IMG/VR virus record: IMGVR_UViG_3300042887_005898
Origin: an uncultured virus (IMG/VR IMGVR_UViG_3300042887_005898)
Lineage: Duplodnaviria > Heunggongvirae > Uroviricota > Caudoviricetes
Direction: 5' to 3' (one strand)
Length of the DNA: 20,000 nt
Part shown: piece by piece, positions 1 to 20,000 of the stretch
Layout of the letters: each line of letters begins with the position of its first letter
How positions within the stretch are numbered: position 1 is the stretch's first letter
The notes under the pieces: generated by a model
Database searches by the model: none
The model's input: the letters and a program-made list of their open reading frames with translations, nothing else
Told to the model about the DNA's origin: nothing
Position numbers and translations under genes: made by a program

Positions 1-186
1 AATTCAAATATATTTAAGTCAGCTCAATCCCTAAAAGTTGATGTTTTAGAAATCCTTCAAAAAGATCTTACTTTTGCTTGTCAACTAATAATTACAGTAA
101 ACTCTAAGGAAAAATTAGAAGTAATTGATTTTATTAAATTTAACCAAAGTGGAAAAATAATATCTGTTAAAGCTTATAAAGGATAA
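1..186 (+). CDS. 3' part of a SnoaL/NTF2-like small protein (5'-truncated)
   Basis: Frame 1 is open from base 1 to TAA at 184-186 (...LEVIDFIKFNQSGKIISVKAYKG*); the C-terminus resembles SnoaL-like proteins. Confidence 0.55.
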   Translation, partial: NSNIFKSAQSLKVDVLEILQKDLTFACQLIITVNSKEKLEVIDFIKFNQSGKIISVKAYKG

Positions 187-218
187 ATTTCAAAGTTTGT
201 TAAGTTAATATATATTAT

Positions 219-434
219 ATGAAACACTTAACAAACTTTGAAAACTTTGAAGATCTTAAAGAAACTACAGACAACTGGTCTGAGTTTAATGAGTCTTATA
301 ATAAACCAAGAGCAGGTGGAAAAAGAAGATGGTCTGTTAAATACAAGAAATCAATTAATTGTTCTAATCCAAAGGGATTTAGTCAAATCCAGTATTGTAA
401 GAGAAAAAGAAGAGGCGGTAAGTATAAATCCTAA
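219..434 (+). CDS. small phage protein, possibly virion-associated (MKHLxxFE N-terminus; WSxKYKKSINCSNPKGFSQxxxC motif)
   Basis: 71 aa ORF; TAATATATA at 206-214 ends 4 nt before the ATG; the basic C-terminal motif is one I recall from large T4-like phages. Confidence 0.65.
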   Translation: MKHLTNFENFEDLKETTDNWSEFNESYNKPRAGGKRRWSVKYKKSINCSNPKGFSQIQYCKRKRRGGKYKS

Positions 435-435
435 T

Positions 436-813
436 TTATCTCGGAAAATCTAATCCTCTTTCAACAACATTCATTTTATAAGTTTCTGGATTGAATAGAT
501 CAAGAGTGTATTTAATTGCTTTATCAACATCAAAATCTTTACAAGAAAAAATATCTATGAATGTATAGTTTTTTTCTTGAAATGAATGAACAGATAAATG
601 ACTTTCAGCAATGATGACTATGCCTGTAATACCTTTGTCCTCTGGGACTAATCCAGAATAAGGGAAAACATAAGGTTGAGTTATTGGTGTCATACCGATC
701 ATTTCTGGTAAAACTTTTAGATAATTAAAGTGTAATTCATAATTTTCTAAAACTTCTTTCGGACATCCTTTAAGGTCTAATGTCAAGTGTGGACCAAAAC
801 TCTTTTGACTCAT
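436..813 (-). CDS. speD: S-adenosylmethionine decarboxylase proenzyme
   Basis: G-x-H-L-x-L-D N-terminus, IAESHLSVH self-cleavage motif, DIFSCKDF, C-terminal ERG. Confidence 0.93.
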   Translation of the reverse strand: MSQKSFGPHLTLDLKGCPKEVLENYELHFNYLKVLPEMIGMTPITQPYVFPYSGLVPEDKGITGIVIIAESHLSVHSFQEKNYTFIDIFSCKDFDVDKAIKYTLDLFNPETYKMNVVERGLDFPR

Positions 814-931
814 TTTTTATTATATTTTTTATTATATATCAGAAATCCTTGTTTAATTAGAATTTTATTTTTTTTGAATAAATAAACAATTATTTATTTT
901 ATAAATACAATTAAAACAAATAAAAAAGTTT

Positions 932-1894
932 ATGAAACAAGAACCAATACTAACACCAAATCCTAATCGTTATGTTATCTTTCCTATCAAACATCAGGAT
1001 ATCTGGGAACAATACAAAACATCAGAACATTTGTTCTGGACAGCTGAAGAAATCGATTTAGCTCAAGACTTGACCGACTGGAACGAAAAACTAAATGAAG
1101 ACGAAAAACACTATATCAAAATGATTTTAGCTTTTTTCGCAGCATCAGATGGTATTGTAAATCAAAACTTGGCTCAAAACTTTGTTAACGAAGTTCAATA
1201 TCCAGAAGCAATGTTTTACTATGGATTTCAAATCATGATGGAAAACATTCACTCTGAAACCTATTCTCTTTTAATTGATACTTATATCAAAGATGAAGCA
1301 GAAAGAATTAAGTTGTTCAACGCAATCGAACACATTCCATCAATCATGAAAAAAGCTCAGTGGGCTATTAAATGGATCGATTCACCAAATTTCACAGAAA
1401 GATTAGTAGCTTTCGCAGCAGTAGAAGGAATTTTCTTTTCTGGAGCTTTTTGTTCAATCTTCTGGCTTAAGAAAAGAGGATTGATGCCGGGTCTTTCATT
1501 CTCAAATGAACTTATTTCTCGTGATGAAGGAATGCATTGTAAGTTTGCTACTTTACTTTATAATAAACATATTATAAACAAACTATCTGAGGCAAGAATA
1601 AAAGAAATTATCTGTGAAGCAGTAGAAATCGAGAAAGAATTTATTACAGAATCTCTCCCAGTTTCATTGATTGGTATGAATGGTAACTTGATGAAACAAT
1701 ATATTGAGTTTGTTGCTGACTTCTGGTTAGTGGAACTCGGATGTTCAAAAGTTTTCAACACTGCTAATCCTTTTGATTTTATGGATATGTTAAGTTTACA
1801 AGGAAAGACAAATTTCTTTGAGAAAAGAGTAGGTGAATATAAGAAGGCAACTGACAGAGAGTTTAACTGGAATGAATTAGACAGTGATTTTTAA
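932..1894 (+). CDS. nrdB: ribonucleotide reductase class Ia beta (R2) subunit
   Basis: [51 protein letters not shown] motifs. Confidence 0.97.
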
Positions 1895-1917
1895 TCAAAA
1901 AAAGGAAAAACCAAACT

Positions 1918-1949
1918 AAAGACTTAATATATAAATTAAGTCTTTTTTT
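1918..1949 (+). terminator. hairpin plus U-tract after nrdB, containing a TAATATATA motif
   Basis: AAAGACTTAAT (1918-1928) / ATTAAGTCTTT (1935-1945), 6 nt loop, T-run to 1949, next ATG at 1950. Confidence 0.65.
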
Positions 1950-3611
1950 ATGCTTAAAAATATAATTGAAAAATATATAAATTCGGATAGTCGAAAGAAA
2001 ATTTCTTACTTAGAAAAAGAAATTACTAATCACTCTATACTATATAGTGAGTTCAAAAGAATCTCAAATCCCAATCTAAGCATTAGAAATAACATTTATA
2101 ACATTTATTATGATATAGATTCTATTATCTGTCCTGTTTGTCAGAATCAAAAAGTTGCTTGGAATGAAAAGGATTTTTGTTATAGAAAAACTTGTAGTTA
2201 TAAGTGTTCGGGTAAACTATTGAAAACTGGTAAAAAAGAATATAAGTTTCCAGAAATTGAATCAAAAGAACAATTTATTTCATTAGTTAGGCAAAACAAA
2301 GTTAAACTCACTTCGATTACTAAAACTTCTTACTATGAAGAAGTCAAAAACTATAGAGGTGAAACATTACAAGAGAAAACATTTAGATGGATTAATGAAC
2401 TAAATGATCAAATTTTATGTGACAAAAAAGATTGTCAAAATGAAGTAAGTTTTGTTAATTTCAGTAAAGGTTTTAGACAATTCTGCTCAGTTAAGTGTTC
2501 GTCATCATCTGATATAAAGATTTCAAAAGTTAAAGAAACTTGTCTAGAAAAATACAAAGTAGACAATGTTTCTAAAAGACAGCTACACATTGAAAGATAT
2601 AAAAGTATTCTGAGTAACTTTGATATCATTTCATATGATAGCTCATCTTTTGTTTTGTTTCATCATGATTGTAAAAATCAAATAGAGATAACAAGAAGAA
2701 TGATCTACGATAGAAACAACATGAATACTGAAATTTGTACACACTGTAATAAAATACAGAGTATGCAGTCAGGTTATGAGCTACAACTTAAACAGTGGTT
2801 GATTAACTTAGGTATTAACATCGATGAAAATAATAGGAAAATAATTTATCCAAAGGAGTTAGATTTGTTTCTACCCGACCACAATTTAGCGATTGAATTC
2901 AATGGATTATTCTGGCACTCAGAGAATTATGTTGGTAAGAATTACCATATAGACAAAACAAAACTTTGTGAAGAAAAGAATATCAAACTTATTCATATTT
3001 GGGAAGACGATTGGATTTACAAAAATGATATAGTAAAGTCAATTATAAGTAATAAATTAAAAATTAATCAGAGTAGAGTTTATGCTAGAAATTGTGAAGT
3101 AAGAGAAGTGACTGATGTAAAACTAGTAAAAGACTTTTTAAACAAAAATCATATACAAGGATATTGTAAATCACAGCACAAAATTGGATTATTTTATAAC
3201 AACGAACTTATTTCTTTGATGACTTTTGGGTTCAGAAAAACCAATTCTAAAAAAGAGTTTGAACTAATAAGGTTTTCAAACAAGAAATACTACACAGTTA
3301 TTGGCTCTGCGTCAAAACTATTTAGTTTCTTTGTTAATAAGTATCAACCAGAATTTATTTTATCCTATGCTGACATAAGTTTATTTGATGGGTCCTTATA
3401 TAATAGTCTTGGTTTCAAATTTATTCATAGAACAGAACCAAATTATTATTGGGTTGTTGATGGAATAAGGTATCACAGATGGGTGTTTAATAAAAAGAAA
3501 TTATTAGAGTCTGGTGGTAGTTCTAAGAAAACAGAAAAAGAAATTATGACAGATCGAGGTCATTTTAGAGTTTTTTCTTGTGGTCAAGATAGGTATGAGT
3601 TTACAAAATAA
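1950..3611 (+). CDS. free-standing homing-endonuclease-like protein: Cys-rich Zn-finger repeats, PD-(D/E)xK-like nuclease domain, C-terminal GNAT-like region
   Basis: CPVC..CSYKCS and C..C..FCSVKCS repeats; ELDLFLPDHNLAIEFNGLFWHS and LIHIWEDDW; NHIQG..ELIRF..SYAD..LYNSLGF; directly after nrdB. Confidence 0.7.
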   Translation: MLKNIIEKYINSDSRKKISYLEKEITNHSILYSEFKRISNPNLSIRNNIYNIYYDIDSIICPVCQNQKVAWNEKDFCYRKTCSYKCSGKLLKTGKKEYKFPEIESKEQFISLVRQNKVKLTSITKTSYYEEVKNYRGETLQEKTFRWINELNDQILCDKKDCQNEVSFVNFSKGFRQFCSVKCSSSSDIKISKVKETCLEKYKVDNVSKRQLHIERYKSILSNFDIISYDSSSFVLFHHDCKNQIEITRRMIYDRNNMNTEICTHCNKIQSMQSGYELQLKQWLINLGINIDENNRKIIYPKELDLFLPDHNLAIEFNGLFWHSENYVGKNYHIDKTKLCEEKNIKLIHIWEDDWIYKNDIVKSIISNKLKINQSRVYARNCEVREVTDVKLVKDFLNKNHIQGYCKSQHKIGLFYNNELISLMTFGFRKTNSKKEFELIRFSNKKYYTVIGSASKLFSFFVNKYQPEFILSYADISLFDGSLYNSLGFKFIHRTEPNYYWVVDGIRYHRWVFNKKKLLESGGSSKKTEKEIMTDRGHFRVFSCGQDRYEFTK

Positions 3612-3638
3612 AAAAATCATTAGGAAAGGAAACTTTTA

Positions 3639-3651
3639 TAATATATATTTG
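3639..3651 (+). promoter_or_regulatory. overlapping TAATATATA motif and Bacteroidota -7 element (TATATTTG) upstream of leader 1
   Basis: TAATATATA 3639-3647; TATATTTG 3644-3651 fits TAnnTTTG. Confidence 0.6.
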
Positions 3652-3673
3652 TATAACTTAAAATAGAAAAAAA

Positions 3674-3748
3674 ATGAAAGTTGTTAATAACATATCAATC
3701 ATAGGGAACGGCACTATAGCGGGTGGCCTTCTTTTGCTGATTGGTTAA
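3674..3748 (+). CDS. putative attenuator leader peptide 1 (MKVVNNISIIGNGTIAGGLLLLIG, 24 aa)
   Basis: ATG after an A-rich tract; codons 7-18 are ATA TCA ATC ATA GGG AAC GGC ACT ATA GCG GGT GGC; the 3' end is complementary to the downstream terminator. Confidence 0.75.
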   Translation: MKVVNNISIIGNGTIAGGLLLLIG

Positions 3749-3776
3749 GTATTGACTCTTTCATTCAAGATACTTT

Positions 3777-3807
3777 AAACCCAATCAGTGATGATTGGGT
3801 TTTTTTT
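3777..3807 (+). terminator. intrinsic terminator (attenuator) before tRNA array 1
   Basis: AAACCCAATCA-GTGA-TGATTGGGTTT, perfect 11 bp stem with GNRA loop, T8 at 3800-3807; 5' arm alternatively pairs with CTGATTGG at 3737-3744. Confidence 0.88.
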
Positions 3808-3816
3808 ATTTTATAT

Positions 3817-3890
3817 TGGTGAGTAGCTTAAACGGTAGAAGCACCTGTCTTATACACAGGAGAAAGTGGGATCGTTACCCACCTCACCAA
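3817..3890 (+). tRNA. tRNA-Ile(UAU)
   Basis: Acceptor TGGTGAG/CTCACCA; anticodon arm CCTGT-CT TAT AC-ACAGG; T-arm GTGGG-ATCGTTA-CCCAC. Confidence 0.9.
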
Positions 3891-3897
3891 CTAAACT

Positions 3898-3970
3898 GCA
3901 GAAGTGGTGTTAATGGTTAGCATGTGAGACTTCCACTCTCAAGGTGCCAGTTCGAATCTGGTCTTCTGCT
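3898..3970 (+). tRNA. tRNA-Gly(UCC)
   Basis: Acceptor GCAGAAG/CTTCTGC, U73; TGAGA-CT TCC AC-TCTCA; TTCGAAT T-loop. Confidence 0.93.
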
Positions 3971-3974
3971 CAAT

Positions 3975-4047
3975 GCGAGAGTAGCTCAATAGGTAGAGTA
4001 CCACCTTGCCAAGGTGGATGTTGCCGGATCGTACCCGGTCTCTCGCT
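3975..4047 (+). tRNA. tRNA-Gly(GCC)
   Basis: Acceptor GCGAGAG/CTCTCGC, U73; CCACC-TT GCC AA-GGTGG; T-loop ATCGTAC. Confidence 0.92.
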
Positions 4048-4060
4048 CTTTATAAATAAT

Positions 4061-4134
4061 GGGTCATTGGTGAAGCTGGCTATCACACAAGATTTGCAAT
4101 CTTGAGTCACGAGTTCGAAGCTCGTATGTATCCA
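4061..4134 (+). tRNA. tRNA-Ala(UGC), acceptor stem with a 1 nt bulge
   Basis: CAAGA-TT TGC AA-TCTTG; T-arm ACGAG-TTCGAAG-CTCGT; GGGTCAT pairs with ATG(T)ATCC and keeps G3:U70 and A73. Confidence 0.82.
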
Positions 4135-4139
4135 CAGAT

Positions 4140-4955
4140 TTAGAAATCAGATTTGAAGTATCTAAGCTCACTTTGAGCAAGTTGAGTATCACCTCCAGAG
4201 TATTCTACTAGTGAATTAAACCAAGATGTTCTTATGTCATTTCCTCTTTTTCGATGTCTATCATAAGCGTCTCTTAGAAGAAAAGCACCTGCTTTAATAT
4301 TTGTGATTTGATTATGTTCTTTGAACCCTAGCTTTTTAGCAACAAGATTAAAAGTTGCTGGCATTACTTGACAATAACCAAAAGCACCTGATCCAGCAGA
4401 GTTAGCGATAAATTGAAATCCTGATTCGTGGTCAACAACTCTAAAGAATATTGTATATGGGATTTTATACTTTTCGATTTCGTCAATCATTGTAAAGAAG
4501 ATATCATCAGGTAGTTTAACTAAATTTTGATAATGTGTCAAATTACAATCTCTTTTAATAATAAATTGAAGATACTCACGAGAACCCATAGTTTCTCTTA
4601 GCTGAGTTATAGTAGAATCTTTTCTGTCTAATAGAACATTCGAATTGTAAAGAATATTATTGATCTCTTCTAATTTAGATTCTAATGAGTAGATTTTTTC
4701 TGCTTTATCAGTGAATGATAACCATCTTCCAATTGAAAATAAACCAGTTGTCCAGAAAATAAAGGAGATAACTACAATAACGATTATTTTGTTATTTTTT
4801 AACAGTTGTCTCCAATTTATTTTTCTAAATTCTGGATAGATAAACCATTCTAATATATCGATTAATTGGTATCTAACATACTTTTCAAAAAGTTGATTAT
4901 TGACATGATTCATCAATAACCAACTGTGTAGTTTAATTAAATTTTTCTTAATCAT
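4140..4955 (-). CDS. membrane-anchored lytic transglycosylase (SLT-like)
   Basis: Hydrophobic helix, coiled coil, then HESGF...SAGSGAFGYCQVMPATF...NIKAGAFLL...YSGG; start codon uncertain. Confidence 0.8.
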   Translation of the reverse strand: MIKKNLIKLHSWLLMNHVNNQLFEKYVRYQLIDILEWFIYPEFRKINWRQLLKNNKIIVIVVISFIFWTTGLFSIGRWLSFTDKAEKIYSLESKLEEINNILYNSNVLLDRKDSTITQLRETMGSREYLQFIIKRDCNLTHYQNLVKLPDDIFFTMIDEIEKYKIPYTIFFRVVDHESGFQFIANSAGSGAFGYCQVMPATFNLVAKKLGFKEHNQITNIKAGAFLLRDAYDRHRKRGNDIRTSWFNSLVEYSGGDTQLAQSELRYFKSDF

Positions 4956-5680
4956 CTTAGTTCGTAGAGTTCGTTAATATTTAGTAGTCTATGCTCACAA
5001 TCAACAATTTGTTCTATATTACTTCTATGAAAATGTCCATAAAAATGTTTTTGTATCTTATTGTTTTCATTCAAGATATTCCACATTTTTGTCATTACGG
5101 TTCTTTCTTCGATAAGTTCTTCTTTTAGATTTTCATCGTCAGCACAAAATGTTTCTACTAGATTACCAAATCCCAATTTATTAGTTGGTAAACAAAAGTC
5201 AGGAGCAGTATGTGTAACAAGTATATCGATGCCTCTAAATTCTTTAATCAAATCTTCATTATAGGTAACTTTTTCGTCATACCAATAAGTTCTTCTCCTA
5301 CTCCCGTATCTTGCATATTTCATATTTTCAAGTATTCTTGGTTTTCTGTCAATACTAACAGCACCACCAACAAACAAGAAGTTTTTATTTTCTAAATTAA
5401 GAACTGTATAATCTGGTAATAATTCCAAATTACTATATTTATGTTGTCCTTTGAAAAAGTCTGGATTATCGTGATTTCCTCTTATTGCGTATAAGGTAAT
5501 ATTCTTCTTACTTAAAAAGTCGTTGAAACCTAGTAAAAATCTTGTATCGTTATCTTCATTGGTAAATCCAATACCAAAATCACCTACTTGAATAATGATA
5601 CAGTTATCGATTTTAGTTTTTTCGATATGTTTCATCAAGTAGTTAAAATTCCCATGTATGTCACCAAGTAATAAAATCAT
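4952..5680 (-). CDS. calcineurin-like metallophosphoesterase
   Basis: GDIHG, VGDFG, RGNHD, GGAVSID, THTAP, GHFH motifs; start moved to MILLLGD at 5680 because a promoter lies directly upstream. Confidence 0.88.
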   Translation of the reverse strand: MILLLGDIHGNFNYLMKHIEKTKIDNCIIIQVGDFGIGFTNEDNDTRFLLGFNDFLSKKNITLYAIRGNHDNPDFFKGQHKYSNLELLPDYTVLNLENKNFLFVGGAVSIDRKPRILENMKYARYGSRRRTYWYDEKVTYNEDLIKEFRGIDILVTHTAPDFCLPTNKLGFGNLVETFCADDENLKEELIEERTVMTKMWNILNENNKIQKHFYGHFHRSNIEQIVDCEHRLLNINELYELR

Positions 5681-5684
5681 AATA

Positions 5685-5716
5685 CAAAGATAAGGAAATT
5701 TTTTGGATATTTCAAA
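5685..5716 (-). promoter_or_regulatory. Bacteroidota housekeeping-sigma promoter (-33 TTTG, 20 nt spacer, -7 TATCTTTG)
   Basis: Minus strand TTTG at 5716-5713 and TATCTTTG at 5692-5685, 4 nt before the ATG. Confidence 0.75.
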
Positions 5717-5864
5717 TATCCTCTTTATGTGTGTGTGAAATGACATTCTCATTCCACCACTTTGTAAACTTTGAATTTGGAAAAATTTCTCTTAACTTTT
5801 CACCGACGATAAGACAAGTAAGTAGTAAAAGACCAGAAACTAAAATTATTGTTAGAATATCCAT
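5712..5864 (-). CDS. small membrane protein (50 aa, MDILTIILVSGLLLLTCLIVGEK...KFTKWWNENV...)
   Basis: ORF read manually, not in the track; N-terminal hydrophobic helix; fills the gap between neighbours. Confidence 0.6.
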   Translation of the reverse strand: MDILTIILVSGLLLLTCLIVGEKLREIFPNSKFTKWWNENVISHTHKEDI

Positions 5865-5868
5865 AATA

Positions 5869-6174
5869 CTAATTATTAATTAATGTTAATATACCAGAAA
5901 CTGAAAGAATTATTCCAGTTGATATCATTATATCTGATGTAGATTTAGAAATTTTATTAGTTTGATTTAATAAAATAGTAGTTCCTGTTAAAGCTAATCC
6001 AGTTGATAGAAAAATCACACTACTTTTTTTTGACACATCATTACTCTTTTTAAATTGTTCTTGTGCCGATTTAATAGATTGTGGATTACTATTATAGTAA
6101 TAGTTACTATTAGTCTTCTGTGAAATAACAGAAGTACTTAAAAAAAGTAGTAATATTGTAAATATTTTACTCAT
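5869..6174 (-). CDS. hypothetical exported or membrane protein
   Basis: Bacteroidota-like signal peptide ending ..SQ, two C-terminal hydrophobic segments. Confidence 0.65.
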   Translation of the reverse strand: MSKIFTILLLFLSTSVISQKTNSNYYYNSNPQSIKSAQEQFKKSNDVSKKSSVIFLSTGLALTGTTILLNQTNKISKSTSDIMISTGIILSVSGILTLINN

Positions 6175-6275
6175 TTAACAGTTTCAACTTTATCATAAGC
6201 TGCACATTTAGGATGTTTTGAAACACAAGAAAATAGAGCTATTGATAAGATTAGAAATATAATTACATTTTTCAT
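6171..6275 (-). CDS. small lipoprotein (34 aa, MKNVIIFLILSIALFSCVSKHPKCAAYDKVETVK)
   Basis: Manual ORF; lipobox LFSC; ATGA overlap with the next gene; TAATATATA at 6289-6281. Confidence 0.7.
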   Translation of the reverse strand: MKNVIIFLILSIALFSCVSKHPKCAAYDKVETVK

Positions 6276-6375
6276 ATTGTTATATATTAAAAATAACTAA
6301 AAAAGTTTTGCTCAAAAAATGAATTAAACTTAATTTACTTTATCAATAGAATAATTAAATAAAAAAAATTGTGAT

Positions 6376-7068
6376 ATGAAAATTGGATGGTTTGTTGGTA
6401 CAAAAACTTTCACTACTTCAGGAGAGTTAAAGAGTAAGCCTCAGCTTGATCTCTTAATTATGGAACCCGAAAAAGTTGGAGTCACTGATGAACACGGTAG
6501 TTATAAATATTGTCCAGCTTTTGCTATTTACACTAATCAAACTTTTTTACTAAGATCACCTTTTGATTTAGAATTAAATTTCTATAATAATGAAGTAAAT
6601 GTTTTATACTCTTCGATATCACCTAATGTTATCAAAGACCATCTTACAATTGATATGGAGAAAAATCCAATTGTTCAATTAGAACTTCATATTGGTTTTG
6701 TTGCTGATGAAACTTGTTTTATTGAACTGACAAGTGATCACTTTAGTACAAATCGTCCAAATAATCATGTAAGAGTTGTTCCTGGTACTTATGATATCTC
6801 AAGTTGGCAGAGACTTCTTAACTACTCGATTGAATGGACAGATACTTCAAAACCAATTTCAATTAAAAGAGGAGATCCACTTTTATATGTGAGGTTCAGA
6901 ACCAAAAATCCGAGTGAGAAGTTTGAACTAAAAAGAATTGAAATGACAGATGATTTATTAAAATCAGTTGCTAGATCACAACTTTCTAAATTTTATGTTT
7001 CAGGTAAAACTTGGACACTAATGAAACTTAATAAATTAATGAGACGAAAAATAAAATTTGTGAAATAA
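6376..7068 (+). CDS. hypothetical phage protein, possibly dUTPase-like beta fold
   Basis: 230 aa; CPA, LRSPFD, VPGTYDISSWQR and IKRGDPL motifs; no intact dUTPase motif set. Confidence 0.55.
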   Translation: MKIGWFVGTKTFTTSGELKSKPQLDLLIMEPEKVGVTDEHGSYKYCPAFAIYTNQTFLLRSPFDLELNFYNNEVNVLYSSISPNVIKDHLTIDMEKNPIVQLELHIGFVADETCFIELTSDHFSTNRPNNHVRVVPGTYDISSWQRLLNYSIEWTDTSKPISIKRGDPLLYVRFRTKNPSEKFELKRIEMTDDLLKSVARSQLSKFYVSGKTWTLMKLNKLMRRKIKFVK

Positions 7069-7094
7069 AAATTAACATTTAAGAAAATATAACT

Positions 7095-7150
7095 TATATT
7101 TGTAAAATAAATCGAAAAATACAAAACAAGGTAAGAATTTTTAATATATA
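7095..7150 (+). promoter_or_regulatory. tandem promoter elements upstream of leader 2
   Basis: TATATTTG at 7095-7102 and TAATATATA at 7142-7150; same layout as 19817-19890. Confidence 0.65.
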
Positions 7151-7157
7151 ATAAACA

Positions 7158-7265
7158 ATGAAAACAATGAATCTAAATATGACAAATTTGAATCTCACGG
7201 TGGTGAATACATTATGTATTAGAACCATGAGGTCGGGTATTGCCAAATTTAGAATTGTCTCATAA
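7158..7265 (+). CDS. putative attenuator leader peptide 2 (MKTMNLNMTNLNLTVVNTLCIRTMRSGIAKFRIVS, 35 aa)
   Basis: 20 of the first 25 codons encode M/T/N/V/C/I/R, the seven amino acids of array 2; AGGTCGGGT at 7230-7238 is complementary to the terminator 5' arm. Confidence 0.8.
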   Translation: MKTMNLNMTNLNLTVVNTLCIRTMRSGIAKFRIVS

Positions 7266-7292
7266 CATAGAGAATTAAGTCTAAAGATACAC

Positions 7293-7324
7293 AAACCCGA
7301 CCTTGAAAAAGAGTCGGGTTTTTT
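7293..7324 (+). terminator. intrinsic terminator (attenuator) before tRNA array 2
   Basis: AAACCCGAC-CTT-GAAA-AAG-(A)-GTCGGGTTT followed by a T-run. Confidence 0.88.
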
Positions 7325-7342
7325 ATTTTTGGATAAAAAGAT

Positions 7343-7415
7343 GGTTCCTTCATCTAACTGGAAAAGATATCTCTCTTCTAAAGAGATTATAGAGGTTCGA
7401 ATCCTCTAGGAACTA
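7343..7415 (+). tRNA. tRNA-Arg(UCU)
   Basis: GGTTCCT/AGGAACT; TCTCT-CT TCT AA-AGAGA; AGAGG-TTCGAAT-CCTCT. Confidence 0.9.
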
Positions 7416-7423
7416 CTAAAAAT

Positions 7424-7496
7424 TGACCAGAAGCTAGTACGGTACAGCGGCGGTTTGTTAAACCGAGGATAGTGGGATCGTTACCCACCTGGTAAG
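7424..7496 (+). tRNA. tRNA-Asn(GUU)
   Basis: TGACCAG/CTGGTAA (one mismatch), G73; CGGT-TT GTT AA-ACCG; T-arm GTGGG-ATCGTTA-CCCAC. Confidence 0.82.
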
Positions 7497-7503
7497 CTAA
7501 AAT

Positions 7504-7586
7504 GTACAGATGGTAGAGTGGCGAATACAACAGCCTGCAAAACTGTAGTCGAAAGACCGTCGGGGGTTCGAGTCCCTCTCTGTACT
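7504..7586 (+). tRNA. tRNA-Cys(GCA) with a long variable arm
   Basis: GTACAGA/TCTGTAC, U73; ACAGC-CT GCA AA-ACTGT; variable hairpin GTC-GAAA-GAC; TTCGAGT T-loop. Confidence 0.82.
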
Positions 7587-7592
7587 CAAAAT

Positions 7593-7665
7593 AGTCCTGT
7601 AGCTCAATCGGGGGAGCGCCACTCTTACATAGTGGAGGAAGTCGGATCGTAACCGACCGGGACTA
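7593..7665 (+). tRNA. tRNA-Val(UAC)
   Basis: AGTCCTG/CGGGACT; CCACT-CT TAC AT-AGTGG; GTCGG-ATCGTAA-CCGAC. Confidence 0.9.
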
Positions 7666-7672
7666 CTAAAAT

Positions 7673-7745
7673 TGTCAGTTAGCTCATTTGGTAGAGCACT
7701 TGTCTGATACACAAGAGGTGCCGGGATCGTAACCCGGACTGACAA
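7673..7745 (+). tRNA. tRNA-Ile(GAU)
   Basis: TGTCAGT/ACTGACA; CTTGT-CT GAT AC-ACAAG; CCGGG-ATCGTAA-CCCGG. Confidence 0.9.
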
Positions 7746-7751
7746 CTTAAT

Positions 7752-7825
7752 GCATTCTTCGTATAGTTGGTCTATTACTCTGGATTTGTAACCCAGAAAC
7801 GCCAGTTCGAATCTGGCAGAATGCT
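7752..7825 (+). tRNA. tRNA-Thr(UGU)
   Basis: GCATTCT/AGAATGC; CTGGA-TT TGT AA-CCCAG; GCCAG-TTCGAAT-CTGGC. Confidence 0.88.
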
Positions 7826-7836
7826 CTAATCAAAAT

Positions 7837-7908
7837 AGCGATATAGTGTAAAGGTTAGCTCACTTGGCTCATATCCTTGAGGATCAGGTTCGATTCCTGA
7901 TATCGCTA
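7837..7908 (+). tRNA. tRNA with CAU anticodon (Met most likely), weak anticodon stem
   Basis: AGCGATA/TATCGCT; CTTGG-CT CAT AT-CCTTG has two T-T mismatches; TCAGG-TTCGATT-CCTGA. Confidence 0.72.
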
Positions 7909-7987
7909 CAATATTATCTCAGAGTTAATAATGTGTCATGTTTTTTTATAATCTACATGTTTTTTCTTATAGAAAAATATATAAATT

Positions 7988-8716
7988 ATGGAAAAAATTA
8001 AAACACTATTTATAAGTGATGTTCACCTTGGAAGTTCTAGTTCAAATGCATCTAAATTATTACAGGTATTTAAATTATATGAATTTGAAAACTTAATCAT
8101 AATTGGTGACTTTATAGATATGACTTCACTGAAGAGAAGATTTTTTTGGACTCAAGATCACTCGACTGTTATTCAAAAAGTTCTTAGATTTTCTAGAAAA
8201 GAAGTCAATGTAGTTTATATCATTGGAAATCATGACTTCTATATACGAAATCTTATAGATGAAGGGCCAATTAACATAGGTGAAATTAAAATATGTGATG
8301 AACATATCTATGAAACAATCAGTGGTGAAAAAATATTTATAACACACGGTGATTGTTTTGATGGATTTATTAGATTACATCCTTTTTTGTACTTTCTTGG
8401 TGATAAAGCTTATTCACTTTCGATCTCCATTAATAAGTATTATAATATTATTAGAGGTCTTTTTGGGTTTCAATATTGGAGTTTATCTTCTTATTTAAAG
8501 ACTAAAGTAAAAAATGTAGTAAAGTTTGTTACTGAATATAGAACCATGTCTGAGAAAAAATTGAAAGAAGTCAATTGTGATTCTATAATGATTGGACATA
8601 CTCACACACCTGAAATTCAACTCGGTAGTTATTATAATACTGGTGATTTTTGTGAGAGCTGTAGCTATATTATAGAAAGCATCGAAGGTCAAATAGAATT
8701 AAGATATATTAGATGA
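7988..8716 (+). CDS. LpxH/PlcP-like metallophosphoesterase (UDP-2,3-diacylglucosamine hydrolase family)
   Basis: FISDVHLG, GDFID, GNHD, HGDCFD, YWSLSSYLKTKVKNVV, GHTH, YYNTGDFCESCS. Confidence 0.87.
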   Translation: MEKIKTLFISDVHLGSSSSNASKLLQVFKLYEFENLIIIGDFIDMTSLKRRFFWTQDHSTVIQKVLRFSRKEVNVVYIIGNHDFYIRNLIDEGPINIGEIKICDEHIYETISGEKIFITHGDCFDGFIRLHPFLYFLGDKAYSLSISINKYYNIIRGLFGFQYWSLSSYLKTKVKNVVKFVTEYRTMSEKKLKEVNCDSIMIGHTHTPEIQLGSYYNTGDFCESCSYIIESIEGQIELRYIR

Positions 8717-9675
8717 AAATATTATATGGTGTACAAGGAACAGGTAATGGTCACATCACTCGTTCAATAAAAATGATTACTACTCTAAAGAGTATGGGAT
8801 TCGAAGTTGATACTTTAGTTTCAGGTAGTAATTATCAAATCAATCTTCCTTTTGAATGTAAATTTAATTTTAAGGGTTTTAATTTTTCTTTTAATAAAGA
8901 TGGTAGTATAAATAAATTTAATACATTAATAGAAAATGACTTTTATCAATTCTTAAAAGATACTAAAATTGATTTGAAACAATATGATACTCTAATTACA
9001 GATTTTGAACCAATTTTAGCATGGTCGGCAAAGTTTAAAGAACGAGAGATATGGGGTATAGGAAATCAATATTCTTTTTTATCAAAGAATTCTCCAAGAC
9101 CTACAAAAAAAGATTTAATTGGTGAGACTGTTCTAAAATGGATGGCACCTGTAACAAACCCAATAGGTATTCATTTTCAAAGATATGACGATTTTATCGA
9201 ATTGCCGATAATAAGAGATGATATCATTTATGGTAAACTAGAAGATTTTGGTCACTATACTGTTTATCTACCGAATGTTAATTTGAAAGAATTAGTTAAT
9301 GAACTTAATAGTTTTACTAAAAATAGATTTCATATATTTAGTAACACATACTACTATAATACTGAATATAGAAATTGTAGAATATATCCTTTAGATAAAT
9401 TTATGTTTCAGAAAAGTTTTTTGACATCTACCGGCGTGATAACAACTGGTGGTTTTCAAACAACATCTGAGTCACTATATTGTGGTAAAAAATTACTAGT
9501 AATACCAATAAACAATCAATATGAACAAATGTGTAATGGTGAGTCTCTTAGTAGATTAGGTATCAAAGTTGGTCAGTTATCAGATATAGGGAATTTTCTA
9601 ACTTCATGTAAAAATGTTAAATTAACTTGGGAAGATCCTACGAATAAAATAATATCAATGATTACTAAAAGTTAA
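8713..9675 (+). CDS. GT-B glycosyltransferase (MJ1255/VC2487-like family)
   Basis: MKILYGVQGTGNGHITRS, ITDFEP, GGFQTTSESLYCGKKLLVIP..QYEQ..N; ATGA overlap with the upstream gene. Confidence 0.87.
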   Translation: MKILYGVQGTGNGHITRSIKMITTLKSMGFEVDTLVSGSNYQINLPFECKFNFKGFNFSFNKDGSINKFNTLIENDFYQFLKDTKIDLKQYDTLITDFEPILAWSAKFKEREIWGIGNQYSFLSKNSPRPTKKDLIGETVLKWMAPVTNPIGIHFQRYDDFIELPIIRDDIIYGKLEDFGHYTVYLPNVNLKELVNELNSFTKNRFHIFSNTYYYNTEYRNCRIYPLDKFMFQKSFLTSTGVITTGGFQTTSESLYCGKKLLVIPINNQYEQMCNGESLSRLGIKVGQLSDIGNFLTSCKNVKLTWEDPTNKIISMITKS

Positions 9676-12457
9676 ATTTAGCAGACAGAGTAATAGTTTG
9701 ACCAAATTGAACTTTTTGCCAATCGTTATCACCTAAATTAAATCTTTGATTATTATTCAAATCCTGAAAATAAATCAAATCCTGTGCTAAAATATCTTTA
9801 ATATTTAATTTTAACTCACAATTCTTAATTTTCTTTGATATTTGAAAATCTAAGACATGTCTTTCATTCTCCCATACACTTGGCTCTTGTACATTACCAA
9901 CTATATAAATTCTTGGACCAACTATATTATAAGAAATATTCGTTGAAAAGGTATTATCAGTATTATTCCAGTATAATCCAGTGTTAAAAACATAAGGTGA
10001 TTGTCCTTGTAGTGGTCTATTACCACCAGAACCGATTACTTCATCCATCATCACATTAGATTTTATAAATGCTAAATTTGAATTTATTGATAGGTTTTTA
10101 TAAATTTTTGATTTAATATCGATTTCAACACCAATGTTTTTTGCTTTATATACATTGTCATAATAAAGCTCTGGTGAACCAGATGTTCCTGTTCTATTAA
10201 TTATTTCTATCGGATTTATGAATTCTTTATAGAAACCAGAAACAGAGAATACTTGATTATTTGATGGGTAATACTCAAATCTCAAATCATAATTGTTTAT
10301 TATTGTTCTTTTTAGATAAGGATTTCCAGAAGTGATATTATCTTGTATGAAGTTATAAAAACTAAAAGGAGCTAGCTCTCTAAATTCTGGACGCGAAACC
10401 GTTTTTGAGTAGCTAGTTCTAACTTTAAATTTGTCGACATTAAAACTCAGATTAATACTTGGTAATAAATCTACAACTGTAGAATCAATTGTCTTTTTTA
10501 AGTTACTACCAAACTCAATATAGTTAAACCTTTGATTGTATGATTCAATTCGTAATCCAACATTTAAATTTACATTTTTAGTTTTGGTATCTATCATCAA
10601 ATAACCAGCATTTAATGTGGAATTAGCATCATAACTATCATCTACATTTGTTGACTCATCTAATTTGAATCCGCCTTGACCATTTTGAAGTAGTCCCATA
10701 TTTTCTATTGAAAAGATCTCATCTGTGTTTAATAGTAATAGTTCGCTATTGAATGTACTTCCAGTTGGTCGATATTGAGAGAATCCAAAGTTCCTGCTTG
10801 TAAAGTCTCTATTTCTATATTGAAAGAAGTAACCTGATTTAATTTCGCTTTTAATTTGACTTATTTCTAAATCTTTTGCATAATCTACTCTACCACCATA
10901 AACTTTTTCATTACTCTTAGACCAAAACATATTACCAGCAGCAGTTGGTATTGTACCATTAGTCTGAATTACTGCAACATACTCTTCATTAGGATCATTT
11001 TCTAAAAGTGAATATTTTCTATAAACAATTCTTCTTAGGTTTGGTATTTCTCTCTTAATATCACTGTGATTTATAGACCATTCAATTTTTGATTTGCTGA
11101 ACTCATGATTTCCTATTAATTGTTGTGTTAGTAGATTATTTTGAGTGTACCATAAGTTGGTTGACTTCTCCCACTGATGTGGATCATTATCCATTTCTCT
11201 TACACCATATCTTTTATTCACTTTGTCTTCAGAATTGATAGAATATAAGTTTTTGAACTTAATTGAGTTTTTATCATTGATTTTGAATTTGAAGTTTAAT
11301 AAACCAGTATTTAGAACATTTTGAGTAAATACTGAATCTCTTAGAATCATTTTTGTGATCACTTCGGTTTCTGATTCTTCAAATTCTTTTCTAACTATAT
11401 TATTTTGATTGTAGTTCAATTGATAATTATAATTGAAAACAAACCCAAATGAAGATTTATCTTTTCTTATCTTCCAGTTTCTACCAAATCCGAATTGTAA
11501 ATTCTGATTTAATGGTGACTTTATGTTTTTAGTAGACCAATCATTTTTTATTAATTTTGATAATTCTGCTTTTTCATTTTTGTTTAAATCTGAAAATTCT
11601 TCTGTACTTGGTAATCCGTTTGGTAATGATCTATAATCAGTTCCAAACCCAATAAAGTCACCTTTTGAACAATTATAAGTGTTGAAATTTCTAAAAGTAG
11701 AAATTGTATTGTATGACTGACCAATTTGAACATAAGAAAAATCATTATCCTTTATATCTTGTGTATTGATATTAATAATTCCTCCAGCAAACTCACCTGG
11801 TAGATCTGATGATGCTGTCTTCTGAATAAGAATATTATCTATCATATTTGAGGAAAATATATCAAATGAAAATGCTCTTTTATCACTTTCTGAACTCGGT
11901 AGAGGCGAACCATTAAGTAAACCAAAGTTGTATCTATCATTTAGACCTCTTATAATGACAAATTTGTTGTCTTGTATGGAAGCACCACTTATTCTTTTTA
12001 ATACATCTGAAGCTTTTGAATCAGGAGTTTTCTTGAATATTTCTGATGTTGTTCCGTCTACGACAGAACTGGAGTTCTTTTGTGTTAGTATCAAATCAAC
12101 TTGTGTGTCTTTGTCTCTAGTCGCGAAAATTTTGAGTTCTTTTGAGTCTGTTTTATCATCTCTTTTCATTTTGATGACTATTGAACCAGTCGGACTAGAT
12201 TCAACGATATTCACTTTGACAGAGTAGTCTAAGTAGGTGACATATCTAATTTCAATTTCATGCGATCCAGTCGGTAAAATTAGTTCAAATTTACCATCAA
12301 TATCCGAGACTGTTCCAGTGTTTAGTTTAGGACAATATACAACTGCACCAATAAGTGACTCGTTTGAGGTTGAGTCACTTATTGTACCAATCAATTTTGC
12401 CTGACTTAGTAGTTGTGTAGAAACTAAAATTAAAAAAGACAATAAAACTGACCTCAT
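9665..12457 (-). CDS. TonB-dependent outer-membrane receptor with N-terminal carboxypeptidase-regulatory-like domain
   Basis: Signal peptide; G..SDIDGKF; plug motif IIRGLNDRYN; SRPEFRELAPF; DLRFEYYP; RPLQGQSPY; terminal aromatic residue (KFNF). Confidence 0.93.
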   Translation of the reverse strand: MRSVLLSFLILVSTQLLSQAKLIGTISDSTSNESLIGAVVYCPKLNTGTVSDIDGKFELILPTGSHEIEIRYVTYLDYSVKVNIVESSPTGSIVIKMKRDDKTDSKELKIFATRDKDTQVDLILTQKNSSSVVDGTTSEIFKKTPDSKASDVLKRISGASIQDNKFVIIRGLNDRYNFGLLNGSPLPSSESDKRAFSFDIFSSNMIDNILIQKTASSDLPGEFAGGIININTQDIKDNDFSYVQIGQSYNTISTFRNFNTYNCSKGDFIGFGTDYRSLPNGLPSTEEFSDLNKNEKAELSKLIKNDWSTKNIKSPLNQNLQFGFGRNWKIRKDKSSFGFVFNYNYQLNYNQNNIVRKEFEESETEVITKMILRDSVFTQNVLNTGLLNFKFKINDKNSIKFKNLYSINSEDKVNKRYGVREMDNDPHQWEKSTNLWYTQNNLLTQQLIGNHEFSKSKIEWSINHSDIKREIPNLRRIVYRKYSLLENDPNEEYVAVIQTNGTIPTAAGNMFWSKSNEKVYGGRVDYAKDLEISQIKSEIKSGYFFQYRNRDFTSRNFGFSQYRPTGSTFNSELLLLNTDEIFSIENMGLLQNGQGGFKLDESTNVDDSYDANSTLNAGYLMIDTKTKNVNLNVGLRIESYNQRFNYIEFGSNLKKTIDSTVVDLLPSINLSFNVDKFKVRTSYSKTVSRPEFRELAPFSFYNFIQDNITSGNPYLKRTIINNYDLRFEYYPSNNQVFSVSGFYKEFINPIEIINRTGTSGSPELYYDNVYKAKNIGVEIDIKSKIYKNLSINSNLAFIKSNVMMDEVIGSGGNRPLQGQSPYVFNTGLYWNNTDNTFSTNISYNIVGPRIYIVGNVQEPSVWENERHVLDFQISKKIKNCELKLNIKDILAQDLIYFQDLNNNQRFNLGDNDWQKVQFGQTITLSAKFNF

Positions 12458-14016
12458 TGTTTAATTATATTTTTAAAAACTTTTTCATTTACTTGAACAG
12501 TGTAAATACCATAGTCTAAACTTGATAAGTTTATTTCTGTACTATTAAAACCTTTATTTATATTTACAATCTGACCTAAGTGATTATAAACCTTCACAAT
12601 TATCGGACCATCTAATTTTATGTTTACAACTCCTAATGTTGGATTAGGATAAATAATCAAACTTTGGTCTAAATCATTATAAACATTATTAATTAATCCC
12701 AATTTTGAATGTGTAAAGTCAGCATTATTTGATACAATTGAATTTTCGTTAAGTCTAGCATCTGGATTAGAATTAAATATATCTACCCAATTAATTTCTG
12801 AAACAGACATTATTGAATCATTTTGATTAGTGGAAAAGAATTCATAGAAACTCGCTAGTGAAGTCACACAATTATTTGGTATGTTTGATAAAACATTATT
12901 TGAAAAAACAAGAGAACCGTTAGTTACATTAGATTCTGTAGCTGTTCCTTCAATTGATAACCCTTTTTCCCAACCTGTCACTAAAGAATTAAAAACTGAG
13001 ATAGAAGAATTTCTTCTGATTCTAAAAGCTTTTTCAAATTTTTCACCAACAGGTAAAACTTGAGATCCATCACCAAGTGGACCAACTATTGTAAAATTTG
13101 AAAACACGGCCGCGGTTTGTGGTAAATTAGATGAACCGGTTGCATCATTATCACTTTCAAAACAGTTTGAATCACCAGGAGCATCGTATCTTGTGTTGTC
13201 ACGAATTGCTAATCCAAACTGAACATTACCTCTATATCCAAAGTCTGTATCAAAGTCATCATCGATACCTTTGTAGGCGATTAAGTGTTTACAGTTCACA
13301 GTACCACCAAACCACTCAAATGAGTCATCACCTGAAAATGATACTTGTACAAAATCAATTATAGTCAATGAACCGACTGAACCAAAAGTAATACCATTTA
13401 TTTCTTTATTTGGCTCAAGTGGAATGCCACCAAATTCAACTCTAACATATCTTAAAATACCTGAGTTATCAGAATCATCACTACCACCATATTGTGTGTT
13501 AGAAGATGGTGTTATTCCCTCAATGTTTGCGAATCCTCCTGGTTGATTATTAACTGCTTTACCTAAAATAACCAATCCTCCCCAATCTCCTTCAGCTCTT
13601 AAACCGATCTCTTCGTTTGATGTGAAAATAATTGGTTGATCTTGTGTTCCGTCAGCGATTATTTTTGAACCTTTAGTTATGATAAGAGTTCCTTGTGTTG
13701 AGTAATCACCTCTTATGATTGTTCCAGGCAGAATTGTTAGTGTTGCATTATTTGTTACATATACTTTATTTTGCAAAAGTATTACACCACTTAATGTAGT
13801 ATTACTGGTAATGTCATTTGATAATACAGTATTTGTTTGTGGATAATCTGTATTTTCTGGATCAAAATTAGACCAACCAGATGTCCAGTTAGTAGCAGGA
13901 GTATTATCTGTTACCGGAAATGCACCTTTGTAAGAAGTTTGATCCCAGAAGGAATTTTGGCAAATTACTAAATTAGTAAAAGCTAAAAAAAGAATTAAAA
14001 TTGATAATCTTTTCAT
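12454..14016 (-). CDS. secreted beta-helix-like protein with a type IX secretion (T9SS type A) C-terminal sorting domain
   Basis: Signal peptide from MKRLSIL (14016); PIIFTS..GDWGGLVILG..DNSGILRYVRVEFGG..GDDSFEWFGGTVN; C-terminal IYPNP...YNHLGQ...GIYTVQV...KNIIKQ. Confidence 0.87.
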   Translation of the reverse strand: MKRLSILILFLAFTNLVICQNSFWDQTSYKGAFPVTDNTPATNWTSGWSNFDPENTDYPQTNTVLSNDITSNTTLSGVILLQNKVYVTNNATLTILPGTIIRGDYSTQGTLIITKGSKIIADGTQDQPIIFTSNEEIGLRAEGDWGGLVILGKAVNNQPGGFANIEGITPSSNTQYGGSDDSDNSGILRYVRVEFGGIPLEPNKEINGITFGSVGSLTIIDFVQVSFSGDDSFEWFGGTVNCKHLIAYKGIDDDFDTDFGYRGNVQFGLAIRDNTRYDAPGDSNCFESDNDATGSSNLPQTAAVFSNFTIVGPLGDGSQVLPVGEKFEKAFRIRRNSSISVFNSLVTGWEKGLSIEGTATESNVTNGSLVFSNNVLSNIPNNCVTSLASFYEFFSTNQNDSIMSVSEINWVDIFNSNPDARLNENSIVSNNADFTHSKLGLINNVYNDLDQSLIIYPNPTLGVVNIKLDGPIIVKVYNHLGQIVNINKGFNSTEINLSSLDYGIYTVQVNEKVFKNIIKQ

Positions 14017-14170
14017 AAATAAAGTTTTTTTTTCAACTTTATATATCATCCAGAAATCAAAAGGAACAGTTAATATTTTGATTATTACATCGAAATAATC
14101 ATGTAAAATCAGACCAATAAAGGCACTCAGTAATATATTAAGAAACTGCTATCAATCAGTAAACTCAGTG

Positions 14171-16408
14171 TTAATTCCATCCAGGTTTTGTCTGGCCTAT
14201 TGGATAGTTAGGTAATACAATTCTTTGATTAGCATTATCAGCGAAAATTAAGAACTTCGCGTCATCTCTTATAATAGATTGATTTAAAATCTTATTATGC
14301 TCAGACTCAGGTATAACATCTAAGAACAATCTAATGTTGGTTGTTCTCATATCACCACTTAATAATTGAGCTTTAATGTTCTCTAAATAAAACTCGACTG
14401 GCATGATATCTACTGTTGATTTGTAAACATTCAATAACTTTGTAGAGTTTAGACTACCGGCATCTGCTTCATCTTCTACATTTCTTTTATAAATATATTG
14501 AGATAGCTTTCTTTGTCTTTGATCTACATTTAGAATATATGAATACCAAACTTCTTCATTCAAACCACTTGGTAAGCTCATTGTATATGAATCACTATTA
14601 ATCTTGACAATTGAATTGTCTCCAGTAATATTGATATCAAATCCTAAGTTATTAACTGAATCATAGTAGTTAAACAAATGATAGTTATCATTAAATGTGT
14701 AGTTATTAATCTTAAACCAACAAGTAAATCCAATATTGTCTCCTTTATCAAAATAGTTTTTCATATTTCTATACTCGACTGCTGTGGTTGAATAACTTGG
14801 TCCAAAAGCTACAGATGATAAATCATAATGTGACTTACTAATTACTATTTCAGCATTATCAATCATCTCTTTAACAATAGTTGCCACAATATCTACTCTT
14901 ATTGGATCATAAGTAAGTGGCTTATTCTGTTCTTTATTAGCGACTGCTAATTTATCCTGTGTATTCTCTAGGCCAAAAAGCTCATCAATTGTTGAGTTCT
15001 TTGTAAGAGATTTAAGTTTATCAGCAATTGTTTGATTAGCAGCAATAACATTTGCTTTCTGAGTGTATTTCTTCAACATAAGTTTGTAATAAATTGCATT
15101 GTTATTAAAACCTCTAAAAGCTTGTGAGTGTTCTACTGTAAACATTTTATTAATATTACACATCCAAAGAAAATCTTCTTTAGAAGGTCTTTTATCTGGT
15201 CCAAAAGCATCTTTGAATATCTTTTTAGGTATATGAATTTCAAACGAATCAAATAAAGAAAGATCAAACTGGTTTATAGCTCCATTATTTTCAGGGAACT
15301 GATTGTTCTCAACTGAAGCTTTAATCATTGACTCTGCAACATAGTTCATCAATTGATATTCATGAAAAGTATAATCGATTCCTTTTTTATCTGGATCCGT
15401 TAAGAAATAAACTACATCGTGTCCAAATATTTGATTTGAATCATTACTAATCTTGTCTAATAAATCTGTTGCCGTTTGTAATTGATAAGGCTTAAACAAA
15501 TTGTTTTTCTCATCTTGTGAGAGTTGGGGTAATACACAAGGATCACTAGTCGTTGTTAACATTCCAGAGTTACCACCAGTTGGTATGTCTGGACAGGTTG
15601 AAGGATCATTTACGATACCTAACATAAGAGAGTTACAGTCTTCTCTTACTCCATAAACATTTGTTTTAGTATAATCTAAACTAACATTTTGAAAATCTCC
15701 AATCAAATTAATGTCATAAACTTTAACACTACTTGATACTAAATCTACTAAGTATTCAATTTGAAAGAATCTAATAGGTGATATTCTAATGGTTGTTATA
15801 TTTTCTTTTGTAAACGGTTCCCACTCTGTTACTGTTCTTCCATAGTCTTGAGAGAATCTGTATTTGATTGTGAAGTCTGTATTTAGTATTCCATTTGAGA
15901 TAACCTCAATATCAGTAATATCAAATACTTTATAAATGTAAGGTGGTTTTATTACTACTTGTTCATTGTTACTGTTTAGAGTAACTGGTTGTTTCAAGTC
16001 ATAGACATTTCTATCTGTTGAACCATTTATTAGATATTCTAAAAGTTTAATTGAACCAATTTGAGAACTTCCTTTTCTAATGAATTTAATTTCCAGATAC
16101 ATTGTATCAGAGGAATTGAAAGGTGGGAAGTCTGTTATATTTGATGGTAAAATAAACCAACTTGTCCATTGTAGTTGATTTCTACTAATTCTATAATAGG
16201 TTTCTAAATATCTGTTATCTGTTTGACCAGTATAATCATAAGAAAATGATTTGAATTTTTCAACATCTGTTAGATCTGATATTGAAAAAGTAATTTCATC
16301 ATCTATATTGTCAAATTGTGGTGGTGCTAATTCATCAACACCTGTTATTGACCAAGAATCTGACACCTGTATTGTGCCTTTTGTAATATCTTTAGTTATT
16401 TGGTACAT
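14171..16408 (-). CDS. probable virion structural protein (central T4 gp14 neck-like region, C-terminal LamG-like region)
   Basis: 745 aa; FGHDVVYF...FEIHIPKKIF..AFG..RP..EDFLW..NKMFTVEH...YYKLMLKKY resembles neck proteins; TAATATATA at 16421-16413. Confidence 0.55.
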   Translation of the reverse strand: MYQITKDITKGTIQVSDSWSITGVDELAPPQFDNIDDEITFSISDLTDVEKFKSFSYDYTGQTDNRYLETYYRISRNQLQWTSWFILPSNITDFPPFNSSDTMYLEIKFIRKGSSQIGSIKLLEYLINGSTDRNVYDLKQPVTLNSNNEQVVIKPPYIYKVFDITDIEVISNGILNTDFTIKYRFSQDYGRTVTEWEPFTKENITTIRISPIRFFQIEYLVDLVSSSVKVYDINLIGDFQNVSLDYTKTNVYGVREDCNSLMLGIVNDPSTCPDIPTGGNSGMLTTTSDPCVLPQLSQDEKNNLFKPYQLQTATDLLDKISNDSNQIFGHDVVYFLTDPDKKGIDYTFHEYQLMNYVAESMIKASVENNQFPENNGAINQFDLSLFDSFEIHIPKKIFKDAFGPDKRPSKEDFLWMCNINKMFTVEHSQAFRGFNNNAIYYKLMLKKYTQKANVIAANQTIADKLKSLTKNSTIDELFGLENTQDKLAVANKEQNKPLTYDPIRVDIVATIVKEMIDNAEIVISKSHYDLSSVAFGPSYSTTAVEYRNMKNYFDKGDNIGFTCWFKINNYTFNDNYHLFNYYDSVNNLGFDINITGDNSIVKINSDSYTMSLPSGLNEEVWYSYILNVDQRQRKLSQYIYKRNVEDEADAGSLNSTKLLNVYKSTVDIMPVEFYLENIKAQLLSGDMRTTNIRLFLDVIPESEHNKILNQSIIRDDAKFLIFADNANQRIVLPNYPIGQTKPGWN

Positions 16409-16476
16409 AAAATATATATTAAAAAAGATTAGGCATTTAAAAATATCTGCTTATATTTGACAAGAAATTTTACAGT

Positions 16477-16662
16477 ATGGATAATAAATTAATGATTTAT
16501 TCTAAAGAAGATATTCTTGAAAATGAAGAAATTCTTTATGAAAAAGACAAAGCTTATGAAGCTTACAAGGTCGACATCGAAGATTGGATGATAAAGACTG
16601 GAGACATTAATCACATTTACAATTGGAAGTTTATACAAGAAAATTTTTATTTCAACAAATAA
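16477..16662 (+). CDS. hypothetical protein (61 aa, acidic)
   Basis: ORF preceded by TATATTTG at 16452-16459. Confidence 0.55.
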   Translation: MDNKLMIYSKEDILENEEILYEKDKAYEAYKVDIEDWMIKTGDINHIYNWKFIQENFYFNK

Positions 16663-16724
16663 TTAACATTTTATTTGTTAATAACATAACTTTACCTTAT
16701 CTTTGTTTTATAAATCTTATTATA

Positions 16725-17957
16725 ATGAATATAAAAGAAACTTTTTTAAGTCTTACTACTCGAACTTACCCACACGGAACTGAACAAGATTTGTTCCACC
16801 TACTTCCACAAGATTTAGAAGTTGATGATTTCGGAAACCTTTACAAGCAAATCGGTGATAATCCTTCTACTATGTTTGCTTGTCACTTAGATACAGCCAC
16901 TTCAGCAAGAACTACAATTAAACATACTTTTGACGGTAATCTCATCAAAAGTGATGGTACTACAATCTTAGGTGCTGATGATAAAGCCGGTGTTACAATA
17001 CTACTTAATATGATTGAGAATAATATTCCAGGTCTTTATTACTTTTTCTTAGGAGAAGAAGTTGGATGTCAAGGATCTAAGAAAGTTGCTCAACTACACA
17101 AAGACAAACCTTTAGAAAATATTAAAAAAGTAATTTCCTTTGATAGGCGAGGAACTACTTCAATCATTACGCACCAATGTTCTAGTAGATGTTGTTCAGA
17201 TAACTTCGGAAATGCTTTGGCATCTGAATTAAATAGAACAGGTCTTGATGTAGAAGGATTTGACGAAATTGTTTTTGACTATAAGAACGATCCAACAGGA
17301 TTATATACAGACTCTGCACAGTTTACTAAAATTTATCCAGAATGTACAAACATTTCCGTTGGTTATAGAAATGAACATACTTTTGACGAATTTCAAGATA
17401 TCAAACACTTAGAGAAGCTTGCTCAAGCTGTACTTAAAGTTGATTGGGAAAATCTACCAGTTGAAAGAGATCCTTCAAAAGTTGATTATTCATATGGTTA
17501 TGATAACTGGGATGATTATTACAACTATCCAAGTTACAGACCTACTTATAAAGGTGGTACAACAACTACTAATTATCAAAGTGCTTTCGCTACAAAAGGA
17601 TATGATGAAAACATTTGGTTCTTAGATAATGAACACGAAAACTATGTTTCTTGTGTTAAAACAAATACTTACACCAAAAAGGTTTCTAAAACTGATTTGA
17701 GTAAATCAAGAATCAATTTTGAAACAGACCTTATCGGGCAATTTTTAATGTCACTAGATGTTAATTATGAATCATTAAAATGGGATGGATTCAATCTTAC
17801 AGTAAGGTACCGATTAAGTGCAGGTGGACATGTAACTGAATGTGATAGAAATGAATTGTCTGAGTTTTTACCTGAACTAGATTTCTGGAAAAAACATAAT
17901 GAAGAAGAAACTAAAAAAGAATATACCAAAGAAACTTATAAAAACTTTTTTGACTGA
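16725..17957 (+). CDS. M28/M20-family zinc peptidase-like protein
   Basis: [39 protein letters not shown]; start moved to MNIKETF at 16725, downstream of a TATCTTTG element. Confidence 0.82.
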
Positions 17958-18763
17958 TGGAAATTGAGAAGATCGTTAGAGAAATTAAAAAGAAGAATTC
18001 TTTTCTATGTGTTGGACTAGATAGCGATATATCTAAAATACCTTCACATTTCAAACAATCTTCTCTTCCTTTATTTGAGTTCAATAAATTTATTATTGAG
18101 TCAACACATGAATATTGTATTGCTTATAAAATAAATACAGCGTTCTATGAGTCAAGAGGTGTAACTGGTTGGAAAGAATTAGAATCAACGATAAGTTATT
18201 TAAACGAAAAACATCCGGATCACTTTACGATTGCAGACGCTAAAAGAGGTGACATAGGTAATACATCAAAGATGTATGGTGAAACATTTTTTAATCACAT
18301 GAAATTCGATTCTATTACTGTTTCTCCTTATATGGGTTATGATAGTGTTTCTCCTTTTTTAGAATATAAAGATAAATGGACAATACTATTGGCTCTTACA
18401 TCTAATATTGGATCAAATGACTTTCAAAAACAAATTTCAGATAATCAATTTCTTTTCGTAAAGGTTTTGGAGACATCTAAAAATTGGTCAGATAATATAA
18501 TGTGGGTTGTTGGTGCTACTAATTCTGATTTACTCAGAAAAGTAAGAGAGATTATTCCTAATGGATTTATATTAGTTCCAGGTGTTGGGTTTCAAGGTGG
18601 ATCTTTGGATGAAGTTGTAAAATACGGAATGAATTCTAACTGTGGTTTAATTGTAAATTCTTCTCGTAATATTATTTATTCCTCTGACCCTAAGTCAGAG
18701 GCACAAAAAATTCAAAAAGAAATGGAAATTCATCTAAAAACTACATTCCAACAAAGTCTCTAA
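17957..18763 (+). CDS. pyrF: orotidine-5'-phosphate decarboxylase (Bacteroidota type)
   Basis: [60 protein letters not shown]. Confidence 0.95.
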
Positions 18764-19796
18764 ATCTTCTAACTAAATTCGGATAATATTTATCCCAAAA
18801 AGTGCCTTGAGTGCTTGTTAATATATGACCTGGTTTTTTGTTATCTCTATCGTTATAGAGTGTACCAGTTCTAATATCTAATCTAGTAAAAGTATCCATA
18901 TATGGATAAACTTTATACTCACCTTTTTTTATCTTAACAGTCATGTCAGCTTCATAGAGTTTACTTTTATATGTAATACTTTTCAAGTATGATTGTCTTT
19001 GATATGTTTTGTGAGCCCAACCTTGTTTTTTTGCATAGTCTGTAAACTTGTGTTCTAAATAATCATCAGAAGTGTAAATTCTATCCATCAAATATTCAAC
19101 ATCTAAATTTTCGTTTTCGTTTTTTGAATATAAACTACCCTTACAACTATTCAATTTCCAAACTAAAGCTCTACCAACTATTTTATTTTCACCATTTTTT
19201 AATTCAGTTAATATTAACATTCTACACACTTCTGGATTTTTAGTATATAAATCAAAAAAGTCTCTTGTGTTCATACAAGAGTTACCAAGTGATCCTTTAC
19301 CTATATAAGCATACTTTTTAACATCGTATGCTGATTTTATATCTTCACCAGATATGATATTGAAGTGAAACTTTACTTCTAAAAATGATTTTAATTTATT
19401 AACAAAAGACTCTATTTGAGAATCATTGTATTTATTACCAAGAATTTTATTAACTAATTTCCCTACTCTTATTTGATTTCTGTTACCTCCATAAACATCT
19501 GGTCCAATACCTTGATTGTCGAATTTATAAATGTCAATATTATCAAGTGGTAGAAAATTTTTATCCATTTGATTGGGTTGATCAAGAAAATTTGATATTT
19601 TTTTTATGGCTTTATCCATTTGAGAAAATGTGATTATGCCGTTTTCATCAATATCAATAAATGTAATATCTTGCGTTATATTTTCACCTTCCATCTGAAA
19701 AATATCGTTAGCAATTGGATCATCAATCTTTGATATAATTGAACTAAAGTTTGGAGAATAATAAAGAAGTGATTCTAATATAGATTCATATTTCAT
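18741..19796 (-). CDS. conserved phage protein of unknown function (SCM / GRALVW / MDRIY / YPYMDTF motifs)
   Basis: 351 aa ORF; TAATATATA at 19809-19801 ends 4 nt before the ATG. Confidence 0.65.
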
Positions 19797-19816
19797 AAAA
19801 TATATATTAAATAAAA

Positions 19817-19890
19817 TTTGGTGAATATAAAACTATAACATATATTTGCACTATAATAATCGAAAAGAGACAAAAGCTTTTTAATATATA
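19817..19890 (+). promoter_or_regulatory. Bacteroidota promoter (TTTG-N20-TATATTTG) followed by TAATATATA, upstream of leader 3
   Basis: TTTG 19817-19820, TATATTTG 19841-19848, TAATATATA 19882-19890. Confidence 0.75.
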
Positions 19891-19895
19891 AAGAA

Positions 19896-20000
19896 ATGAA
19901 AAACTTAAACAACATATTTGTTAACCAACCGCAACCACAAGTTGTAGTCGATCAGGATACTGATACGATGTTGGCTAACTATGTATTTAAGTTACGATAA
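19896..20000 (+). CDS. putative attenuator leader peptide 3 (MKNLNNIFVNQPQPQVVVDQDTDTMLANYVFKLR, 34 aa)
   Basis: Short ORF ending TAA at 19998-20000; same upstream architecture as leader 2; clustered Q/P/V/D/T codons. Downstream context is outside the window. Confidence 0.6.
   Translation: MKNLNNIFVNQPQPQVVVDQDTDTMLANYVFKLR

Follow-up and report, generated by a model that had tools for sequence, protein, structure and literature searches.

Probable ribosome-mediated transcription attenuators upstream of tRNA arrays in a huge freshwater phage

Introduction

Why should a phage place an intrinsic terminator directly upstream of its own tRNA genes? This question is raised by a stretch of 20,000 nucleotides from an uncultured virus of the Caudoviricetes (hereafter the window), in which two tRNA arrays are each preceded by a short leader open reading frame (ORF) and a terminator. 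In enterobacterial attenuators, ribosome stalling in a short leader leads to read-through of the terminator. Attenuation of this trp/his type is well known, and its application to tRNA genes is, in our reading, the novel part; a literature search found no description of leader-peptide attenuation controlling tRNA genes. Units 1 and 2 of the window are most probably ribosome-mediated (trp/his-type) transcription attenuators located before tRNA genes.

Anatomy of the two units

In both units a promoter-like site is followed by a short ORF, then by alternative hairpins, an intrinsic terminator and the tRNA array (Table 1). The sequence-only reading had described two such units, alike in architecture and not in sequence. 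ORF, terminator, fold and tRNA detection confirm the two units, and the second part of the description also holds: the peptides and the stems are different, while the promoter-like motif is common to both.

Table 1. Positions of the features of units 1 and 2 in the window
Feature	Position	Strand	Description and basis
Unit 1 promoter-like site	3620-3651	+	TTAGG at 3620-3624, spacer of 19 nt, TATATTTG at 3644-3651
Leader ORF 1	3674-3748	+	24 codons, MKVVNNISIIGNGTIAGGLLLLIG; ORF listing
Unit 1 segment 1	3694-3701	+	AUCAAUCA, covering Ile codons; MFE fold of 3660-3812
Unit 1 segment 2 (5' arm of antiterminator)	3737-3745	+	CUGAUUGGU; inverted repeat I3
Unit 1 intrinsic terminator	3777-3813	+	Arms 3777-3787/3792-3802, T run to 3813
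tRNA array 1	3817-4133	+	Ile(TAT), Gly(TCC), Gly(GCC), Ala(TGC); ARAGORN, Rfam RF00005
Unit 2 promoter-like site	7095-7102	+	TATATTTG; motif scan
Leader ORF 2	7158-7265	+	35 codons, MKTMNLNMTNLNLTVVNTLCIRTMRSGIAKFRIVS; ORF listing
Unit 2 segment 1	7172-7197	+	MFE fold; inverted repeats I2 (7172-7185/7240-7253) and I4
Unit 2 segment 2 (5' arm of antiterminator)	7228-7256	+	Core GGUCGGGU at 7231-7238; inverted repeat I1
Unit 2 intrinsic terminator	7293-7331	+	Stem 7293-7321, then T run
tRNA array 2	7343-7909	+	Arg(TCT), Asn(GTT), Cys(GCA), Val(TAC), Ile(GAT), Thr(TGT), Met(CAT); ARAGORN, Rfam
tRNA-Asn(GTT) in array 2	7424-7497	+	Only Rfam (30.4 bits, cut-off 29) and relaxed ARAGORN

Our own scan of the whole 20 kb finds two strong terminators on the + strand, and these are the terminators of units 1 and 2. 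A tool-based scan of positions 3000-8500 detects the unit 1 terminator only, with 1.6 expected per shuffle, because the loop of the unit 2 terminator exceeds the limit of the tool. The stem of the unit 1 terminator consists of 11 bp with 100% complementarity, and its hairpin has an energy of -14.3 kcal/mol. The first tRNA of array 1 begins 14 nt past the terminator stem and that of array 2 begins 21 nt past the terminator, leaving no space for a promoter between them. Thus, both units have the attenuator feature of an intrinsic terminator between leader and tRNA genes without an intervening promoter.

The promoter-like site may resemble the -33/-7 consensus of Bacteroidota, and the host lineage is likely to be Bacteroidota. 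Of the 18 leaders of the window and the relatives W01 and W02, 13 have a TAnnTTTG motif in the 120 nt before them, compared with about 10% expected. The DNA is AT-rich, and the + strand of the 20 kb contains 26 copies of the motif. No Shine-Dalgarno sequence is visible at either leader.

The leader regions fold far better than shuffled sequences (z of -6.5 for unit 1 and -5.3 for unit 2), and 0 of 200 shuffles are as good. Minimum free energy (MFE) folds and inverted repeats reveal another attenuator feature in both units, namely a 1:2 anti-antiterminator hairpin in the untranslated leader. Segment 1 is predicted to pair with segment 2 in unit 1 (fold of 3660-3812) and with the segment 2 region in unit 2. 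The mutually exclusive antiterminator is clear in unit 2, both in energy and in covariation, and weak in unit 1. The competing helix of unit 1 (3737-3744/3781-3788, inverted repeat I3) has 8 bp with 100% complementarity, and segment 2 matches the 3' arm of the terminator (direct repeat D1); however, the duplex of -8.4 kcal/mol is not above chance, as 59 of 300 shuffles are equally good. The competing helix of unit 2 (7230-7256/7277-7303, inverted repeat I1) gives a duplex of -18.6 kcal/mol (z of -5.96), which 0 of 300 shuffles reach. Segment 2 ends 1 nt before the leader stop codon in unit 1, and the stop codon of unit 2 lies 24 nt beyond segment 2.

Leader codons and the arrays downstream

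Each leader had been said to contain codons that fit its own array rather than the other, and codon counts bear this out. The tRNAs of array 1 read nine of the 23 codons of leader 1 (0.39, with a background of 0.11), and those of array 2 read 21 of the 34 codons of leader 2 (0.62, with a background of 0.25); binomial p values computed against the codon usage of the window are 4.6e-4 and 8e-6, respectively. Cross-matches to the array of the other unit are 0.22 for leader 1 and 0.12 for leader 2. Leader 1 also contains Leu, Val and Asn codons that array 1 does not serve. Leader 2 keeps four Leu codons and array 2 of the window has no tRNA-Leu, whereas the locus L224, which is near-identical to unit 2, has Leu(TAA).

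The sequence-only reading had proposed comparing leader codons with own and shuffled arrays in related phages. Three related huge-phage genomes carry 7-8 units of leader, terminator and tRNA array each, with 8 in both the 634-kb and the 642-kb records, where the peptides name their arrays. No other permutation of leaders and arrays scores as well as the true pairing, out of 40320 in each of these two genomes and 5040 in the third, a 508-kb genome. The composition of the peptide tracks the array: runs of Q precede Gln arrays and runs of K precede Lys arrays, as in MTTTQQIQQQQINQTD upstream of three tRNA-Gln genes. A single merged leader of the 508-kb genome, rich in I, Y, G, A and E and located before one Glu/Tyr/Gly/Ile/Ala array, corresponds to two leaders in some genomes. 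Several units are individually weak; the ProAsp units of the relatives match at 5 of 30 (p 0.16) and 5 of 34 codons (p 0.21), and the AspPro unit of G001 matches at 2 of 24 codons, below its cross-match. In W01, W02 and L322, Ile(TAT)/Gly arrays are preceded by homologues of leader 1. Cultured relatives were not found beyond matches at the tRNA level.

Such leaders are not confined to tRNA genes. Five aminoacyl-tRNA synthetase genes of the relative W01 are preceded by leader/terminator units with cognate-rich leaders. One of them, a PheRS-like gene, follows an FNFFF leader, and class I enzymes follow leaders with IIII and VVV.

Conservation of reading frame and RNA pairing

The unit-1 leader family has only four members, and the covariation analysis covers the unit-2 family. 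The core pattern of unit 2 occurs at 137 metagenomic loci, 105 of which have the short ORF, with about 60 distinct. Our detector finds a terminator in 78 of these 105 and none in the remaining 27. Of the 378 tRNAs located downstream, 369 belong to the isotypes N, L, T, V, I, M, R or C. The leaders of 34-43 amino acids stay open from ATG to stop, and each of the 150 gap runs within the coding part of the alignment has a length divisible by 3, whereas gap lengths in the spacer are mixed.

Both helices covary in this family. In the A2 alignment, which is anchored where the leader best complements the GGG-bearing terminator arm and thus leans towards structure, 89.4% of antiterminator cells are paired over 59 distinct rows; changes on both sides affect 67 cells and 5 of 9 pairs, a level reached by 0 of 500 shuffles, and slid registers give at most 51.6%. 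For the unit 2 terminator, 99.2% of cells are paired, with two-sided changes in 82 cells and 5 of 9 pairs, and again 0 of 500 shuffles are as good. Segment 2 tracks the terminator stem and thereby changes the encoded residues, which read SEG, GSG, RSG, SRG, ESG or GLG.

Proposed switching mechanism

Folding under ribosome-footprint constraints, which had also been suggested from the sequence, gives the anticipated pattern in this in silico model. A ribosome placed on early cognate codons leads to the antiterminator, and a ribosome on the last third of the leader abolishes it, in nearly all of the 16 units folded. The antiterminator of many units also forms without a ribosome when the 3' arm has not yet been added to the fold. 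In the footprint model of unit 2, segment 2 is free again once the ribosome has reached the final four codons or the stop codon. The antiterminator re-forms there in this simple model, so that termination must depend on timing.

The claim that leader-peptide attenuators sense the tRNAs they gate is supported by codon pairing and footprint folds and, in the unit-2 family, by the reading frame and covariation; every in silico check suggested from the sequence alone came out in its favour. We infer that the leaders are translated, and likewise the direction of the switch and its physiological signal. Transcription from a host-type promoter would enter the short leader ORF, which would be translated at once, the codons in its first two thirds being those that the array tRNAs decode. 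When these codons are decoded fast, the ribosome would move onto segment 2, the 3:4 terminator would form and the transcript would end 14-21 nt before the first tRNA. If the leader is left untranslated, segment 1 would sequester segment 2, and the terminator would form too. When charged cognate tRNA is scarce, the ribosome would stall on segment 1, allowing the 2:3 antiterminator to form and transcription to read through into the array. The phage would thus probably make a tRNA set only when its codons are read slowly. The product tRNAs would in turn speed up leader translation, and we propose that this closes a negative feedback loop on tRNA supply, one for each tRNA block. The trigger could be host anticodon nucleases, starvation or a plain mismatch of codon usage; the attenuator is unable to distinguish an absent tRNA from an absent amino acid.

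Comparison with known attenuators

The enterobacterial ilvGMEDA, thr, trp, his, leu and pheA attenuators likewise have a short leader with regulatory codons, 1:2/2:3/3:4 segments and a Rho-independent terminator, and the multivalent ones among them also sense several amino acids with one leader. However, they gate biosynthetic enzymes, whereas the phage units gate tRNA genes, so that the product tRNA is the very molecule that the sensor reads. The usual targets, genes for amino-acid biosynthesis or synthetases, are absent downstream of the units in the window. The phage leaders also differ from the enterobacterial ones in having no visible Shine-Dalgarno sequence and no Rfam sequence similarity: positions 3000-8500 match none of the curated leader families (for His, Leu, Thr, Trp and others) at E values up to 1, and the terminator gives sub-threshold chance matches only, for example rnk_pseudo with 26.7 bits where the cut-off is 55.

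The E. coli pheST attenuator, in which a Phe-rich pheM leader precedes phenylalanyl-tRNA synthetase, is closer in that it controls the translation apparatus, and it may be compared with the FNFFF leader and terminator of W01. The targets in the window are tRNA arrays instead. T-box riboswitches also sense the status of tRNA, and accordingly form either a terminator or an antiterminator ahead of genes for translation supply. However, they bind uncharged tRNA directly and without a ribosome, whereas the phage leaders keep a reading frame and the same Rfam scan of 3000-8500 gives no T-box hit at E values up to 1.

Alternative explanations

The attenuators may be real but selected specifically for counter-defence, as in the anti-defence part of the sequence-only reading, the ribosome being stalled by host anticodon nucleases or other defences that deplete tRNAs and the phage then supplying replacements. 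Phage tRNAs are able to offset tRNA-cleaving defences, the mechanism would react whenever cognate charged tRNA is lost, and the arrays hold many isotypes, each block with its own sensor. We consider this specific role unlikely, as no sequence feature favours defence over codon-usage mismatch or infection timing, and the synthetase genes with such leaders are easier to reconcile with a general control of the supply for translation than with a response specific to nucleases.

It is highly unlikely that the short ORFs are functional small peptides or the terminated leader RNAs trans-acting small RNAs, with the position before tRNAs being secondary. The N-termini of the leader peptides are conserved, and trans-acting attenuator small RNAs and leader peptides exist in other bacteria (rnTrpL/peTrpL). 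However, peptide composition follows the array and not a fold, as the Q and K runs illustrate, and the C-terminal halves vary freely while preserving RNA pairing. A role in trans might also be an addition to attenuation rather than a replacement for it.

Plain insulation can hardly account for the data either. Both terminators do lie downstream of + strand genes (1950-3611 and 6376-7068) and could mark their ends, with incidental ORFs and arrays expressed by unregulated, leaky read-through; the abundance of TAnnTTTG in the AT-rich window and the chance-level antiterminator of unit 1 are in line with this. However, the optimal leader-array pairing in three genomes, the frame kept across the unit-2 family and a leader segment that changes in step with the terminator arm, even at the expense of the encoded peptide, all argue against it. 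A switch independent of translation, in which the leader RNA binds tRNA directly in a T-box-like manner or binds a protein, is scarcely credible: T-box and protein-dependent attenuators also end in a choice of terminator or antiterminator, but the leader regions have no Rfam match at E values up to 1 beyond the sub-threshold chance hits on the terminator, and the frame-preserving indels and ATG-to-stop conservation argue for translation.

Implications for huge phages

Ribosome-mediated attenuation remains the preferred reading of the two units. In a wider and more tentative reading, to which we give less than even weight, huge Bacteroidota-type phages run a multi-channel, closed-loop tRNA homeostat, in which each tRNA block, and in relatives each synthetase, is switched on when its own codons are decoded slowly, and leader composition co-evolves with array content. 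If so, the phage would gauge the charged-tRNA pool of its host for each codon family and top up only what is short. Each block would be shut off once the phage tRNAs arrive, and depletion of tRNAs by host defences or by the infection itself would be compensated automatically.

Two tRNA units laid out like leader-peptide attenuators

The order promoter, short leader ORF, competing hairpin, terminator and tRNA array, which the sequence-only reading had claimed to occur twice, is confirmed at both tRNA arrays by motifs, ORFs, terminators and four-segment pairing. Because the end of the terminator lies only 14 nt (unit 1) and 21 nt (unit 2) from the first tRNA, there is no space for a separate promoter. 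These two terminators are the only ones on the plus strand of the whole window in the terminator scan, and the minus strand has one weak terminator. Array 2 also holds a degenerate tRNA-Asn that default ARAGORN does not call. The relaxed ARAGORN search with introns produces many false calls and was kept only for this tRNA and a few Rfam-only sites.

The leader regions of units 1 and 2 fold with energies of -49.0 and -49.9 kcal/mol (z -6.5 and -5.3 against shuffles), in both cases into a leader-internal hairpin followed by the terminator. Both units have the four-segment layout of classical attenuators, in which segments 1:2 form the hairpin of the untranslated leader, 2:3 the antiterminator and 3:4 the terminator. 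Segment 2 of unit 1 (CTGATTGG, 3737-3744) is a direct repeat of the terminator 3' arm and a perfect complement of the 5' arm (3781-3788); its partner in the fold of the untranslated leader is 3694-3701, over Ile codons. In unit 2, the segment 2 region (7230-7256) is complementary to 7277-7303 and has a core, GGTCGGGT, that recurs in the terminator 3' arm; the segment 1 pairing joins 7172-7185 to 7240-7253.

Features of the window and of W01, a related 634-kb phage record (positions with an L prefix are on pieces of W01)
Feature	Position	Strand	Remarks
Window
S-adenosylmethionine decarboxylase	436-813	-	metabolic gene
Ribonucleotide reductase small subunit	932-1894		phage-type gene
Homing (HNH-type) endonuclease	1950-3611	+	553 aa; between ribonucleotide reductase small-subunit gene and tRNA unit 1
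TATATTTG motif, unit 1	3644-3651		upstream of array 1
Leader ORF 1	3674-3748		24 codons
Intrinsic terminator, unit 1	3777-3802		followed by T run
Array 1	3817-4133	+	Ile(TAT), Gly(TCC), Gly(GCC), Ala(TGC); ARAGORN
TATATTTG motif, unit 2	7095-7102		upstream of array 2
Leader ORF 2	7158-7265		35 codons
Intrinsic terminator, unit 2	7293-7321		followed by T run
Array 2	7343-7909	+	Arg(TCT), Cys, Val(TAC), Ile(GAT), Thr(TGT), Met; ARAGORN
Extra tRNA in array 2, read as Asn(GTT)	about 7424-7497		Rfam 30.4 bits (cut-off 29) and relaxed ARAGORN
Family 1 glycosyltransferase	8713-9675	+	metabolic gene
TonB-dependent receptor	9665-12457	-	930 aa; CarboxypepD_reg and Plug domains
Protein with T9SS C-terminal sorting domain	12454-14049	-	531 aa
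Orotidine 5'-phosphate decarboxylase	17957-18763	+	metabolic gene
W01, tRNA units
Array His/Phe/Trp/Lys			leader HKNFSKSHKWF
Array Lys ×4			leader MKTKLKYKR
Array Arg/Ser			leader SKSSSRSSS
Array Glu/Tyr			leader SYESYYEE
Array Ile(TAT)/Gly			leader NNISIAVIGNGAGAI, homologous to window leader 1
Array Asn/Leu/Thr/Val/Ile/Met/Arg			leader homologous to window leader 2
Array Pro/Asp			leader PVNPQPQDQDP
Array Gln			leader MTTTQQIQQQQINQTD
W01, aminoacyl-tRNA synthetase units
Class II (F) core	L033:13818-14897	-	leader MNTNTTFNFFFSHKMV (FNFFF)
Class I (I/L/M/V), 735 aa	L022:2047-4254	+	leader MNFNTIIIIRYSIPWSIPIG (IIII)
Class I (I/L/M/V), 443 aa	L004:14378-15709	-	leader MKTINLNNLVVVNVSV (VVV)
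Class II (D/K/N)	L022:10522-11700	+	leader MKTMTINNRNRLTDII (NNRN)
Class II (D/K/N)	L019:16643-17944	+	leader MKNIRLNDDRFLLTNCKADW (DD)

Leader codons match the array that follows

Leader codons were scored as read by an array under simple wobble rules, with the codon usage of the long ORFs of the window as background. Array 1 reads 9/23 codons of its own leader (ATA three times, all five Gly codons and GCG), and array 2 reads 21/34 codons of its own, or 16/34 if the Asn tRNA is left out. The expected fractions are 0.11 and 0.25 (binomial p 4.6e-4 and 8e-6), and the fractions read by the other array are 0.22 and 0.12, which bears out the claim that each leader fits its own array and not the other. 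The match is imperfect. Leader 2 has four Leu codons, and array 2 of the window has no tRNA-Leu; at the related locus L224, whose leader is identical to leader 2, Leu(TAA) is present between Ile and Thr (window counterpart 7673-7826). In the comparison of the window with L224 (degenerate Asn, absent Leu(TAA)), arrays turn over faster than leaders.

The same layout in related huge-phage genomes

The window is AT-rich (26-36% G+C), and its phage-type genes also include an SLT lysozyme domain and metallophosphoesterases. Its TonB-dependent receptor and T9SS-domain protein are Bacteroidota hallmarks and odd cargo for a phage. By blastn against the phage collection, its nearest DNA relatives are W01 and W02, two records from uncultured phages with lengths of 634,780 and 642,428 bp; in the same search the leader regions matched solely these two, and cultured phages gave tRNA matches only. 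The huge-phage paper predicts Bacteroidetes as the hosts of its genomes larger than 634 kb (PMC7162821). Fourteen studies have lake or freshwater metagenome runs with window DNA, and the window may come from some of these; no RNA run is among the listed matches to 3400-8100.

For each tRNA of W01 and W02 with a preceding gap of at least 90 nt, upstream terminators and ATG-ORFs of at least 8 codons were listed across the whole genome. Each genome has eight units, their leader peptides name the array that follows, and W02 has an ortholog of every one of the eight W01 leaders. A more distant 508-kb IMG/VR relative, G001, found via locus L195, has seven units. The leader–array correspondence extends to these relatives: when the leader-codon fractions read by the assigned arrays are summed over units, the true pairing ranks first in all three genomes, as the best of 40320 permutations each in W01 (2.80 vs 0.93 ± 0.32) and W02 (2.77 vs 0.88 ± 0.33) and the best of 5040 in G001 (2.65 vs 1.11 ± 0.36). 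Some units are weak alone, such as ProAsp with 5/30 (p 0.16) and 5/34 (p 0.21), and the AspPro unit of G001 (2/24) scores lower than its cross-matches. In G001 one leader, MNTLIYIGYIAEGGYEAGSFVNGLVLPMRKV (L332:938-1033), heads a single Glu/Tyr/Gly/Ile(TAT)/Ala array (from L332:1102), whereas the other genomes have two leaders and two arrays. Because the merged array has a single merged leader, leader composition appears to follow array content. Such tracking suggests co-evolution of leader and array.

Several other features of these genomes were observed. Conserved Lys-rich mini-ORFs of 9-10 codons (MKTKLKYKR and similar) lie ahead of Lys arrays (W01 343136-343165; W02 373590-373619; L331:2872-2904 in the third genome), and the detector used found no terminator behind them. 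Protein-coding genes of W01 at L001:4160-4900 and 4920-5790 (W01 about 367170-368800) split Gly(TCC) from Gly(GCC) in the Ile/Gly/Ala tRNA region, unlike the window, where the Ile, Gly, Gly and Ala tRNAs are contiguous. ARAGORN calls a tRNA with anticodon CTA (amber-reading type) in G001 (L328:1131) and, in the Asp array of W01 (407364-407437), one whose anticodon loop is called with four bases (gtag). G001 carries the IMG/VR label 'provirus'.

In a genome-wide screen for strong terminators (stem of at least 8 with at least 4 G-C pairs), 7/97 in W01 and 6/99 in W02 have a tRNA within 130 nt downstream, and a short ORF ends just upstream of all 13 of these. The screen also revealed further units ahead of protein genes in W01, and five of these genes encode aminoacyl-tRNA synthetases (Pfam). 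Ahead of each of the five are a promoter-like site, a short ORF rich in cognate codons and a terminator. Judged from sequence, W01 seems to control its synthetases in the same way as its tRNAs. Synthetase genes attenuated by a cognate leader are of a known kind (pheST), and the cognate leaders of these W01 genes tie the phage units to that mechanism.

The motif TAnnTTTG is present within 120 nt upstream of 13/18 leaders, against about 10% expected, mostly within a common block (A/T)TT(A/T)GG..AAACTTTTAT.TATATTTGTA. Units without it are located within longer arrays and may be transcribed from the upstream unit. No Shine-Dalgarno sequence is visible at the leaders, and A-rich stretches precede their start codons. 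We take this block and such starts to fit Bacteroidota promoters and translation initiation. A second conserved block (~CTTTTTAATATATAAGAAATA) immediately precedes the start codon in several leaders of W01, W02 and the window (unit 2, 7133-7157: TTTTTAATATATAATAAACA) and may serve either in translation initiation or as another promoter, of phage type.

Reading frame and covariation in the leader families

The first IMG/VR search pattern (ATGAATYTAAATATGA) was too low in complexity, with one true family member among 80 loci examined. The leader 2 core pattern found 17 IMG/VR and at least 120 metagenome loci (at least 137 in all). Among the 137 loci listed, 105 have an in-frame ATG-ORF of at most 45 codons, the detector finding no terminator at 27 of these 105, and 60 distinct sequences have both ORF and terminator. 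Among the matches listed, 62 distinct loci have an sORF of at most 60 codons and downstream tRNAs; 369/378 tRNAs within 1.5 kb of them are N, L, T, V, I, M, R or C, and these are also the commonest residues of the 43 distinct leader peptides. In alignment A1 (62 rows, among the matches listed), 150/150 gap runs of the coding part span 3 or 6 columns, and those of the spacer past the stop codon span 1, 2, 4, 5, 7, 8, 10 and more. All three stop codons are used in these leaders, so nothing calls for an altered genetic code.

The terminator stem occurs as CTCAG/CTGAG, CGAAC/GTTCG, CGACC/GGTCG (window), CCTAG/CTAGG, CAGAT/ATCTG, CAATT/AATTG and CTTAG/CTAAG, and segment 2 within the ORF co-varies with it despite the peptide change (SEG or CEG, GSG, RSG, SRG, ESG, GLG). 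In alignment A2 (61 rows, 59 distinct, from the matches listed), whose rows are related so that cells are not independent events, 89.4% of the cells of the antiterminator are paired (51.6% in the best slid register), with 5/9 pairs and 67 cells changed on both sides and a covariation score of 0.317 vs 0.087 in shuffles (0/500 reach it). For the terminator, 99.2% of cells are paired (55.1% in the best slid register), with 5/9 pairs and 82 cells changed on both sides and a score of 0.407 vs 0.082 (0/500). A2 starts at the GGG-carrying leader site most complementary to the arm and hence leans towards structure; the G columns are invariant or nearly so in A1, and one row with GGA in place of GGG (L301) was left out of A2.

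For unit 1, an IleGly search pattern gave one real match out of four, and the family has four members found: the window, locus L322, W01 and W02, with a conserved N-terminus MK..NNIS...G.G. Read from the sequence, L322 has, relative to the window, an A->G in the terminator 5' arm that is compensated by T->C in the 3' arm, with segment 2 still pairing via G·U, and the W01 and W02 homologs have a shifted 7-bp pairing with one G·U. Because the antiterminators of this family have modest energies of -8.4 to -9.2 kcal/mol, which shuffles match (in 59/300 and 41/300), the antiterminator of window unit 1 is plausible and weakly supported. The antiterminator duplex has a z at or below -2.3 against shuffles in 7/16 units, window unit 1 not among these.

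Predicted effect of ribosome position

For 16 units, the RNA ending at the terminator loop was folded with 30 nt kept unpaired as the footprint of a ribosome at each codon in turn, a check under which the predicted switch appears in nearly all of them. In nearly all units of this model, the terminator 5' arm pairs upstream for ribosome positions up to half or two thirds of the way along the leader, the part with most of the cognate codons, and loses this pairing once the ribosome covers segment 2. Unit 1 is predicted to form 7 pairs with the ribosome at codons 1-14 and 0 at codons 15-22; unit 2 at least 7 at codons 1-22 and 0 at 23-27, with pairing regained once the ribosome reaches the final four codons. 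The truncated fold of several units, unit 2 among them, has the antiterminator even when no ribosome is placed, so that a state of no translation and hence termination would rest on folding order.

Proposed mechanism and implications

Both units probably act by ribosome-mediated attenuation, with a switch from stalling to read-through and negative feedback on each tRNA block via its own product. That the leaders are translated, which way the switch works and what signal it follows are inferred parts of this reading. Slow reading of cognate codons would stall the ribosome in the leader and cause read-through into the array, whose tRNAs would feed back negatively on their own block. The phage units agree with leader-peptide attenuators in the structural criteria and depart from them in controlling tRNA genes; in an Rfam scan of 3000-8500, neither leader families nor the T-box match. 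Because an attenuator is blind to tRNA loss versus amino-acid loss, there are several candidates for the selected signal, namely host codon-usage mismatch, infection phase and host tRNA-cleaving defences. Such defences are thus one candidate source of stalling, and selection of the attenuators specifically as anti-defence is unlikely.

To our knowledge, no bacterial tRNA genes are gated by leader-peptide attenuation, and the regulation of phage tRNA genes is largely unknown. An attenuator presumed to precede the E. coli tRNA-Phe genes (pheV, pheU) was a possible precedent and is not borne out: the K-12 upstream regions contain a promoter only, and lack both a Phe-rich ORF and a terminator ahead of the tRNA. 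The statement that no translational attenuator has been described for tRNA genes agrees with full-text literature searches, which did not extend to subscription journals and old scans and in which no paper on leader-peptide attenuation of tRNA genes was found. The accessible part of the huge-phage paper contains 0 occurrences of attenuat, leader or terminator (PMC7162821).

If attenuation operates as proposed, a classical amino-acid sensor would have been converted to sensing tRNA supply directly, with its own product as the effector, and would offer a compact, codon-specific genetic switch. Attenuation would also explain why tRNAs are not made needlessly in huge phages that carry 50-70 of them. 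Leader peptides would then be a readable record of the codons that the phage expects to be limiting in its host, and why phages carry tRNAs would become directly testable with reporters.

What the first reader, a model, noticed from the sequence alone, without database searches (positions are those of the whole stretch)
3674..4134. Attenuator 1: Ile(AUA)/Gly/Ala leader upstream of tRNA-Ile(UAU), Gly(UCC), Gly(GCC), Ala(UGC)
Codons 7-18 contain 9 of 12 Ile/Gly/Ala: ATA x3, ATC, GGG, GGC x2, GGT, GCG. Every array anticodon has at least one readable codon here, including GC-rich codons unexpected in an AT-rich genome. The leader end CTGATTGG-TTAAGTA-TTGA (3737-3755) can pair with TCAA..TACTTTAA..CCAATCAG (3765-3788), which removes the terminator 5' arm (3777-3787). 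A ribosome reaching the stop at 3746-3748 would block this pairing and favour termination.
Basis: partly seen in the sequence, partly recalled or inferred. Interest (0 to 1): 0.9.

Follow-up and report, generated by a model that had tools for sequence, protein, structure and literature searches.

The report
Leader-peptide attenuator gating phage tRNA genes
A tiny translated test gene, written in the codons that the four downstream phage tRNAs read, sits inside a switchable transcription stop signal, so the phage probably makes these tRNAs only when ribosomes read those codons slowly.

Summary

**In the window:** a 24-codon ORF (3674-3748) is followed by an intrinsic terminator (3777-3807). The terminator ends 9 nt before tRNA-Ile(UAU)-Gly(UCC)-Gly(GCC)-Ala(UGC).

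**Codons:** 9 of codons 7-18 are Ile/Gly/Ala. Four of them (GGG, GGC x2, GCG) belong to a set that makes up 0.68% of codons in the window's own genes (P=1.7e-5).

**RNA structure:** the RNA can form all three pairings of a classical trp-type attenuator:
- 1:2, codons 7-10 with 3738-3745;
- 2:3, the antiterminator, -12.9 kcal/mol;
- 3:4, the terminator, -14.4 kcal/mol.

**Relatives:** there are 15 distinct homologous leaders, from the window, two phage records and 12 metagenome contigs. All keep the ORF and the terminator, and the first ATA codon is invariant. The 3' half of the peptide is not conserved, yet stays complementary to each leader's own terminator arm in 11 of 15.

**Leader matches array:** two ~635-kb phage genomes carry 8 and 7 such units before different tRNA arrays (Gln, Glu/Tyr, His/Phe/Trp, Pro/Asp, Lys and others). 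The true leader-to-array pairing is the single best of 40,320 and of 5,040 permutations.

**Novelty:** six literature searches found no description of this control for tRNA genes. This scan has noted the same kind of element before on other DNA. There is no experimental evidence yet.

The parts
3622..3664 (+). Candidate promoter region. It holds an upstream element shared by the leader units (3622-3647), a TATATTTG motif at 3644-3651, and the only sigma-70-like site on the + strand between the upstream gene and the tRNA (hexamers at 3635 and 3659-3664).
   Evidence: The assignment is an inference: TANNTTTG is not enriched in the window (38 found, 34.3 expected).
3674..3748 (+). Leader ORF, 24 codons plus stop, peptide MKVVNNISIIGNGTIAGGLLLLIG.
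   Evidence: The ORF is kept in 15 distinct homologs at 24-28 codons. The first ATA codon (columns 19-21) is invariant in alignment A1.
3692..3727 (+). Regulatory codons 7-18. Nine of 12 are Ile/Gly/Ala: ATA x3, ATC, GGG, GGC x2, GGT, GCG.
3694..3701 (+). Segment 1 core (AUCAAUCA, codons 7-10). It pairs with segment 2 in the hairpin that spans the whole ORF (3674-3764).
   Evidence: MFE of 3674-3810 is -45.5 kcal/mol, z -6.45; 3674-3776 is -30.3 kcal/mol, z -3.95. In 15 of 15 homologs segment 2 pairs with codons 6-14.
3735..3755 (+). Segment 2, the 5' strand of the antiterminator. It covers the last three sense codons, the stop codon 3746-3748 and 7 nt beyond.
   Evidence: (duplex with the terminator 5' arm -13.1 kcal/mol against shuffles at -8.0 +/- 1.7, p=0.009).
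3765..3791 (+). Segment 3: the 3' strand of the antiterminator, which is also the terminator 5' arm (3777-3787) plus the loop (3788-3791).
3792..3807 (+). Segment 4: the terminator 3' arm (3792-3802), running into an 8-U tract (3800-3807).
3817..4133 (+). The regulated tRNA array: Ile(UAU), Gly(UCC), Gly(GCC), Ala(UGC). It starts 9 nt after the U-tract.
7158..7909 (+). Sister unit in the same window. Its parts are a 35-codon leader (7158-7265, rich in Thr/Met/Val/Ile/Arg/Asn with one Cys), a terminator (7293-7321) and the array Arg-[extra tRNA]-Cys-Val-Ile-Thr-Met (7343-7909).
   Evidence: Its antiterminator duplex is -19.2 kcal/mol, p=0.001. One search adds a tRNA at 7424-7496.

Best explanation
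This is a ribosome-mediated (trp-type, leader-peptide) transcription attenuator. It controls a phage tRNA operon instead of an amino-acid biosynthesis operon.

Transcription starts upstream of 3674. The only route into the tRNA genes runs through the terminator at 3777-3807. A ribosome translates the 24-codon leader while RNA polymerase moves on. There are three outcomes.

1. Decoding is slow at ATA, GGG/GGA, GGC/GGT or GCG/GCA, the codons read by the four tRNAs of the array. The ribosome stalls within codons 7-17 and covers or separates segment 1. Segment 2 (3735-3755) is then free to pair with segment 3 (3765-3788). This antiterminator prevents the terminator hairpin, and polymerase reads into the tRNA genes.
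2. Decoding is fast. The ribosome reaches the stop codon at 3746-3748 and masks segment 2. Segments 3 and 4 form the terminator and transcription ends at about 3807.
3. There is no translation. The 1:2 and 3:4 hairpins form, and transcription also terminates.

The result is negative feedback: the products, tRNAs, are the very molecules whose supply is sensed.

Shown here by computation: the ORF, its codon bias, the three alternative pairings, their retention in relatives, and the match between leader and array. Inferred: that the ORF is translated, that ribosomes stall at these codons, that the terminator is efficient, and what the physiological trigger is.
For: **1. Anatomy.** ORF 3674-3748. 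Terminator -14.4 kcal/mol. Antiterminator -12.9 kcal/mol (z -3.7). The 1:2 hairpin lies within an MFE of -45.5 kcal/mol (z -6.45). The U-tract ends 9 nt before the tRNA, and no + strand promoter-like site was found in 3665-3816.

**2. Codon bias.** In the window's genes GGG, GGC and GCG make up 0.26%, 0.18% and 0.13% of codons, yet the leader holds four of them (P=1.7e-5). Counts over the 15 distinct homologous leaders against the window's genes (chi-square p of 9e-7, 2e-23 and 9e-17; the sequences are related, so the p values are inflated):
- Ile ATA/ATT/ATC: 41/11/12 against 164/246/83.
- Gly GGC/GGA/GGG/GGT: 25/17/11/7 against 10/102/14/170.
- Ala GCG/GCA/GCT/GCC: 24/14/1/0 against 7/52/77/6.

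**3. Conservation.** A scan keyed only on the tRNA-Ile(UAU) 3' end returned 21 metagenome loci, 19 of them with enough upstream DNA to judge. Sixteen of the 19 have the leader ORF plus terminator.

**4. RNA-level constraint.**
- The 3' half of the peptide differs between subfamilies (LLLLIG, IREWLSYGI, VNDCVMSKSF, RFIERLSYVM, NVSYWVDSVM). Even so, 11 of 15 leaders keep a segment complementary to their own terminator 5' arm at p<=0.05 against 1000 dinucleotide shuffles.
- Read: L001 has GUG paired with CAC where L134 and L148 have GAG paired with CUC. The terminator 3' arm changes to match (UGAC to AGAC).
- In 15 of 15, segment 2 pairs with codons 6-14 in the MFE fold.

**5. Generality.** Over all leader types in the window and two relatives, 11 of 12 have such a segment (p<=0.045 each; Fisher 5.6e-13 for all 12; 6.5e-8 for 7 non-homologous leaders of one genome).

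**6. Leader matches array.**
- LR745206.1: 8 leaders. Each scores highest with its own array, and the true pairing is the single best of 40,320 permutations.
- LR756504.1: 7 leaders. The true pairing is the single best of 5,040 permutations.
- Examples: MTTTQQIQQQQINQTD before Gln x3; ...YYYEAYEE... before Glu/Glu/Glu/Tyr; ...FWHFHF... before His/Phe.
- In LR756504.1 the Ile(UAU) array also holds Glu and Val tRNAs, and its leader reads NIAIVEIAVIGGAEEGV.
Against: - **No experimental evidence.** One metatranscriptome run gave only two 151-nt contigs at depth 2, so transcription, translation and termination are all unshown.
- **Weak antiterminators in some homologs.** Four of 15 do not beat shuffles (p 0.14-0.24). 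G001_IleGly fails (p 0.16).
- **No consensus antiterminator.** Its register differs between subfamilies. RNAalifold on alignment A1 finds only the terminator, with 0 compensatory pairs. MAFFT misaligned the window's 3' arm in that alignment.
- **The leader is not obligatory.** Three of 19 assessable loci lack the leader ORF. L135 and L150 also lack the terminator; L143 keeps it.
- **Codon choice may be structural in part.** The GC-rich Gly/Ala codons also form the apical stem of the 1:2 hairpin.
- **Energetics.** The terminator is 1.5 kcal/mol more stable than the antiterminator, so read-through must be decided kinetically.
- **Unknowns.** Host, RNA polymerase and promoter are not known. The promoter scan covers sigma-70 types only.
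Confidence: 0.83

Rival explanations
1. The attenuator is real, but it reports general translation status, amino-acid starvation or the stage of infection. It does not report the supply of the cognate tRNAs specifically.
For: A stalled ribosome cannot tell a shortage of tRNA from a shortage of amino acid or of charging. The leaders also hold codons that their arrays do not serve.
Against: Each of 8 leaders in one genome ranks its own array first. In the second genome, under the strict array rule, 5 of 7 rank theirs first and the other 2 rank it second. Synonymous codon choice is skewed towards the array's anticodons, for example ATA over ATT and no GCC or GCT. A sensor that reads only amino acids would not need that skew.
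Confidence: 0.1
2. The ORF is an ordinary small-protein gene with its own terminator, and the tRNAs are made by constitutive leak-through.
For: The N-terminus (MK.(L/V)NNIS) is conserved. The peptide is hydrophobic.
Against: The C-terminal half is not conserved as protein but stays complementary to the terminator. Composition follows the downstream tRNAs in 15 units of two genomes. A strong terminator 9 nt before the only downstream genes would make little sense.
Confidence: 0.04
3. A translation-independent RNA switch, such as direct tRNA binding in the manner of a T-box, or merely the terminator of the upstream gene (1950-3611) with a chance ORF.
For: Terminator/antiterminator alternatives are also the output stage of T-box riboswitches. 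The hairpin does lie downstream of a gene.
Against: No T-box or other riboswitch hit appears, even at E<=1. Only sub-threshold terminator-like hits were found. The start and stop codons and the open frame are kept in 15 distinct homologs. In many relatives the unit follows another tRNA rather than this gene.
Confidence: 0.03

Closest known systems
Leader-peptide transcription attenuators of enterobacterial amino-acid operons (trpL, hisL, leuL, pheL). Named from established knowledge, recalled.
   Same: A short translated ORF carries a run of regulatory codons. Four RNA segments give 1:2, 2:3 (antiterminator) and 3:4 (intrinsic terminator). The stop codon is placed so that a ribosome which finishes the leader masks segment 2.
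   Different: The regulated genes are tRNA genes, so the sensed molecule is the product itself. The element lies in a phage genome. The leader is tailored to a mixed tRNA array, and its synonymous codon choice matches particular anticodons (ATA for UAU). There is no sequence or Rfam similarity.
Multivalent attenuators: ilvGMEDA (Ile/Leu/Val) and thr (Thr/Ile) leaders. Recalled.
   Same: One leader mixes codons of several amino acids, so several signals are integrated.
   Different: In those operons the mix reflects a shared biosynthetic pathway. Here it reflects which tRNA genes happen to lie downstream, and it changes when the array changes.
pheST attenuator with the pheM leader. Recalled.
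   Same: Attenuation by a leader peptide controls a component of the translation apparatus according to cognate tRNA charging.
   Different: Its target is a protein-coding synthetase operon of a bacterium, not tRNA genes. E. coli's own tRNA-Phe genes pheU and pheV are monocistronic with 3-4 nt leaders (passages read in PMC7049720), so they are not a precedent.
T-box riboswitches
   Same: They sense tRNA status and act through competing terminator and antiterminator hairpins.
   Different: A T-box binds uncharged tRNA directly, has no ORF, and regulates synthetase and amino-acid genes. No T-box match was found here.

Membership tests
Ribosome-mediated (leader-peptide) transcription attenuator | A short ORF with start and stop codons lies upstream of the regulated genes, on the same strand. 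| tested here: met
   ORF 3674-3748. It is kept open in 15 distinct homologs.
Ribosome-mediated (leader-peptide) transcription attenuator | The ORF is enriched in codons cognate to what is regulated. | tested here: met
   9 of 12 core codons (P=1.7e-5). Permutation tests gave 1 of 40,320 and 1 of 5,040.
Ribosome-mediated (leader-peptide) transcription attenuator | An intrinsic terminator lies between the leader and the regulated genes, with no promoter after it. | tested here: met
   Stem 3777-3802 plus 8 U, ending 9 nt before the tRNA. No sigma-70-like + strand site in 3665-3816. Other promoter types were not covered.
Ribosome-mediated (leader-peptide) transcription attenuator | Mutually exclusive pairings 1:2, 2:3 and 3:4. 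| tested here: met
   for the window. 2:3 is significant in 11 of 15 homologs, and 1:2 is present in 15 of 15.
Ribosome-mediated (leader-peptide) transcription attenuator | Covariation supports the alternative helices. | tested here: inconclusive
   RNAalifold on A1 gave the terminator only, with 0 compensatory pairs. Compensatory changes across segments 2, 3 and 4 were read by eye (L001 against L134/L148; window against L142/L145). These are few events.
Ribosome-mediated (leader-peptide) transcription attenuator | Read-through rises when ribosomes stall at the regulatory codons. | not testable with these tools
   This needs reporter, 3'-end mapping or ribosome-profiling data. The one RNA run found is uninformative.
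T-box riboswitch | Match to the T-box covariance model (stem I, specifier, T-box sequence). | tested here: not met
   No hit at the gathering threshold over the whole window, nor at E<=1 over 3500-8000.
Curated Rfam leader families (Trp, His, Leu, Thr, Phe leaders and others) | Match to any Rfam leader or cis-regulatory model. | tested here: not met
   The only match was rnk_pseudo at 26.7 bits against a gathering score of 55, E 0.17, which is chance level.

The most novel reading that the evidence does not exclude
Each tRNA block of these giant phages sits behind its own codon-matched attenuator. Together the attenuators would form a distributed sensor of decoding capacity that reads the supply of particular isoacceptors (for example AUA-reading tRNA-Ile, GGC-reading tRNA-Gly), not of amino acids. 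A given tRNA set would then be switched on only when the host pool for its codons runs short. That would include the case where the host pool is depleted during infection by host shut-off or by tRNA-cleaving defence nucleases, which would make the system an on-demand counter-defence.
Probability: 0.3. Interest if true: 0.92.

Novelty: new variant of a known kind. Interest (0 to 1): 0.85.

Why it matters
Phage tRNA genes are usually discussed as a fixed supplement to the host's pool. How their expression is controlled is essentially unknown.

A leader-peptide attenuator in front of tRNA genes would be the first case where this classical switch regulates the sensed molecule itself, which closes a direct feedback loop on decoding capacity. 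It would show that giant phages meter each tRNA set separately.

It also gives a sequence-only way to predict which codons a phage treats as limiting in its unknown host. And it supplies compact natural parts that report the availability of specific tRNAs.

Six searches of the paper library found no description of this control. Papers outside that library could not be searched.

Tried and rejected
1. **14-base leader motif against viral contigs.** After filtering, no new locus showed the leader pattern (only the already known L001 did). The motif is too unspecific.

2. **Whole-genome search.** No genome is held for this window. I used record handles instead.

3. **RNA evidence.**
   - One metatranscriptome run was found, kept as contigs.
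   - One 151-nt contig is identical to 3605-3755. Another covers 3878-4026 with 2 differences.
   - Depth is 2, and nothing spans 3756-3877.
   - This shows neither transcription nor a 3' end and cannot test the model.

4. **RNAalifold on the 15-leader alignment.** It recovers only the terminator and no compensatory pairs. MAFFT misaligned the window's 3' arm, and the antiterminator register differs between subfamilies. I did not pursue a single consensus antiterminator.

5. **Promoter motifs.**
   - The Bacteroidota-type motif TANNTTTG (recalled) is not enriched: 38 found against 34.3 expected. Its presence at 3644 and 7095 is only a hint.
   - A strict pattern for the shared upstream element hit only 6 of 159 loci.

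6. **A recalled precedent.** I thought E. coli pheU and pheV might have attenuator-like leaders. Passages read in PMC7049720 say they are monocistronic with 3-4 nt leaders, so I dropped the idea. The 'tRNA operon' mention in PMC3082878 concerns supercoiling of a promoter.

7. **tRNA pattern against genome contigs.** It gave 0 matches, so there is no host or prophage lead.

8. **Scripts 29 and 34** crashed on my own bugs. I reran them.

Full report
**What is there.** The window looks like part of a giant phage of a Bacteroidota-type host.
- It carries ribonucleotide reductase, an SLT lysozyme domain, a T9SS sorting-domain protein and a TonB-receptor-like gene.
- Its only extended DNA match is to the 634,780-bp uncultured phage LR745206.1.
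- It holds two tRNA arrays.

The finding covers the first array. After the stop codon of gene 1950-3611 comes an A/T-rich stretch. Then follows a 24-codon ORF, 3674-3748, encoding MKVVNNISIIGNGTIAGGLLLLIG. Next is an intrinsic terminator: stem 3777-3802 and eight U to 3807. Nine bases later comes tRNA-Ile(UAU), followed by Gly(UCC), Gly(GCC) and Ala(UGC). The simple scan finds no sigma-70-like site on the + strand between 3665 and 3816. As far as that scan can show, transcripts of the tRNAs must therefore pass the terminator.

**Checking the observation.** I compared this with the codon usage of the window's 13 long ORFs.
- Ile/Gly/Ala make up 17.1% of residues. Eleven of 23 leader codons gives P=6.5e-4.
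- GGG, GGC, GCG and GCC together make up 0.68% of codons. Four or more in 23 codons gives P=1.7e-5.

The proposed antiterminator 3737-3788 folds as described at -12.9 kcal/mol, and 0 of 200 shuffles fold as well. The terminator 3777-3807 folds at -14.4 kcal/mol.

**A fuller anatomy.** Folding 3674-3810 gives -45.5 kcal/mol (z -6.45). The whole ORF forms a long hairpin in which codons 7-10 (AUCAAUCA, 3694-3701) pair with UGAUUGGU (3738-3745). That second strand is the same one that can pair with the terminator's 5' arm. The element therefore has the four segments of a classical attenuator:
- 1:2, which sequesters the antiterminator strand when nothing is translated;
- 2:3, the antiterminator;
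- 3:4, the terminator.

Geometry, inferred from usual ribosome footprints:
- A ribosome stalled with its A site on codons 7-17 leaves 3737 onward free and keeps segment 1 away from it.
- A ribosome at the stop codon 3746-3748 covers segment 2.

**Homologs of this leader.** LR745206.1 has the same unit before Ile(UAU)-Gly-Met-Gly. An IMG/VR contig has it before Ile(UAU)-Gly(UCC).

I then scanned metagenome contigs with a pattern taken only from the 3' end of the tRNA, so the scan does not presuppose a leader. It returned 21 loci.
- Two are truncated: L139 and L149.
- Of the 19 that can be judged, 16 have the leader ORF plus terminator.
- L135 and L150 have neither.
- L143 keeps the terminator but has no ATG-started ORF of 15 or more codons.

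With duplicates removed there are 15 distinct leaders of 24-28 codons. In their alignment the start codon and the first ATA codon are invariant.

Synonymous codon use is far from that of the window's genes:

| Amino acid | Codons | 15 leaders | Window genes |
|---|---|---|---|
| Ile | ATA / ATT / ATC | 41 / 11 / 12 | 164 / 246 / 83 |
| Gly | GGC / GGA / GGG / GGT | 25 / 17 / 11 / 7 | 10 / 102 / 14 / 170 |
| Ala | GCG / GCA / GCT / GCC | 24 / 14 / 1 / 0 | 7 / 52 / 77 / 6 |

The leaders are related by descent, so the chi-square p values overstate independence.

The favoured codons are those read by UAU, GCC, UCC and UGC. One caveat applies: the GC-rich Gly/Ala codons also form the apical stem of the 1:2 hairpin, so structure may share in that choice.

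**RNA-level constraint.** The C-terminal half of the peptide is not conserved between subfamilies. Yet in 11 of 15 leaders the region upstream of the terminator holds a segment that pairs with that leader's own terminator 5' arm better than 95% of 1000 dinucleotide shuffles. The other four give p 0.14-0.24.

The segment always lies in the 3' part of the ORF and ends 1-15 nt before the stop codon. Its register differs between subfamilies. That is why RNAalifold on the alignment finds only the terminator and no compensatory pairs.

Within subfamilies, compensating changes can be read:
- L001 has GUG in segment 2, CAC in segment 3 and UGAC in segment 4.
- L134 and L148 have GAG in segment 2 and CUC in segment 3; segment 4 is AGAC in L134 and GGAC (a G-U pair) in L148.
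- The window has A-U at a position where L142 and L145 have G-C in the terminator and G-U in the antiterminator.

These are few events, so I rate covariation as suggestive only. In 15 of 15 leaders the MFE fold of the stretch from the ATG to just before the terminator pairs segment 2 with codons 6-14 (z from -1.4 to -4.7).

**The same design before other arrays.** This is the strongest evidence.

In the window itself, a second unit (leader 7158-7265, terminator 7293-7321) precedes Arg-Cys-Val-Ile-Thr-Met. Its leader is MKTMNLNMTNLNLTVVNTLCIRTMRSGIAKFRIVS. It contains AGGUCGGGU, a perfect complement of its terminator arm (-19.2 kcal/mol, p=0.001).

I mapped all tRNAs of LR745206.1 (61 Rfam matches) and fetched the clusters. 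This gave eight leader units:

| Array | Leader, or the relevant part of it |
|---|---|
| Ile/Gly | homolog of the window's leader |
| Glu/Tyr | SYESYYEE |
| His/Phe/Trp | HKNFSKSHKWF |
| Lys | MKTKLKYKR (its hairpin lacks a U-tract, so this one is uncertain) |
| Arg/Ser | SKSSSRSSSMS |
| Asn/Arg/Leu/Val/Ile/Thr | not listed here |
| Pro/Asp | APVNPQPQDQDP |
| Gln x3 | MTTTQQIQQQQINQTD |

I fixed each array beforehand as the ARAGORN tRNAs up to the next leader or a gap of more than 170 nt. On that basis every leader scores highest with its own array, and the true assignment is the single best of 40,320 permutations.

LR756504.1 is a more distant 636-kb phage with 45 tRNA matches. It has seven units. 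The true assignment is again the single best of 5,040, under both a strict and a relaxed array rule. In that genome the Ile(UAU) tRNA sits in an array with Glu, Ala, Val and Gly, and the leader reads NIAIVEIAVIGGAEEGV. The leader has followed the array.

Across 12 units of all types, 11 have a significant complement of the terminator arm (Fisher 5.6e-13 overall; 6.5e-8 for seven non-homologous units of one genome).

Some tRNAs have no leader. These include the initiator-like tRNA-Met genes and several singletons.

**Mechanism and rivals.** The best reading is trp-type attenuation in which slow decoding of the array's own codons opens the terminator. I put it at about 0.83.
- The main uncertainty within that reading is the signal. 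A ribosome cannot tell a lack of tRNA from a lack of amino acid. The synonymous skew towards the array's anticodons argues for tRNA-specific tuning.
- An independent small-protein gene, a chance ORF at another gene's terminator, or a T-box-like switch are each unlikely. The reasons are the conserved frame, the unconserved C-terminal peptide that still complements the terminator, the leader-array match, and the absence of any Rfam riboswitch or leader hit even at E<=1.

**Comparison with what is known.** In mechanism it works like the trp, his, leu and pheA attenuators. Because it senses several amino acids, it also resembles the ilvGMEDA and thr leaders. All of these are named from established knowledge. 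It meets the family's sequence-level criteria, and the functional criterion cannot be tested here.

What is new is the target: tRNA genes, so the product is the sensed molecule. The phage setting and the isoacceptor-level codon choice are also new.

Six full-text searches found nothing describing leader-peptide attenuation of tRNA genes. I saw only search listings and abstract starts, plus passages of PMC3082878 and PMC7049720. Subscription-only and old literature is not covered.

This scan's own earlier notes describe the same kind of element in other phage genomes. They are unchecked AI notes on other DNA. I did not use them as evidence, and they appeared only after my analysis.

**Verdict.** It is a new variant of a known kind, and of high interest pending experiment.

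Noticed in passing
window 7158-7909: A second leader (35 codons), terminator (7293-7321) and tRNA array (Arg-Cys-Val-Ile-Thr-Met) of the same design. The leader is rich in Thr, Met, Val, Ile, Arg and Asn and holds a single Cys codon. Homologous units occur in LR745206.1 (L123) and the IMG/VR contig (L129).
   Followed up: partly
window 7424-7496: Rfam finds an extra tRNA (30.4 bits, just above the gathering score) that ARAGORN misses, between tRNA-Arg and tRNA-Cys. By eye its anticodon loop reads GUU (Asn), which would account for the five Asn codons in leader 2.
   Followed up: partly
window 3622-3647 and 7125-7150; L001 about 1810-1860: An upstream element of the type GGNAA..AAACTTTTTAATATATAA precedes most leader units. 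It also directly precedes a leaderless initiator-like tRNA-Met in LR745206.1. It is a candidate phage-specific promoter, often lying downstream of a TATATTTG motif.
   Followed up: partly
L001 about 2185-2253: Between the Glu/Tyr leader's terminator and the first tRNA-Glu lies a tRNA-like sequence. By eye it has a GUA (Tyr) anticodon loop and a short variable arm. Neither ARAGORN nor the Rfam search called it.
   Followed up: no
L122 2637-2709: A 9-codon Lys-rich ORF (MKTKLKYKR) is followed by a strong hairpin that overlaps its stop codon but has no U-tract, just before four tRNA-Lys genes. It may be a variant switch working by a different logic.
   Followed up: no
L124 1865-1938; L152, L154, L156, L158: ARAGORN reports several tRNAs with irregular anticodon loops, of 4 or 2 bases ('gtag', 'tcta', 'tt', 'at'), in both giant phage genomes. 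They could be frameshift or suppressor tRNAs, or miscalls.
   Followed up: no
L153, L154 (LR756504.1): Three different leaders share the codons GGT GTA TAT (G-V-Y) as their antiterminator strand. Each faces an ATATAC(A)ACCC sequence at the foot of its terminator. This looks like a reused module.
   Followed up: partly
L121 / L129, between tRNA-Gly and tRNA-Ala; L001 3600-5900: Protein-coding ORFs interrupt the Ile-Gly...Ala arrays in relatives, and the Ala and Gly(GCC) tRNAs lie beyond them. They may be mobile insertions that split an attenuator-controlled array. The ORFs were not examined.
   Followed up: no
window 9665-14049: A TonB-dependent-receptor-like gene (CarboxypepD_reg, Plug and barrel domains) and a protein with a T9SS C-terminal sorting domain lie in a phage-like context. 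This hints at a Bacteroidota host.
   Followed up: no

What the first reader, a model, noticed from the sequence alone, without database searches (positions are those of the whole stretch)
7158..7908. Attenuator 2: one leader sampling all seven amino acids of its tRNA array
The segment TVVNTLCIRTMR (codons 14-25) contains Thr, Val, Asn, Cys, Ile, Arg and Met, exactly the seven specificities downstream; only Lys and Leu are non-cognate in the first 25 codons. AGGTCGGGT-A-TTG (7230-7242) pairs with CAA-ACCCGACCT (7292-7303), extended inward by TTTAGA/TCTAAA and TCTC/GAGA, giving a long antiterminator that encloses the stop codon and excludes the terminator. Inference: an OR-gate in which loss of any one tRNA induces the whole array.
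Basis: partly seen in the sequence, partly recalled or inferred. Interest (0 to 1): 0.92.

Follow-up and report, generated by a model that had tools for sequence, protein, structure and literature searches.

The report
Leader-peptide attenuator gating a tRNA array
A 35-codon test gene, written in the codons that the tRNA genes behind it read and joined to a switchable transcription stop, probably lets a large freshwater phage make this tRNA set only when ribosomes read those codons slowly.

Summary
An ORF (7158-7265, MKTMNLNMTNLNLTVVNTLCIRTMRSGIAKFRIVS) is followed by three arms (A 7229-7242, B 7292-7304, C 7313-7323 plus a T-run) and, 12 bases later, by Arg, Asn-like, Cys, Val, Ile, Thr and Met tRNA genes.

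Taken alone the codon match is moderate (P about 1e-5 to 1e-3). Comparison settles it. Homologous units precede tRNA arrays in two published huge phages, many IMG/VR contigs and lake metagenomes.

Three phage records each carry seven such units, each leader spelling its own array: F/H/K/W, S/R, E/Y, I/G/A, N/L/T/V/C/I/R/M, P/D and poly-Q. In each record the true leader-array pairing is the single best of 5040 permutations.

Codon choice follows the anticodon (AGA vs CGC, ATA vs ATT). Arms A, B and C covary. Indels inside the ORF keep the reading frame.

Folding adds a fourth segment: the sensor codons pair with arm A, as in the trp attenuator.

Limits:
- The Asn tRNA carries one acceptor-stem mismatch here.
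- The four Leu codons have no Leu tRNA in this window, though relatives have them.
- The inner helices are not conserved.
- No expression data were found.

The scan has met this system before on other DNA. Six literature searches found no published account. I read it as a new variant of leader-peptide attenuation, confidence about 0.8.

The parts
7095..7102 (+). TATATTTG, promoter-like box of the form TAnnTTTG (the Bacteroidota -7 element; that name is recalled, not tested)
   Evidence: Read. TAnnTTTG lies within 110 nt upstream of the ATG in 39 of 49 units, against 4 in a control stretch 220-330 nt upstream.
7138..7151 (+). TTTTTAATATATAA box, 7 nt before the ATG, shared by most units
   Evidence: T[AT]ATATATA occurs in 40 of 49 units, but many units were found with a pattern that contains this box. 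The same box sits directly before an initiator-like tRNA-Met with no leader in L061 and L070.
7158..7265 (+). Leader ORF 2, 35 codons plus TAA: MKTMNLNMTNLNLTVVNTLCIRTMRSGIAKFRIVS
   Evidence: Homologous ORFs appear. Gap runs inside the ORF are multiples of three in 53/56 (A1) and 20/20 (A2), against 7/29 and 0/27 after the stop.
7172..7201 (+). Segment 1: sensor codons about 6-15, which pair with segment 2 when no ribosome is present
   Evidence: The fold of 7150-7335 has an MFE of -54.1 kcal/mol, z = -6.55, 0 of 200 shuffles as good. The same kind of pairing is predicted in 46 of 51 units. It is 84% paired in close relatives but shows almost no covariation.
7229..7242 (+). Segment 2 (arm A), codons 24-29. 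It pairs either with segment 1 or with arm B.
   Evidence: Alignment column 94 covaries with column 168: UA 7, GC 2, AU 1.
7292..7304 (+). Segment 3 (arm B), shared by the antiterminator and the terminator
7313..7330 (+). Segment 4 (arm C) and T-run. Together with arm B this is the intrinsic terminator.
   Evidence: Terminator about -16 kcal/mol. Column 168 covaries with column 180: AU 7, CG 2, UA 1. The simple terminator scan missed it because its loop limit is 8.
7343..7416 (+). tRNA-Arg (TCT)
7424..7496 (+). tRNA-Asn-like (GTT), with a G2:A71 mismatch caused by A at 7494
   Evidence: 30.4 bits. It is intact in strain L198. C at 7494 is also read in contigs of runs X5 and X6.
7504..7587 (+). 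tRNA-Cys (GCA)
7593..7666 (+). tRNA-Val (TAC)
7673..7746 (+). tRNA-Ile (GAT)
7752..7826 (+). tRNA-Thr (TGT)
7837..7909 (+). tRNA-Met (CAT)
3644..3807 (+). Sister unit ('attenuator 1'). It holds a TATATTTG box (3644-3651), leader ORF 3674-3748 (MKVVNNISIIGNGTIAGGLLLLIG), arm A 3736-3744, arm B 3777-3788, arm C 3792-3799 and a T-run to 3807.
   Evidence: A:B -17.2 kcal/mol, z -3.5; 1 of 29 unrelated arms as good. Homologous I/G/A leaders occur in L056, L061 and L070.
3817..4133 (+). Array 1: tRNA-Ile (TAT), Gly (TCC), Gly (GCC), Ala (TGC)
   Evidence: Three of the four Ile codons in the sensor part of leader 1 are ATA, the codon that anticodon TAT reads.

Best explanation
This is a ribosome-mediated (leader-peptide) transcription attenuator that gates a tRNA operon. 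It is one of a family of paralogous units in large phages of, probably, Bacteroidota.

Transcription starts upstream of a 35-codon leader, and ribosomes translate the leader while RNA polymerase moves on. The RNA has four segments:
- Segment 1: the sensor codons.
- Segment 2: arm A, at the 3' end of the ORF.
- Segment 3: arm B.
- Segment 4: arm C plus a U-run.

When the codons are read quickly, or not translated at all, segment 2 is covered by the ribosome or held by segment 1. Segments 3 and 4 then form the terminator, and transcription stops 12 bases before the first tRNA.

When a ribosome stalls on any sensor codon because its tRNA is scarce or uncharged, segment 1 is masked and segment 2 is free. 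Segment 2 pairs with segment 3, the terminator cannot form, and the whole array is transcribed. The new tRNAs speed up decoding of the leader and shut the unit off again, which is a negative feedback on tRNA supply.

Shown here: the anatomy, its conservation, the match between leader codons and array anticodons, covariation of the three arms, and conservation of the reading frame.

Inferred: translation of the leader, its coupling to transcription, which stall positions are productive, and the direction of the response.
For: Anatomy in the window.

Homologous leaders with the same layout:
- Huge phages LR756502.1 and LR745206.1.
- IMG/VR contigs: 3 of 52 loci for the first pattern, and 29 matches in 26 of 120 loci for the second.
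- Lake metagenome contigs, 12 of 12 loci.

A systematic scan gave 58 units with 51 distinct leader peptides. There are seven units in each of three phage records.

Match between leader and array:
- 412/868 cognate residues against 151.5 +/- 19.7 with permuted arrays; 0 of 20,000 permutations as high (45 units with at least 2 tRNAs).
- Within each of three records, the true pairing is the only one of 5040 permutations to reach the observed score.
- In 135 of 138 cases an amino acid with a tRNA in the array appears in leader codons 7 to arm A.
- The cognate fraction is 57% (366/643) in that block, against 20% (46/225) in codons 2-6 and 19% (86/445) from arm A to the stop.

Codon level:
- Arg: AGR or CGN against anticodon class gives the table [[10,1],[3,7]], p = 0.0075.
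- Ile: ATA or ATY against TAT or GAT gives [[9,2],[2,13]], p = 0.0009.
- 357 of 412 cognate codons are readable by an array anticodon under strict wobble.

Structure:
- Arm A lies at codons 14-29, mostly 19-27, in all 51 units. The A:B duplex z-scores are mostly -2 to -6.
- The unit's own arm B is the best partner among unrelated arms in 26 of 51 units and in the top tenth in 37 of 51.
- In the close family the main antiterminator helix is 92% paired. Three of its 13 pairs change on both sides. The covariation score is 0.123 against 0.043 +/- 0.014 (0 of 500 shuffles) and at most 0.078 when slid.
- The same column of arm B covaries with arm C.
- The segment 1:2 hairpin is predicted in 46 of 51 units.

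Reading frame: gap lengths inside the ORF are multiples of three in 53/56 and 20/20, against 7/29 and 0/27 after the stop.

There is no room for a separate promoter. The distance from the end of arm C to the first tRNA has a median of 15.5 nt and is at most 40 nt in 48 of 58 units.
Against: There is no direct evidence of expression, termination or read-through. No RNA run holds the stretch, and the reads laid were contigs only.

The units are related to each other, so counts over units are not independent events.

The segment 1:2 pairing is conserved (84% paired against at most 47% when slid) but shows almost no covariation. It was also derived from the window's own fold.

The match is not strict:
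- This window's leader has four Leu codons but no Leu tRNA in the array, and a strain with the same leader has a different array.
- 19 of 45 cognate Ser codons are AGT, with no Ser-GCT tRNA seen in the arrays, some of which are cut off.
- The shared prefix MKT-x-N-x-N makes most leaders score fairly well against the large N/L/T/V/I array. Only 4, 4 and 6 of 7 leaders score highest with their own array.

In a purely thermodynamic simulation of leader 1 the terminator always won. In leader 2 only stalls at about codons 9-16 gave the antiterminator. The Ile and Arg codons at 21-25 lie so close to arm A that a stalled ribosome would partly cover it.

A sigma-70-like consensus match lies inside the array at 7739-7767. 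It is a consensus match only: 10 were found against 5.2 +/- 2.4 in shuffles.
Confidence: 0.8

Rival explanations
1. The unit is a translation-coupled attenuator that reports general translation capacity, such as ribosome availability or host shut-off, rather than the supply of particular tRNAs. The codon composition would then be secondary.
For: The same four-segment anatomy would serve this purpose. All leader types share a prefix (MKT-x-N-x-N) and a promoter cassette. No experiment separates the two readings.
Against: Each of seven units per genome is written in the amino acids of its own array, down to the choice of synonymous codon. Gln arrays have poly-Q leaders. A general sensor would not need this.
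Confidence: 0.08
2. The short ORFs encode small proteins, or are not translated at all, and the hairpins are processing or stability signals for the tRNA precursor. The terminator would then act constitutively but leak.
For: tRNA precursors are processed at structured flanks (general knowledge). No expression data exist for these units.
Against: The peptides have no conserved core beyond the prefix, and their composition follows the array. Arm A covaries with arm B although it lies inside the ORF. Frame-preserving indels argue for translation.
Confidence: 0.06
3. The leader RNA binds tRNAs directly, without a ribosome, like a T-box with many specifier codons.
For: The runs of codons are complementary to the anticodons of the array, and an antiterminator/terminator pair is present.
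Against: No T-box or other Rfam cis-regulatory family matches 7080-7520, even at E up to 10. The codons sit in a conserved reading frame with start and stop codons and frame-preserving indels. No Stem I or T-box motif was seen by eye.
Confidence: 0.03
4. This is a chance ORF lying next to an ordinary terminator of the upstream gene.
For: Taken alone the window gives only P about 1e-3 to 1e-5. AT-rich DNA is also full of short ORFs.
Against: The unit is conserved in many phages, with promoter-like boxes upstream of the ORF rather than downstream of the terminator. The within-genome permutation tests also argue against chance.
Confidence: 0.02

Closest known systems
Multivalent leader-peptide attenuators of enterobacterial amino-acid operons: thr (Thr+Ile), ilvGMEDA (Ile/Leu/Val) and ilvBN, with trp, his, leu and pheA as the single-amino-acid forms. 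This is recalled textbook knowledge.
   Same: A short leader ORF is enriched in regulatory codons. The RNA has four segments giving 1:2, 2:3 and 3:4 pairings. An intrinsic terminator lies directly before the regulated genes. Several amino acids are read by one leader, which works as an OR gate.
   Different: The regulated genes are tRNAs, not biosynthetic enzymes, so the product acts back on the sensor itself. Up to eight specificities are read in one leader. Seven paralogous units occur per phage genome. The setting is viral and probably Bacteroidota. There is no match to the Rfam leader families (Trp_leader 14.5 bits against a cut-off of 41).
The pheST (pheM leader) attenuator of E. coli (recalled, not read here)
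   Same: Leader-peptide attenuation controls a component of the translation apparatus, and the sensor reads how well its own codons are decoded.
   Different: The target there is an aminoacyl-tRNA synthetase, one amino acid is sensed, and the setting is cellular.
T-box riboswitches
   Same: They sense tRNA status and switch between an antiterminator and a terminator.
   Different: A T-box binds one uncharged tRNA directly, without a ribosome, and has conserved Stem I and T-box motifs. None is found here.
Earlier notes of this scan on other genomes: 'leader-peptide attenuators gating phage tRNA arrays'
   Same: They describe the same kind of unit: a promoter, a codon-matched leader, a switchable terminator and a tRNA block. 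They also report no published account.
   Different: They concern other DNA, and no look-alike stretch of this window is indexed. They are unchecked AI notes, apart from one marked 'what was seen stands'.

Membership tests
Ribosome-mediated (leader-peptide) transcription attenuator | A short ORF with start and stop codons lies between the promoter and the regulated genes | tested here: met
   ORF 7158-7265. It is conserved in relatives with frame-preserving indels.
Ribosome-mediated (leader-peptide) transcription attenuator | The leader is enriched in codons tied to the regulated product | tested here: met
   The match extends to codon choice.
Ribosome-mediated (leader-peptide) transcription attenuator | An intrinsic terminator lies directly upstream of the regulated genes | tested here: met
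   A G+C-rich stem plus a T-run at 7293-7330. Terminators of -12 to -21 kcal/mol occur in all 51 units. The first tRNA follows at a median of 15.5 nt.
Ribosome-mediated (leader-peptide) transcription attenuator | An antiterminator uses the 5' arm of the terminator and a segment at the end of the leader ORF | tested here: met
   (covariation, 0 of 500 shuffles as high).
Ribosome-mediated (leader-peptide) transcription attenuator | An anti-antiterminator (segment 1:2) gives termination when the leader is not translated | tested here: inconclusive
   It is predicted in 46 of 51 units and in the window. It is conserved, but with almost no covariation.
Ribosome-mediated (leader-peptide) transcription attenuator | Read-through rises when ribosomes stall on the regulatory codons | not testable with these tools
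   No RNA data were found. This needs Term-seq, reporters or a reconstituted system.
Rfam leader families (Trp_leader, His_leader, Leu_leader, Thr_leader and others) | A match to the family covariance model at its gathering score | tested here: not met
   One search gave no hit at gathering score. In one search the best is Trp_leader at 14.5 bits against 41. The unit works like these families but is not a homologue of them.
T-box riboswitch | A match to the T-box model, including Stem I, the specifier loop and the T-box motif | tested here: not met
   No T-box match in 7080-7520 at E up to 10.

The most novel reading that the evidence does not exclude
Large phages carry a modular tRNA-supply sensor. 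It consists of seven or more paralogous leader-peptide attenuators, each making one block of phage tRNA genes self-regulating. A block would be switched on when the host's pool for exactly those codons is too small or is being destroyed, for example by host anticodon nucleases or by shut-off of host tRNA synthesis. This would be the first case of classical attenuation controlling tRNA genes. It would also be a viral circuit that measures decoding speed codon by codon. The rare, wobble-read codons in the leader (GTG GTG, ACG, AGG, CTC) would serve to sharpen the sensor.
Probability: 0.4. Interest if true: 0.92.

Novelty: new variant of a known kind. Interest (0 to 1): 0.85.

Why it matters
Leader-peptide attenuation is a textbook mechanism, but it is known for amino-acid biosynthesis and a few related genes, not for tRNA genes.

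If these units work as read here, phages tune each block of their own tRNAs by a feedback loop that measures how fast particular codons are decoded. That would answer a long-standing question about how and when phage tRNA genes are expressed.

It would also give a natural set of about eight orthogonal sensors of codon decoding speed. These could be used to probe tRNA supply in Bacteroidota and in cell-free systems. It would further link phage tRNA arrays to host defences that attack tRNAs.

Tried and rejected
- Whole-genome look-up: none is held for this window.
- Expression: no RNA holder is listed for the stretch. Laying four runs gave contigs only, with nothing on starts, ends or levels. 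One run labelled RNA is probably DNA.
- Column counts on the wide family alignment A1 were weak because MAFFT shifts the register of the arms between subfamilies. The terminator itself was only 80% paired. I therefore used an alignment-free cross-test and a closer family alignment, A2.
- A thermodynamic stalled-ribosome simulation allowed pairs across the ribosome and ignored the order of folding. It gave the antiterminator only for stalls at about codons 9-16 of leader 2, and never for leader 1. I do not rely on it.
- The simple terminator scan did not list the 7293-7330 terminator because of its loop limit.
None is a family member, and the one short ORF with a tRNA is unrelated. The viral collection gave 26 of 120 loci.
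- Most matches to the first pattern in IMG/VR were chance: 49 of 52 loci. Three of four matches to the third pattern were an unrelated gene.
- Rows dropped before the unit counts were ORFs beginning MYEY, MYSI or MRLTA, which are other-frame ORFs overlapping kept leaders. Also dropped were MALRF (L080, L101), MESVK (L065) and MIMKA (L106). These three are ORF-terminator-tRNA hits that did not resemble the family and were not studied further.
- Six of 51 units with fewer than two tRNAs in the held DNA were left out.
- In some searches the window's leader 2 was entered one base too far right (7159-7266). This spoils its codons. It shifts positions by one base, and in the arm-A boundary that sets the sensor range counted. 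It was corrected from then on.
Both were repeated.
Full report
**What is in the window**

The stretch 7095-7909 reads, in order:
- a TATATTTG box (7095-7102);
- a TTTTTAATATATAA box (7138-7151);
- an ORF of 35 codons (7158-7265, MKTMNLNMTNLNLTVVNTLCIRTMRSGIAKFRIVS);
- arm A (7229-7242);
- arm B (7292-7304);
- arm C with a T-run (7313-7330);
- from 7343, tRNA genes for Arg-TCT, an Asn-GTT-like gene, Cys-GCA, Val-TAC, Ile-GAT, Thr-TGT and Met-CAT.

Without arm C, the RNA 7150-7306 folds into the long A:B hairpin with the stop codon in its inner loop (-35.8 kcal/mol).

With arm C, the best fold of 7150-7335 is a hairpin between the sensor codons and arm A, plus the terminator (-54.1 kcal/mol, z = -6.55, 0 of 200 shuffles as good). 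The switch therefore has four segments, as in the trp attenuator, not three.

**The seventh tRNA**

ARAGORN and Rfam at gathering score call six tRNAs. The Asn-like gene at 7424-7496 reaches 30.4 bits against a cut-off of 29 and has three non-standard pairs.

A metagenome contig whose leader matches the window at 179 of 180 bases (L198) has C where the window has A at 7494. That restores the acceptor stem, and ARAGORN calls it Asn there. Contigs from two other runs also read C. The Asn gene is therefore real in the lineage and slightly damaged, or mis-assembled, in this window.

**Chance, for the window alone**

Using the amino-acid usage of the window's 13 long ORFs (5458 residues), one search gives:
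- 19 of 24 cognate residues in codons 2-25: P = 1.3e-5.
- 14 of 24 if only the six firm tRNAs count: P = 1e-3.
- A 12-mer with at least 11 cognate residues and all seven kinds: 2 of 400,000 simulations.

The A:B duplex (-18.2 kcal/mol) beats all 200 shuffles. It also beats all 41 unrelated terminator arms offered to this leader. On its own this is suggestive but not conclusive.

**Relatives**

The two best phage-database hits are uncultured huge phages, LR756502.1 (642 kb) and LR745206.1 (635 kb). Both have a homologous leader in front of an Asn/Leu/Val/Ile/Thr/Met/Arg array:
- MKTMNLNMNLNTLTVVNNTLCIRPCEGFDLFNDL
- MTTMNLNMTMNLTLNVVNITLCNIRPTEGSDLFREIVM

Each has its own three arms. Pattern scans found more:
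- IMG/VR, first pattern: 3 of 52 loci.
- Lake metagenomes: 12 of 12 loci.

No whole genome is held for the window. Several points fit a fragment of a large phage of Bacteroidota, though this is not proven:
- G+C is even, at 26-36%.
- Several ORFs have homologues in the viral loci.
- The TonB-receptor-like ORF has a 26%-identical homologue in LR745206.1.

The window's DNA occurs in lake and freshwater metagenomes. Nineteen rows from 14 studies hold at least half of its sampled words, and four of those rows may be its source.

**The general rule**

I listed all tRNAs of the two GenBank phages and one 476-kb IMG/VR record. I then fetched every array with its upstream DNA and scanned all loci for a short ORF, a terminator and a tRNA within 450 nt. 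This gave 58 units with 51 distinct leader peptides.

Each of the three records has seven units:

| Leader type | Example leader | Array |
|---|---|---|
| F/H/K/W | MRTNNTHKHFSKSNKWFSNQ... | Phe, His, Trp, Lys |
| S/R | MKTTIKNTSSRSRSSKSGEVRLYS | Arg-ACG, Ser |
| E/Y | MTTITNIAYYYEGERSS... | Glu, Tyr |
| I/G/A | MKNLNNISIAVIGNGAGAIREWLSYGI | Ile-TAT, Gly, Ala |
| N/L/T/V/C/I/R/M | this window's leader 2 | Asn, Leu, Val, Ile, Thr, Met, Arg |
| P/D | MKTINVNIAPVNPQPQDQDPMRK... | Pro, Asp |
| poly-Q | MTTSFQQQQQQQINRTD | Gln |

The window's leader 1 (MKVVNNISIIGNGTIAGGLLLLIG) belongs to the I/G/A type.

In another clade the large unit is split. MKTTNLNINLTLNVLCLRQRPG... precedes Arg and five Leu tRNAs. 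MKTTTININVITITNCVNNTTSG..., which has no Leu among its sensor codons, precedes Asn, Ile, Val, Cys and Thr with no Leu tRNA.

Isolated tRNAs (initiator-like Met, Cys, Met, Arg-TCT) have no unit. Of 63 array heads or internal gaps over 100 nt, 23 carry a unit. I did not examine what the other gaps hold.

**Statistics of the match**

- Over 45 units with at least two tRNAs, 412 of 868 leader residues before arm A are cognate to the unit's own array. Permuted arrays give 151.5 +/- 19.7, and 0 of 20,000 permutations reach the observed value.
- Units are related, so I also tested within genomes. In each of the three records the true assignment of seven leaders to seven arrays is the only one of 5040 permutations to reach the observed score.
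- An amino acid with a tRNA in the array appears in leader codons 7 to arm A in 135 of 138 cases. The cognate share is 57% in that block, against about 20% before and after it.
- Arg-TCT/CCT arrays go with AGR codons and Arg-ACG/TCG arrays with CGN ([[10,1],[3,7]], p = 0.0075). Ile-TAT arrays go with ATA and Ile-GAT arrays with ATT or ATC ([[9,2],[2,13]], p = 0.0009).
- The window's leader uses codons that are rare in its own genes: GTG twice (18 of 275 Val codons), ACG (10 of 338), CTC (13 of 448) and AGG (13 of 196). Its four Leu codons are four different codons. Relatives' arrays carry the four Leu isoacceptors (TAA, CAA, AAG, TAG) that read them.

**Structure**

Arm A lies at codons 14-29, mostly 19-27, of every leader, just after the cognate block.

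The unit's own arm B is the best partner among all unrelated arms in 26 of 51 units. It is in the top tenth in 37 of 51, and is 5.8 kcal/mol better on average.

In the close family alignment (10 sequences), the main antiterminator helix is 92% paired. One position is G:C in the window and L198, U:A in seven sequences and A:U in L207. The same arm-B column pairs with a covarying column of arm C. The covariation score is 0.123 against 0.043 +/- 0.014 (0 of 500 shuffles) and at most 0.078 in the slid controls.

The segment 1:2 hairpin is predicted independently in 46 of 51 units, pairing arm A with codons about 8-16. In the close family it is conserved without covariation.

Gap runs inside the ORF are multiples of three in 53 of 56 and 20 of 20 cases, against 7 of 29 and 0 of 27 after the stop. 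This argues that the frame is read.

The first tRNA follows the end of arm C at a median of 15.5 nt. TAnnTTTG boxes lie upstream of the leaders in 39 of 49 units, against 4 in a control stretch. The array must therefore be transcribed through the terminator.

**How it most likely works**

A ribosome that stalls on any sensor codon masks segment 1 and leaves arm A free to capture arm B as it is made, so the terminator cannot form. A ribosome that runs to the stop codon lets arm B pair with arm C, as does an untranslated leader in which segment 1 holds arm A.

Low supply of any one of the sampled tRNAs would then induce the whole block, and the block's products close the loop. This is multivalent attenuation, as in the thr and ilv leaders (recalled), applied to tRNA genes.

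The inferred parts are:
- translation of the leader;
- its coupling to RNA polymerase;
- the set of productive stall positions, since the Ile and Arg codons at 21-25 lie near arm A;
- the direction of the response.

**What speaks against a strict reading**

- This window's array lacks Leu tRNAs although the leader has four Leu codons. Strain L198, with essentially the same leader (179 of 180 bases), carries Leu-TAA and different Ile and Thr alleles. Arrays are therefore reshuffled faster than leaders adapt.
- 19 of 45 cognate Ser codons are AGT, with no Ser-GCT tRNA seen.
- The shared prefix inflates scores against the big N/L/T/V/I array.
- No expression data exist.

**Comparison with what is known**

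No Rfam leader or T-box model matches. Six full-text searches found no account of leader-peptide attenuation of tRNA genes or arrays. I saw search listings and abstracts only. Subscription journals and supplements were not covered.

This scan has noted the same kind of system on other genomes, but no look-alike of this window is indexed. Those notes agree with my reading, which I reached before seeing them, but they are not independent evidence.

**Verdict**

I class it as a new variant of a known kind of regulation. Confidence is 0.8 and interest 0.85.

Noticed in passing
window 7593-7746, 3817-3891, 3975-4048, 7424-7496; also L001 and L002: Several tRNAs have an unusual T-loop, ATCGTAA or ATCGTTA, instead of TTCGAAT. 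The usual T54:A58 positions appear swapped to A54:T58. Their neighbours Arg, Cys, Thr and Met keep the canonical loop. This occurs in the window and in the huge phages.
   Followed up: no
window 7667-7830 against L198 3500-3900: A near-identical strain has a different segment between tRNA-Val and tRNA-Met. It carries other Ile-GAT and Thr-TGT alleles plus a Leu-TAA gene that is absent from the window, while the flanks are identical. This looks like a cassette swap inside the array.
   Followed up: partly
L061 about 1200-1350; L070 about 1200-1350: An initiator-like tRNA-Met (5' CGCGGGG) sits directly behind the TTTTTAATATATA box, with no leader or terminator. The box may therefore be a promoter element in its own right.
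   Followed up: no
all leader types: All leader types share the prefix M-K/T/R-T/N-x-N-x-N and the same upstream boxes. This suggests one promoter-leader cassette was duplicated and only its sensor block rewritten.
   Followed up: partly
window 1950-3611: A 553-aa ORF with a weak Vsr-like endonuclease match lies just upstream of attenuator 1. It has homologues in several viral loci (L136, L150, L130, L147) and may be a homing endonuclease.
   Followed up: no
window 9665-14049: A TonB-dependent-receptor-like ORF (930 aa) and an ORF with a T9SS C-terminal sorting domain lie in what otherwise looks like phage DNA. The receptor has a 26%-identical homologue in huge phage LR745206.1.
   Followed up: partly
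L001 3212-3415: In LR756502.1 a 67-codon ORF lies between the terminator and the first tRNA of the array. That attenuator therefore also gates a small protein gene.
   Followed up: no
L146 3090-3323 (minus strand of the locus): A further leader type, MKTRIVNIATGTATGRPVAGRPAIFQGVKGENMYS, is rich in A, G, T, P and R. It has its own arms and a tRNA about 70 nt downstream. Its array was not resolved.
   Followed up: no
L005, L020, L036, L045: A short ORF, MQTMNINMRVILKIKSYK, recurs in four IMG/VR contigs that matched the first pattern. Whether it is related to the leaders was not examined.
   Followed up: no
window 7739-7767: A sigma-70-like consensus match (CTGACA-17-TATAGT) spans the end of tRNA-Ile and the start of tRNA-Thr. 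It is probably chance, and it is not the promoter type expected here.
   Followed up: no

Follow-up and report, generated by a model that had tools for sequence, protein, structure and literature searches.

The window and its genomic setting

The window analysed here is a stretch of 20,000 nt from an uncultured virus (IMG/VR record IMGVR_UViG_3300042887_005898) with a G+C content of 29%. It encodes a ribonucleotide reductase small subunit, a Hef-like homing endonuclease, two metallophosphoesterases, an SLT lysozyme-like protein and an AdoMet decarboxylase. In addition, it contains 11 tRNA genes organized in two arrays, each of which lies 10-19 nt past a terminator, the terminator in turn lying past a small open reading frame (ORF). 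We refer to these small ORFs as leader 1 and leader 2. A third candidate leader (leader 3), together with its promoter-like upstream region, occupies positions 19817-20000 at the very end of the window.

Among phages, the endonuclease finds its best relatives in uncultured huge phages (462-642 kb) and in Tenacibaculum jumbo phages, and near-identical copies of the whole stretch are present in lake and freshwater metagenomes from 14 studies. A megablast search of the phage collection returned no match. In our reading, the window belongs to a huge phage whose host is a freshwater member of the Bacteroidota; for the host, this reading leans on what we take to be the promoter consensus of that phylum. 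Several host-like genes are found amid the phage-like context (9665-14049 on the minus strand and 17957-18763 on the plus strand), among them genes for a TonB-dependent receptor and a protein with a type-9-secretion C-terminal domain, as well as pyrF. Two related records of 260-280 kb are classified as provirus in IMG/VR.

Leaders 1 and 2 and their tRNA arrays

Leader 1 and its terminator span positions 3674..3807 on the plus strand (ORF 3674-3748, MKVVNNISIIGNGTIAGGLLLLIG; terminator 3780-3807) and are followed on the same strand by array 1 (3817..4133), which consists of Ile(tat), Gly(tcc), Gly(gcc) and Ala(tgc) tRNA genes. Leader 2 and its terminator (7158..7324, plus strand) comprise an ORF of 35 codons (7158-7265, MKTMNLNMTNLNLTVVNTLCIRTMRSGIAKFRIVS) and a terminator at 7296-7324. 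The plus-strand array 2 behind them (7343..7909) codes for Arg(tct), Asn(gtt), Cys(gca), Val(tac), Ile(gat), Thr(tgt) and Met(cat) tRNAs. Residues that match the leader's own array make up 11 of 23 in leader 1 (4.3 expected) and 23 of 34 in leader 2 (11.3 expected).

The Asn(gtt) gene (7424-7497) was detected only by ARAGORN run with the options -i -ps, being missed both by default ARAGORN and at the Rfam gathering score. It has an unusual T-arm in common with tRNA-Ile(tat) at 3817-3891. A 20-mer from this T-arm occurs in 11 IMG/VR contigs, all of which have tRNA genes and eight of which are 113-501 kb long. Default ARAGORN also misses several tRNA-like genes at 261380-264410 of the IMG/VR contig G001 (locus L110), namely Ala(tgc), Trp(cca), a probable Tyr with a long insert and intron-bearing calls.

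Promoter-like layout and 5' UTR of leader 3

The Bacteroidota-type promoter consensus is TTTG/TAnnTTTG. Upstream of leader 3, on the plus strand, TTTG (19817..19820) is a candidate -33 element located 20 nt upstream of TATATTTG (19841..19848), a candidate -7 element, and the same arrangement precedes the homologous leaders described below. TATATTTG itself is also present before leader 1 (region 3645-3652), leader 2 (region 7094-7101) and homologous leaders elsewhere. It is followed in the 5' UTR, still on the plus strand, by two motifs common to leader 2 (19858..19875), namely AATCGAAAA (19858-19866) and ACAAAA (19870-19875), and then by the gene-start motif TTTTTAATATATA (19878..19890, plus strand), which lies 6 nt 5' of the ATG and is kept before the homologous leaders. 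The original prediction had pointed to a likeness with the upstream layout of leader 2, and the same order of motifs is indeed found there (7094-7160).

We asked how specific these motifs are. Allowing at most one mismatch, TTTAATATATA occurs 13 times in the window versus 4.46 expected. Most of them precede an ORF start, on either strand, by 5-30 nt, as in the case of the divergent neighbor gene coding for 351 residues; positions 204, 1923, 3637, 7140, 16413 (minus strand), 19801 (minus strand) and 19880 are among the sites. TTTAATATATA is a candidate promoter or gene-start signal of the phage. Part of the layout common to leaders 2 and 3 thus consists of a motif found at gene starts in general, so that their likeness, though real, is not entirely specific to leaders. 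The search of viral contigs for TATATTTG and AATCGAAAA separated by 6-10 nt produced 97 matches at a chance-like level, only one of which had a tRNA downstream, and that one far off. Therefore, this pair of motifs alone is not diagnostic.

Short contigs from the metagenome runs X1 and X3 carry variants of the leader region (19863-20000) joined to a different promoter-like upstream sequence. These variants may represent other strains, or other leader copies with a common 5' UTR.

The leader 3 ORF and its homologs

The leader 3 ORF (19896..20000, plus strand) consists of 34 codons starting with the ATG at 19896, translates into MKNLNNIFVNQPQPQVVVDQDTDTMLANYVFKLR and ends with TAA. It does not run off the window, as the stop codon occupies the last three bases, 19998-20000. 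The block QPQPQVVVDQDTDTM with mixed synonymous codons (CAA/CAG, CCG/CCA, GTT/GTA/GTC, ACT/ACG) is present just as originally described. The corresponding regulatory block (19926..19964, plus strand) includes four Gln, two Pro and three Asp codons interleaved with three Val codons and one Thr codon, and in homologs the Pro, Gln and Asp residues are kept while their synonymous forms vary. Further downstream on the plus strand lies GGCTAACT (19973..19980), hereafter region 2, the upstream strand of a proposed antiterminator; its complement is the terminator 5' arm seen in L001, a related metagenome contig.

Homologous ORFs of 30-35 codons were identified in nine other contigs and in L001. In ten homologous copies the frame is kept, alignment gaps within the coding part are all multiples of three and the ATGAAA start is conserved, which argues against a chance ORF. 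The homolog alignment also reveals no change at the synonymous sites of region 2, in contrast to the Pro and Gln codons, which vary. The search for the Gln/Pro codon pattern returned the G001 contig and two chance matches inside genes. Among the viral contigs searched, the exact leader 3 sequence had no match; among the genome contigs searched, neither a relative of the protein adjoining leader 3 nor a match to the terminator pattern was found.

The region downstream of leader 3 in related contigs

The window ends at the stop codon of leader 3, and we infer the terminator and the array behind it from related contigs. Logan contigs from three runs span the whole stretch and end 123-201 nt past the end of the window, a break that fits repeated tRNA genes and proves nothing. 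L001, in which the neighboring protein is 97% identical, extends 68 nt past the stop codon before it ends. Within this extension there is an 11-bp stem that starts with GC pairing (+28 to +55 past the stop) and a T9 run ending at +64. The fold has an energy of -20.8 kcal/mol (z = -5.5), and none of 200 shuffled sequences folds as well. The terminator that had been predicted within roughly 100 nt is therefore found in L001, at +28 to +64.

The nine other contigs with homologous leaders are G001 (281 kb), LR756502.1 (642 kb), LR745206.1 (635 kb) and six IMG/VR contigs of 24-476 kb. We take LR756502.1 and LR745206.1, both uncultured huge-phage records, to stem from Al-Shayeb et al. 2020. In the relatives used to predict the tRNAs behind leader 3, the neighboring protein is only ~40% identical. 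The same terminator lies behind each of the nine homologous leaders; Pro(tgg) and Asp(gtc) tRNAs come next, 3-81 nt beyond its T-run (3-19 nt in eight loci). Gln tRNAs are also present in seven of the nine loci. From the terminator up to the Gln block or to where the locus ends, no Val, Thr or Met tRNA was found in any of the nine. Thus, of the tRNAs predicted behind leader 3, those for Pro and Asp (9/9) and Gln (7/9) stand when judged by its relatives, and those for Val, Thr and Met (0/9) do not. With no such tRNA behind any of the nine homologs, the Val, Thr and Met codons were dropped as regulatory codons.

In six of six loci in which the Gln tRNAs lie behind the Pro/Asp block, they have a second, poly-Gln leader and a terminator of their own. 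These leaders contain five to seven consecutive Gln codons and precede blocks of Gln tRNAs exclusively (L141, 37938-38046; L142, 35639-35750; in L144, L146, L147 and L148, upstream of the first Gln tRNA). The leader of L145, an IMG/VR contig of 108 kb, has one Gln codon left, and the fetched locus contains no Gln tRNA; leader and array appear to have changed together. By homology, the array behind leader 3 most likely comprises Pro(tgg) and Asp(gtc) tRNAs directly after the terminator, with Gln tRNAs located later, behind a poly-Gln leader.

The metagenome scan recovered only L001 and L002. In L002 the neighboring protein is 66% identical and there is neither a leader nor tRNAs, which means that the leader unit is not universal. 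Distant relatives of the neighboring protein, L003-L006, also came without tRNAs.

Codon match between leaders and arrays

To examine the relationship between leaders and arrays more broadly, we compiled, by mechanical criteria, units consisting of a hairpin with a T-run, a tRNA within 120-130 nt and an ORF ending at most 130 nt upstream. From the first set of 20 hairpins 14 were kept (three of the six dropped lay inside tRNA genes and three were weak and irregular), and all seven of the second set were kept, giving 21 units in total. Where several ORFs ended before the terminator, the leader was chosen by hand (win1, L107a, L111a, L111b, L114a and L142q). Intron-containing tRNA calls were left out of the array sets, and 230 long ORFs from the window and from G001 supplied the amino acid usage on which the expectation is based.

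With ORFs and array limits chosen after the arrays had been seen, which introduces bias, and with homologous units that are not independent of each other, the amino acids of the array exceeded expectation in all 21 leaders (binomial P < 0.05 in 13). Pooled over the 21 units, 241 of 574 leader residues matched the downstream tRNAs (119.9 expected); at the codon level, with wobble allowed, there were 222 matches versus 96.6 expected. When eight unrelated classes were each represented by one unit, the true assignment of leaders to arrays was the single best of 40,320 permutations, and the mean z-score was 3.2 for cognate and -0.07 for non-cognate pairs.

The match extends to isoacceptors. ATA accounts for 21 of 28 Ile codons in leaders of arrays with Ile(tat) only, versus none of five where the array has Ile(gat) only (Fisher P = 0.003). 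In the L112a leader, every Ser, Pro, Gln and Lys isoacceptor of its own array is represented by one codon. Other leaders mirror their arrays just as plainly: the one with MTTIRSHKHFSKSSKWF is followed by Phe-His-Trp-Lys-Arg-Ser-Ser-Ser tRNAs, YYYEAYEE by Glu-Tyr-Glu-Glu-Tyr tRNAs and MTTSFQQQQQQQINRTD by four Gln tRNAs. In the leader 3 class taken alone, matches amount to 9 versus 3.8 expected in G001Q (P = 0.009), 6 versus 3.0 in L142Q (P = 0.07) and 5 versus 3.3 in L141Q (P = 0.24). Upstream of the tRNA arrays L104, L105 and L113 there is no leader ORF or terminator, so that not all phage arrays are under such control.

Predicted antiterminator pairing and the modeled switch

In each unit a distal segment of the ORF is complementary to the 5' arm of the terminator. 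Compared with shuffled leaders, the duplex had a negative z-score in 21 of 21 units and reached -2 or below in 10; the leader 2 antiterminator has an energy of -16.5 kcal/mol (z = -5.5). The double-centered binding residual was -2.21 kcal/mol for cognate arms and +0.19 for non-cognate ones, a result that none of 5000 reassignments attained. Under the stricter control that considers just the first 7 nt of each arm, the signal is weak (mean rank 5.5 of 12 versus 6.5 expected; rank 1 in 4 of 21). In homologs of the Asn/Val/Cys/Thr class the terminators differ and the ORF segments differ to match (win2 versus G001B and L142B).

For the Pro/Asp/Gln class, we aligned region 2 with the 5' arm of the terminator in 10 sequences, in 7 of which the terminator is fixed by the search pattern, and found 80 of 80 cells to pair; sliding the partner by 1-3 columns reduced this to 0-55%. 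Five pairs of the 8-bp helix are invariant and three vary on one side only. As no pair has changed on both sides, the helix of this class represents conservation, not covariation. The conserved Val codons GTT GTA GTC resemble the terminator 5' arm, and from this similarity they may be a structural partner of region 2 rather than sensors.

We then modeled the ribosome as a 30-nt mask during folding of 22 units. The ribosome-free RNA formed the terminator with a probability of 0.97-1.00 in all of them. In equilibrium folding, a ribosome placed on the regulatory codons abolished the terminator in eight units, leader 3 not among them, while in the other 14, leader 3 included, terminator probability stayed at 0.9 or above at every ribosome position. 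Transcripts cut before the 3' arm of the terminator were modeled as well. In nearly all of the 22 units, the 5' arm was 60-90% paired when the ribosome was on early or regulatory codons and became free once it covered the distal part of the ORF. For leader 3 the pairing in these cut transcripts drops only from ~0.7 to ~0.5, so that its predicted switch is weak in silico.

Proposed mechanism and alternative explanations

What is established here is how the units are built and conserved, that leader codons match the anticodons of the arrays and that the segments are complementary. On these grounds, we consider it likely that a ribosome-mediated transcription attenuator heads a phage tRNA array here, with the leader 3 stretch supplying its promoter and leader ORF. 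The attenuator model of the original prediction draws support from the codon/anticodon statistics and, less firmly, from the predicted alternative pairing. According to this model, transcription would start behind TATATTTG, and a ribosome would translate the 34-codon leader. Slow decoding of the Gln, Pro and Asp codons would stall the ribosome upstream of region 2, leaving the latter free to base-pair with the terminator 5' arm; with this arm engaged, no terminator would form, and RNA polymerase would enter the tRNA genes. Under fast decoding, the ribosome would cover region 2 while the terminator is being synthesized, and transcription would stop. The phage's own tRNAs would in this way be supplied on demand. 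We think that the signal is the decoding supply in the infected cell, as affected by codon-usage mismatch or by tRNA loss.

It might be argued that the same architecture responds to amino acid starvation or to the general status of translation (ribosome availability, host shut-off), the codon match being a by-product. For a stalled ribosome, a missing tRNA is indistinguishable from an uncharged one, as is well established for trp and his attenuation. Moreover, the free RNA terminates in all 22 models, and so any loss of translation would also shut the arrays off. However, the content of leaders follows the isoacceptors of their own arrays, as illustrated by ATA as opposed to ATT/ATC and by the one codon per isoacceptor in L112a, and a general sensor would have no need for this. 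We consider such an input unlikely. The case for an ordinary small phage gene with its own terminator, next to an array served by a separate promoter, is weaker still. It would explain why the general gene-start motif precedes the leader 3 ORF as it does other genes, it agrees with the abundance of small ORFs in AT-rich DNA, and the modeled switch of leader 3 is weak. The likeness in amino acids would then have to come from coincidence or shared ancestry, yet the cognate pairing of leaders with arrays outperforms every other permutation (1/40,320), and it is region 2 that stays invariant at synonymous sites, the Pro and Gln codons being free to vary. Furthermore, in most units the first tRNA starts 3-21 nt after the terminator, which leaves no room for a separate array promoter. 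Taken together, these observations make an ordinary gene very improbable.

Finally, the genes under control have to do with tRNA, and a terminator is accompanied by a putative antiterminator, as would also be expected if the leader RNA sensed tRNA directly, in a T-box-like manner and without translation. No Rfam family matches positions 1-300 of L001 at E ≤ 1, however, and the hits in the window at the gathering score are to tRNA only. In addition, the leader is ~100 nt long and has many different codons instead of one specifier, and its reading frame is kept across indels. Direct sensing is thus the least probable of these explanations, and we give it hardly any weight. Ribosome-mediated attenuation is the reading we prefer.

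Relation to known regulatory systems

Leader-peptide attenuators are known for the trp, his, leu, thr, ilv and pheA operons and for pheST of enterobacteria. The units described here resemble them in having a short, putatively translated leader rich in the reporting codons, an intrinsic terminator before the regulated genes, a leader segment complementary to the 5' arm of the terminator, and termination as the predicted fate of untranslated RNA. The mixed Gln/Pro/Asp block is reminiscent of the multivalent thr and ilv leaders, and leaders with seven Gln codons recall the His run of hisL. Unlike in enterobacteria, the targets here are tRNA genes and not enzymes or a synthetase, and what is sensed would be decoding capacity, which the output directly restores. 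Also distinct is their occurrence as elements of huge phages, several per genome, each with a different set of codons and with candidate promoter motifs of the Bacteroidota type. None of the Rfam leader families (His, Trp, Thr and Leu leaders, etc.) matched in the window or in L001 1-300. T-box riboswitches likewise couple tRNA status to the choice between terminator and antiterminator. However, they bind uncharged tRNA directly, are ~200-300 nt long and untranslated, and have a single specifier codon and the conserved T-box motif; the units presented here have no match to their model.

Al-Shayeb et al. (2020, Nature 578:425) state in their main text that huge phages have up to 67 tRNAs per genome. 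In that main text the terms 'attenuat*', 'leader' and 'terminator' as well as 'LR756502' have no occurrences. Full-text searches of the literature, as far as it is accessible outside subscription journals, likewise returned no description of a leader peptide or an attenuator placed ahead of tRNA genes or of phage tRNA arrays. The proposed mechanism is of a known kind, whereas its target, tRNA genes, is new.

Implications for phage biology

The leaders bear on the question of why large phages have so many tRNA genes and when they put them to use. Should the leaders function in the proposed way, ribosome-mediated attenuation would extend to tRNA genes, and the tRNA supply of the phage would be set by demand and not be constitutive. 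Changing the codons of a leader should then change the shortage that induces its array, a prediction that can be tested with reporters. The leaders would also provide a label, readable from sequence, of the codons that the phage expects to be limiting in its host.

On balance, we lean towards a still broader reading, in which the tRNA genes of Bacteroidota huge phages, and those of one or more unrelated lineages of higher GC content (L112), form separately gated modules, each placed behind a translated strip of the codons read by its own isoacceptors. Such phages would gauge the decoding capacity of the host codon by codon and top up only what is short, including shortages caused by host anticodon nucleases, in which case the arrays would act as an inducible counter-defense.
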